Positions 1 through 44,734 of a stretch of 44,734 nucleotides of DNA are shown in pieces. This DNA is from a virus (lineage: Duplodnaviria > Caudoviricetes), in the IMG/VR virus record IMGVR_UViG_3300044709_000083, positions 1 through 44,734 of that record; one strand, given 5' to 3'. A program made the position numbers and the translations under genes. The notes beneath the pieces are model-generated. The model saw nothing but the letters and a program-made list of their open reading frames with translations, had not been told where the DNA came from and ran no database searches. Numbering within the stretch: position 1 is the first letter of the stretch; every line of letters begins with the position of its first letter.

Positions 1-127
1 GCTGCAGCGCCTGTTGCTCGGCCTGCGCCGCGGCGTTTGCCTCATCATCCGAGGCCACCAGCGACGGGTCGACGCTCAGCCCGTCCGCATACTGATCGAC
101 GACGGCATTCGGCTTGATCTTGTGCCG
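1..127. repeat. Terminal direct repeat (identical to 44608-44734), circular assembly overlap
   Basis: The first 127 nt (gctgcagcgc...cttgtgccg) recur exactly at the window end; it lies inside the portal ORF. Confidence 0.95.
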
Positions 128-1621
128 CAGCGCCGGAAACATCTGCGCGAGGCCCGCGGTCGTGCTCATGAACCGATCCAGCTTCACCACGCCCACGAGC
201 TTCATCGCCTGCGCGAGCACGGACGTGTATTCCACGACGAGTTCGACGCCGCGCAATTCCTCGGGCGGTTCGGGAATCAGCCCCGCGCGCAGCATCATCG
301 CAAACGTGCGATCGACCAGCGGATCGAACAGGTGATCATTAAAGGTCTCATAGGCCGGCAGCAGCGCGAGAATCTTTTCGTCGTGCCGTTCCGTCACTTC
401 GCGGGCGGTGAGCGGTTGCGCCCCGCGCGAATCATCCGAGGCCAGCATCAGGAACAGGTCGACAAACAGCCCCTTGTTGACCCGCTGCTGTGTCTGCTGG
501 ATGTCCATCACGAGATACTGAATATCCGGCTTCACCTCGTGAATCGGTCGCAAGCCGTGTTGCCCAGCGGCGGTGTCGACGTAGGTGATCGACCCGGGTA
601 GGAGCGAGGGATTCTGTGAACGTAGATGCGACGGTCCCTGGGTCGGCGGGAAGACCATTTTCTCAATGGCCTGCCCCTTGCGCTTCTGTTGAATCTGGAG
701 CTGCTTCACCGCACTCAGGACGTTCATACACGGGCAGGACGTGCCGTAGGTGTCTTCCGGGTCGACATACCAGCGCGGCGCCATCACCGGGAACTCGTGA
801 AAGCCTGACTCCCGCAGCGTCTTATCCTCGCTGCACGACTTCTCGAAGTGACAGGAGATGAACGGAAACGCACGGCGGTCGAGGGTATCCGGCTCATAGT
901 CGCGGTTGGGTTCCACCACCCAACAGACATCGACGCTCTGATCGTAGCGCCCTTGGTCCCACTGATTCTTGACTTCTTGCGAGAACCGCGACCAGTCGGG
1001 TGTGTCGCCGCGCTTCAGTTCGCGGCCGTTCGGTCCCCCGAATTGCTCGACCAGTTGCCCGATGGTCTTCTGATACTCGCGCACGAAGGTGTCGACCAGC
1101 CCGCGGTTGTCCATGCCGAGGGCGTAGCTCCCGATCGGATACGGATAGGCGCGAAACAGATCCTCGGTGTCCTCCAGAATCCCGAGGGCGCCCGTGGCGA
1201 ACGCCAGCACGTCGCCGTAGACCGTCGGCAAGGCGTTGTAGAGATTGCTCAGACGGAAAACGATGTGCATGCGCTCTTGCACGTCAAAGAGCCACTGCTT
1301 CACGTCGGGGCGCTTGTTCATCGCCGGGTCGGGCACCGAGAGTGCCATCCAGGGACGATTCGGACTCGTCATCCCCGCATGCAAGCCCGACTTCGCCGTA
1401 TCGAGCGCGAAGACGCCCGTTTCGTCAATGATGGTCTGATTGCGGCGGTCGCCCTTGTTGCGGTCGGTCAGCGAGAACCGCGGCCGGACGGGAAAGAAGT
1501 TGTTGGCGATTTCCTTCCAGTGGACATCAAACGAACTGCGCTCGTTCCACAGGGATTGCTGCAGGCGCTTGTAGCGCTCGCGCTTCGTCAGTCCGTTCGG
1601 ACCACTGGCGTAATTCGCCAC
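1..1621 (-). CDS. Portal (head-tail connector) protein, BPP-1 Bbp21-like, 5' part; continues across the origin to 44492 (about 578 aa in total)
   Basis: Not in the ORF track because it runs off the end. GTG at 1621 translates MANYASGPNGLTKRERYKRLQQSLWNERSSFDVHWKEI...NKGDRRNQTIID...SGLHAGMTSPNRPW; later AIEKMVFPP...SLLPGSITYVD, typical of this portal family. Frame spot-checked, not read end to end. Confidence 0.92.
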   Translation of the reverse strand, partial: MANYASGPNGLTKRERYKRLQQSLWNERSSFDVHWKEIANNFFPVRPRFSLTDRNKGDRRNQTIIDETGVFALDTAKSGLHAGMTSPNRPWMALSVPDPAMNKRPDVKQWLFDVQERMHIVFRLSNLYNALPTVYGDVLAFATGALGILEDTEDLFRAYPYPIGSYALGMDNRGLVDTFVREYQKTIGQLVEQFGGPNGRELKRGDTPDWSRFSQEVKNQWDQGRYDQSVDVCWVVEPNRDYEPDTLDRRAFPFISCHFEKSCSEDKTLRESGFHEFPVMAPRWYVDPEDTYGTSCPCMNVLSAVKQLQIQQKRKGQAIEKMVFPPTQGPSHLRSQNPSLLPGSITYVDTAAGQHGLRPIHEVKPDIQYLVMDIQQTQQRVNKGLFVDLFLMLASDDSRGAQPLTAREVTERHDEKILALLPAYETFNDHLFDPLVDRTFAMMLRAGLIPEPPEELRGVELVVEYTSVLAQAMKLVGVVKLDRFMSTTAGLAQMFPALRHKIKPNAVVDQYADGLSVDPSLVASDDEANAAAQAEQQALQ

Positions 1622-2299
1622 CTAGTAACCCAACAACGTGGCCATCCGCGTGGACGGATGCCCCGACCCAAACCCACCGAGAATCGTGGTGTGCCGCCCC
1701 AAGGCTTGCGACTTCTTCCGCTGTCTGGCCGCGGCATCGAGCGCGGCCTTCGCGGCCGACGATCCGCCCGGATCAGTAATCGGAGGCTGCACCCGGCCCG
1801 CTGGCGCAGCCGGTGCGGTCGGTGGCGTATACGGCTGCAGCGCTTCGCCTGGTGAGTTCGGATCCTGATAGTCCTGCCGCGGGATCGTGTTCCCGATGGT
1901 GTCGAGCGTATCAGGGGCGCCAGGCACACCAAGGATCGTGGCTGAAGGCGCAGAGGTCGCCGGCGTGGACGAGAGCGTATACCCGCCCTTGGTCAAGTCA
2001 GACTGCAGCCGGCCGGTCCAATAGCCGATGTTATTCTCGCCCTTCGTGGTCTTGTCGGTCCAGCCGCCCGTGTCGAGAATCTTCTGGGCGTAATAGCCCT
2101 TGTCGATCGGCCCGCTTCCAGACCCGCCCGGCGTGATGCCCCAGGAGCGATACAAGGCATCCAGTTGCTCGTTGATGTAGTCGAGGCTCAGTGGGTCCAC
2201 CGAGGTCGGTTGATTACGTCCTGGGGCCGCGGGGCGCACCTGGGGCGGCAATCTCGCGATGAGGTCTTCCGCGCTGGTCGACGTGTCAATGATCGGCAT
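1622..2299 (-). CDS. Hypothetical virion-module protein between terL and portal
   Basis: 225 aa ORF abutting both neighbours; basic C-terminal tail (ARQRKKSQALGRHTTILGG...TLLG) resembles small pre-portal proteins of BPP-1-like phages. Confidence 0.7.
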   Translation of the reverse strand: MPIIDTSTSAEDLIARLPPQVRPAAPGRNQPTSVDPLSLDYINEQLDALYRSWGITPGGSGSGPIDKGYYAQKILDTGGWTDKTTKGENNIGYWTGRLQSDLTKGGYTLSSTPATSAPSATILGVPGAPDTLDTIGNTIPRQDYQDPNSPGEALQPYTPPTAPAAPAGRVQPPITDPGGSSAAKAALDAAARQRKKSQALGRHTTILGGFGSGHPSTRMATLLGY

Positions 2300-3755
2300 A
2301 GATCGCCTCCGTCTGCCGATACGGATCGAACTCCGTCGCCTGCTGCTGTCGCGCGCGCGCCGTGAGCGCCGCCCCCGGCCCAGTGGCCGTCGCGGGCATA
2401 TCTACCAACCCGAAGGTCAGCGCCAGGGCATCCGCCAAGTCTGGAGACCGGCCAAGGCGTTTCTTGACTTGGTCCTTGTCTTCGAGCAGGAACTTTCCGC
2501 GATGAAACGCATACGTCGGGGACGTGAGTTCGGGCACCATCTCAGGGATCGGCGGCAGTGCCCCGCCGCGCTTCACCCATTCCGCCATCGCGAACCAGAT
2601 TTCGGCCCGCCGGTTCGCATACCGTGGGTCAACTGCCGGCGCTGCGAACTGCACGTCGATCGGGGACTGCCCCGCCGCACGCATCACGTCTACCGCACCG
2701 GCGGCCCAACCGCCCGTGGCGTCGAAGAACTCGACTTCGCTCCCCCACTTGGCTTTCGCAGCCATCACCCGATTGGCAATATCCACCGACACGGACGTGC
2801 CCCGGTCGTGCCGAAGCACCATCGGCCGGAACGCCGCCAGTCCCCACCGCGGGAAAATCACGGTGCGGTCATCCCCGTAACGCGCCACATCGACCCCAAG
2901 CCGCCGCTGTGACCATTCGTATTGATCCTCGCGGAGATGCCGCCGCATCGCCTGATTGACTTCCTCCACACCCAAGAGCGCATTGAGAGAGGCTGACGGG
3001 AATTGCCCGAGCACATTGACCATGACCCACGGATTATCGCGGCCATACGTGAGCACTTGCTGCTGCGCCCACCCGAGGTCAATGCGCGAGGCGCGCTTCG
3101 GATCATCCGGGTCGCCGGTCACGTCCACGACATACCAGAGGTCGCGCTGCGTCGTGCAAGCCGTATAAAGCGGTCCCTCTAGCTGTGTCGGGTTGCCCGC
3201 CTGGAGCACCTTCGTCTCAACACCTGACGCCAACACCGCTTCCGCCGTGACCGCAATCGCCTGCGGGATCGAGCCGCTTTCGTCCATCACAAACAGCATG
3301 TAGGGCGAATGCAGACCGGCGAGGGCATCCGACTGCTGTTGCGCGTCCGCACTCTTCGACCACTGCCGCGCGCTCACCCACCACGTCCCAGGATGCAGTT
3401 TGTTGGTAATGCGCTCTTTGTGCCAGTCGAACGCCGCCGACAAAAGCGGGGACTTTCCCATCCACAGCGCGAGTTCTTTCCAGAGGCCATCACGGAGGTT
3501 GTCGCCCGAGATGGAAATCGCGGCAATCTGGGACTCAGGGCGCGTGCAGAGGAAGTTCAGGATGCACCACGCGAGCAGGGTCGTTTTCCCGCAGCCCTTC
3601 GCCGCCTTGAGCGCGAGCCGCTTCACCGTGGGGAAATGGGAAAGGGCGTCGGCTTGCCAATCGTCCGGTTCCGCGTGGAGTTCTTCTTTGACGAAGGCGA
3701 CCGGATCGAGCGCCCACCGCTTGAGTTTCTGCGCGGCGGACTCGTGGCGACTCAC
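2286..3755 (-). CDS. terL: Terminase large subunit
   Basis: Walker A-like AAKGCGKT, Walker B FVMDES, AGNP motif, RNase H-like nuclease LGVDVARYGDD and C-terminal SPDLADALAL; likely GTG start at 3755 overlapping the terS stop. Confidence 0.95.
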   Translation of the reverse strand: MSRHESAAQKLKRWALDPVAFVKEELHAEPDDWQADALSHFPTVKRLALKAAKGCGKTTLLAWCILNFLCTRPESQIAAISISGDNLRDGLWKELALWMGKSPLLSAAFDWHKERITNKLHPGTWWVSARQWSKSADAQQQSDALAGLHSPYMLFVMDESGSIPQAIAVTAEAVLASGVETKVLQAGNPTQLEGPLYTACTTQRDLWYVVDVTGDPDDPKRASRIDLGWAQQQVLTYGRDNPWVMVNVLGQFPSASLNALLGVEEVNQAMRRHLREDQYEWSQRRLGVDVARYGDDRTVIFPRWGLAAFRPMVLRHDRGTSVSVDIANRVMAAKAKWGSEVEFFDATGGWAAGAVDVMRAAGQSPIDVQFAAPAVDPRYANRRAEIWFAMAEWVKRGGALPPIPEMVPELTSPTYAFHRGKFLLEDKDQVKKRLGRSPDLADALALTFGLVDMPATATGPGAALTARARQQQATEFDPYRQTEAIYADH

Positions 3756-4198
3756 ATCACCCGCCCGGTCAACTGCTTGGGTTCGTCCTTGCCGACGAGG
3801 AGGTCGAGCAAATCCGTCGAGCCAAGTTCGACGCGCTGGATATATTCGCCGTGCATCTTGGCCGCTTGGTCGCAAGCTTTCAATCGCGCGAACAACGGCG
3901 CCGCCGTGTCACGGATGACGCCCGTAAGAAACTCCAAGCGCTCTTGCCGATCGGCAATGGCCGTCGTCTCGGATCGTTCCACCTTCTGGCTAATCGCGAC
4001 CCGCACATTATCTTTTTTTAACAACCGATGGCCGAGCACGCCGGCGCTGACGCTCGCATAGCCAGCCAGTTCAGCAGCTTTCGTCGCGTTACCAGCTGCA
4101 GAACCGACGAATGCCACAACAAAGCGCCGTTCCCGTTCAGAGAGAGGTTTCGTGGCGATGGCTGAGTATGCGCGCACGGAGGGGGAAGCGTCAAGCAC
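3752..4198 (-). CDS. terS: Terminase small subunit
   Basis: LSERERRFV...GNATKAAELAGYA...GHRLLKK HTH signature, directly upstream of terL; start uncertain. Confidence 0.88.
   Translation of the reverse strand: MLDASPSVRAYSAIATKPLSERERRFVVAFVGSAAGNATKAAELAGYASVSAGVLGHRLLKKDNVRVAISQKVERSETTAIADRQERLEFLTGVIRDTAAPLFARLKACDQAAKMHGEYIQRVELGSTDLLDLLVGKDEPKQLTGRVM
4165..4194 (-). promoter_or_regulatory. Putative sigma70-type promoter for the packaging/head operon
   Basis: TTGACG (4194-4189), 18 bp, CATACT (4170-4165). Confidence 0.55.
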
Positions 4199-4491
4199 TA
4201 CATCTTCGCGAGCGCGGCGCGGAACCAGGGGCCAAAGGGCTGAAAGAACAACGGGCCAGTGTGCTTGAGGTAATCGCAGCAGATGGCGTGCAGTTCATCT
4301 CGTTCGCGTTCGGCGTCTGCTCGGGCCTGCTCGACGGCGGCGAGGGCGTCCAGCACAGTGCGCCATGACATGCGCAACCGATCCCAATGGGCGTCACCGT
4401 TCACGGTGATCCACTGCTGGAGCACTTGCTCAGCCTCTCTTAGCACGGCGTCGGCGTCTGGGCGGGGCGCGGGAGGATCAGGCTTCGACAT
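4198..4491 (-). CDS. Hypothetical protein
   Basis: 97 aa ORF tightly packed in the operon. Confidence 0.6.
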   Translation of the reverse strand: MSKPDPPAPRPDADAVLREAEQVLQQWITVNGDAHWDRLRMSWRTVLDALAAVEQARADAERERDELHAICCDYLKHTGPLFFQPFGPWFRAALAKM

Positions 4492-4881
4492 CTAGCCCTC
4501 GAACAGCAGCGCCCGCACCGCGCAATCCTTCGCTTCCAACAACTTTCGCAACGCGACCGTCCGTTCCGGATTACTGGGAAGCGTGGCGATGATGTGCGTG
4601 GCGAGTTCTCCGAACGGCTTGCTGACCGCTTGGAGGTGAGACGGCAGATGCGCGAAGCGAAAGAACTGCTCCATGCGGTCAATGGGCCGTCCAGTTGTCG
4701 GCACTCGCTCAGCGGAATCAGTTTCCAGGCCATGCCCAGCCCGCATTTTCTCCTGTAAGGTGCGAATGAGAATCGCTTCCGCGTCGGGGTGCTTCTTGTT
4801 CAATTCCTCAAACACGGCCCGCTTGGTCTCACCTGACGCCTCGCCGAGCACGTTCCCATCTCTGTCGAATGCTTGTCCCAT
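4492..4881 (-). CDS. Conserved phage helical-hairpin protein (possible Acb2/Tad1-like fold)
   Basis: C-terminal QFFRFAHLPSHLQAVSKPFGELA...PERTVALRKLLEAKDCAVRA is a motif I recognise as common in phages; function is inference. Confidence 0.7.
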   Translation of the reverse strand: MGQAFDRDGNVLGEASGETKRAVFEELNKKHPDAEAILIRTLQEKMRAGHGLETDSAERVPTTGRPIDRMEQFFRFAHLPSHLQAVSKPFGELATHIIATLPSNPERTVALRKLLEAKDCAVRALLFEG

Positions 4882-4907
4882 CTCTCACGCTCCTGTTTTG
4901 TTTCGAT

Positions 4908-5429
4908 CTATTTTGCGACCTTTGGCTGTGGCTCCTCGGCGGGTGGGAGCGCAGCGGCCAGAAGGGTTCGCGCTCGCTCAAATCCGCACGTCTCGGTATG
5001 CGTCTTGGTCGGGTTCCGCAATGTGCCCGAATCACAGAAGGGGCATCCGAATGGCTCGGCGAGAATCAGCCGCAGTGCCTCAATCGCATCATCCATCGAC
5101 GGCGGGCACTCATGGGCCATATCGAAGACGAACCCGGAGTGACAGTTGCAGCAGTGCACGTCCATCGCGGTGCCGTGCTCACACACGATGTGTGGCGGCT
5201 CGGCGGGCGTGGCGGCCTCTCGCACGACTTGACGCAATACCCGTTCGGCCGCGTCCACCGCACAGCCTTTCGCGTGGGTTTGATCGCTAGGATAGGCGCT
5301 CTCGGGTCGATGCTCCGTATCGCACACTCCGCACAGTCGCCACGAGGCAGAACTGCCCTCCGTATAGCAGGCGTCCGCGAGATCCGACAGCGTGTCTCGC
5401 AGCAACCTCGCGCGATCGGTCTCGGTCAT
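4908..5429 (-). CDS. Cys/His-rich putative zinc-binding protein
   Basis: Two CxxC...HxxxC modules plus CEH...HCCNCH. Confidence 0.6.
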   Translation of the reverse strand: MTETDRARLLRDTLSDLADACYTEGSSASWRLCGVCDTEHRPESAYPSDQTHAKGCAVDAAERVLRQVVREAATPAEPPHIVCEHGTAMDVHCCNCHSGFVFDMAHECPPSMDDAIEALRLILAEPFGCPFCDSGTLRNPTKTHTETCGFERARTLLAAALPPAEEPQPKVAK

Positions 5430-5704
5430 CGCAACACCAAAGCCAGTGCTTCATCTACTGACCGCACCACAGGATACAGCAACTCTGACGTGCCATATTT
5501 TACGTAGGCTTGACACTGACGCTTCGTGGATCCGCCTTTCGCGGTCTTCACTTCAAGCGGATACCACTGTCCGCGGAAACCAACAAGCAAATCCGGCAAG
5601 TCCGGCCCTGAGATGCGCTCCACACGCGCCCCGATCTTCCGAAGCGCCTGGACAATGCTCGGCTCATTGGCGTCTCTGCGCTTCTTGGCGCCTCCGGTTC
5701 TCAT
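5426..5704 (-). CDS. PD-(D/E)XK endonuclease (VRR-NUC/resolvase-like)
   Basis: RRDANE..IVQALRKIG...PDLLVG...LEVKT motif; ATG at 5704 overlaps the upstream TGA. Confidence 0.85.
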   Translation of the reverse strand: MRTGGAKKRRDANEPSIVQALRKIGARVERISGPDLPDLLVGFRGQWYPLEVKTAKGGSTKRQCQAYVKYGTSELLYPVVRSVDEALALVLR

Positions 5705-5907
5705 CGCTTCCACGCCGGGACAGGCTTCGGCTTGTCAGTTGTCACGGTCATTTTGTAGCCGTGCTCTTTAAGCACTGAAGCGATATCCATCAACCAGAGA
5801 TCCACGATAGCGCCTGCCGCGGTCAAATCGTCCCGCACGGCATAGAATCGCTCTCGAAGCTTGGCATTGGAATGAAATTCGATCACTCCGAGTTTAACCC
5901 TTCTCAC
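5701..5907 (-). CDS. Hypothetical protein
   Basis: 68 aa, coupled overlaps at both ends. Confidence 0.55.
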   Translation of the reverse strand: MRRVKLGVIEFHSNAKLRERFYAVRDDLTAAGAIVDLWLMDIASVLKEHGYKMTVTTDKPKPVPAWKR

Positions 5908-6188
5908 AACGCGCCCGCCTTCAACGCCTTCCAGTCTCGCGTCAGCGGCGTATCCACATCGAGTAAGCGCGTGAAATCCACACCAAGCGGCGCCTGGACC
6001 GTGGTCACGTCCCGCTGGAGCTCGGGAGAGTCATCACTGCACGAGCGGCAGCGATGGCGCGCGCCTGAGACCCATCCTGGCACATTCACGTTCGGCACGC
6101 GCACTTGCTGATGCTCCTCGCCTTTCAGGATCGGTTGGCGACAGCCCCCACAGACAAGTTCGGTCTCAGCTGGCACCCAGTGTCTCAT
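5904..6188 (-). CDS. Zinc-finger hypothetical protein
   Basis: CGGC...HRCRSC; ATG at 6188 overlaps the upstream stop. Confidence 0.6.
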   Translation of the reverse strand: MRHWVPAETELVCGGCRQPILKGEEHQQVRVPNVNVPGWVSGARHRCRSCSDDSPELQRDVTTVQAPLGVDFTRLLDVDTPLTRDWKALKAGAL

Positions 6189-6400
6189 GACTGCATCCGT
6201 CCGGCGCGGTCCTGATCCACGATCGCCAGCCACTCGACAATCGCTTGCCCCAAAATCACGATGAGACGCAGACAATATTCGCATTGCTGCACGCCCTCGT
6301 CCCCGTGTGACTTCGCACAGTGACCAGCAAGGGCTTCTCGCACCTCGTCGCGCTCAAAGATGAGGGTCAAATCTGAAGATGGCACGAGGTTAAACGTCAT
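6185..6400 (-). CDS. Hypothetical protein
   Basis: Short ORF with HC..SH...CEYC, in operon. Confidence 0.55.
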   Translation of the reverse strand: MTFNLVPSSDLTLIFERDEVREALAGHCAKSHGDEGVQQCEYCLRLIVILGQAIVEWLAIVDQDRAGRMQS

Positions 6401-6401
6401 C

Positions 6402-6557
6402 TCACGCGCTCGCGGGCTTGCCGGGATAGACCGCATCAATGGCGCGACGGATCAGTTCTGCGACAGACAGGCCCGTGCCCTTAGCCCGCGCTTTTAAGGC
6501 TTTCAGTTGCGGGACGGTGAGATACATTTGCACCCGTCGCATCTGTCGCTGAGCCAT
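6402..6557 (-). CDS. Ribbon-helix-helix (CopG/Arc-like) DNA-binding protein
   Basis: MRRVQMYLT...LKARAKGTGLSVAELIRRAID, a canonical RHH pattern. Confidence 0.85.
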   Translation of the reverse strand: MAQRQMRRVQMYLTVPQLKALKARAKGTGLSVAELIRRAIDAVYPGKPASA

Positions 6558-6559
6558 TG

Positions 6560-7297
6560 TTACGCGAGAATCGACACGCCGGAAGGTAATGCGTTGCTGA
6601 GCCATTCTCGCACGCGTTCGATCGCTTGTAATCGCCATGCGCCGCCATCCGCCTCGAAGAGTCCAGCCTCTGGCAGTCCGCCAGCCTTGCCTTGATTCAC
6701 CCGCAGCACGAACAGCGAGGACGGCTGCACGATGTCGCGAAACGTGCGAAACGGCGTGAGAAGCACGGGATTGGGCACCGCGACATCAGAAATCAGCGCC
6801 ACGCCCGCTCGCGCCTGCACGACTTGCGTCACGCCATCATCGAGCGCGGTCTTCACGGTTTCGTGCTTCACATTGCTCAACAGCGCCAGCACACGCTTGC
6901 GATCGTCGGCGTCCACGAACCGCACCTGGAGGCCAATCACAAATTCTTCGAGCGCCATGAACTTGCCTAGAAACCCGTCAGTCAGATTCGACGCATTAGC
7001 CTTGACATAAGACTCCCGCACGCGCGCACGCTCAGAGAGTTTCCCGCTCACCATGACAACGGACGGATTCACCACATGCACGATCAACGTGTCAAGCGCG
7101 AGTCCGTCACGATTCGCGATCAGGTAATCCCGCAGCGCCCCAAGCGACCAGACATCCAGCACGGCCGCCACTGGACCAGGACGCACCAGCGACGCCGGAT
7201 CCTCAACGAGCCAGTCATTCGGGCGATAGAGAAACCCGCCCAACTCTTGCGGCTTGCGCGCCAGACCGGCGATTTGTTCCACAGCAGGACCATCCAT
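6560..7297 (-). CDS. Conserved phage protein (partner of the upstream 'replication terminator-like' protein)
   Basis: PNPVLLTPFRTFRDIVQPSSLFVLRV...GLFEADGGAW motif of a widespread two-gene phage module. Confidence 0.8.
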   Translation of the reverse strand: MDGPAVEQIAGLARKPQELGGFLYRPNDWLVEDPASLVRPGPVAAVLDVWSLGALRDYLIANRDGLALDTLIVHVVNPSVVMVSGKLSERARVRESYVKANASNLTDGFLGKFMALEEFVIGLQVRFVDADDRKRVLALLSNVKHETVKTALDDGVTQVVQARAGVALISDVAVPNPVLLTPFRTFRDIVQPSSLFVLRVNQGKAGGLPEAGLFEADGGAWRLQAIERVREWLSNALPSGVSILA

Positions 7298-7653
7298 CAG
7301 TCACCATCCTTTTTCTGGAACGTCGCCACGGCCGCCAACGATTGACGCGCCTCATCAAAGAGGCTCGATTGACGCGGGTCGCTCTCTACGGCGATCAGTC
7401 TCCCGTCGCGCTTCCCCATGAACAGTTGCGTCGAGACCGTCATGATGCCAGCGAGCTTCGAGCCGCAGGTGAGTTCCACATCCGCCACATCCCGATCCCG
7501 ATTCGGCTTGAATTTCACCGTGATCGTCATCACGCGCTTGGTTGTGGTGTCCGTGTTGGGATCCGTGATGTTTGAGAGGATCCGCGACAGTTCCGCATCG
7601 AACAGTTCTGAGAGTGCCCCGCCGCCAATCGTATCGAGTGTCACACCTTGCAT
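7297..7653 (-). CDS. Conserved phage protein (often annotated replication terminator protein)
   Basis: GGALSELFDAELSRILSNITDPNT...KRVMTITVKFKP...SKLA; likely start ATG 7653 after AAGGGG and just downstream of a promoter. Confidence 0.8.
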   Translation of the reverse strand: MQGVTLDTIGGGALSELFDAELSRILSNITDPNTDTTTKRVMTITVKFKPNRDRDVADVELTCGSKLAGIMTVSTQLFMGKRDGRLIAVESDPRQSSLFDEARQSLAAVATFQKKDGD

Positions 7654-7675
7654 CGTTGGCCCCTTTCGAGTCGCC

Positions 7676-7704
7676 ATCTTATACATTCAACTAATGTATG
7701 TCAA
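7676..7704 (-). promoter_or_regulatory. Strong sigma70 promoter with an inverted-repeat operator in the spacer
   Basis: TTGACA (7704-7699), 17 bp, TAAGAT (7681-7676); ATACATT-N5-AATGTAT at 7681-7699. Confidence 0.85.
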
Positions 7705-7707
7705 GCG

Positions 7708-8088
7708 CTACTGTTCCGCCTCCAGCAGCGGCACCCCGCGGGCGCGGCGGCCGTCGTTGATGATCCGCCGGGTGCATTCAGTGGATCGCTCACAGGGCGG
7801 CATGTGCGGGCATTCGCTGCGGCGTTTCACGGGCTCGATCGCCAGATAGCGTAACGGATCTTTGAGCCACAACCCGAGCGGATGCCGCGCCTTCCGAGGA
7901 AATTGATCCTCCGTCTCGAAATAGGCGGCAATTGCTCGGCACAGCAGCTCGGCCCCGTGCGCGTCCGCGTGCTGCGACAACTCCATGAATTGCAGCGGGG
8001 AGACGAGCACGGAGCAGACGTAGCCATAGCGATCACGCCAGGCCGCACGGAACGTGTCGAGAATCACGGCTTCTGGCGCGTCGCTCAT
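7708..8088 (-). CDS. Hypothetical protein resembling the C-terminal part of phage replication initiators
   Basis: AIAAYFETEDQFPRKARHPLGLWLKDPLRYL pattern plus a C-terminal Cys cluster; function is inference. Confidence 0.55.
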   Translation of the reverse strand: MSDAPEAVILDTFRAAWRDRYGYVCSVLVSPLQFMELSQHADAHGAELLCRAIAAYFETEDQFPRKARHPLGLWLKDPLRYLAIEPVKRRSECPHMPPCERSTECTRRIINDGRRARGVPLLEAEQ

Positions 8089-8381
8089 GACCGGCTCTCA
8101 TCGCCGCTCATCACGTCGCTTCCCCCAAACGACGGATATGGTTCGCGTCCATACTGCTGCGTCAATTCTTTCAAGAGCGCGCGCTTCACAAATTCTGACG
8201 TGGAGATGTTCTGCACTCTCGCTGCACCTTTGATGAGCGCCAGATCATCTCGCGTCACCTTACAACTCACATACGACATCTTCGTGTTCATTCCCGCATC
8301 CTTTCTCTCTTGTTGTCGCTCCATGCGAGCAGGTTTCAGGGAACCGCGAAGGCAGAGAACGGATCCCGCGCAGCCAAGCAC
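8085..8381 (-). CDS. RHH/DUF1778-like DNA-binding protein
   Basis: YVSCKVTRDDLALIKGAARVQNISTSEFVKRALL; AGGAGG precedes GTG 8381; alternative start at MNTKM. Confidence 0.7.
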   Translation of the reverse strand: MLGCAGSVLCLRGSLKPARMERQQERKDAGMNTKMSYVSCKVTRDDLALIKGAARVQNISTSEFVKRALLKELTQQYGREPYPSFGGSDVMSGDESRS

Positions 8382-8605
8382 GGCCGTCCTCCTGCGCGAT
8401 GCACGTCACCATGCGATATAGGCACAGTCCCGCATCAGCAGTGCGCGCGCTTTCAACGGCCCCAGGCCGCGACGTGCGTTGCCGCGCGCTACGAACTCAA
8501 CGCCGGGCGCGCCACGATCCCACAGTGGCCCGGTTGCGTCTCACGGCCGCCTCGCTGCCGGCTCCAGGGTCTCTGGAGAGCGACCAAGCGCGGTCGGTTG
8601 AGGTC

Positions 8606-8633
8606 TTGCGAATGTCGGAGGATTTGTTACAAT
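8606..8633 (+). promoter_or_regulatory. Antisense promoter with extended -10
   Basis: TTGCGA (8606-8611), 16 bp, TACAAT (8628-8633) preceded by TGt. Confidence 0.65.
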
Positions 8634-8639
8634 GGCGGG

Positions 8640-8729
8640 CAGCGGCGCTTTGGAAAACGACCGCCGAATCGCCAACTTGTCCTTGGCATTCCGCCTCGGA
8701 GCCTCAGCAACTCCGGGGCGTTTCTATTT
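8640..8729 (+). ncRNA. Candidate ~90 nt countertranscribed small RNA with three hairpins
   Basis: Lies between a promoter and an intrinsic terminator in a non-coding gap; hairpins at 8642-8664, 8666-8691 and 8692-8720. Confidence 0.55.
8692..8729 (+). terminator. Rho-independent terminator
   Basis: CGCCTCGGAG-9 nt loop-CTCCGGGGCG followed by TTTCTATTT; the U-G pair is valid only on the + strand. Confidence 0.75.
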
Positions 8730-8739
8730 GTCACGCAGA

Positions 8740-8952
8740 TTACACGATTTCGCCGTTCTGTTCAACCTGTTCCCGCTGTCGCGCTTTCTCAATGCGGAGC
8801 GCCCAATACCGTTGGACACACAGCCGCATGTCGCACACCATCTCGTGAAACCGCAGATCGGCGGGATCGCGATCCCGGGTCCAGCAGTAGAGGCACCGAT
8901 AGAGCCGCCGGGTCTCGGGTTTGACGTGCTGATGCCCTACCGGGAAGCGCAT
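8740..8952 (-). CDS. Small zinc-finger-like protein
   Basis: YRCLYC...FHEMVC (C2HC-like). Confidence 0.55.
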   Translation of the reverse strand: MRFPVGHQHVKPETRRLYRCLYCWTRDRDPADLRFHEMVCDMRLCVQRYWALRIEKARQREQVEQNGEIV

Positions 8953-9104
8953 CGCTTCGCCTTCGCTTTCAACCACGCCCAGATCGCGCACTCAGACGGC
9001 TCCATGTCCACGCACGGGCAAATATGCGGAAAGGGACGGAACAGCCCTTTCACCCAATGGCCCAACACAACGGCGACGTTGCCCTGTGGCGCGTCTTCAC
9101 TCAC
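8937..9104 (-). CDS. Small hypothetical protein (55 aa)
   Basis: GTG overlapping the MTase stop; MSEDAPQGNVAVVLGHWVKG...CPC...C. Confidence 0.45.
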   Translation of the reverse strand: MSEDAPQGNVAVVLGHWVKGLFRPFPHICPCVDMEPSECAIWAWLKAKAKRCASR

Positions 9105-9820
9105 GCTGGCTCCGTGCGCTCCCGCTGATGCCCTTCGGCCCGCTGGTGGGCCTGGCGCGCGGCGGCGGCGGCTTCTGGCTCAACGTCATACATCGCGGTC
9201 AAGGCACCCTGTTGCAACCGTCGTGCGGCGATCTCGCAATACCGTTCCTCGCGCTCAATGCCCACACAGGACCGCCCCAGGCGCTTACAGGCCACGAGCG
9301 TGGTCCCGCTGCCCATGAACGGGTCAAGCACCGTCTTGACGCTCTCAGGGGCTTGTAGGAGCGCCCAGCGCATGACGGATTCTGGCTTCTGGGTCGGATG
9401 CCAGCGCTTGCCGTCAGGGTTTCGATTCTCCCGAAAGAGTTTGGCGGGCTGTTCAAAGTTCGTCCACGCCAACTCAAAGTCTGCCATCGTGTCCATTGGA
9501 GACGACTTGACCCACGCCAGCCAACAACGAGACGGAGGCATTCGGTAATAATTCCCGCCCCACACGATTTGAGACGGCGCGAACCGAAGCAGGTTGATGA
9601 GGTCGCCATCGGGGATCGTCTCTGCGTCCCATTCCTTCGCGTCGTCATACATCGGGTTAGACGCCCATGTGCCGCCCGACCAGCGCTCACCGTGACCATA
9701 CGGCGGATCAGTCAGCAAGAGGTCGAACGATTGCGTCCGCAGCCCTTCCCATTGGTCGATCACCTCGCGGCAATCGCCAAAAAAGATGGTCTGCCCGTCT
9801 TGCTGGTAATACGGTTTCAA
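9101..9820 (-). CDS. DNA N4-cytosine/N6-adenine methyltransferase (beta class)
   Basis: DLLLTDPPYG (motif IV), HPTQKP, VLDPFMGSGTT (motif I). Confidence 0.93.
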   Translation of the reverse strand: MKPYYQQDGQTIFFGDCREVIDQWEGLRTQSFDLLLTDPPYGHGERWSGGTWASNPMYDDAKEWDAETIPDGDLINLLRFAPSQIVWGGNYYRMPPSRCWLAWVKSSPMDTMADFELAWTNFEQPAKLFRENRNPDGKRWHPTQKPESVMRWALLQAPESVKTVLDPFMGSGTTLVACKRLGRSCVGIEREERYCEIAARRLQQGALTAMYDVEPEAAAAARQAHQRAEGHQRERTEPA

Positions 9821-9975
9821 CGAATGATCTCAGTCGGTGGCTGCGGTAAAGCGATCGGTGGCGTCCATCCATCGTCCCCAGTGCGCGACAAATCTTTCTC
9901 TTTCCACACGCGCGGCGGGCGGATCACGCGGATGTCCGCAGGGGTGATTGGGCGGCGCGGTTCAACCGGTGGCAT
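9817..9975 (-). CDS. Small Pro-rich hypothetical protein
   Basis: Fills the gap between the two MTases with overlaps. Confidence 0.4.
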   Translation of the reverse strand: MPPVEPRRPITPADIRVIRPPRVWKEKDLSRTGDDGWTPPIALPQPPTEIIR

Positions 9976-10639
9976 GGAATAGATCCTCCACTGCATCGAT
10001 CGGCGCCTGCCTGCGCTGAACGGCTCGCAAGAGGTCGGCTCCCGTGACATGGGTTGGGACGTGCCACGTATCGACGTTGAAGGTGATCGCTCCCGGCCGG
10101 TAGCACACGACGATGGAATCGAACATCGCTGGATCCGCGATTGCTTTCCCGTCTTCTCGCCAGCGCTTCTCATTCAGCCGCGGCACGCCATCCTCGAAAA
10201 ACGTGATGCGCGAATCACAGAACAGCAGATCGCTCGCACCTAGCACTGAGCCAATCCGCAGCACATGCGCCTTGAAGGCTTTCGTCACGCGCAAGGGCAG
10301 CAAAAGCGTCGTCGTGAATCCGTGACGCAGCGCTTGAGACTTCGCCAGATACAGCAACGGCTGAATAAACGGCCCATAGGGAGGATTTGAATAGCCATTC
10401 GTGCCGAAGTCGTGCCACGGCGCGGAGAGTGCATCCGATTCGCCGCAACTGCTCTCAGGACCGAACCAACGAGCGCACAGATGACGCTGAGCGTCGGCCG
10501 TCAAATCGAGATCGAATGGTCCGAAATCTTCATTGAGCTTCTTGAACACCAGTGGCGGCGTTTCCCAACACGCATTGCCGGTCGTCAGATCCTCTTGATC
10601 GGTGCCGCTCGTCATGCGCTTGCTGGTCGCTCTGTTCAT
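9962..10639 (-). CDS. Phage N6-adenine DNA methyltransferase (phage Dam-like family)
   Basis: WETPP..F..L...FGPFDLDL, NPPYG, LLLP, RITF motifs. Confidence 0.88.
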   Translation of the reverse strand: MNRATSKRMTSGTDQEDLTTGNACWETPPLVFKKLNEDFGPFDLDLTADAQRHLCARWFGPESSCGESDALSAPWHDFGTNGYSNPPYGPFIQPLLYLAKSQALRHGFTTTLLLPLRVTKAFKAHVLRIGSVLGASDLLFCDSRITFFEDGVPRLNEKRWREDGKAIADPAMFDSIVVCYRPGAITFNVDTWHVPTHVTGADLLRAVQRRQAPIDAVEDLFHATG

Positions 10640-10662
10640 CTTAAACTTTCAATACTTTGAAC

Positions 10663-10734
10663 GGCGGCGAGGGTCTCCACGCGACGGAAGTGTCGCGCAT
10701 CGGGTCGCCTTAGTCGCCAGATGCCCTCGCCGCC
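10663..10734. other. Intergenic multibranch RNA/DNA structure
   Basis: 11 bp closing stem GGCGGCGAGGG/CCCTCGCCGCC with internal hairpins. Confidence 0.5.
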
Positions 10735-10746
10735 CCCCACTCACAC

Positions 10747-11007
10747 TTACTTGGCTTTGCGAACGGTCGGGCCACCCGGCGTGTTCGCTTCCACCGCCGC
10801 GCTCAGGTCCGCCGCGGACGCCTTGAGGGCATCCGCTTCGGCTTGCACCGGAGCGAGTTCGGCCGCGGTTGCGCCGTTGGCGAGCGCCTGATCGACAGCG
10901 GCCTGGATCCGCGCGGCAATGCCGTTGATCAGGGCCGTGGCCGAGGCCATGACGGTGGTGGTGTTCGTGACGGTGGTGGCGAGATCATCGAGAATCGGTG
11001 AGGGCAT
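10747..11007 (-). CDS. Small Ala-rich helical protein with ANTP motif
   Basis: 86 aa ORF with AAGGAG upstream; ends LSAAVEANTP... Confidence 0.75.
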   Translation of the reverse strand: MPSPILDDLATTVTNTTTVMASATALINGIAARIQAAVDQALANGATAAELAPVQAEADALKASAADLSAAVEANTPGGPTVRKAK

Positions 11008-11034
11008 GTGTCTGTCTCCTTGTGAAGTGAACGG

Positions 11035-11271
11035 TTACGGGGTGTTTGCGTCGACCGCCGCTGTGAGTTTGTCGTCCGCCTCCTTCAGTTGCGCGGCCAT
11101 CGCCGCTTCTTGGGCCGCACTCGCGCCCAGGTTGAGCGCATCGAACCATTTGTCAATCATCGGCTGCACATCCGGCAGGCTGAAGGCCCCGACGAACGTG
11201 ATCGCGTTCCCGCCGATCTGCACGCTGATCTCGGTGAACATCAGGTCGTTATGTGCCATCGTCAGCCTCAC
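11035..11271 (-). CDS. Small protein with C-terminal ANTP motif
   Basis: Ends LTAAVDANTP, like its neighbour. Confidence 0.65.
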   Translation of the reverse strand: MRLTMAHNDLMFTEISVQIGGNAITFVGAFSLPDVQPMIDKWFDALNLGASAAQEAAMAAQLKEADDKLTAAVDANTP

Positions 11272-11360
11272 TTAATGCCGAGCGCTCGGAGCGCATCGAG
11301 TCGGTTCATCTCGCGCCGCACCTGCCAGCGGCGCCAGCGGAACAGCAACCAGTGGATCAC
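11268..11360 (-). CDS. Very small hypothetical protein (30 aa)
   Basis: GTG overlapping the HNH stop; IHWLLFRWRRW... Confidence 0.35.
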   Translation of the reverse strand: MIHWLLFRWRRWQVRREMNRLDALRALGIK

Positions 11361-11710
11361 AGCTTGAACTCCAGAAATCTGCGATCGCCCGTGATGATCA
11401 GTTCGCCGTCGGCCGTCCGAGGGTGAATCGTGATCTTGCCTGCGTGCTCGAGGTCGTGGTGAGTCTGACACAACGGCGCACGATTCTCTGGAGAATATTT
11501 CAGCCGCTTCGATTTACTTCTGTAAACGATGTGATGCTGATGCACGGCCCGTTCCCGACAGCCGGGAATACTGCACTTCCGGCCATAGCGCCGCCAGACT
11601 TCTTCGCGGCACGCCTTCTCCAATTTGTCATTGTCGAGTCGGCGCTCACGTCGGCCTTCGACGCCGGTCTGCCCCTTCGGAATGGCGAGCAGGGAATAGT
11701 CGATACCCAT
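11357..11710 (-). CDS. HNH endonuclease
   Basis: CSIPGC...HQHHIVYRS...PENRAPLCQTHHDLEH. Confidence 0.85.
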   Translation of the reverse strand: MGIDYSLLAIPKGQTGVEGRRERRLDNDKLEKACREEVWRRYGRKCSIPGCRERAVHQHHIVYRSKSKRLKYSPENRAPLCQTHHDLEHAGKITIHPRTADGELIITGDRRFLEFKL

Positions 11711-11844
11711 TAGCGTTTCTCTGACTGGCGCTGCACCCGCTCAGTTCCGCACCGTAAGCAACGCGGGTTCCCCTTCACGAATTTATGTCTCGGAAACTTG
11801 AGGCCGTCCCTGACGCACGTCTGTTTCGGTGTCCCACTTGGCAT
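11710..11844 (-). CDS. Small hypothetical protein (44 aa)
   Basis: MPSGTPKQTC...HKF...CLRCG; coupled at both ends. Confidence 0.45.
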   Translation of the reverse strand: MPSGTPKQTCVRDGLKFPRHKFVKGNPRCLRCGTERVQRQSEKR

Positions 11845-12035
11845 CACACGCCCCAGAAGCGCTCAGTCAGCACCGCCCGAGCGCGAGCCGCCGCCGGCGT
11901 CAATAACCACGCCACCCGCACGGCCTTCCGTTGCCGTTGGGTATACCGCCGCTGTTTCGCGGCCCAGGCGGATCGGCACAGCGCACACCGGCAGCCCCGC
12001 TTGCTGTAGCCGCTGGTTGTGCCATGCGTGAACAT
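11844..12035 (-). CDS. Small HGT..GY..GCRC zinc-finger protein
   Basis: MFTHGTTSGYSKRGCRCALCRSAW, a motif seen in phage proteins. Confidence 0.65.
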   Translation of the reverse strand: MFTHGTTSGYSKRGCRCALCRSAWAAKQRRYTQRQRKAVRVAWLLTPAAARARAVLTERFWGV

Positions 12036-12196
12036 CACTGCACGCGCCAGACGTAGAACACCACGGCAATCGTCTGGAAGTAGGCCAACTCGAATGCGCG
12101 ATGGAAGTCGTGTGCTGGCACCAAAGCGGCCCACACGAAATTGCCCGCAGCGAAAGCCGCACAGAACCAGAGAGCTTTGCTCCACTTGGCGCTCAT
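12035..12196 (-). CDS. Small two-TM membrane protein (53 aa)
   Basis: MSAKWSKALWFCAAFAAGNFVWAALV...LAYFQTIAVVFYVW; overlaps neighbours by ATGA/TGATG. Confidence 0.5.
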   Translation of the reverse strand: MSAKWSKALWFCAAFAAGNFVWAALVPAHDFHRAFELAYFQTIAVVFYVWRVQ

Positions 12197-12372
12197 GACG
12201 CCACCACTTCCGGCTTCGGCCCTTTGGCCGGGCGCTTGGCGGCTTGAGGCTTTCGCAAGCGCCGCAGTTCTTCTATCGCCACTTCCAACCCACTCACATC
12301 GTTCTGACGCGCAGTCACGATGGAGAGTCGCTTCGCTTCCAACGCCTGTATTGCCCGGTCGATCTGACTCAT
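12193..12372 (-). CDS. Small coiled-coil hypothetical protein
   Basis: MSQIDRAIQALEAKR...LEVAIEELRRL. Confidence 0.55.
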   Translation of the reverse strand: MSQIDRAIQALEAKRLSIVTARQNDVSGLEVAIEELRRLRKPQAAKRPAKGPKPEVVAS

Positions 12373-12380
12373 CTTCGCCA

Positions 12381-13055
12381 CTACAGCACCTCTGGCGCTT
12401 CGGTTATCATCGTGAAATGGCCCAACCGCGCCGCCAGAAAGGCCGTCCGCTGCACATCCGCGAGGCAATGGCTCTTGACCTGGTCCCACTCGCCCGCGGC
12501 CACCAGCGCGCCAATCTGTGCCCCCTGGACGCTATCAGGGACATCGATCCCGAACCGTCTCGTGTAGAACGCCAAACTGCGGGCTTTGAGCTTGCCGGCG
12601 AAGCTCAGTTCGTCCATCAGGTCCGTGACACGAGGATGCTTGAAGCGGTCGATCTGCACCAGCGGAGCTCGCACGCCCAAATACAGCGACCGTCGCAAAA
12701 GCACCGGGAGGTCAAAGCCGAGACAGTTGAACCCGACCAGATGATGATCGCCGGCCGTCATCCAGAACAAGGCAAGCATCTCGGCTTCGGCCGCGGCCGT
12801 GCTCAGCATGACTTCTGGTGCCCGTGTCTCGCACTGCCAGCCAATCGCCACGATGCGGCAGAGGTCCACGTCGAGCGCGCATCGGTCCAATTGCTCGGCG
12901 CGAGCCGCCGCGATATACGCAGCAATCTTGATTGGATCTTTGTAGTTGCTCGGGGCGTCCACCGTCACATCGCCCATGTAGGAGGCCGCATCTTCGAGAG
13001 GGGCCGTCTCGATGTCGAAGCAAATCCGCGCCGCGCCGTCGTTGTTGTAACCCAT
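12381..13055 (-). CDS. 3'-5' exonuclease (DEDD/PolB-exonuclease-like)
   Basis: FDIET (ExoI), VGFNCLGFDLPVL (ExoII), HCLADV (ExoIII). Confidence 0.88.
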   Translation of the reverse strand: MGYNNDGAARICFDIETAPLEDAASYMGDVTVDAPSNYKDPIKIAAYIAAARAEQLDRCALDVDLCRIVAIGWQCETRAPEVMLSTAAAEAEMLALFWMTAGDHHLVGFNCLGFDLPVLLRRSLYLGVRAPLVQIDRFKHPRVTDLMDELSFAGKLKARSLAFYTRRFGIDVPDSVQGAQIGALVAAGEWDQVKSHCLADVQRTAFLAARLGHFTMITEAPEVL

Positions 13056-13057
13056 GA

Positions 13058-13471
13058 TCAGAAGGGTATCGAGTCTTCGTCAACGTCTGCCGTGTGATCA
13101 ACTTCCACCGGCGGAGGCGGCGTCTTCGGATTCGGGGTCATGCGTGACATGCCGGCCTTGTTGACCGCTTTGATGCGGATACACTCCACGGTCTCTCCGG
13201 CGAACTCGGTTTCGGTCGGGTAGATGGTAATCGCACTGCCCACCCACTCCTCCGTCAGCGCTGAGCCGGTGATCTCGGTGATCTTCCGAGCGTTCGTCTT
13301 GTTCAAGACCACGCCCTTCTGCTTGCCGACAAAGTAAACAACGGCCTTCATCTCACGGTCACGGCCGACCGGCTCAAACTCCACCGACCGAATCGTGACC
13401 ACGACTGGCCGACCGCCGAGGTCAGACGCCTTCAGGTAATTGCTCGGGAAACTGTCGTTGATATTCGGCAC
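13058..13471 (-). CDS. Putative ssDNA-binding/annealing protein
   Basis: SNYLKASDL...VTI...VYF...LNKTN family motif and an acidic SSB-type tail DEDSIPF. Confidence 0.72.
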   Translation of the reverse strand: MPNINDSFPSNYLKASDLGGRPVVVTIRSVEFEPVGRDREMKAVVYFVGKQKGVVLNKTNARKITEITGSALTEEWVGSAITIYPTETEFAGETVECIRIKAVNKAGMSRMTPNPKTPPPPVEVDHTADVDEDSIPF

Positions 13472-13503
13472 ATGTCACCTCTGATGAAACTGAATGAATC
13501 GGT

Positions 13504-13848
13504 CTAACACTCGTCGTAATACTCCGCCCACGTATCCGTGCCGTTGTCGGCCATTGCCTCAAGACGTTCCTGGCATGTGAGCTTTCTAGCTGGCTCTGGC
13601 TCGTCCTCAAAGACAGGCGCTTGTGGATCTTCCTCCTGCTTGCCGTCCTCGTCAGGCGAGAACCAGAACAGCGGATAATCATCCAAGTCGTAGACCGTCG
13701 CGTGCAGCCATTCGCCGGGATAGACCATCTGCACGATCTCGCCCGTGCGTGTGCTGGAGATGGTCAGCGTGCCCGCTTCGAACATGTCGATGGTGCATTC
13801 GGGCATGGCGAGGGACCCAATGGGCTGTTCGATTAGAATGTGTGTCAT
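13504..13848 (-). CDS. Hypothetical acidic protein
   Basis: ATGA-coupled start at 13848 with GAGGA upstream. Confidence 0.6.
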   Translation of the reverse strand: MTHILIEQPIGSLAMPECTIDMFEAGTLTISSTRTGEIVQMVYPGEWLHATVYDLDDYPLFWFSPDEDGKQEEDPQAPVFEDEPEPARKLTCQERLEAMADNGTDTWAEYYDEC

Positions 13849-14036
13849 TGTCCGTTCCTCACGACGAGATAGCCGTCGCTGTTGCGCTCGCGCTGCGCGT
13901 TGCAACGGTTGATGGCATAGTCGGCCATGCCGAGCACGCGGTGGGCCGCATCGACCGGGACCGGAACAATGATTTCCCGGCGAATCTTGTCGAGGGCGTC
14001 CATCAGTTCGTTGATGATGCGGTCGTGTGTGGTCAT
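13845..14036 (-). CDS. Hypothetical protein
   Basis: 63 aa, coupled. Confidence 0.55.
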   Translation of the reverse strand: MTTHDRIINELMDALDKIRREIIVPVPVDAAHRVLGMADYAINRCNAQRERNSDGYLVVRNGQ

Positions 14037-14380
14037 GATTGCTGCACTCCTGCACAGGCTTTAAGGAACCGATCGGCCGCCACCATGATCGTTTGAAGCT
14101 CGGTCACGCTGACATGAGTGTCATTGAGCAAGTTCTTCGCGACGGACGCCCACGCCAACGTCACGTCTTTGACGAGGTCGGGCAACGGATCGCCCTGATA
14201 CTGATGGCGGACCAGTGCGCCGATCAGTGTCACCGCCGGGAGCAACTGTCGTAGTAAGAGCGAGGCCGCAAACTGTTGCTCCATGGTCGCGGGTTGACTC
14301 TGCACAATAGCCCTTCTTTCATCGGCCAAGGTTGTGACCATCACGGGCGGAAACACCAGCGGCGGTTTGGTCTGCATCAC
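14033..14380 (-). CDS. Hypothetical protein
   Basis: 115 aa, coupled. Confidence 0.6.
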   Translation of the reverse strand: MMQTKPPLVFPPVMVTTLADERRAIVQSQPATMEQQFAASLLLRQLLPAVTLIGALVRHQYQGDPLPDLVKDVTLAWASVAKNLLNDTHVSVTELQTIMVAADRFLKACAGVQQS

Positions 14381-14469
14381 CGTTGATCCGAGAGACCGAT
14401 CAGCACGCCCACGATGAGGCCCGTTACCAACACGCCGATGACGGCGAAGAAGCCGATGAGGCCGGTCAT
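14377..14469 (-). CDS. Single-TM micropeptide (30 aa)
   Basis: MTGLIGFFAVIGVLVTGLIVGVLIGLSDQR; fills the gap exactly with coupled overlaps. Confidence 0.5.
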   Translation of the reverse strand: MTGLIGFFAVIGVLVTGLIVGVLIGLSDQR

Positions 14470-14744
14470 CACGCGATCCCTTCGAGGCATTCTGAACACG
14501 TCACCTTCTCTTTGGTGAGCGTGCGGCCGGTGTCACGATAACTACGTGCACAGCGACCATCGCCCGCCCAATGCCAAATCTCCAGAGAACATTCGGCCTG
14601 CTCGATGGCGGCTACCACTGTCGTCATAATGTCGCCGTCCACCCGCAAGCGCACACAGCCATCGTTCGCATAGGGACGCATGTTGACGACCATCTTCGCC
14701 GCCAGCAACAACTCTTGAAACGCCGCCCGCTCTTTTTGTGTCAT
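14469..14744 (-). CDS. Hypothetical protein with C-terminal Cys motif
   Basis: H...C...VTCSECL. Confidence 0.6.
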   Translation of the reverse strand: MTQKERAAFQELLLAAKMVVNMRPYANDGCVRLRVDGDIMTTVVAAIEQAECSLEIWHWAGDGRCARSYRDTGRTLTKEKVTCSECLEGIA

Positions 14745-14935
14745 ACGCCAGCCTCATACCGCGTCACCGATCGGAGCTTCAGCGCCTTGAGGAGCTTCGG
14801 TCCCGGTGCCCGTCGTGCGTGAATTACGTCGTTGAGATAACTGGCTGAGACGCCCAAAGACTTCGCGGCGCTCACTTGCGAACCGGCCTTGTCCACCAGC
14901 GCAGCCAGCCGCTTCAGAATGTCAATCGAACTCAT
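14741..14935 (-). CDS. Cro-like HTH transcriptional regulator
   Basis: GSQVSAAKSLGVSASYLNDVIHARRAPG HTH_XRE pattern; first gene of the leftward early operon. Confidence 0.85.
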   Translation of the reverse strand: MSSIDILKRLAALVDKAGSQVSAAKSLGVSASYLNDVIHARRAPGPKLLKALKLRSVTRYEAGV

Positions 14936-15031
14936 ACGCCGATACTACACGTATCCGCGAATGTGCGTCAAGCACAAAATGAAATTTATTTTGTTGTCGC
15001 TTTCCCTGAATCCGCGCATATGCTGGAGCGC
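14936..15031. promoter_or_regulatory. Divergent promoter region, both transcripts apparently leaderless, with a central palindrome
   Basis: Minus strand: TTGACG-18 bp-TAGTAT-6 nt-ATG. Plus strand: TATGCT (15019-15024)-7 nt-ATG. Imperfect palindrome ACAAAATGAAATTTATTTTGT at 14974-14994. Confidence 0.7.
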
Positions 15032-16045
15032 ATGAGCACCAACCTCCAATGGGGCGGCATCCACCGCGTCAGCCTCTCCCTGCTCGGCCTACAAGCGCTC
15101 GCCGCCGCCGTGACGCTCCCCTGCTGGCCGCGCATCGGCTTTCACCCGTTCGACGGTAGCCCGCTGTGGTGGCTGCTGCTGCTCGGCTATGGCATCCCGT
15201 GGCTGTGCCTGGTGTCCTGCCCGAGCCGCAGCGCCATCGAACAGCGCATCGCCGAAGTGTTGCTCGCGATGCTGCTGATACTCACGGGCTCGCTGATCGC
15301 CGGCCCCGCGCAATACGTCGTCGTCACCTGGAACCGCCCGCTGATGGATACGCCGCTGCTGGCGCTCGAGCACGGCTTACGCTTCGATGTCCCTCGGCTC
15401 GCGCACTGGATCGGCCACTATCCACAAATCTGCGACTGGCTCGGCTGGGGCTACGGACAGACGACGCCGCAACTGCTGATCCTGCCGGCGCTTTTAGGCG
15501 TCGTGCTCAAGGATAAGGCCGCGATGTGGGAACTCGTCTGGCACGCCACGCTCTGCTCGTTCCTCTGCGTGCTCATCTTCGGCCTCGTCCCGACCGGCGC
15601 CCCCGCTGAGTATTACAACACCGCGCATATCGCCCGCTGGCTCGCACAGCTCCAGAACGGTCAGCCGATCAACGGCCTGCACTACGGCACGCTGCAAGGG
15701 CTGATTTCGTTTCCGTCGCTGCATGTGTTGTGGGCGTGGCTGTTCACCTGGAGCGTGCGCCGGCATCGCTGGCTGTTCGCGATCCTGCTGCCGATCAATC
15801 TGCTGATGGGCGCGGCGACGATTCTGCTCGGGCTGCACTTCGGCGTCGATCTGCTCGGGTCACTGGCCGTGGCGACGGTCAGCGTGGCGTCGTATCGGGT
15901 CGTGTCAGCGCCCGCCCGGTTTCGTCTTTTCGCTCGGATCGTTGAAACGTCGCCGCGCCTGATCTCGCTCAGATGGCTTGACCATCACGCGATCGACACC
16001 CCAACTTCTCGAGCAAATCTGGCACACGATGAAGGTGCCATCTGA
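15032..16045 (+). CDS. PAP2-superfamily multi-TM phosphotransferase/phosphatase (Aur1/Ipt1 inositolphosphotransferase-like)
   Basis: About 7-8 hydrophobic segments; LMDTPL, VPTGAP, ISFPSLHV and ATILLGLHFGVDLLG (SLH...HxxxD catalytic set). Confidence 0.85.
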   Translation: MSTNLQWGGIHRVSLSLLGLQALAAAVTLPCWPRIGFHPFDGSPLWWLLLLGYGIPWLCLVSCPSRSAIEQRIAEVLLAMLLILTGSLIAGPAQYVVVTWNRPLMDTPLLALEHGLRFDVPRLAHWIGHYPQICDWLGWGYGQTTPQLLILPALLGVVLKDKAAMWELVWHATLCSFLCVLIFGLVPTGAPAEYYNTAHIARWLAQLQNGQPINGLHYGTLQGLISFPSLHVLWAWLFTWSVRRHRWLFAILLPINLLMGAATILLGLHFGVDLLGSLAVATVSVASYRVVSAPARFRLFARIVETSPRLISLRWLDHHAIDTPTSRANLAHDEGAI

Positions 16046-16105
16046 CTCCATCATGGAGGGATCATCACTGCCGCAAAACGGGCAGATCGTCTCCTCTGGG
16101 ATCAC
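15905..16105 (-). CDS. Small zinc-ribbon protein
   Basis: CPFC...CQICSRSW; coupled to the upstream gene. Confidence 0.55.
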   Translation of the reverse strand: MIPEETICPFCGSDDPSMMESDGTFIVCQICSRSWGVDRVMVKPSERDQARRRFNDPSEKTKPGGR

Positions 16106-16521
16106 TGATGCACTCTAACGGCAGTTGGGACCGCCGGCATTGCGACAACGACGAAAGGGCTGCGAGGGCTGCTTTCTGCGCTCGTGCCGGCGGTATTCGT
16201 GGCCGTCAGCGTCGCTTCGTAGTTCCCCGAGGCCAGCCCCGGCGTCAGGAGCGGCCCGGTCCCCGGATCCGTCCACAGGCAGACGCGGCCCGCATTCACC
16301 AGATCCGTCCAGTCAATTTTTGACGGATTGGTGACAGGAATCGTCACCGTCGGCGGCACAAGATTACACACGACTTGCGCGGCCGTGATCGTCGTCGTCC
16401 TGACTGGCGTTGGTGCCCCGGCCACGTAGATCCGAATCGTGTAGGAGTCGGGATTCTGGGCCGCGACGACCGCCCCGGCGCCGAGGATGAACAGCACGCA
16501 CGTCAGCGTCAGAGATCTCAC
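16102..16521 (-). CDS. Secreted fibronectin type III-like protein
   Basis: Sec signal MRSLTLTCVLFILGAGAVVAA-Q; Fn3-like GNYEATLTATNTAGTSAES. Confidence 0.75.
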   Translation of the reverse strand: MRSLTLTCVLFILGAGAVVAAQNPDSYTIRIYVAGAPTPVRTTTITAAQVVCNLVPPTVTIPVTNPSKIDWTDLVNAGRVCLWTDPGTGPLLTPGLASGNYEATLTATNTAGTSAESSPRSPFVVVAMPAVPTAVRVHQ

Positions 16522-17561
16522 AGGGTCGCTCTCCAGTCCGCATATTCGTTCAGGCAGTCAACGGCTGAGACAAACGGTTTCCACAGCGCCCGCATCTTGA
16601 ACCCGTAGGTCCGATCACTCACTGGCTGATGAATGACGTATTGAAAGTCGAGCGCTGGCTTCGGATTGGCTGGATCCTTTTTCAATTTGTAATGAAACTG
16701 CGTAAATCTAATCTCGCCCTCCGGACTCCACGTTTGATCGAACATCACCTGATAGACCAAGCCATGCCGTGAGAGGCCGTAATACGTCGGCACCGTGTAG
16801 CGCGGCCAGGTGTAGCTATTAATACAGATCGCCGTTGAGTGATTCGGTTCGACCGTCAGCGGGAAGGCGGTTTCATGGATCCAGTTACCGCCGGTGTTGT
16901 AGGCGTCGTAGAGGCCCGTCTTCGGATTGAGCGTGGCGTCCGCGGCGATCCACGTTTCCGGCGCGCCGAGCGCCGTCAGACCCCGGAAGTGCAACGCCGT
17001 ATCGATCACTGGACTCATGTAGTCCGCGAACATGAACAGCGCGTATTGCGTGGCCCCAAACTGGCCAGCGTCATGCGGCGTCAATCGCACGTCCACGTCG
17101 ATATAGTGCGGCGCGACCATGTGAAAGGTGACGACCGCGCCGACGAGCCACGGCTCATCTTGCCAGCGGCGCACGAGCTGCACCGTCGTCGGACCAATCA
17201 CCGACAGGATGAACGGCCCCGAGCGTGGCGTGAACTGATTGCGCGGATCGTCGTGGCCGGCCATGATGTGCTCGTAGTTGATCCCCCCGCAGCCATAGCC
17301 CCCCGGCCCATCGAAGGCGTTGACGGTCGGATTCGAGAGGTGGATCAGCGAATTGACCCCGTTGATCCGACTTGGGCTGAGCTCGTTGCCTCTGAACTCG
17401 GCGGTGATGTCTCCGAGCACGATCGTATAGCCCGGCGTGATGGCCTGCGTCGTGCCGCCCGTGTCCTTCGCCACCACCACCGTGGCCTTCTCAAAAATGG
17501 AGGACATCGCGAGGCCGACCGCCCCGGCGCCCCCGAGAAACCCGCGGCGATCCGTCGTCAT
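16518..17561 (-). CDS. Tat-exported beta-rich protein (mutarotase-like beta-sandwich suspected)
   Basis: Twin-arginine signal DRRGFLG followed by a hydrophobic stretch; aromatic/beta-strand-rich body. Confidence 0.75.
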   Translation of the reverse strand: MTTDRRGFLGGAGAVGLAMSSIFEKATVVVAKDTGGTTQAITPGYTIVLGDITAEFRGNELSPSRINGVNSLIHLSNPTVNAFDGPGGYGCGGINYEHIMAGHDDPRNQFTPRSGPFILSVIGPTTVQLVRRWQDEPWLVGAVVTFHMVAPHYIDVDVRLTPHDAGQFGATQYALFMFADYMSPVIDTALHFRGLTALGAPETWIAADATLNPKTGLYDAYNTGGNWIHETAFPLTVEPNHSTAICINSYTWPRYTVPTYYGLSRHGLVYQVMFDQTWSPEGEIRFTQFHYKLKKDPANPKPALDFQYVIHQPVSDRTYGFKMRALWKPFVSAVDCLNEYADWRATL

Positions 17562-18652
17562 GGGATCACCACCGTGACCGTGGCCTTCACGCCGGGTTCA
17601 GTCGATACCAGCGTAATCGTCGCCGTCGAGGGCGCAAGGATCAGCGTTTGCCCCACCACCATCGCCGGGTTATCGCGCTTGCTGGACAGCGGCGTCATGT
17701 CCAGCGAATCGTTCCCGCGACGGAGCATCAGCCCCTCAAAGGGCAGGTTGGCATCGAGGCCGATCTTCGTCCGCCATTCGGCAGAGTAGGTCTGGATCGC
17801 GCTGCCTGCCGGGATCCGAATCTCCGCATACATCGGCCCATCCACCTTCGTTTCCATCGGCGGCAGATCGAAGGTATGTGTGCCCGAGCCACTGACGGTG
17901 AGCCGATTCGCATCGGTCAACCAGCCGAGCGCATGGCGCACCTGATTGGGCGTCGCGTAGAAGGTGCCGGTCGGCATCGGGTCGATCCCGATCCCCGTAT
18001 ACGGCCGCCACACGGCGCAATTGCTCGAGAGGGTCACGAGCATCCCGGCCGCATCCCGGCATTGCAACACGCCATACCAGGGAAACCCCATCGAGAACTC
18101 GAGCCGCCAGAGGCCATACGTCGTGGACACCTTCGGCCCCTGGTTCTGCACATGGATCGTGGCGTTGGGCGTGGCTGGATGCTGATACCAGCCGATGATG
18201 TTGTCCCCGGCACACGGCGCGGCGGCCCAGACGACCGTCACATCGGCCGGAACGACACGCGGAATGGGCGGGACCACGGTGGCATCGCCGCCCATCCACC
18301 GATTGAGCGCCGTGCCGATCGCCAGCGTATTGGGATTCCAGAGGCACCCACCGCCCGATCCAGCCGGGCGCGGGAGCACGACGCTGTAAGCCGGTAAGAC
18401 ATCCATCGTGCGAAGCCCGAAGGAATCGTCCCGCAGGAATTGGGCGACTCGCGCGAAGTAGGTGTTCGCGGCCGTGACTTGATCTCCGAGCCACGTCACC
18501 GGCTGCGTCACGCCATACTTGTCAGTCTGGGTGTTGCCTTGGAAGTTGTAGAGCACGACCGCGAGCTTGTCCCGGCGCGTCGGCGTCTGCGACTGCACCC
18601 GCAAGGTGAGCAGGCCGAGGCCAACCGCGACCAACGCAAGCCACATCTTCAA
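17558..18652 (-). CDS. Secreted metzincin-like (M6/M11-type) protein lacking the zinc-binding histidines
   Basis: Sec signal MKMWLALVAVGLGLLTL; FLRDDSFG, DPM Met-turn, ALGWL and EWRTKIGLD are retained; HExxHxxGxxH is replaced by RLEFSMGFPW. Confidence 0.6.
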   Translation of the reverse strand: MKMWLALVAVGLGLLTLRVQSQTPTRRDKLAVVLYNFQGNTQTDKYGVTQPVTWLGDQVTAANTYFARVAQFLRDDSFGLRTMDVLPAYSVVLPRPAGSGGGCLWNPNTLAIGTALNRWMGGDATVVPPIPRVVPADVTVVWAAAPCAGDNIIGWYQHPATPNATIHVQNQGPKVSTTYGLWRLEFSMGFPWYGVLQCRDAAGMLVTLSSNCAVWRPYTGIGIDPMPTGTFYATPNQVRHALGWLTDANRLTVSGSGTHTFDLPPMETKVDGPMYAEIRIPAGSAIQTYSAEWRTKIGLDANLPFEGLMLRRGNDSLDMTPLSSKRDNPAMVVGQTLILAPSTATITLVSTEPGVKATVTVVIP

Positions 18653-19314
18653 TAGGAATACCCCGCCGCCGTCGTGGCATAGGGAAACGTCACAATCTGG
18701 GACCGCTCGCGCACACTGACCGCACTGATCCCGCGCAGCCCACCGGCAAAGACCCCCACCGCGATCGGTTCTCCGACTTCGGGCGTATGCGCCTTCAGGG
18801 CGGGATCGAGATACCAGAGGTTCTGCGGATATTGCACCGGCAGCAGAATGTTGCCGCCGAGCGGGAGCGCCTGATCGAAATAGACATTCAAACTCGCCGC
18901 GACGTGCCAGCCATCGGACAGCTTCGCCCCGAGCGCGATCGTGTAATACACCGGCCCGCTCCAGCCCACGGGCACGATGTCCGGCCAGCGAGGGACAGCG
19001 ACCGTGTCGTATTTGCGGCCAAACGTCAGGACGAAGCCGTTGTCGTGCGTTTCAACCTTGCTCAGTGTCGTCGTAATCGGCCATGCGGTCACGTTGCCGC
19101 CGCCCGTCCATTGCGCCGACTCGAACGGAATCATGTCCCCCGTCACGGGCGGCGGGATCGGCGGCACGGGCGGCGTCGGCCCATCGAGCATGATCAATTC
19201 AAAGGTTTCCCCGAGGCCAATGGCGTCTCGATTCGCAATCAGCGGATGCTGGCCTTGGAACTCATCCCACGCCGTGACAATCTTGCCGTTGAACGCCCGT
19301 AACGCGACTTTCAC
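18649..19314 (-). CDS. Protein with a fascin-like beta-trefoil blade, Pro linker and C-terminal beta domain
   Basis: VALRAFNGKIVTA...LIANRDAIGLGETFELI, then PTPPVPPIPPP. Confidence 0.65.
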   Translation of the reverse strand: MKVALRAFNGKIVTAWDEFQGQHPLIANRDAIGLGETFELIMLDGPTPPVPPIPPPVTGDMIPFESAQWTGGGNVTAWPITTTLSKVETHDNGFVLTFGRKYDTVAVPRWPDIVPVGWSGPVYYTIALGAKLSDGWHVAASLNVYFDQALPLGGNILLPVQYPQNLWYLDPALKAHTPEVGEPIAVGVFAGGLRGISAVSVRERSQIVTFPYATTAAGYSY

Positions 19315-19327
19315 AGACCCTCCAGTG

Positions 19328-19471
19328 TTAGAACAGCAGTGAAGCGACCCAACAGGCCAAGCCTGCCGCGATCAATCGGTTCCAATACGGCTCGGATGGC
19401 GGATAGGGCAACGCGCCAAGCACGAAGAACACGAACGCAAACACGAGGAGCACAAAATGCGTATTCACCAT
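19328..19471 (-). CDS. Small two-TM membrane protein (47 aa)
   Basis: MVNTHFVLLVFAFVFFVLGAL...RLIAAGLACWVASLLF; GAGG upstream. Confidence 0.65.
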   Translation of the reverse strand: MVNTHFVLLVFAFVFFVLGALPYPPSEPYWNRLIAAGLACWVASLLF

Positions 19472-19475
19472 GCGA

Positions 19476-19640
19476 TTACCTCAGATGTCCGAGATTGCCC
19501 GTGAGCAGGAGAATGAGCAGGATGATCAGGAGCAGGCCCACCAGTCCGCCATACTGCGGCCCGCCCCAATCGGCCCGAGGGCCATAGCCGAAGCCCACGC
19601 CGCCGAAGAGTAGCACCAACACGATGATGAGCACTAACAT
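19476..19640 (-). CDS. DUF3309-like small membrane protein (54 aa)
   Basis: MLVLIIVLVLLFGG...GYG...GGLVGLLLIILLILLLTG; AAGGAG upstream. Confidence 0.7.
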   Translation of the reverse strand: MLVLIIVLVLLFGGVGFGYGPRADWGGPQYGGLVGLLLIILLILLLTGNLGHLR

Positions 19641-19652
19641 CGACGGGTCTCC

Positions 19653-20024
19653 TTACTCTTGTTTGGCTCGATCCGCGAGCACATCCGTCCGTTGATCCGC
19701 CGAGGTGCGGCCTTCGCCGCGTCCTTCGAGTAAGCCCTTCGCGTGGGCGGCATACGTCGCGGTTCGCATAAACGCATCGAGGCGGCTGTTGACCGACAAG
19801 TGCGTTTCCTGCGCCTTCATGAATGCCAACAGACTTAAGGTCGTCGGCGCCAAAAAGCCGAGCAGCGTCGTGATGATCAATGTGTTGTCTTGCAGCGGGC
19901 GGAAGATGGCGATCGTCACCACGCCGATCACGCCTAGGCCCATCATGATCACGACGGCGATCACGTAGGGCAGGTTATTCGGCGGCGGGACAACCGTTGG
20001 CGACTCGAAGGACTCAGGCATCAA
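19653..20024 (-). CDS. Two-TM membrane protein, holin-like
   Basis: Two hydrophobic helices followed by a charged tail (ETHLSVNSRLD). Confidence 0.6.
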   Translation of the reverse strand: MMPESFESPTVVPPPNNLPYVIAVVIMMGLGVIGVVTIAIFRPLQDNTLIITTLLGFLAPTTLSLLAFMKAQETHLSVNSRLDAFMRTATYAAHAKGLLEGRGEGRTSADQRTDVLADRAKQE

Positions 20025-20266
20025 TGCTCTTCATACGGGAAGCCGCGCGCATAGGCCGCGATTTCCTGTTTCAGTTGCAAGAGCGAATCCTTCGGCGCGA
20101 GATCCCATCCGGCCAGAATGGCTGTGGACACCGCGAGCGCGTCATTGCTGGACATGCCACTGATGCGGCGTCGGATCCAACTCGCGAACGCTCGCTGTTG
20201 CTTACCGTCTGTCCCCCCGCAGCAAATGGAGAGTACGCAACATACTTCCTGCTCGTCGTCAGGCAT
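20021..20266 (-). CDS. Hypothetical protein with CC..ICC motif
   Basis: 81 aa, coupled. Confidence 0.55.
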   Translation of the reverse strand: MPDDEQEVCCVLSICCGGTDGKQQRAFASWIRRRISGMSSNDALAVSTAILAGWDLAPKDSLLQLKQEIAAYARGFPYEEH

Positions 20267-20853
20267 CAGCGGACTCCTTTGCTTTTGAGGGCGATCATCT
20301 CTTCGCGGAGATTGTTGATCTGGATCCCGTGCAGCGCTTCATTCTTTTTCAGGTCGTCAATGTCTCTGGCCCGCTGCTGATCCGCGCGATCCGCAATCTC
20401 CTGCTGCGTCTTCATCGTCGTCAGAATCGAGGCCACATCGTTGCGAAGCCCCTGATTCATGAACCACGGCCCGGCGACGAGCGTCCCACAGGCCATCAGG
20501 ATCCAGAGCACGACCTGGGGGGAGAAGCGCAACTGCGAGGCTTCCATCGGCGCCCGCCGTTCTTCGTTGTGGCGCCGGTCCTGATTCGCTAGGCGGTCGA
20601 CTTGCTCCAAGATGCGCCGATCATGGTCAAGAATGCGCGCCCCATGTTCACCGACCGTCGCCTCGAGAATGTCGACCTTCTTCTTGAGTTCATCGAAGCG
20701 CTCATGGTTCCGCCCGTGCGCCTCTTCCGCATTGCGGGCGACATCCTCGATTTTTTGTTCCAGCGCGCCGGACGAGAGGGCCATAGGAGCGCTCGGTTCT
20801 GTCACGAGGACCGGGTTGACGAGTGAGAGTGCGCGCACCACTGGAGCATGCAT
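20266..20853 (-). CDS. Coiled-coil protein with one central TM segment
   Basis: Heptad-rich, with TM VVLWILMACGTLVAGPWF; start uncertain. Confidence 0.6.
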   Translation of the reverse strand: MHAPVVRALSLVNPVLVTEPSAPMALSSGALEQKIEDVARNAEEAHGRNHERFDELKKKVDILEATVGEHGARILDHDRRILEQVDRLANQDRRHNEERRAPMEASQLRFSPQVVLWILMACGTLVAGPWFMNQGLRNDVASILTTMKTQQEIADRADQQRARDIDDLKKNEALHGIQINNLREEMIALKSKGVR

Positions 20854-20866
20854 TGAACCCCGCGAC

Positions 20867-21211
20867 CTACCCGAGGGTATTCTCTTCCCCGTTGACAATA
20901 ATCGTCAGAATGTTATTCGTCCCGGCCGCCGCCTGCAAAATTTCGGCAGCTTCCATCACGAGGTAGAGCCAGATGCCGATCACCGACCCGGTCACGCCGG
21001 CCCCGGCTGCGGGAATGCTGTAGGCCGCATAGAACCGCGTCCCGACCGCATCCGCCCCGACCGAGAGTGTCAACGTCACCGGCGATGCGCTTGGGTTCTG
21101 CACATGGATGTAGCGAATGACGGTCTTCGTCGCAGCGGGCACCGTGTAGATCGTGGCCGGTCCCGTGGCGACTTGGGCGGGACCCGCGAGGCGTTTCGGC
21201 GTGCGAGGCAT
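20867..21211 (-). CDS. Small beta-rich virion/tail-associated protein
   Basis: ATIYTVPAATKTVIRYIHVQN...LVMEAAEILQA pattern; follows the tail fibre gene. Confidence 0.7.
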   Translation of the reverse strand: MPRTPKRLAGPAQVATGPATIYTVPAATKTVIRYIHVQNPSASPVTLTLSVGADAVGTRFYAAYSIPAAGAGVTGSVIGIWLYLVMEAAEILQAAAGTNNILTIIVNGEENTLG

Positions 21212-21220
21212 GAGTGCTCC

Positions 21221-21952
21221 TTACGGGAGACCGTAGAGGGTGAACGTCGAGCCATTCGTAAAGGCCGTGCCTTCCGTGGCGAACGTAACGCGCGTGATCG
21301 GGGCCGTCGATTTGAAGCGAAACGTAAACAGGCCAATATTGCCGCCAAGTGTCCCATCATCGTAGCCGTGCGCAATAAGGATCCGCTTCTGAAAGACGGT
21401 GCGCGCATAGTTGATGAGGGTGATCTCGCCCGTCGCGGCGATGTCGGTATTGCCTGATTGCGGAATCGCCGCCCAAAACGCCCCGGCAATCGTCGGCGTC
21501 ACCGGCGTGGCGTAGGCGCTGCTGTTTTGACTCCCGATCCGATACGTCGAACTGTAGTCCGCCGCCGTCACATCGTTGTTGATCCTGACCCGCGCGATCA
21601 CCCCGTCCGTGCCCGCCTGCGTGTCCTGCACGTCATAGAGAATCTTGAGCGAGGTATACGTGCCGGGAATGCTCGTGAAGTCGACCGTGGTCTGGCTGCC
21701 CGCGCAGACGATCTGCGCGATCTGCACCATGCCGCCTGCCGTGCCCGTGGCCCCGGACGCGCCAGTCGCCCCTCGGTCCCCGCGTGGCCCCGGAATCCCG
21801 AAGGCATCGAGGCCATCAGCCCCGTCGAAGCCTTGCGGTCCCGGCGGTCCTTGGATGACCGTCGCCGTCCCAGGGGCCCCGGTCGATCCGGTCTGTCCCG
21901 CCGGTCCCGTGAGGCCGCCGACGACGTTGTGATAGCCCTTCCGCTGTCTCAT
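21221..21952 (-). CDS. Collagen-repeat tail fibre/receptor-binding protein
   Basis: Gly-X-Y repeats, then VDFTSIPGTYTSLKI...TAPITRVTF...GSTFTLYG tip domain. Confidence 0.8.
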   Translation of the reverse strand: MRQRKGYHNVVGGLTGPAGQTGSTGAPGTATVIQGPPGPQGFDGADGLDAFGIPGPRGDRGATGASGATGTAGGMVQIAQIVCAGSQTTVDFTSIPGTYTSLKILYDVQDTQAGTDGVIARVRINNDVTAADYSSTYRIGSQNSSAYATPVTPTIAGAFWAAIPQSGNTDIAATGEITLINYARTVFQKRILIAHGYDDGTLGGNIGLFTFRFKSTAPITRVTFATEGTAFTNGSTFTLYGLP

Positions 21953-24900
21953 GGCCTCGGTGCCCCTCGCCCTGTCACGAGCCCGCGCGCCACGTCGAGC
22001 GCGTTCTCAGGTGCCGTCTTCTCGTCTTGCACATCCATGAGGTAGCCGATCGGCTTGCCGAGGGCTCCAAGGGGAAGATTCGTGATCAGCCCGAGGATGC
22101 TGAGAAAGTCCTTGACTTCCTGCTTCCGCGAACTGTGGCCCGCGAGATCCTTGATGCCCGAGCCGATCATCCCGGCCGTGGGGGAAATGCGAATGTCGTC
22201 ATCGTAACTCTGATCGGTATAGACCGCCCCAAACGCCGCCGTCGCGAACTGCCCCGCAATCGGGAACATGGAGAATGCCGTCTTCACCGATGACCCGAGG
22301 AACAGGTTGAAGATTTCGTCTAGATGCGTGTCGTCGTCGTCGTCGTCCCAGTTGCCGCTCAGCGCATTCAAAATGCCGTTACTCACGGCCGATGAGAGCA
22401 GGAGGCCGAGCGTCCAGACCGAGCCAATGCGTGCGACGCGCGCCGCGAGCCCACGATCCGAGCGCATCGCGATCCCGGTCTCGGTCGTCGTCAAATTCAG
22501 CAACATGTTGAAGTAGGTCGAGAACATCGCCATCGACCGAACGAAGGGCGTATTCGCTTCAAACCGTGAGACATCCTCCGGAAAGAACGAGCCTTGCGTC
22601 TGCCGCACGATACTGTCCGCGTAGCGCACGGCATCGAATCCATGCACGCCTTTCGCAACCGCGTCATCCTTCGCCGCGAGATACACGATGTGATTTACGA
22701 TGTTCTGTGACCCGCTCGCGAGGATCTGACTATGCGCGCGTGTGAACGCGGCCGCCTTCCCGTAGACGGACGGATTCAGCAGGATGTCGTTGACTTGCTG
22801 CTCGATCTCAATCGCTTGTGAGGTGAGAAACGTATCCATGAAGGCCGACTCTTCACGGATCATCGTGCCCATCTCTTGCGGCGCTCTGAGATAGCGCCAG
22901 GCGGCGTTGAGCATAAACCGCTTGTTCTCGATCTTCACGCCCGCCACGATTGCGCCCGTGAACTGTTGCAGCCCGTTGTTGACCGAATACGCCAGCGCCT
23001 GTAGGCCGGTGCGCGTCCGCACCGCCGTCATGAACCGATCCAGCCCCTTCCACTTCCCAGCTTCGTTGATCCGTTGCGTGGCCGAGCGCATCAGCCACGG
23101 CATCAGGAGATCCGCCCCCGCATGCGGGTCATATCCATCAAGCACGCTACGAAGTCCCTTATCCGTCACGAGCCGCGACACGTCTCTGACGGCCGGTTGA
23201 ATGTGCGTGAACCGCAACGCCCAGTCGAGATGTTGCGGAATAAACGCCAGATTCATCGCCAGCGGTTCAAAGACGCGCACGCGCGCAATGGTCGAACGAC
23301 GGCCCACGGTCGGCAGCGTAAAGCTCGTCCCAGACTCAAACGACATCTGTTTCTCGTTGCGAATCTCCGCCGCCTTCGACATCAGCGGGTCGGCCAACGC
23401 CGGCACGTAGCCGCCGCGGTAGGTGCCCCACGGTGTCTCGATCGGATCGGCCTTTACCTCCTTGAAGTAGAAACCGTAGATCGCGTGGTGCGCCTTCTGA
23501 AGTTCCGGCTTCAGCGACTCAAACAGATCCCAGATGCCTTGCGCGAAATCGTAATGTGCCTTGGTGAGCACACCCTCTCGTTGCAGTCGGGCTTCTGTGG
23601 CGTCCCACCGAGACGTATCTAGCACGTCATGGTCATCAATCGTGCCCCATCCCCGGCCGACTAGCCACTTCGCCATATTGCTCGTGGGACCAGTGCGATT
23701 GCCGGTGTGGAGCAACGCGCCGAGCAGTTCGGACATGCCACCCGTGCCATCCGCCCCGAACGTATACGAGACGCGCTCGCCCTGTTTGTTCAACGCCCAG
23801 AGTTCAGGCGCGGCAATCTTGGCCGTGGTTAGGGTCGATTGAATCGGATCGAGCAGCGCGCGATACTCCGTGAGCCGCTGCACCTTGGCCCGCCGAAACA
23901 CGTTGACTCGGTCCTTGACGGCATTGAACAGATACGTTCGGAATGGGCCGAGTTGCCCCTCGTCCATCGCCGTGACCCAGAACTCCACGCGCGAGAGCCA
24001 CGCCTCGCCGCCGAGTGCCAGATTCTTGAGATGATCGAACTTGCTCGGTCGGCCTGCGACGCCGATGTCAGCGTAAGGCGCCTCGCCGCGGGTCTTGAGC
24101 TGCGCGACCATCGCCGCTCGAGCGGTCTCCCTCGAGACCAACTGACCATCAATCTCGATCTGGCCTTCCCGCTTCGAGGTGTCCCAGAGCGCAGCCACAA
24201 GGTCTCGCACGCCGCGGAAGTCATCGACCGTGACCTGTGCGAGCGGCCCCTGCACGCGCCCCACATCGAGATAGTGATCGAGCAGTTCTGAGACTTGCGG
24301 ATCGTAGGTGCGAAGCGTGGTCAGCGCATTCTCGACATCCGCCACGCGATCCGGATAGACCAGCGGCGCGACAAGCGCTCGAGCCGCCGACACATACTCC
24401 ATCGAGCGCGTTTTCGCAAGATTCGCATCAGGCCGAAACAGCCGTTTCCACTGTGACTGTGCGGCGTCGATTTCGTCCCGCACCGCTGTGGCTTCGCGGT
24501 AGAGCGCCAGGTTCAGCAGTTCTTGCTGCTTGGCGAGGATGGCCCCTTGCCGGTCCTGATTCGTGTTCAGGAGGTCAAACGCCCGTTGACTGGCGCGCGT
24601 CGCTGCTGCGAGGAACGACCCGGCGCGGAGGTCTCGAACCTTGGTCCCGGCGATGCGCTTTTGCGCTTCGACCTTGAGCACTTGCGCCGAGGGAATCGTG
24701 CCCGCCATCGTCGTGGCAAGCGCGCGCAGTTCGGTTTGCACCACGGCTTGCCGATGATCCATGACGGCGGCTTGCGCGCGCTCCGCCAGTCGGCCATCGA
24801 GCACCAGATCCCCATGCTTCGCCACCATCCGGCGGTCGGTCTCGGTCTTGATGGCCGTCCCCATCGGCGGCGCGGCTTTCAACGCCTTCTGGAGTTCATC

Positions 24901-27900
24901 CCCAGACGCAAAGCCGAATTGATCCGCGAGCACATCAGGGCTGAGGCCCTTGAGCGGAACGGGCGTTTGCCCCGGCGTCAGGGAGGTGCCATCGGGATTC
25001 ATGCCCCTCAGGATGGCCGCGCGCGCCCGATACACCGGCTGTTGGTGTATCTCGCCCGTCACTTCGGCCCGCATGGTCTTCCGTTCGGCCTTCCACCATG
25101 CTTGCTGTTCGCGCTGCAAGTCGCGGAGCGCCTGATCCTGTAAGTCCGCCTTGGCTTTATCGGACGCCGTTTGCACCACGTCGCGGTAGGCGGCAAAAGC
25201 TGGCTCCGTCATGCCGGCCGTGGTCGCATCGAGGAACAACGGCGAGACCTTCGCCTCTCGCTGCGCCTCTTCAATGGCCGCATCACTCGCCAGTAAGCGG
25301 TCAAACACCCGGCGCACGTCATCCGTCAGGTGGATGTCGAAGCCTGCCGCGCGACTCAGCCCCACGAGGTTCCGGTAGATGCCGATCATCCACGAGCGCA
25401 CTTTCGCAAAGACGCCACGCAATTCAGCGCTCGGTGCTTTGCCTTCGAGCATGAACGCCTCGAAGCTCCGTGCGAACTTCTCATGCTCCGGCGTGCCGAC
25501 TTGCGCACGAGACTCCACGCCCAGATACGGCAGGATGATGTCGCGGTAATCGGCCATGAACCGCTGCTGCGATGGCGTCAGCGTCGAAGGATCCAGCGTG
25601 CCGAGTTGGTCGGTAATGTCCCCCATCATTTCGAGGAACAGGTGTCCTCCGAACTCGTGGTAAATGGTTGAGAGATTTCGGCCCTCGAAAAGCTGGATCA
25701 GCGGCGTCTGACCGGGGCGCATCGAGAACGCCCCGAGATGTTCCTCTTTGTTCGCGTCCTGCGCTTGGAAGAACTCTTGGCGCTCCTTGGCGGTAACGGG
25801 CGTGCCATCCTTGTGGGTGATGTCGACAATCGAATCATCGAAGACCACGACGTTGCGCGTTTCCTTTGGCCGGAGGTCGTAGACCTCAGACACGGCCGCC
25901 TCACGCTGGCCGGGTGTCGCGTTGGGATAGGCGTCCTTCAGCCCATCGAATGCTTCATCGGCCGTTGCCCCTGATTGCTTGAACGATTCCGCCGCGTGGA
26001 GATAGGCGGGATCTCCTTGATATGACGGTCGCACAATGCGGCGTGAGCCTTGGTCGAGATAGCGCAAACCGGGAATGCCAGCCCGCAAGAGCGCCTTGCT
26101 CGCCGCTGCCGTGATCGCGGCTTCGTTCCCCGTGCCGCCGAACGACACCGCCACCGCTGCGTAGATCGATTCGCCGGTCGCACCCGCGTGGGCCGTAAAG
26201 GGACGGGCGGTGTCGGCTCCGCCTTTCTCTTTCCACAGACGCCGCAATCCTTCCTGCACGCTCTGCGGCTGTTCGCTAAACGTCGCGTTCCAGTCGAGCA
26301 TTTTGGCGATCTGCTCGTCTGGAATGTCGACCTGATAGAGACGGCCAGCGGGCTTTTCAACCGTATATCGCGAGGCAAACTCGGCTGCTAGTTGATAGCG
26401 TCGAAAGTTCTGCGCTTCTTCTGGCCGTTCCTTGACGAGGTCGCTGTATGTCTTGATGAGGTCTTCCGCGCTACGTCCCGCATAAATGTATTGAATCGTT
26501 GTGGTGGCAACAGAATCAGCAACGGGCTTGCTGATGTCGTCGAGCGTCGTATACAGATGGTCAGCGATTTTTCGTCGCGCGGCATCATCGCTAATGCCGA
26601 CGCCATCCTCCACGAAACGAGCTTTTTGCTCGCTCACTGAGCGCTGATACCCCTCCGCGACGTTCGGATTCTCTGCGAAATACAGCCCGTGTCCATAGGC
26701 TTGCGCGCCTTCCCCTGTGCCGATCTTTTCGGTGGAGAACCGCTCGAAATCGTGCGGCGAGCCGTGGAACAGCGATTGAAACAGGGCCGCCGACGCTGGC
26801 GCGGCAGCCACCGCAGACGGGGGGGCACCCGCGACGGATTCAGCCTGCACACCAGCGGTCGGCGGCGTCTCTGTGCCGGAGACTACCTCCGGCAACCATT
26901 GACGGGTCAGCGCCTCCACATCCAGCCCGACCCGATCGGCCACATTCGGAAAGGCTGGCCCGAGGATGGCCGCCGTCGTTTCCGCCGTCCCCCGTTCCAT
27001 CCCGGCCGCCACGAGTTGCCCCGTGATGGCCTCGCGCACCGCAGACGGTGCTTGTATCGTTTCTGACACAGGCGGTTCGATCGGCAGATTCTTGCCAAAG
27101 GCTTCGGCTTCCCGCGCGTTCATCTGCCGGGGCGCTAGCCTGAGTTCTTTGGCGAAAAAGGCGTTGTGCTCCGTGGCGGCAAGATTCGCGACGTAGGCCG
27201 TGGTCGGAATCGGCAGATCTTCGCCGGTGCGCGCCGCTTCGAAGTAGGCCGTGGGACTGCCCGTCACTTCCTGGGCAATCTGCGCCGGGTCGATCCCCTT
27301 CGATTGCCAATAGGTGTTCCACGTCTCGATCGGGGCGTAGAGTGTTTCGGCCGGCGTATCCTTGGTGGCTTGGTCGACCAATTCGGCCAGCTTCTCCGGG
27401 CTGCGCTGGAGCGTCTTGGACTCCGTCGCCGCCTGCCCGAGCTTGTCGATCAGATGGCCCGCCGCATGACCCGCCACCGACGTGGCCCCGACTGCCGTGA
27501 TCGTGCTGATGAGTGTCGCGGCCGCCTGCGACGGGCGCTCACGCAGGTAGTCGGCAAACGTCCGGTCCTTGTTCGCCGGCAGGAAGGCCCATTCGTTCAA
27601 GTCTTGCAGGACCGTCGCAACCTGCTCCCCGGCAATCTCAGGCACAAGCTGATGCGCCAGAATCGTGAGCATTCCGCTCTTGGCGGTCAGATCCTTGAGC
27701 AGCCGATGGGCTGGAATGAACTCCGTCGCGACTTCGATCGTGCCCTGAATCGACCCAGCCGCCAGACTGCGCCCCACGCTCGCGCCTTGCCCGCGCGCTT
27801 GCGCGTAGGTCTGCCCGCCCGTGGTGAGGCCGACCAACGACAAGAGCGACGTGCCCCCACTGATGGCCCCGAGAATGAGCGACGGTGCCATGTTGCCGAT

Positions 27901-28494
27901 GGATTCGACCCCGCCGTAAATGCTGCGTTCCACGAGCCCAGCGCCCGTCTGTGGCCCTTTCACCCGTTCGGCCAACTGTCCCGCCACCAGCGCGCTCTGA
28001 GCGCCCCTGGCGGCCCAAGAGGGCAGTCCCAAGGCATCGTAGGCAGCCTGCTCGAAGCCGTAAAATCCTTGGGCGAAGTCCAAGAGTCCTGCCCCGGCCG
28101 CGCCAGCGAGGTTCCGCGGCACCTTCCAGAGCCGTTCCATTGTGGTCAGCGCCGGCAGATCGTCCTTGACGAGGGCGGCATGGTCAGGCTGTGAGGCAAA
28201 CGCCGCGAGCGCAGGCGCCTCGGTCAGCAGCCGGTCATAATTCGGCGCTTCGAGCGTGGCCCGCTTCTCAAACAGGGACAGGTTGCGTTTGACGACATCA
28301 GCCGGCACATTGAACTGCTCAGCCAACCGGAGCGTGCGCGCGGCCGTCTCGGGCGTCGTATCCGCCGACTGCCGCACGGCCGACTTCAGGCCAATCACCT
28401 GATCTTGATGGGTCTCCCGTAGCACCTCGTCGTAAGGATTCGCACTTGGCGCTTGGGCGCCCGCCAAGAGGTCATCGTAGGGATTGATCGGCAT
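21949..28494 (-). CDS. Large polyvalent internal virion (DNA ejection) protein with ADP-ribosyltransferase-like and zincin-like domains
   Basis: About 2181 aa from ATG 28494 (MPINPYDDLL); FHGSPHDFERF...GTGEGAQAYGHGLYFAE...NVVVFDD; YHEFGGHLF...HEKFARSFEAF. Confidence 0.85.
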   Translation of the reverse strand: MPINPYDDLLAGAQAPSANPYDEVLRETHQDQVIGLKSAVRQSADTTPETAARTLRLAEQFNVPADVVKRNLSLFEKRATLEAPNYDRLLTEAPALAAFASQPDHAALVKDDLPALTTMERLWKVPRNLAGAAGAGLLDFAQGFYGFEQAAYDALGLPSWAARGAQSALVAGQLAERVKGPQTGAGLVERSIYGGVESIGNMAPSLILGAISGGTSLLSLVGLTTGGQTYAQARGQGASVGRSLAAGSIQGTIEVATEFIPAHRLLKDLTAKSGMLTILAHQLVPEIAGEQVATVLQDLNEWAFLPANKDRTFADYLRERPSQAAATLISTITAVGATSVAGHAAGHLIDKLGQAATESKTLQRSPEKLAELVDQATKDTPAETLYAPIETWNTYWQSKGIDPAQIAQEVTGSPTAYFEAARTGEDLPIPTTAYVANLAATEHNAFFAKELRLAPRQMNAREAEAFGKNLPIEPPVSETIQAPSAVREAITGQLVAAGMERGTAETTAAILGPAFPNVADRVGLDVEALTRQWLPEVVSGTETPPTAGVQAESVAGAPPSAVAAAPASAALFQSLFHGSPHDFERFSTEKIGTGEGAQAYGHGLYFAENPNVAEGYQRSVSEQKARFVEDGVGISDDAARRKIADHLYTTLDDISKPVADSVATTTIQYIYAGRSAEDLIKTYSDLVKERPEEAQNFRRYQLAAEFASRYTVEKPAGRLYQVDIPDEQIAKMLDWNATFSEQPQSVQEGLRRLWKEKGGADTARPFTAHAGATGESIYAAVAVSFGGTGNEAAITAAASKALLRAGIPGLRYLDQGSRRIVRPSYQGDPAYLHAAESFKQSGATADEAFDGLKDAYPNATPGQREAAVSEVYDLRPKETRNVVVFDDSIVDITHKDGTPVTAKERQEFFQAQDANKEEHLGAFSMRPGQTPLIQLFEGRNLSTIYHEFGGHLFLEMMGDITDQLGTLDPSTLTPSQQRFMADYRDIILPYLGVESRAQVGTPEHEKFARSFEAFMLEGKAPSAELRGVFAKVRSWMIGIYRNLVGLSRAAGFDIHLTDDVRRVFDRLLASDAAIEEAQREAKVSPLFLDATTAGMTEPAFAAYRDVVQTASDKAKADLQDQALRDLQREQQAWWKAERKTMRAEVTGEIHQQPVYRARAAILRGMNPDGTSLTPGQTPVPLKGLSPDVLADQFGFASGDELQKALKAAPPMGTAIKTETDRRMVAKHGDLVLDGRLAERAQAAVMDHRQAVVQTELRALATTMAGTIPSAQVLKVEAQKRIAGTKVRDLRAGSFLAAATRASQRAFDLLNTNQDRQGAILAKQQELLNLALYREATAVRDEIDAAQSQWKRLFRPDANLAKTRSMEYVSAARALVAPLVYPDRVADVENALTTLRTYDPQVSELLDHYLDVGRVQGPLAQVTVDDFRGVRDLVAALWDTSKREGQIEIDGQLVSRETARAAMVAQLKTRGEAPYADIGVAGRPSKFDHLKNLALGGEAWLSRVEFWVTAMDEGQLGPFRTYLFNAVKDRVNVFRRAKVQRLTEYRALLDPIQSTLTTAKIAAPELWALNKQGERVSYTFGADGTGGMSELLGALLHTGNRTGPTSNMAKWLVGRGWGTIDDHDVLDTSRWDATEARLQREGVLTKAHYDFAQGIWDLFESLKPELQKAHHAIYGFYFKEVKADPIETPWGTYRGGYVPALADPLMSKAAEIRNEKQMSFESGTSFTLPTVGRRSTIARVRVFEPLAMNLAFIPQHLDWALRFTHIQPAVRDVSRLVTDKGLRSVLDGYDPHAGADLLMPWLMRSATQRINEAGKWKGLDRFMTAVRTRTGLQALAYSVNNGLQQFTGAIVAGVKIENKRFMLNAAWRYLRAPQEMGTMIREESAFMDTFLTSQAIEIEQQVNDILLNPSVYGKAAAFTRAHSQILASGSQNIVNHIVYLAAKDDAVAKGVHGFDAVRYADSIVRQTQGSFFPEDVSRFEANTPFVRSMAMFSTYFNMLLNLTTTETGIAMRSDRGLAARVARIGSVWTLGLLLSSAVSNGILNALSGNWDDDDDDTHLDEIFNLFLGSSVKTAFSMFPIAGQFATAAFGAVYTDQSYDDDIRISPTAGMIGSGIKDLAGHSSRKQEVKDFLSILGLITNLPLGALGKPIGYLMDVQDEKTAPENALDVARGLVTGRGAPRP

Positions 28495-30308
28495 CAGCGC
28501 GCCATGCGTTCGCGCGCGAGGTTGTAGAGGGCGACGACCGCGGCGGCCGTGACCGGCTTCCCGGCCTTGATCAACGCGGCCTGGATCTGCTGCTGCTCTT
28601 GCGCCGGAATGTCGGAGAGCGCTGTCACCGCCCCGTGCGACGGCAATCCGAGACGGCTCCGCATGCCGACCGGACTCTCGAAGGCAAACGTCGGCCCAGT
28701 CGTATCCCACCAGAACGTGTGCGGCTTCGTCACTTTCGAGCCGGTCGGCGTCACCAGCGTATCGGCAATCGCTTGCACTTCCTCATCCGTGGCATGTTTG
28801 CCGGTCTGCGTTTCCTTCGTCGCCACGGCTTCCCTGAGTGCGCGACGGAAGGCAATCACCCGGTCGGTGTTCTCTTTGCTGTAGCCCCTCGTCCCTGGTT
28901 GTGCCGGGGTCGGGTCGAAGCCGATCGACAGCAGCGCTTGATCCGCAATCTGGCTCTGCGTCCGCTCGGACACAAGCAACTTGTTCGCGTTCGTCATGTC
29001 GCCCTTGCGAATCGACGCCTGCAATTCCGCGAGTTGCTTGAACTCCGCATTCCCGAGCTTGGAGCGATACTTTGGATCCGCTAGGTAAATCTGGGCGAAC
29101 TTCTCGCGCGTGCCCTCGTTGCTCCCGAGCGTCAGGAGGTCGTAAAACGTGTTCCAGTCCGTCTTGACGCCAGCCGGATCGATCAGGCGCTTCGCGTAGC
29201 GCTCGAAGTTCTCTTTCTGATCGACCGTCAGACTGGCCCAGAGCGCCGGCGGAATGGCCCGCGTCCCGAGCCGAGGATTCTGATCGATGAGGTTACCGGC
29301 CGTCACCAGCGATTGCTCATGGGCGGCATGGTTCGCCTGATTCCGCAGTCCCCACTCGTGAATCACCCGCGCCTCGACCGCATCACGCACTTTCGGTTCT
29401 TCGATGGCGCGCGCCGCCTTCAGCGCTTCGTCTTCGGTCGGCATCGTCGCCATGATGCGATCAGACTGGCGCTGTGATTCTCCGAGCACCGATCCGGCCT
29501 CAAGTAACCGCATCGCCTCCGCGCGCTTCGGTCCGGCGATCTGATCCTTCACCTCATCGAAATACGCCTGCGCCTTGCGGTCTTGTCCCGCTGAGACAAA
29601 CGCGCCGATGACTCCGACGTGCGTGTTCGTCCGCGCCTCATCAAGTTGCGCCTTCCGTGCTTCCGGCCCGAGGCCGTTATGGGTCGCGAAGTCGCCAATC
29701 AGCGCCGCTTGCCGGTCGAGCGCATTCTTGATCTTCAACGGCGCATTCAACGGATCCGCCGCGCCCGCAATCGCGTCATTCCGTGCGTTCTCGATGCCCT
29801 TGTTCGTCTCTTCGAGATCCCACTGCTGGCGTTCCGTGGACTCATGCCGCCGAAGCGTTTCGTTGAGCCGCTGGCGGGTCGAGAACCGTTCACGGAGAAA
29901 CGCCGCTTTCTGATCGGGATTCGAGAGCTTGCTGCCGATAGTGTCCGCGATGTTGTCGAACTCCGTCCCGACTTGCACGCCCAACCCCATCGCATCCTTG
30001 CCCTTGACGGATAAGGCGCCTTCCTGGGGGGCATAGAGGCGGCCGTTGACGAAGGTGTCAAGTTGATTCGAGGCCGTGAGCACGGCGAGTTGATCGGCGC
30101 GGCGCTTCGCGTCCTCAGCCATCCGGTTCGATTCTGCGAGCAGTCCGAATCCGGCTTGTGTCGTTTGTTGGCCGAAAGACTCCAGCCCTTGCGCGGCGGC
30201 TCCCCCGAGCGCAGCCGCACTCGGCACCGCCTGCGTCGTGTCGACACTGGTATTCGGCAGGGGCCGAGACTGCACCCGACGCGGGCCGTAGGCTTCAACG
30301 CGAGGCAT
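28494..30308 (-). CDS. Internal virion (ejection) protein
   Basis: 604 aa helical protein in the canonical position; MPRVEAYGPRRV start; GALSVKGKDA motif. Confidence 0.78.
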   Translation of the reverse strand: MPRVEAYGPRRVQSRPLPNTSVDTTQAVPSAAALGGAAAQGLESFGQQTTQAGFGLLAESNRMAEDAKRRADQLAVLTASNQLDTFVNGRLYAPQEGALSVKGKDAMGLGVQVGTEFDNIADTIGSKLSNPDQKAAFLRERFSTRQRLNETLRRHESTERQQWDLEETNKGIENARNDAIAGAADPLNAPLKIKNALDRQAALIGDFATHNGLGPEARKAQLDEARTNTHVGVIGAFVSAGQDRKAQAYFDEVKDQIAGPKRAEAMRLLEAGSVLGESQRQSDRIMATMPTEDEALKAARAIEEPKVRDAVEARVIHEWGLRNQANHAAHEQSLVTAGNLIDQNPRLGTRAIPPALWASLTVDQKENFERYAKRLIDPAGVKTDWNTFYDLLTLGSNEGTREKFAQIYLADPKYRSKLGNAEFKQLAELQASIRKGDMTNANKLLVSERTQSQIADQALLSIGFDPTPAQPGTRGYSKENTDRVIAFRRALREAVATKETQTGKHATDEEVQAIADTLVTPTGSKVTKPHTFWWDTTGPTFAFESPVGMRSRLGLPSHGAVTALSDIPAQEQQQIQAALIKAGKPVTAAAVVALYNLARERMAR

Positions 30309-30317
30309 GGGTCATCA

Positions 30318-30890
30318 TCACTTGGGTTTGTTCCATCCGTAACGAGTCGCCAACAGGCCGGTTGTCTGTGCGGCCGATCCGAGAATGGTGCCAGCCGCCG
30401 CCCATCGGCTGCCCGATTGTGCGCTCTCGCCGGCTGCCGCCGCATACTGCCCTGTCTTCACATCAATTTCCCCGCGTCGCACCGCTCGTTCCGCTTCCGC
30501 CCGGTAGCCCAAGGCTTCCCGTGTCGCATTGGTCCGAATCGTGAGCGCGTCCAGTTCACCCAGATACGCGGCATCGGCGTTGACATCCACTGGCGAGCCC
30601 ACCCCGACATCGACGTTCTGCCCCGCGAAGCCGGCCCGCTGTGAGCCGATGAGCGTCCGCACGCCCGCGCGGAAGTGCGTTTCCTCGTCATGCCCCCGCA
30701 CGATGGCATCGCGCGCCATCGCCTGTGCGACATCGGCGTTATACAGCTCGAGGTCGTTGGCGGCTTCCCCGGCTGAGAGTTGCGCGCGCCCCGCCTCTGC
30801 TGCGGCGTTCCCCGCCTTGATCTGACCGACGACCGAGACCGCGGTCCCAGCCGCCGTGAGACCGATAATGATCGGGATTACTGCAGGCAT
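30318..30890 (-). CDS. Small internal virion (ejection) protein
   Basis: Hydrophobic N-terminus, GSQRAGFAGQNVDVGVGSP...DALTIRTNA motif. Confidence 0.8.
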   Translation of the reverse strand: MPAVIPIIIGLTAAGTAVSVVGQIKAGNAAAEAGRAQLSAGEAANDLELYNADVAQAMARDAIVRGHDEETHFRAGVRTLIGSQRAGFAGQNVDVGVGSPVDVNADAAYLGELDALTIRTNATREALGYRAEAERAVRRGEIDVKTGQYAAAAGESAQSGSRWAAAGTILGSAAQTTGLLATRYGWNKPK

Positions 30891-31291
30891 GGCGGCTTGG
30901 CTCCCAAGGATGGACCGATCGGCCCGAGCGGAATCACGAACGACCGCCCCGGTAATTCATTGCCGCCGAGATGTCGAATGAGCGCATCGGTATCCTCCGT
31001 CAGCGACCCGGTCAGCACGGCGCCGGCCCCGAGCGCCCGCAGCGTCGAGAACATCAAGGCAATGGCGTATTGCACGACCCGCCCGCGTTTCCGGTGCGCC
31101 GGATGCACCCACGCGCCTTCGACGTGCCAATACCGAATGGCGGACCAGCACCCGATAATCTGCCCGTCCTGCTCGACGACCACGATGCGCGCGTGATCGT
31201 CATTCAGGTGCGGCCAGACCTGTTCCAGTTCGGTCCCGGTCAATCGCGGCCATTCGTCAACAGGCAGAAGGCGCGCGTGCATGCGACTCAC
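30878..31291 (-). CDS. GNAT-fold acetyltransferase-like virion-module protein
   Basis: VVEQDGQIIG, WVHPAHRKRG (acetyl-CoA motif A). Confidence 0.8.
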   Translation of the reverse strand: MSRMHARLLPVDEWPRLTGTELEQVWPHLNDDHARIVVVEQDGQIIGCWSAIRYWHVEGAWVHPAHRKRGRVVQYAIALMFSTLRALGAGAVLTGSLTEDTDALIRHLGGNELPGRSFVIPLGPIGPSLGAKPPCLQ

Positions 31292-33570
31292 CCGCCGAGC
31301 TCCACGCTCGGAATGATGCCGAGCACAGTGCAGGGGAGCGGATCTGTCACGCGAATCCGCACCTTGCCCGTGGCTTCAAACTTCGCGGTCAGATTCGTTT
31401 CGAGTTGATCCGTGACATCGCGCGTGGCCCGTGGATCCCACGGTTCCGGCCGCCACCGGAAGAGATGTGTCGCGTCAGGGCCGACCATCAGATTGGGCGA
31501 GGTCGTCTCTACCAGAATCGTGGACGCCTGCGTGCGCTTGCGCTTGTCGCGAATACTCGTCCCCTGCACATCGAGGTCGAGCGTTTCAATCTCCGCAAAT
31601 CGAATCGGCAAGCCCGCGTGGATCACGCCGTAAGAGGTCGAGAGCGTCACCGACCCGCCCGTCACGCGGTAGGTCTCCGCATTCGCCGCCGTCGGATCGC
31701 CGTCAAATTCGACCTGTGAATCCCCGAGCACGGCGACAATTTCCCCTTCGAGATGATCGAGGTTCGTAATCGTGGTCACGGGTGCCCCATCGTAACTCAG
31801 GCCCGCGTCGACAAAGAACGCATCTTCGTCGGTCACTTCCCGCGACGCAAAGCGTTCCACGAACCGCACGGTGGCCCCGTCGATCGTGCGCTTGACGATG
31901 AAATACACCACGTCTTCGCCGGCCAGCCCAATGTCATGGTCAGGCACCACGAGCACCTGTTCAAACTCCCCAGCCGCCCCGGTATCGTGGCGATGCCAGC
32001 CGAGAATTTCCTGTTCGCGGAGATAGGTGCAGCCCAGAAGCACGCCGTCTTCGCGCACGATCCAGGCGATCGAATGCGGCTGCTGCTGATACGCAAGCCC
32101 CGTCAGCGCATGCCCGAAAAAGAGATGCGGTGAAAAGATGGTCAGGTCGGACCCGCCGTAGTCGGCTTCCCCGGCCGGCGTGTTCTCCTGCCGGAAGTCA
32201 CGGATCACCGTGCCGCGGGCTTGGATGTAGAGGATGGTGTTGCCAATGACAATCGGCCGCACCGAGGACCGCGGCGCCTGATGATGTTGATCCACGCCGC
32301 CGTAGGCCAAGGCGCCCGCGTAGCCTTCCTGACTCGCGTTGATGGCGAGTGGGGTAATCCCGCCCGCTGGATCGCCCTTGATGACCCATTCCGCCGAGTC
32401 ATTGAAGATGATCAGGTTCTTCAGGCGGATGAGATGCCCGACCGGACTCAGATAGTCGCTGTCGAGCACGAAACTGATGGCGTCGTCGTCTTGGAGCGGT
32501 GTGGAGATGGAGAAGTTCGTATACGCCCCGACTTGCGACATCCAGACCTTTTCGCGGTCGTTGTTCGTGTTCGCCAGGACGAGCCGTTGTTGGAAGTAAC
32601 CCACCACGCTCGGGTAATTGTCCGTCGAATCAAAGAGCACTTGCGGCGTCGGTGGTGTGACGGTGAAATCAGGGAGCACGCCGACATCGTTGAACGCATT
32701 GGTTGTGGCCGTGCCGATGAACCCGAAGACGCCGTTCCCGTAGGGATCGCTGTAGATGTAGTATTCGGCTGCGCCAGTGACGGTCGTCCACGTCAGCACG
32801 TTCGGCGCAAGCACGGTCGGCGTCGCCACGCCCGTGCTGTCGACTTGGTTCGAGGCGTAGCTTTCCTCGTAGCTGTCGATCTTCGCGGCCGTGACCACGT
32901 AGTGATATTCCGCCGTCCCCGCCCCGCCGGCACTCGCGCCCAAGCCGGTCGGCGCATCGATGCTTGGCGTGGTCACGAACGGAATCAGCCGCCACGTCGT
33001 ATGGCCCAAGCGTTGTAAGACCAGCGGCGCATAACTTGGATGCACGAGCATGACCGTATCGGCCTGCTGCGCGAAGTTGATCCGCCCGACATCAGCCGCG
33101 ATGTATGGCGTGGGAATCTCGTAAATGTCGTCGGTCAGTGGATACCAGAACAGCGGCGAACTCGCGGGCGTGTGCCCGGTCCCGTCCTGAATGCTGTAGT
33201 AATTGATGCCCGCCGACACGACCACATCCCCGACCACGTAAGCCGTGCCGCCCGCATACGCCGGGACACTCGTGACGATGACCGGCGCGTGATGCCAGTA
33301 GAACCGGATATACCCGTCCCCAAACTCCAGCACGTAGGTCTGATCGCCCGCCTCGAAGATGAACGGAATCAAGCGCGTCGGATCGTCGGAGTTCTTCACC
33401 GTCGCGATGTAGCGCGTGCCGGGGCGGTTCGTCACCGTGCCGTGGCGCTGCACCATGAAGTTCCGGCACACGGCCAGCCCCGACAGGTATTTGACCGTGT
33501 CGGCTCGAGCGCCGAGCGCTGGCCCTACTTCGCCAGAAGAAAATGACCGTTGTATGACGCTCTGAGTCAC
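31288..33570 (-). CDS. Tail tubular protein B / nozzle
   Basis: QRSFSSGEV...CRNFMVQRHG.VTNRPGT, YPSVVGYFQQRL, GWHRH motifs. Confidence 0.92.
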   Translation of the reverse strand: MTQSVIQRSFSSGEVGPALGARADTVKYLSGLAVCRNFMVQRHGTVTNRPGTRYIATVKNSDDPTRLIPFIFEAGDQTYVLEFGDGYIRFYWHHAPVIVTSVPAYAGGTAYVVGDVVVSAGINYYSIQDGTGHTPASSPLFWYPLTDDIYEIPTPYIAADVGRINFAQQADTVMLVHPSYAPLVLQRLGHTTWRLIPFVTTPSIDAPTGLGASAGGAGTAEYHYVVTAAKIDSYEESYASNQVDSTGVATPTVLAPNVLTWTTVTGAAEYYIYSDPYGNGVFGFIGTATTNAFNDVGVLPDFTVTPPTPQVLFDSTDNYPSVVGYFQQRLVLANTNNDREKVWMSQVGAYTNFSISTPLQDDDAISFVLDSDYLSPVGHLIRLKNLIIFNDSAEWVIKGDPAGGITPLAINASQEGYAGALAYGGVDQHHQAPRSSVRPIVIGNTILYIQARGTVIRDFRQENTPAGEADYGGSDLTIFSPHLFFGHALTGLAYQQQPHSIAWIVREDGVLLGCTYLREQEILGWHRHDTGAAGEFEQVLVVPDHDIGLAGEDVVYFIVKRTIDGATVRFVERFASREVTDEDAFFVDAGLSYDGAPVTTITNLDHLEGEIVAVLGDSQVEFDGDPTAANAETYRVTGGSVTLSTSYGVIHAGLPIRFAEIETLDLDVQGTSIRDKRKRTQASTILVETTSPNLMVGPDATHLFRWRPEPWDPRATRDVTDQLETNLTAKFEATGKVRIRVTDPLPCTVLGIIPSVELGG

Positions 33571-33581
33571 TGTGCTACACT
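33554..33581 (+). promoter_or_regulatory. Putative antisense promoter with extended -10
   Basis: ATGACG, 16 bp, TACACT (33576-33581) preceded by TGc; the structured element begins 5 nt downstream. Confidence 0.45.
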
Positions 33582-33585
33582 CACC

Positions 33586-33758
33586 GAACTCTCTGCGTCA
33601 CGCAGCAGCGGTAGCGGATCTGGCGTATCCGCCCGTCGACAGCGGTTTGCTCAGTGATGGCTGTCCCCGTAACTGGACCATCCGGTGAATGTGGTTCGAA
33701 TCCACCCCTGATCGTGGTGCCGGAGTCAACGCGATAAGACGCAGGGCGCAGAGAGTTC
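33586..33758 (+). ncRNA. Candidate 173 nt structured RNA with a tRNA-like T-arm
   Basis: 12 bp perfect terminal stem GAACTCTCTGCG/CGCAGAGAGTTC; internal hairpins; GTGG-TTCGAAT-CCAC at 33691-33705. Confidence 0.55.
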
Positions 33759-35724
33759 ATCGCCCCTCAATCCATTCCGCTTCGCCGTGCGCTTCCGGCT
33801 GATGCTCGCGACTGGAGACGACGGCCGCCGTATCGAACGTCGCCAGATACATCCCCCACGCCATCTGTGCCATCTTCGGCTCACGGCTCAGACTTGGCGC
33901 CATCTTGCTCGCCAGGTTCCACGCCAGCGCGTTCTCAAAGAGCGCATCCGAAAAGTTCGCAGAGCAGGGCACATAGACCGTGTATTCCAGTTGGGCATCT
34001 ACTTGGTTCGTGAAGATGACGAGTTCCTCCGTGGCCGGCACGCCGGTAATCGTGCGCCCCACGCGAAAGGGAATCGGCTTGCGATCGAACCGTCGTCCAC
34101 TCCCAGGATTCACGAGCCGCCGTGCGAACAGGCAATCGGTCGGATAGCGATACGAGTAGACCCAATCGCCGTTGATCGGGTCGGTCGGTTCGCCGTCAAT
34201 CAATTCCATGTCATCGCCAGCCCCGGCATCCGTCGACTTGAGATATTTGGTCGCAAAGGACCACGGATAGGCCCGCAACGTCTCTTGCAGCGCCGGCAGA
34301 AAGAGCAGCGCGCCCGTGTAGGCTTCGCGGCTCGCTTCATCGAGCGCCGTGATGGTTTGCGAGACGCCAATTCGTAGAAGCGCCTGATTGATGACTTGAA
34401 TCTGAGTGGACACACAGCACCCGCATTCTTCAATGGTGATGACAATCTCGCAGTCGATCCCGTCCGTGTCGTCGTTCGCATCCGTGACGCGCGCCGTGAA
34501 CGTGAAGTCGCCCGACTCGGTCGGAATGCCGCTAATGAGGCCCGTGGCACTGTTCAACGAGAGGCCATTAGGTAAGGCGCCTGAGATGATCGAGAACGTG
34601 TAGGGTTCCACGCCCCCTGTGGCCGTGAGCAGCGCCGTATAGGGCACATGCGCTTCGCCCGAGGGCAGTTCGTCACAGACGAGGCTTGGCGGCGTGACAT
34701 CAGGGATCTCATGGACGGTGCCGATCGCGAGCCGAATCCGCACTTCGTCGATGACGCCGTCGAACAATTCGCCGTTGACGATGCCGCCGATGATCGTGGT
34801 CTCGGCCCCGATGCCGACCCCCACGAGGCTCGGATTGTTCAGCGCGCCCGTCGCTTCGACCACCTTGCCGATCTTGATGGTCCCCACGCCATGATCGATC
34901 TGCGCCGTCACCTTATAGACGGTGTCGAGCGCGATGTGCGTCGTGCCCGTCAGGAGTGGCCCCGGCAACGTCCCGGCGAGCAGCAGAAACCCCGTGCTCG
35001 TGACCTTGAACGCATAGCCGACATCCGAGAAGTAGTAGGTGCAGACCAACTGACTCCCAGCGCCGTTGTAACTCCGCAGCTTGAACTGCGCCTGAATCTC
35101 GAGCTCCGGCGTGGTCGCGCCTTCGAGCCGGATGATCTCGTCCATGTCGACGACATCGAACCCGCTCCCCGCCGGAAAATCGAAGGCTTTCCCGATCAGG
35201 CCGACCGTCGTCCGATCCTCGGTCAGATCGGTATTGCCCCGCCACGCCGCTTCGCCCGTGGCCGAGTTGCACGAATTGTGCACGATGCTATCCGCCGCAT
35301 CATCCGAGAAATGCCCGACAAACCCGTGCGTCGTCGGCGGCGTCACTTCCGCCACGGATGGGGTCGACACGTAGGCGGCCCAGACGGTATCAGGGTCTTC
35401 GAGCGAACTCCCGAGCGCGGGTGTCGCGCCCCACGCCATGTAGTAAAACCCGCGCGGGTCGTCCTCTTCGCCGGCCCATGCTTCTTTCAGCAGACCCGTG
35501 ACCGGGTCGTATTCGACCGTCTCAAACGGCAGGAGGTCGGTCAGCGCAGAATCGGCGTAGAACACGGGTTCGTGGGCCCCACACTCCCCGCCATTGGCGA
35601 CGGAGCGCAGACGTGAGGCCAGCGCCAGGATGACCGGATCAAGGTCGCTGGAGATCAGGAAGGGAAAATCATACAGCCCCCCATTCGGCAGCACCGCGAG
35701 GCGTTGGGAATGGGCGTAGGCCAT
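33757..35724 (-). CDS. Tail tubular protein A (adaptor) fused to N-terminal LamG-like and Ig-like (He_PIG) domains
   Basis: C-terminal 220 aa: INQALLRIG...YPWSFATK...YRYPTDCL...DALFENALAWNLA. Middle: LTATGGVEPYTFSIISGALPNGLSLNSATGLISGIP. N-terminal: LLPFETVEYD, FDGVIDEVRI. Confidence 0.85.
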   Translation of the reverse strand: MAYAHSQRLAVLPNGGLYDFPFLISSDLDPVILALASRLRSVANGGECGAHEPVFYADSALTDLLPFETVEYDPVTGLLKEAWAGEEDDPRGFYYMAWGATPALGSSLEDPDTVWAAYVSTPSVAEVTPPTTHGFVGHFSDDAADSIVHNSCNSATGEAAWRGNTDLTEDRTTVGLIGKAFDFPAGSGFDVVDMDEIIRLEGATTPELEIQAQFKLRSYNGAGSQLVCTYYFSDVGYAFKVTSTGFLLLAGTLPGPLLTGTTHIALDTVYKVTAQIDHGVGTIKIGKVVEATGALNNPSLVGVGIGAETTIIGGIVNGELFDGVIDEVRIRLAIGTVHEIPDVTPPSLVCDELPSGEAHVPYTALLTATGGVEPYTFSIISGALPNGLSLNSATGLISGIPTESGDFTFTARVTDANDDTDGIDCEIVITIEECGCCVSTQIQVINQALLRIGVSQTITALDEASREAYTGALLFLPALQETLRAYPWSFATKYLKSTDAGAGDDMELIDGEPTDPINGDWVYSYRYPTDCLFARRLVNPGSGRRFDRKPIPFRVGRTITGVPATEELVIFTNQVDAQLEYTVYVPCSANFSDALFENALAWNLASKMAPSLSREPKMAQMAWGMYLATFDTAAVVSSREHQPEAHGEAEWIEGR

Positions 35725-35828
35725 TTATTTACAGGGCTTAGAGGCGGCTGCGGGCTTCCTGCACGAGGAGCACACCAGCCGTCAGCCACGTTTCATGAGC
35801 AACGCACGGCAGCACTTCGAGAGCAGCG

Positions 35829-36170
35829 TCACAGCACGTCGGCCGCGCCGGTCGGTGTCGTGTCTTCGGCATCACCTCTCGCCGGCAGCGTGGGCTTGGC
35901 CCGCATCTGTGAAACAAACGTGCCGCTGCTGTTCGCATTCCGCCGCGTCGGCGCTTCCTGCGCCACGCGCAACTGTTCCGCGAGGTCATCCGGCGTGTTC
36001 CACGGCACTTCGACCATCCACCCAGGCGAGAAGTCTTTCGGATCGTTCACCGTGAACGTCCGCCCCGCTCGGATGCGCGTGCCCGCTTCGCCGTGTCCAA
36101 AAAAGCCGTTACGGAGCGCACGGACTCGCTTCGGCCACGCACTCGAGACTGAGACTTGCGTTTTCGCCAT
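35829..36170 (-). CDS. Hypothetical virion-module protein
   Basis: KRVRALRNGFFG...RAGRTFTV...WMVEV; AGGGG upstream of ATG 36170. Confidence 0.65.
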   Translation of the reverse strand: MAKTQVSVSSAWPKRVRALRNGFFGHGEAGTRIRAGRTFTVNDPKDFSPGWMVEVPWNTPDDLAEQLRVAQEAPTRRNANSSGTFVSQMRAKPTLPARGDAEDTTPTGAADVL

Positions 36171-36186
36171 ACATCCCCTGGAAAGG

Positions 36187-36218
36187 GACGAACCGCCAGC
36201 CCGTGCCAGCGGCCCGTC
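36187..36218 (-). terminator. Hairpin after the capsid/cement genes (terminator-like)
   Basis: 14 bp stem with G-U pairs on the minus strand (GACGGGCCGCTGGC-ACGG-GCTGGCGGTTCGTC) followed by CCTTT. Confidence 0.5.
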
Positions 36219-36229
36219 GTCACTGCCCG

Positions 36230-36700
36230 CTAGATCGAATCGGGATACGCCTTCCACTTCTTCGGATCGGCGCACAGGAACGCGTTGATCTTCCCGGCCG
36301 TCGTGGTCGTGGTGACGATCGTTGCCAGCACGCCCAGATACCGTTCATACGCCGGCCCTTCCGAGGGCAACTGCACGCAGACGGGCATCCCGCCCGCGTT
36401 CAGAATCGCGTCATTCGCGGCTGAGTCATCCGTCACGAATGACCGGCTGGCAAAATGCACCGTGGCCGTGCCATCGGTCGCAATCGCCGCTTGAGCATCA
36501 GAGGCGAGGCTGAAGATGATCGTCCCCGCCGATCCACCCGTGATGATTTCCGTGTCCACCGTGATCACGAAGTAGAGGCGCGACATATTGCCAATGTCGC
36601 GCACCACCGAAAGGTCGATCACATCGCCGACGAGGATCGTGCTCGCGACGGCCGCGACCGACACCGCATCGGCAAATTCTGTCCGTTCGTCAAGTATCAT
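36230..36700 (-). CDS. Capsid cement protein, Bbp16-like
   Basis: MILD...F.D...DVIDL...YERYLGV...TAGKINAFL. Confidence 0.88.
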   Translation of the reverse strand: MILDERTEFADAVSVAAVASTILVGDVIDLSVVRDIGNMSRLYFVITVDTEIITGGSAGTIIFSLASDAQAAIATDGTATVHFASRSFVTDDSAANDAILNAGGMPVCVQLPSEGPAYERYLGVLATIVTTTTTAGKINAFLCADPKKWKAYPDSI

Positions 36701-36711
36701 CGTGGTCTCCT

Positions 36712-37710
36712 TTACGCGACCAGCGTTTCGTTGTTGACAATGGCGTCGCTGCGCCGCACCGGGATCCCGTCGAAGGTCATGACCCGCTTGCCGCCGATGT
36801 CGTCCATCATCAGCGTCGACTGCTTGACGAAGTTCACCATCTGGCGACGCAGGAACGATTCGATCGTCCGGTTGACGTAGAACACCGGCCGCACGCCGCT
36901 CAAGGACTGGATGATGACCAGCGCTTGCGTCATCAGGTCCACCAGATCCGCGCCCGCGCTTGCCGCCTTGGTCAGCGCCGACACTTCGATGTTGGCGATG
37001 CGGACGATGTAGCGCCAGTCAGGAACCGCGAAGCCCACATCCCAGCGGAAGTGGGTCCGATACATCTCGGCCCGTCCCCCGGACCCGTCGACGTTCTCGA
37101 CCGTGACCAGGCCCTTGTCGGTGATCTGGAATCCGGCCTTGCTGCCCTTCGGGTAAAACAGGTGCGCCGTGTTCCGGCCCCACCCCACGAGGTAGATGCT
37201 CGTGTTGTCGGTGTCGGCCGATCCGCCGAGAATGACGTGATCGCCGTTCGCCGCCGTGGTGTCGTTGAAGCGCGGCGCCAGCCCCGTGAAGGCTTCCGGT
37301 TCCGTGCTGGAATTGCCATAAAAAAAAGTGGACTCAATTTCCTGCTTGAACCCCTCGAGCACGGCCATGTGTTCGGAGGCGCGGAAGGCCGAGGCGTTGC
37401 CGTTCAGATCCGCGAGCGCCTGATCGATCTCGCTGTAGTTCTCGAGCATGCCGCAGTCATCCGTGACCTTGGCGCGCGTGCTCTTGGTCGGCTGCACACC
37501 GCCGTAGAGTTTGCGCCACGTCGGCGCCGGAATGCCGGTGCGGACGACGGAGGTGTGTCCCGTGAGGCCGTTGGCTTCGATGACCACGGCATCATCCGTG
37601 ATCGCGAGCATTTGGTTGAGGACTTCAATCGCGGCCTGGACCCGATCATTCGGATCCAGCGAGGCCATGAAGTCGAGCAATGTCGGATTGCCGACCGTGA
37701 GTGTCGCCAT
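36712..37710 (-). CDS. Major capsid protein, Bbp17-like
   Basis: PTLLD, IEANGLTGH, RTGIPAPTWRKLYGGVQPTKS, DWRYIVRIANI, FDGIPVRRSDAI. Confidence 0.95.
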   Translation of the reverse strand: MATLTVGNPTLLDFMASLDPNDRVQAAIEVLNQMLAITDDAVVIEANGLTGHTSVVRTGIPAPTWRKLYGGVQPTKSTRAKVTDDCGMLENYSEIDQALADLNGNASAFRASEHMAVLEGFKQEIESTFFYGNSSTEPEAFTGLAPRFNDTTAANGDHVILGGSADTDNTSIYLVGWGRNTAHLFYPKGSKAGFQITDKGLVTVENVDGSGGRAEMYRTHFRWDVGFAVPDWRYIVRIANIEVSALTKAASAGADLVDLMTQALVIIQSLSGVRPVFYVNRTIESFLRRQMVNFVKQSTLMMDDIGGKRVMTFDGIPVRRSDAIVNNETLVA

Positions 37711-37739
37711 AGTGACTGACTCCTAAAGACTCGTGCGGC

Positions 37740-38363
37740 CTAATCGCCCACGAGCCGTTCTTCGAGGGATTTCCGCGGCGCGGCACCCGACCGCCCCGCG
37801 ACGTGCGTGTCTTCACGCATAGCCTTCCCAACGCGCGCGACGAACAATACCCACGGGGTATAGTCACCGACTCGCATTTGCTCCATGTCTTTGCGGAAGC
37901 GCTCGCGCTCTGGCGTGCCAACCGGCAAAAACTTGTTCAGAGCGCGTGCAACATCGGCCTTCGTCGCTTCGAGATTCGCGCCACCGATTTCGGTATGAGC
38001 GTTGGTTTCCTCTCGGAAACGATCGCCCATCGCGTTGAGGCCAGTGATTTGCTCGTCGAGTTCCTGTTGCGCGACTTCGTTCGACCAGCCCTTAGATCGC
38101 GCGCGCGCAGTAAAGGCGTCTAGGTCGAATGCTTCTCCGTCTGGCAACTTCAACTCGTATGTGACCGGCGCGGGCGGCGGAGCTGCGACAGGCGCAGGCG
38201 CGGCGGGAGGCGGCACCTCTGGCACGGGCGGAACAACGGCCGGGTCCGCCGCTGGAGCGGCTGCCGCAGGCACTTCAGCAACCGCTGGAGTGGCCGGAAC
38301 TGCGGGCGTGGGGTCGGCGGCCGGGGTCGGGGGATCCTGCACGGCTGCCGCTGGATCGGTCAT
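37740..38363 (-). CDS. Scaffolding protein, Bbp18-like
   Basis: Pro/Ala-rich N-terminus, YELKLPDG, VGKAMRED; immediately upstream of the MCP. Confidence 0.8.
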   Translation of the reverse strand: MTDPAAAVQDPPTPAADPTPAVPATPAVAEVPAAAAPAADPAVVPPVPEVPPPAAPAPVAAPPPAPVTYELKLPDGEAFDLDAFTARARSKGWSNEVAQQELDEQITGLNAMGDRFREETNAHTEIGGANLEATKADVARALNKFLPVGTPERERFRKDMEQMRVGDYTPWVLFVARVGKAMREDTHVAGRSGAAPRKSLEERLVGD

Positions 38364-38391
38364 TGAACGTATCTCCTAGAGTGTGCGCGCA

Positions 38392-38760
38392 TTATAGCCC
38401 GTCCTCATCCGTCCGCGACGGCGCGGAGGCATTCTCCCGCGCTTCTTTCTTCGTCCGCGCTCTGGCGTCCTGCATCATCTGGAACAGCAACGTGTCGTCG
38501 GCCTCGTTGATTTCCGCCATCAGGAAGTGCCCCACGTCCTGCTGGCCGGCGTTGTAATGAATCTTGGCACTCTGCTCCCAAATCGAGGCGAACGTGTTGA
38601 CGCGCTCAAGTAGTCGCCAGACGAAGCGACGGCCCGCCGGTTCCGCAAGCACCGCGCGCAGATCGGCCAATTCCTGCCCGCGTCGGCTCTTGACCGTGCG
38701 CGTCGCGTGCTGATGCTGGCGTGGGTCGGAGGTATCACGGACCAGGGCGCTGTCGCTCAT
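38392..38760 (-). CDS. Bbp19-like head protein
   Basis: DLRAVLAEPAGRRFVWRLL...YNAGQQDVG. Confidence 0.85.
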   Translation of the reverse strand: MSDSALVRDTSDPRQHQHATRTVKSRRGQELADLRAVLAEPAGRRFVWRLLERVNTFASIWEQSAKIHYNAGQQDVGHFLMAEINEADDTLLFQMMQDARARTKKEARENASAPSRTDEDGL

Positions 38761-39398
38761 TGCACCGTCAGCCCTTCCAGTCGAAATCGTGCCGTGCCGC
38801 CTGAGACGTTCACGCCATGCCCGAAGAAGCAGCCACCGCCGAAGGTCAGCCCGATCCCGGTCACGTGCGAGATTGCATCGTTCCAGCCGACGAGCGTCGT
38901 CGCATCCTCGTTTCCGAATCGCCCGTAGACACTCGACCAGCGATCCGGCGTGAGCGGCACGGTCAGCACGACCGGCGCACTGTCGGCGCTCAAGGTGTAG
39001 GCCGAAGGATTGCTCCACCAGCGGCCGAACTCGCCGGACCAATCGTTGTTGGCGAGGAAGAACGGACGCGCGGAGGCAGGAGGCGTTGGACAGGTGTTCC
39101 CCGGCTCGGTCATGAAGTTGAAGATCGGCGTGCCGGTGACGACGAGGGACATCGTGTAAGTGAGCGAGGTCGCGCCGCTGAACAGGTTGCGTGGTGGCTT
39201 CACGTTATAGAGATAGTTCTGCGAGTCGGGCGCCTGCGGGAAATCGAGCGCGAGGGCACCGTCCGGATCGTTCTGGAGGACGACGCCGGTCGGATGCGTG
39301 GTGTCCCAGACGCGAGCGGCCAGTGACAGGGAGGTCGGCCCGTGCGGAGGCTTCGGCGCGAGGGCGAGCAGGAGCAGCGCGAGCACGAGTCGGTTCAT
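38757..39398 (-). CDS. Secreted beta-rich protein
   Basis: Signal peptide MNRLVLALLLLALAP; Trp-rich body suggestive of a carbohydrate-binding fold. Confidence 0.7.
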   Translation of the reverse strand: MNRLVLALLLLALAPKPPHGPTSLSLAARVWDTTHPTGVVLQNDPDGALALDFPQAPDSQNYLYNVKPPRNLFSGATSLTYTMSLVVTGTPIFNFMTEPGNTCPTPPASARPFFLANNDWSGEFGRWWSNPSAYTLSADSAPVVLTVPLTPDRWSSVYGRFGNEDATTLVGWNDAISHVTGIGLTFGGGCFFGHGVNVSGGTARFRLEGLTVQ

Positions 39399-39583
39399 TT
39401 GGCCCCTTCCGGTGCTTTCGGCGCTGGCGCTGGTTTTTCCGGCGCGATGACTTCCGCGCACACGTTCTGCGCGCGTTCACAGATCCGATTCAGCCGCACA
39501 TGGTCCTGATAGACCAAGGACAGCCCGAACCCGAGTCCGATCACCGCTGCCCCGATCAGTCCGTCGAGAATCCGCTGTCTCAT
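39395..39583 (-). CDS. Small single-TM protein
   Basis: LIGAAVIGLGFGLSLVY followed by C..C; GGAG upstream. Confidence 0.6.
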   Translation of the reverse strand: MRQRILDGLIGAAVIGLGFGLSLVYQDHVRLNRICERAQNVCAEVIAPEKPAPAPKAPEGAK

Positions 39584-39590
39584 TTACTCC

Positions 39591-42020
39591 TCAATCTGTC
39601 ACCCATGCGGTGCCGTTGCAGTAAACGCTGGCGTGTGTGGTTCCGCCGCTCACGTAGGCCGTCAGAAATGTCGGCGTCAACGCATCAGAGACCGCCGCCC
39701 GCGCCCCTTCCGCCGCCCCGTTACACGTCGGGAGCGCCGTCCCGGCCGCTGAGTAGATCGTGGTCCCCTGGAGATAGGTGCCACTGACCAAGGTCGCGAA
39801 GTTTGCCGTCCCCCCTGACGCCCGGAGGCCCGTGTTCGTCAGCAGCGTGTCAATCGCCGTGGTGTTGACCGGCTGCACGATGGGCGTGGCGTTCCAGAAG
39901 GCGAGTTTCTGGGAAGTCGCCGTGCCGAACTTCGTCCCCGTCGTGGCGTTGGTGATCAGGTTGATCGCATCGCTGAAGGTGACATCGCCACTGAGCAGCG
40001 TCGTGCTGCTGTGCGTCACCGCGCCGGTTGAGATCAGCGTGCCTGCGTTCGCGACGTTCCCGCCGTTCGTGACCGTGAACTTGTCCGTGGTCCCTGCCGA
40101 TCCTGCACTCGCTCGAATCAGGTAGTTCGTCCCGGTTGGAAGGGCGGTCTCCACAACGGCGAGTTTCAGGGCTTCATAGGACCCGGCCCCAGGCGTGACC
40201 GCCGAGTAGTTGATGGTGGGGTTGACATAGACTCCTTGATACACGTAGGTCGATGTCGTGCTGGGGTTGACATTCGGGTTGATGAGCACCGATTCGGCGG
40301 TCCCAGTGGTATTCCGAAACGCAGTCCCATTATGAATCGTCACCGCCGCGAGACCATTCGAGACCGCCGTGTTCGCGGCCCCAGAGAGCACTAACGGCTG
40401 TCCACTCACACGAAGCTCTAGGGCGACGACGCCAGCGGAATCCACCAAGTTAAAGGCCCGGGCAGTGCCGGTGCCCGCCTTTTCCATGCCCAGGGTCACA
40501 ATGTTGCTCGCCCATTTCAGTGCCAGTCGCTCGTAGTTCGAGGCGTCCGTGAAGGTGTTGTAGAGATTGAGAATTTGTGGATTCGAGCCGGTCGTTTTTC
40601 GCAGGCCGATGATGTTCGCGCCGTCGTCATAGAAGCCCTGCCCGTTCGCGAACGTGAAGTTCGTCGTGATCACCGGCGCGGTCGCGAACATCGCCACGCC
40701 AGAGCCCGTTTCGTCAGAGAGCACGCCTGCGAGTTGGGCCGAGGTCGTGGCGGCGAATTGCGACAACGGCGAGCCGGTGACGCCACAGGTCGCACAGGCA
40801 ATCGTCCCCGTGGAGGTAATCGTGCCGCCCGTGATCGGGGAGGTGGTCGCGATGCTCGTCACTGTGCCTGTCCCAGACGGGAGATCCGCTGTGGCGAGCA
40901 CCCGAAACGTCGGTGCCGCATCGGCTCCGGTCGCCGGTCCAGCCAAAAATGTCTTCGTGACTTGCGTCGCCAACGTGCCGGTGAGCGTCCCGGTCGTCGT
41001 AACGGGCGAATTGCTCACGGTGATGAACGAGGGGAGTGATAGGCCGACGCTCGTCACCGTGCCAGTCGTGGTGGAGAGCGTGCCGCCCCCACTCGGAAAG
41101 GTCCACGTCGAACTGGAAGGGATCGCGAAGGTCGGATTGAACGCGCCGGTCGTGACTAAATTCCCCGAGAGCGTCAGGTTCTTGCCGTTGACCTGCACTT
41201 GGACCCCGGTCGCCCCTAGATTCATCGCCCGCAAGGTGCCGGTGCCGCCGCTCTGGGTTGTCAGGGTGTAGACGTTCCCTGACCAGTAGTCCACCCCCCG
41301 CTCGTAGTCCGTCGCCCCCGGCGTATATTTCGTGAACTGCGGATTGTAGAGGGCTTCAATCGCCTGCCCCACACTGTCGAAGGTCGCATCCTCGCGCACC
41401 CGGCGCACGCCTCGGGAATCGAACCAGGAATAGTAGGCGTTGGTCGCAATCCCCGCTTGATCGCGGGAATAGAACGCATAGGCCGTGTCAATGCTCGGGC
41501 CATAGAGTTCCGCGTCGAATCCCCAGACCTGCGTGGCCTGCCCCATGCCGCTGCTCTCGACATCGGCAGAAAACCCGTAGAGCCCGCCCAAGCGTCCCGT
41601 CCCCGCGTGAATGGCTGCCGTGAACACGCCCGTGATGTTCGCGGAACTGAGCGTTTGCGTGTTCGTATCAGGCACGCCGACGTTGGCGTAGATCGACGCG
41701 ACCGAGGATCCGAACGTGGCCGAAGGGTCCAGCGTGACATTGGTCAGCAGCCCATTGCGGAAGGCGGTATTCCCCATCGTGGCCCCGATGCCGGTGATCG
41801 AGGTCGAGAAGTCAATCGCGCCGCCGAACGGGTCCAAGGACGCATTGCCGATAAACGCGCGGGAATAGAGATTCGTGACCGACCCAAGTGGGGTGTTCGC
41901 CGGGGGACTCGCCAACCGCGCAAACGTCAACCCCGGATTGTTCACTTGGGCCGAGAGCGGCAGCCAGCCGATCCCCGCCCCGAGGAGGAAGCCGAGCACG
42001 AGGAGGAGTCGCCTACTCAT
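39591..42020 (-). CDS. Thr/Gly-rich fibre/adhesin-like protein with an N-terminal signal peptide
   Basis: MSRRLLLVLGFLLGAGIGWLPLSA-Q; GTVTSV repeats, LSQFAATTSAQLAGVLSDETGSG, GARAAVSDA...VYCNGTAW tip. Confidence 0.8.
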   Translation of the reverse strand: MSRRLLLVLGFLLGAGIGWLPLSAQVNNPGLTFARLASPPANTPLGSVTNLYSRAFIGNASLDPFGGAIDFSTSITGIGATMGNTAFRNGLLTNVTLDPSATFGSSVASIYANVGVPDTNTQTLSSANITGVFTAAIHAGTGRLGGLYGFSADVESSGMGQATQVWGFDAELYGPSIDTAYAFYSRDQAGIATNAYYSWFDSRGVRRVREDATFDSVGQAIEALYNPQFTKYTPGATDYERGVDYWSGNVYTLTTQSGGTGTLRAMNLGATGVQVQVNGKNLTLSGNLVTTGAFNPTFAIPSSSTWTFPSGGGTLSTTTGTVTSVGLSLPSFITVSNSPVTTTGTLTGTLATQVTKTFLAGPATGADAAPTFRVLATADLPSGTGTVTSIATTSPITGGTITSTGTIACATCGVTGSPLSQFAATTSAQLAGVLSDETGSGVAMFATAPVITTNFTFANGQGFYDDGANIIGLRKTTGSNPQILNLYNTFTDASNYERLALKWASNIVTLGMEKAGTGTARAFNLVDSAGVVALELRVSGQPLVLSGAANTAVSNGLAAVTIHNGTAFRNTTGTAESVLINPNVNPSTTSTYVYQGVYVNPTINYSAVTPGAGSYEALKLAVVETALPTGTNYLIRASAGSAGTTDKFTVTNGGNVANAGTLISTGAVTHSSTTLLSGDVTFSDAINLITNATTGTKFGTATSQKLAFWNATPIVQPVNTTAIDTLLTNTGLRASGGTANFATLVSGTYLQGTTIYSAAGTALPTCNGAAEGARAAVSDALTPTFLTAYVSGGTTHASVYCNGTAWVTD

Positions 42021-42376
42021 TCCCATTCCTGAATCGCGAGCGTGCTCGTGAGCGCCGTATTGCAAATCGCCGTGATGGCTTGCGTCGTGTAGACATTGGT
42101 CGAGCCGCCACCCGCGATGAGATATTCCCCACGGCCGAACACCGCTGTCGCGCCATACGCGAGACAGACATCACTCGCGCCCCAATTCGTAATACTTGCG
42201 CGCACCCGATCCGCATTCGCCGCCACCGCTGTCGACGAGGTCGCGGTGACGGACGCTGTCGCAGGCGTGATCCCGGTCTGTGGCGCGGGCGTGCTCGAGC
42301 CGCCGCCGCTCCCTTGGGTCTCTGGCACCCACGAGAGCGTGTCCACGTCCCAGACGTAGTTCGCGATACTCAGCAT
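42017..42376 (-). CDS. Small beta-rich virion (decoration-like) protein
   Basis: ANADRVRASITN...GEYLIAGGGS pattern. Confidence 0.65.
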   Translation of the reverse strand: MLSIANYVWDVDTLSWVPETQGSGGGSSTPAPQTGITPATASVTATSSTAVAANADRVRASITNWGASDVCLAYGATAVFGRGEYLIAGGGSTNVYTTQAITAICNTALTSTLAIQEWE

Positions 42377-42663
42377 GCGTCATGCACTCGGATTTCGCGT
42401 CGATCCTTCGCCGGCCGACCCGACGGTCCCGCCCCAACGGGCGTGTCATCGGTCGGTCGCACTTCCGCCTTGAGACCGCGAATCGCGGACGCAATCGCCT
42501 TCCGAATCGTGCGCTCGCTGTAGAACCAGCCGAACCAGCCGAACCCGCTGTCGCGCGCCTGTTCGAGAATCGCGTCCGCCAGTTCACGTTCGATGCGTCC
42601 CCCCGCCGGCCAGCGCAACGCCACCTGTCCGTCTGGGTCGAGAATTTGCAACTGATAGCCCAT
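42370..42663 (-). CDS. Hypothetical protein
   Basis: 97 aa with GAGG upstream. Confidence 0.55.
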   Translation of the reverse strand: MGYQLQILDPDGQVALRWPAGGRIERELADAILEQARDSGFGWFGWFYSERTIRKAIASAIRGLKAEVRPTDDTPVGAGPSGRPAKDRREIRVHDAC

Positions 42664-42672
42664 GACTGCCTC

Positions 42673-43059
42673 TTACGTGCGAATGATGAGGACCACGGTT
42701 TCGGTCTTCGAGTCCCCGGCGTTCGCCACGACCACATCAAGGGTCCGACTGCCGTCTTGAAACACGGGCGGATTCCAGACCGAGAGCGTCGGCACCGTCG
42801 CCGAGAGATTCGCGCCCGCCGCTGACTGCAGCAGATCCGGCACACTGCCATCGGTCAGGGTCACGTCATACGCCGCCGTCGGTGCCGTGCCGCCCGTCCC
42901 CGGAATGAACCGCGCCGAGATGAGTTCGCCTGCCGGGACAGAAAACCCATTGCCCGACACGTCCCCACCTGCCGTGGAGGTCCACGCCACCGAGAACCGC
43001 TGCCACGCGCGTTCGTGGTTGCCAATCTGCGCCGACGTGACGACGACTGTTCCAGCCAT
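42673..43059 (-). CDS. Small beta-rich virion-associated protein
   Basis: AGGAGG upstream; PTAAYDVTLTD...GANLSAT motif. Confidence 0.7.
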   Translation of the reverse strand: MAGTVVVTSAQIGNHERAWQRFSVAWTSTAGGDVSGNGFSVPAGELISARFIPGTGGTAPTAAYDVTLTDGSVPDLLQSAAGANLSATVPTLSVWNPPVFQDGSRTLDVVVANAGDSKTETVVLIIRT

Positions 43060-43068
43060 CTCGCCTCC

Positions 43069-44163
43069 TTACGTGAGATCCGTCCAGAAGACGAGATATT
43101 GGTTGCCGGTGTTGTCGACTTCGGTCCCCGGCGTGATCTTGTCCGCCGCCGCTGTCAGCGTGCCCGCATGCGCCGCGAGCGTGGCAATCGACGCCGCCGT
43201 GGTCAGCACCAGCACCGCGACCACTTCATCGCCCACCGCCATGCCCGTGACCGTGATCTGATGGGTCGTGGTCTCATCCTCGCCCGTCACCACGGAGACT
43301 TTCGCGAAGCCCGACGCAAGGCGCGTGCGCGTCACCGAGGCCGCCTGGAGTTCGTTCGTGCCCACAGAGCGCAGCGGACTCACCAACCAGAGAATCTGTC
43401 CGACCGTGGCCGACTTGACCACCACGAACCCGGCCGGTTGCACGCGGGCCGTGGCTCCAGTCGGCGCCGTGTGTGCGAAGCCGCCCGCCGTGGTCGAGAG
43501 ATAGACGGGATCACCCGCGGCTGATGCGCTGTTCGTGTTCAGGTTCGCGGCGGAAAGCGTCGGCCCCTTCGTGACGGTGCCTTCCGCCGTCGTCAGGATC
43601 TCCGCCGTCGTGACCCAGACATCGTCGTGCGCGGCCACATCCGCATCCGCCAGCACAATCGTCGGCCGCCCGCTGGTGGCATCGAGGCCCGTGATCGCCA
43701 CGAGTTTGTCGACGCCAATCGTGCTCCCCGACACGTTGATCACCCGCCGTCGCAGTTTGGGATCGGTCAGGCTGGCATCTTGCGCGGTCAACACCTTGCC
43801 GAGCGGCACCTCGAGGCCGTCCTCGCTCTCCGACAACAGCGTCGCGCCTTCGCTGTCGTGCAACGCGACCGCTGCATCCGAGGTCAGTTCCGTGATCGCC
43901 GTGACCGCCGTCCCGCTGGTGTAGAGCGCGCAGCGCCAGCGATAGGTCGCGTGGTCCTTGCCAGGTTCTTCGGCAACCAGTGTCCCGCTGGCGGTCGTGG
44001 TCGCACTGATGACGGTGCGCCATTCCCCGCGATTGCGCTCTTGCTTTTCCAGCACCATCGTGGCGACGAACGTGCCCGACAGGTCGTAACTGAACTGCGA
44101 GCCGGCACGCACCGTCAAGATGGTCCCGACGCCGCGGGCGGTAAACGAGGTCGACACGGTCAT
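43069..44163 (-). CDS. Multi-domain virion fibre/decoration-like protein
   Basis: GTFVATMVLE beta domain; LADAD...NTNSASAAGDPVYLSTTAGG capsid-fibre-like domain; VTGMAVGDEVV. Confidence 0.7.
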   Translation of the reverse strand: MTVSTSFTARGVGTILTVRAGSQFSYDLSGTFVATMVLEKQERNRGEWRTVISATTTASGTLVAEEPGKDHATYRWRCALYTSGTAVTAITELTSDAAVALHDSEGATLLSESEDGLEVPLGKVLTAQDASLTDPKLRRRVINVSGSTIGVDKLVAITGLDATSGRPTIVLADADVAAHDDVWVTTAEILTTAEGTVTKGPTLSAANLNTNSASAAGDPVYLSTTAGGFAHTAPTGATARVQPAGFVVVKSATVGQILWLVSPLRSVGTNELQAASVTRTRLASGFAKVSVVTGEDETTTHQITVTGMAVGDEVVAVLVLTTAASIATLAAHAGTLTAAADKITPGTEVDNTGNQYLVFWTDLT

Positions 44164-44495
44164 GAGGTCACTCCTTCACGCACCACCACGCGGCCAATTT
44201 CCATCTGCAGGTGTTTCCCGACGCGCCGATCATAACTGACAGCGAGAATCGCATACGTTGCCTTGCACTTCGGACACACGGCGCCGGACTCGACGCCCAC
44301 AATCAAGAGACTGCCATTCCCCGGCTGGCACAAGCACGTCACCGACGCCACGACGGACGAATCGCCCGCCCGCATCGGCAAGCCGACGACTGGCGTATTT
44401 TCTGACATCAGCCGCTTCGTAATGGCGTTCGCCTCCTCCATCGTCATCGTGTGCGGTGTGTGCGGCGGTCCAAATTGCACTGATCCGAGTTTCAT
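44160..44495 (-). CDS. Small zinc-ribbon protein
   Basis: CLC...CPKC; ATGA overlap with the portal stop. Confidence 0.6.
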   Translation of the reverse strand: MKLGSVQFGPPHTPHTMTMEEANAITKRLMSENTPVVGLPMRAGDSSVVASVTCLCQPGNGSLLIVGVESGAVCPKCKATYAILAVSYDRRVGKHLQMEIGRVVVREGVTS

Positions 44496-44734
44496 CCAGC
44501 CACCTGTTGCACGATCCGAGAGAGCGCGGTATCCCCGTCCATCGGCGTCGTCCCCATGTCCTTGCCAGCCTTTGCCAACATCATCGCCTGCTGGGCCTGC
44601 TGGGCCTGCTGCAGCGCCTGTTGCTCGGCCTGCGCCGCGGCGTTTGCCTCATCATCCGAGGCCACCAGCGACGGGTCGACGCTCAGCCCGTCCGCATACT
44701 GATCGACGACGGCATTCGGCTTGATCTTGTGCCG
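44492..44734 (-). CDS. Portal protein, 3' end (joins 1-1621 across the origin)
   Basis: In frame: QQAQQAQQAMMLAKAGKDMG...QQVAG then TGA at 44492. Confidence 0.9.
   Translation of the reverse strand, partial: RHKIKPNAVVDQYADGLSVDPSLVASDDEANAAAQAEQQALQQAQQAQQAMMLAKAGKDMGTTPMDGDTALSRIVQQVAG
44608..44734. repeat. Terminal direct repeat (copy of 1-127)
   Basis: Exact match to the window start. Confidence 0.95.

What the first reader, a model, noticed from the sequence alone, without database searches (positions are those of the whole stretch)
33571..33758. 173 nt antisense structured RNA with a tRNA T-arm inserted between the two tail tube genes
Seen: adaptor and nozzle genes, normally abutting, are separated by 186 bp bounded by a perfect 12 bp stem. 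An alternative register exists (CTGCGTC/GACGCAG at 33738-33744). Inside are the hairpin GCGGAT/ATCCGC, an anticodon-like arm GTCC-CCGTAACT-GGAC, a canonical GG-TTCGAAT-CC T-loop and a partial acceptor-like pairing (TCAG/CTGA), but no D-arm or CCA. An extended -10 sits 5 nt before the stem. Inference: a tRNA-mimic ncRNA (Y-RNA-like concept, or a decoy for anticodon nucleases), or a relic tRNA-derived att site.
Basis: partly seen in the sequence, partly recalled or inferred. Interest (0 to 1): 0.74.

Follow-up and report, generated by a model that had tools for sequence, protein, structure and literature searches.

The report
Clamped serine-tRNA look-alike in soil phage
A soil phage carries, between two tail genes that normally touch, a 173-base insert with paired ends and a tRNA-type T arm; it is predicted to fold like a tRNA, likely derives from a serine tRNA, lacks the CCA end needed to carry an amino acid, and would likely act as a tRNA decoy, but no related copy was found and its expression is untested.

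Summary
The insert is real: a perfect 12-bp closing stem and a T arm in the adaptor-nozzle gap (19 and 11 of 20,000 shuffles); 191 of 217 relatives have a gap of 40 nt or less. 33604-33714 folds alone as a class II cloverleaf with an over-long anticodon-position arm, a variable arm and a 4-bp T stem. It resembles class II tRNAs, most likely tRNA-Ser (weaker in a second genome). The acceptor stem is broken, there is no CCA end, and a 14-bp clamp closes the RNA. It is not YrlA, tmRNA, an allo-tRNA member or an att site. Closest known: T5 RNA1, same predicted plan. Best reading: a non-decoding tRNA-shaped small RNA from its own extended -10 promoter, likely a decoy (0.45); main rival a remodelled dead tRNA (0.3). 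No homologue, no covariation, no RNA data. The scan noted serine-tRNA look-alikes in other phages before.

The parts
33757..35724 (-). Tail adaptor gene (655 aa; adaptor domain in residues 439-655, fused behind an Ig-domain region); its stop TGA overlaps the 3' end of the clamp
   Evidence: phrog_394 E 5.9e-33; PF05345 at 354-421
31288..33570 (-). Tail nozzle gene (760 aa), GTG start
   Evidence: phrog_376 E 3.4e-175 over residues 1-760
33571..33581 (+). Promoter-like extended -10 (TGTG-C-TACACT); weak -35-like hexamer at 33554-33559
   Evidence: only TRTGnTAnnnT in the genome, either strand; below the threshold of the -35/-10 scan; function inferred
33580..33585 (-). Shine-Dalgarno-like GGTGAG of the nozzle gene, overlapping the promoter-like site on the other strand
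   Evidence: sequence; role inferred
33586..33599 (+). 5' strand of the closing clamp (12 perfect bp plus U.G and C-G)
   Evidence: pair probability 0.96-1.0
33606..33613 (+). Eroded acceptor 5' strand CAG(C)GG followed by U8-A9
   Evidence: pairs in the fold of 33604-33714 alone; probability 0.01 or less in the 173-mer
33614..33632 (+). D-arm equivalent: 6-bp stem, loop with GG at 33622-23, can close to a UGGC tetraloop
   Evidence: probability 0.82-0.88; loop resembles the D loop of (8/4) tRNA-Ser
33633..33671 (+). Over-long arm at the anticodon position (39 nt against about 20): GACAGC/GCTGTC, G.G, 3 more pairs, 8-nt loop that holds U-GCU-C-A
   Evidence: 6-bp helix probability 0.98-1.0; comparison with tRNA-Ser
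33672..33686 (+). Variable arm ACTGGA-CCA-TCCGGT
   Evidence: probability 0.61-0.81; all 10 tRNAs found with this stem motif are tRNA-Ser(GCU)
33691..33705 (+). T arm, 4-bp stem with canonical TTCGAAT loop
   Evidence: probability 0.66-0.68; 11 of 20,000 shuffles
33706..33713 (+). Eroded acceptor 3' strand; followed by G-TGG, no CCA
33708..33738 (+). Extra 3' hairpin that competes with the acceptor pairing
   Evidence: probability 0.43-0.54
33745..33758 (+). 3' strand of the closing clamp
33581..33760 (-). 59-codon open frame from the ATGA overlap with the adaptor stop to the nozzle SD; probably not a protein gene
   Evidence: codon score below all 91 in-frame windows, GC3 0.62 against 0.66-0.86; no homologue; as open in 4,212 of 20,000 shuffles

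Best explanation
The 173-base insert has paired ends, a canonical T arm and no CCA end, is predicted to fold as a class II tRNA likely derived from a serine tRNA, is likely transcribed on the + strand from its own extended -10 promoter, and would likely work as a non-decoding tRNA-shaped decoy. Steps: (1) shown: lineage-specific insert, clamp, T arm, no CCA. (2) Predicted: D, long anticodon-position, variable and T hairpins form inside the clamp; the acceptor pairing is weak. (3) Inferred (about 0.9): descent from a class II tRNA; Ser about 0.7 of that, by 20-25 inserted bases that lengthened the anticodon arm. (4) Inferred (about 0.7): host sigma-70-type polymerase starts near 33586-33588; with no intrinsic terminator the 3' end would be trimmed back to the clamp, which would protect both ends. 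(5) Inferred, untested: it cannot be charged or read codons, but would show the D/T elbow and serine variable arm, the shape by which SerRS knows tRNA-Ser, and so could titrate a tRNA-Ser-directed defence nuclease or another tRNA-binding host protein.
For: Clamp and T arm beyond chance. Unconstrained fold of 33604-33714 is a full cloverleaf; D, long arm, V and T helices have probability 0.6-1.0 in the 173-mer. Clamp probability about 1.0 on + against 0-0.29 on the mRNA strand in context. Unique TRTGnTAnnnT at the right distance. With the T arm left out, tRNA-Ser ranks 1, 2, 4, 13 among 47 tRNAs of G206, mean z 2.74, reached by 0 of 60 controls; rerun 0 of 150 and 0 of 150. Anticodon-blind variable-arm motif: 10 of 10 tRNAs found are Ser(GCU), and the element's loop independently holds U-GCU. 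69 of 85 and 65 of 83 aligned bases match a Ser(CGA) and a Ser(GCU) gene (both picked as best). T5 RNA1, annotated 'tRNA-like stable RNA with unknown functions', folds to the same plan. Serine identity rests on the variable arm, not the anticodon (PMC9976931, passages); a retron HNH nuclease depletes all four tRNA-Ser (PMC12475279, passages).
Against: No homologue anywhere searched, so no covariation. Core fold z only -0.31; acceptor pairs 0.01 or less in the 173-mer and the full cloverleaf costs 3.2 kcal/mol. Minus strand folds about as well (z -2.27 against -2.42). In G324 Leu scores above Ser (mean z 2.07 against 1.56; Ser ranks 2, 6, 21, 33), and the top z is reached by 3-10 of 150 controls in the two genomes. 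An (8/4) tRNA-Ser model gives 12.3 bits, E 0.31, in another register; profile HMMs without the T arm do not find it; Rfam and ARAGORN call nothing. The -10 overlaps the nozzle SD spacer, the -35 is weak, and there is no terminator on +. In the FORC82 retron study extra T5 tRNA-Ser did not give escape, and MenT3-type toxins prefer a CCA end (PMC7450476, passages), which this RNA lacks.
Confidence: 0.45

Rival explanations
1. A dead, remodelled tRNA gene: a class II tRNA captured with its promoter and flanking inverted repeat, now drifting without function.
For: Broken acceptor stem, C at position 37, no CCA; core fold no better than shuffles; absent from 217 related loci and 80 related virus records, many of them fragments.
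Against: Five helices and the 12-bp clamp are intact, and the perfect 6-bp long-arm helix is built from bases that are insertions relative to tRNA-Ser, a gain that decay does not predict. The clamp sits exactly at the ends of the gap.
Confidence: 0.3
2. The working part is on the late mRNA (minus strand): the 59-codon frame, or the stem that joins adaptor stop and nozzle SD, keeps translation coupled, or the stem is an RNase III-type cut site.
For: Frame starts at the ATGA overlap and stops inside the nozzle SD; 19 of 23 relatives' gaps of 100 nt or more are at least 80% covered by sense ORFs; first stop that late in 984 of 20,000 shuffles.
Against: Non-coding codon use, no homologue, 21% of shuffles are as open; clamp probability 0-0.29 on this strand; does not explain the tRNA arms or the + strand -10. 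It may be what lets the phage tolerate the insert rather than its purpose.
Confidence: 0.1
3. A working or processed tRNA: RNase P and 3' trimming release a chargeable (8/4)-type tRNA-Ser.
For: 4-bp T stem, long D stem with UGGY tetraloop and long V arm are the allo-tRNA marks (PMC5389517); G follows the eighth base after the T stem.
Against: Acceptor pairing is 5 bp with a bulge, not 8; anticodon-position arm is about twice the normal length with an 8-nt loop; model score E 0.31.
Confidence: 0.05
4. Relic attachment site (3' half of a host tRNA).
For: Related phages carry 3' tRNA halves elsewhere in their genomes (L295-L298).
Against: D and anticodon-side sequence are present too; the 3' strand is not an intact tRNA end; no integrase among the ORFs scanned, apart from a 34-residue match to a short 'integrase' profile; the site lies inside the tail operon.
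Confidence: 0.04
5. Y RNA-like tether for a host Ro60 protein.
For: Long terminal stem plus a tRNA-like domain is the general Y RNA plan (PMC4201824).
Against: No GNCGAAN0-1G motif, arms not permuted, no TROVE hit among 53 ORFs, no Rfam match.
Confidence: 0.03
6. A small mobile element with 12-bp terminal inverted repeats, or a chance arrangement.
For: Perfect terminal inverted repeat; one other 12-bp repeat within 300 nt exists in the genome.
Against: No target-site duplication, single copy, no similar DNA in phage or plasmid records; T arm and repeat together in 0 of 20,000 shuffles.
Confidence: 0.05

Closest known systems
Phage T5 RNA1 and RNA2 (AY543070, 'tRNA-like stable RNA with unknown functions') and T4 RNA C (rnaC, NC_000866, 'small, stable RNA')
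   Same: RNA1 is predicted to fold as acceptor, D, over-long anticodon-position arm, variable arm and T arm; RNA C has long arms and a 3' T arm. Phage-encoded, not annotated as decoding.
   Different: Those sit in tRNA clusters of large phages with a better-paired acceptor and 5-bp T stem. This one is alone in a 44.7 kb podophage without tRNAs, antisense inside the tail operon, with an eroded acceptor, 4-bp T stem, extra 3' hairpin and a 14-bp clamp. No sequence match to them.
Bacterial class II tRNA-Ser (Rfam RF00005), e.g. Ser(CGA) L449 and Ser(GCU) L356
   Same: Collinear D, anticodon-side, variable and T sequence (69 of 85 and 65 of 83 aligned bases); U8-A9, D-loop GG, T loop, variable-arm motif.
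   Different: 20-25 extra bases, no 7-bp acceptor, no 5+7+5 anticodon arm in the favoured fold, C37, no CCA; below ARAGORN and Rfam thresholds.
(8/4) allo-tRNA / (8/4) tRNA-Ser (Mukai et al. 2017, PMC5389517)
   Same: Long D stem with UGGY tetraloop, long variable arm, 4-bp T stem; soil and phage origin; some members are inactive with five-stem junctions.
   Different: No 8-bp acceptor; anticodon arm doubled; model built from 9 phage members scores it 12.3 bits, E 0.31; no exact motif match in the paper's tables.
Bacterial Y RNA YrlA (Chen et al. 2014, PMC4201824)
   Same: Terminal stem carrying a tRNA-like domain.
   Different: YrlA runs T, acceptor, D (permuted), has a GNCGAAN0-1G motif and lies beside a Ro60 gene; none of these holds here.

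Membership tests
Functional tRNA (RF00005) | 7-bp acceptor stem with discriminator and CCA or a free 3' end for CCA addition | tested here: not met
   5 bp with bulge, followed by ATCGTGG; clamp closes the ends
Functional tRNA (RF00005) | 5-bp anticodon stem with 7-nt loop, U33 and purine 37 | tested here: not met
   39-nt arm, 8-nt loop, C37; the short-arm alternative has probability about 0
Functional tRNA (RF00005) | T arm with TTCRA loop | tested here: met
   33691-33705, 4-bp stem
Functional tRNA (RF00005) | D arm after U8 with GG in the loop | tested here: met
   33612-33632, predicted fold
Functional tRNA (RF00005) | Score over family threshold | tested here: not met
   no Rfam or ARAGORN call
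tRNA-Ser ancestry | Long variable arm of serine type and closer likeness to Ser than to other tRNAs | tested here: inconclusive
   10 of 10 motif tRNAs are Ser(GCU); Ser first in G206, Leu first in G324
(8/4) allo-tRNA | 12-bp acceptor branch as 8/4 or 9/3 | tested here: not met
   T stem 4 bp but acceptor 5 bp with bulge; model E 0.31
(8/4) allo-tRNA | Long D stem with tetraloop and long V arm | tested here: met
Phage tRNA-like stable RNAs (T5 RNA1/RNA2, T4 RNA C) | tRNA-like plan with non-canonical, enlarged anticodon region | tested here: met
   predicted folds compared; a descriptive kind, not a sequence family
Phage tRNA-like stable RNAs (T5 RNA1/RNA2, T4 RNA C) | Accumulates as a stable small RNA in infected cells | not testable with these tools
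   no RNA run was listed for this DNA
Phage tRNA-like stable RNAs (T5 RNA1/RNA2, T4 RNA C) | Located in a phage tRNA cluster | tested here: not met
   genome has no tRNA call
YrlA / Y RNA | GNCGAAN0-1G motif near the 5' end | tested here: not met
YrlA / Y RNA | Permuted arm order (T, acceptor, D) | tested here: not met
   D precedes T (definition from PMC4201824)
YrlA / Y RNA | Ro60/TROVE gene nearby | tested here: not met
   no TROVE hit in 53 ORFs scanned against Pfam; the host genome is unknown
tmRNA | Alanyl acceptor with CCA, tag reading frame, family score | tested here: not met
   no ARAGORN or Rfam call; only an untagged permuted call at a 70% threshold
attP at a tRNA gene | Exact 3' tRNA half beside an integrase | tested here: not met

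The most novel reading that the evidence does not exclude
A processing-independent, end-clamped serine-tRNA decoy: a small phage has rebuilt a host tRNA-Ser into a closed RNA that keeps elbow and variable arm, cannot be charged, and can switch between folds that show different serine anticodons (U-CGA-C at 33636-40, U-GCU-C at 33648-52, U-GGA-C at 33674-78), to soak up tRNA-Ser-specific defence nucleases such as type I-A retron HNH effectors.
Probability: 0.12. Interest if true: 0.75.

Novelty: new variant of a known kind. Interest (0 to 1): 0.37.

Why it matters
Phage tRNA-like stable RNAs have carried the label 'unknown function' in the T5 and T4 records, and tRNA-Ser is now a known target of anti-phage defence. 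A lone, self-promoted, clamp-protected example in a small phage without other tRNAs would be a clean test of whether such RNAs act as decoys rather than as leftovers of tRNA clusters. Its value is limited for now: it is a one-off without relatives, host or expression data, and the scan has seen the kind in other phages.

Tried and rejected
Rfam at gathering score on the whole window and at E 10 on the region: no relevant family. ARAGORN default: none; lowered thresholds give poor calls throughout phage DNA, so they are no evidence. BLAST of the element against phage and plasmid records: only short or chance pieces. Six motif scans: viral contigs 5, 19, 28 and 39 stretches, metagenome contigs 0 and 6; none was a homologue. 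The TCAGTGATGG likeness to L167/L181 was followed and not supported by model R1. Single-sequence model R1: 49 and 40 records and 151 + 151 genomes gave only the element itself, one ordinary tRNA-Ser(GCU) and one chance hit in what looks like coding DNA. No RNA holder was listed among sequencing runs; this says nothing on expression. Run X2 is near-identical to the window and has no contig over 33695-33811, so it gives no covariation. The first-reader-arm constraint was off by one base; one search is the corrected figure. Host not determined: prophage relatives are scattered over many phyla and the Atlas gave only broad taxa. The + strand ORFs 14-601 and 848-1855 are shadows of a 578-codon minus-strand frame across the circular join. 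Cobalamin riboswitch, RNase P, 6S, retron and bridge RNA were considered from recall and dropped for lack of an Rfam match or a partner gene. Ten literature searches listed no paper on this element or on T5 RNA1/T4 RNA C function; the library lacks most older and subscription papers.

Full report
Setting. The window is a complete 44.7 kb phage genome with a 127-nt terminal repeat, held by soil and rhizosphere runs. The finding lies between the tail adaptor gene (33757-35724, minus, phrog_394) and the nozzle gene (31288-33570, minus, phrog_376). A contig of run X2, coded as another study than the possible source run, is identical over 33501-33694, so that part is unlikely to be an assembly artefact. 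The host is unknown.

Is the insert real? Of 241 related loci, 217 could be measured: 191 have 40 nt or less between the two genes, 3 have 41-99 and 23 have 100 or more; 19 of those 23 are at least 80% covered by small sense ORFs, and none of the 26 gaps over 40 nt has a T arm or a 12-bp inverted repeat (many loci are redundant prophages). The closest relative by capsid protein (L082, 77%) has no gap. In 20,000 dinucleotide shuffles of the gap a 4-bp T arm arose 11 times, a 12-bp inverted repeat 19 times, both never. TGTGCTACACT at 33571-33581 is the only TRTGnTAnnnT of the genome, although the stricter -35/-10 scan finds nothing and there is no terminator-like site on +. Global folding strength is modest: z -1.43 for the 188 nt, -2.42 for the 173-mer with the minus strand at -2.27, and 24 of 258 genome windows fold as well.

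Anatomy. Folded alone and unconstrained, 33604-33714 gives a cloverleaf: acceptor-like CAG(C)GG/CCCUG, U8-A9, a 6-7 bp D arm with GG in the loop, a 39-nt arm at the anticodon position, a 6-bp variable arm and a 4-bp T arm. Its energy is no better than shuffles (z -0.31; T5 RNA1 and RNA2 give -1.78 and -1.23). In the 173-mer the clamp has pairing probability 0.96-1.0, the D stem 0.82-0.88, the long-arm helix 0.98-1.0, the variable arm 0.61-0.81, the T stem 0.66-0.68, but the acceptor 0.01 or less, because a 3' hairpin competes; forcing the acceptor costs 3.2 kcal/mol. No CCA follows the acceptor strand. On the mRNA strand with flanks the clamp has probability 0 to 0.29, which favours the + strand.

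Ancestry. A covariance model of the core (R1, one sequence) found as its only match in 151 genomes of G057's phylum (G057 holds L219, titled Thermoanaerobaculia) an ordinary tRNA-Ser(GCU), 32.7 bits. An anticodon-blind search for the variable-arm stem before a T loop matched 40 and 20 of 301 genomes in two phylum samples, at rates near the reversed controls; 30 of 45 and 23 of 23 matches came as loci, one unpublished locus was left out, and of 56 matches read in 52 loci ARAGORN called 10 tRNAs, all Ser(GCU). The element's long-arm loop independently reads UU-GCU-CA, and GCGGTTTGCT is also the 5' anticodon side of the Ser(GCU) genes in L398-L400. With the T arm left out, the four Ser genes among 47 tRNAs of G206 ranked 1, 2, 4 and 13, mean z 2.74, reached by 0 of 60 random phage segments; a rerun gave ranks 1, 4, 9, 14 and 0 of 150 segments and 0 of 150 shuffles, while the single top z was reached by 6 and 3 of 150. 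In a second genome, G324, the result was weaker: Ser ranked 2, 6, 21, 33 (mean z 1.56; 3 and 4 of 150), Leu scored higher (2.07), Tyr ranked 39. The best pairwise alignments are 69 of 85 aligned bases to Ser(CGA) L449 and 65 of 83 to Ser(GCU) L356, with about 20 inserted bases placed differently in each; without the T arm 0 of 2,000 genome windows reached either score, but both genes were picked as best. Local profile HMMs without the T arm did not find the element. The D loop resembles that of (8/4) tRNA-Ser (PMC5389517); I fetched six phage (8/4) Ser(GCU) genes plus three neighbours, confirmed their structure by covariation and built a model: the element is the best of 7 hits in the window but scores only 12.3 bits, E 0.31, in another register. 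So class II tRNA descent is well supported, serine is likely, and allo-tRNA membership is not met.

The other strand. A 59-codon frame runs from the ATGA overlap with the adaptor stop to the nozzle Shine-Dalgarno. Its codon score is below all 91 in-frame windows of ten phage genes and typical of off-frame windows; it has no homologue or family; 4,212 of 20,000 shuffles are as open and 984 stop as late. I read it as possibly helping the operon tolerate the insert, not as a protein gene.

Homologues. None. BLAST, six motif scans, R1 over 49 and 40 records and 302 genomes and the scan's own index by place and sequence gave no related copy. The best nozzle relatives are 60% identical, so close phages are simply not in these collections; there is no covariation test for or against.

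Mechanism. Most likely a host sigma-70-type polymerase makes a + strand RNA from the extended -10, the ends pair and protect it, and the RNA shows a tRNA elbow and serine-type variable arm while being neither chargeable nor able to decode. Serine identity rests on the variable arm and shape, not the anticodon (PMC9976931, passages), and a type I-A retron nuclease depletes all four tRNA-Ser during phage defence (PMC12475279, passages), so a decoy role is plausible. Against it, extra T5 tRNA-Ser gave no escape in that study and MenT3-type toxins prefer a CCA end (PMC7450476, passages). Expression, fold and decoy action are all untested. I put this at 0.45, a remodelled dead tRNA at 0.3.

Known kinds. 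T5 RNA1 and RNA2 are annotated 'tRNA-like stable RNA with unknown functions' and T4 rnaC 'small, stable RNA'; RNA1 folds to the same five-arm plan. The lead to these came from earlier findings of the scan, which also describe serine-tRNA look-alikes in other phages; my serine reading was noted before that look-up. YrlA fails on motif, arm order and Ro60 neighbour (PMC4201824, first two of five parts read). Papers seen: PMC5389517 parts 2-3 of 5, supplement parts 1, 8, 23 of 26 and two searches (figures not visible, so the five-stem allo-tRNA drawings could not be compared); passages of PMC7609411 and PMC10690425 (its supplement of candidate models was not opened and may bear on novelty); others as listings only. 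Sigma-70 spacing, SD pairing and tRNA numbering rest on my own knowledge.

Verdict. A real, one-off tRNA-derived RNA candidate of a known but unexplained phage kind, new in its clamp, eroded acceptor and lone antisense position. New variant of a known kind; interest 0.37.

Noticed in passing
window 33757-35724 (-): The adaptor domain (last 217 aa) is fused behind a 440-aa region with an Ig domain; in the relative L082 a 555-aa ORF and a 208-aa adaptor ORF are separate.
   Followed up: no
L181 about 1335-1690 (-) (= L167); L164/L165 345-442; L299 about 1495-1625 (-); L188 group about 1493-1596; L396 about 1425-1520: Other phage or metagenome pseudo-tRNAs with paired acceptor and T arm but remodelled anticodon or variable regions; L181 has about 135 extra bases, L299 lies in a phage related to this one. 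Not homologous to the element by model R1 where tested.
   Followed up: partly
L305, L308, L315, L323, L324, L340 at about 588-673: (8/4) tRNA-Ser(GCU) genes in viral tRNA clusters that ARAGORN misses; structure supported by covariation.
   Followed up: yes
L295, L296, L297, L298 near 1501: 3' halves of tRNA genes (attP-like) in four related phage records, suggesting temperate relatives.
   Followed up: no
window 33636-40, 33648-52, 33674-78 (+): Three U-anticodon-C five-mers for serine (CGA, GCU, GGA) in the element; seen after the fact, two are paired in the favoured fold.
   Followed up: no
window 33606-12 and 33640-46 (+): Direct repeat CAGCGGT; either copy can pair with the acceptor 3' strand, giving two nested tRNA-like folds (-68.9 and -65.6 kcal/mol).
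   Followed up: partly
window 14876-16045 (+): PAP2_3 family membrane enzyme gene (PF14378, E 5.5e-28) on the strand opposite to the other genes; holds the genome's only other 12-bp inverted repeat within 300 nt (15809-15959).
   Followed up: partly
window 21949-28494 (-): Giant protein with LPD22 domain and a below-cutoff ART-PolyVal match; phrog_9880.
   Followed up: no
window 9101-10639 (-): Two neighbouring DNA methyltransferase genes (N6_N4_Mtase and Dam).
   Followed up: no
L083, L085, L087, L090, L093, L104, L119, L122, L126 upstream of the nozzle gene: The adaptor-nozzle junction is an insertion hot spot for small unrelated or shared ORFs in this phage group.
   Followed up: partly
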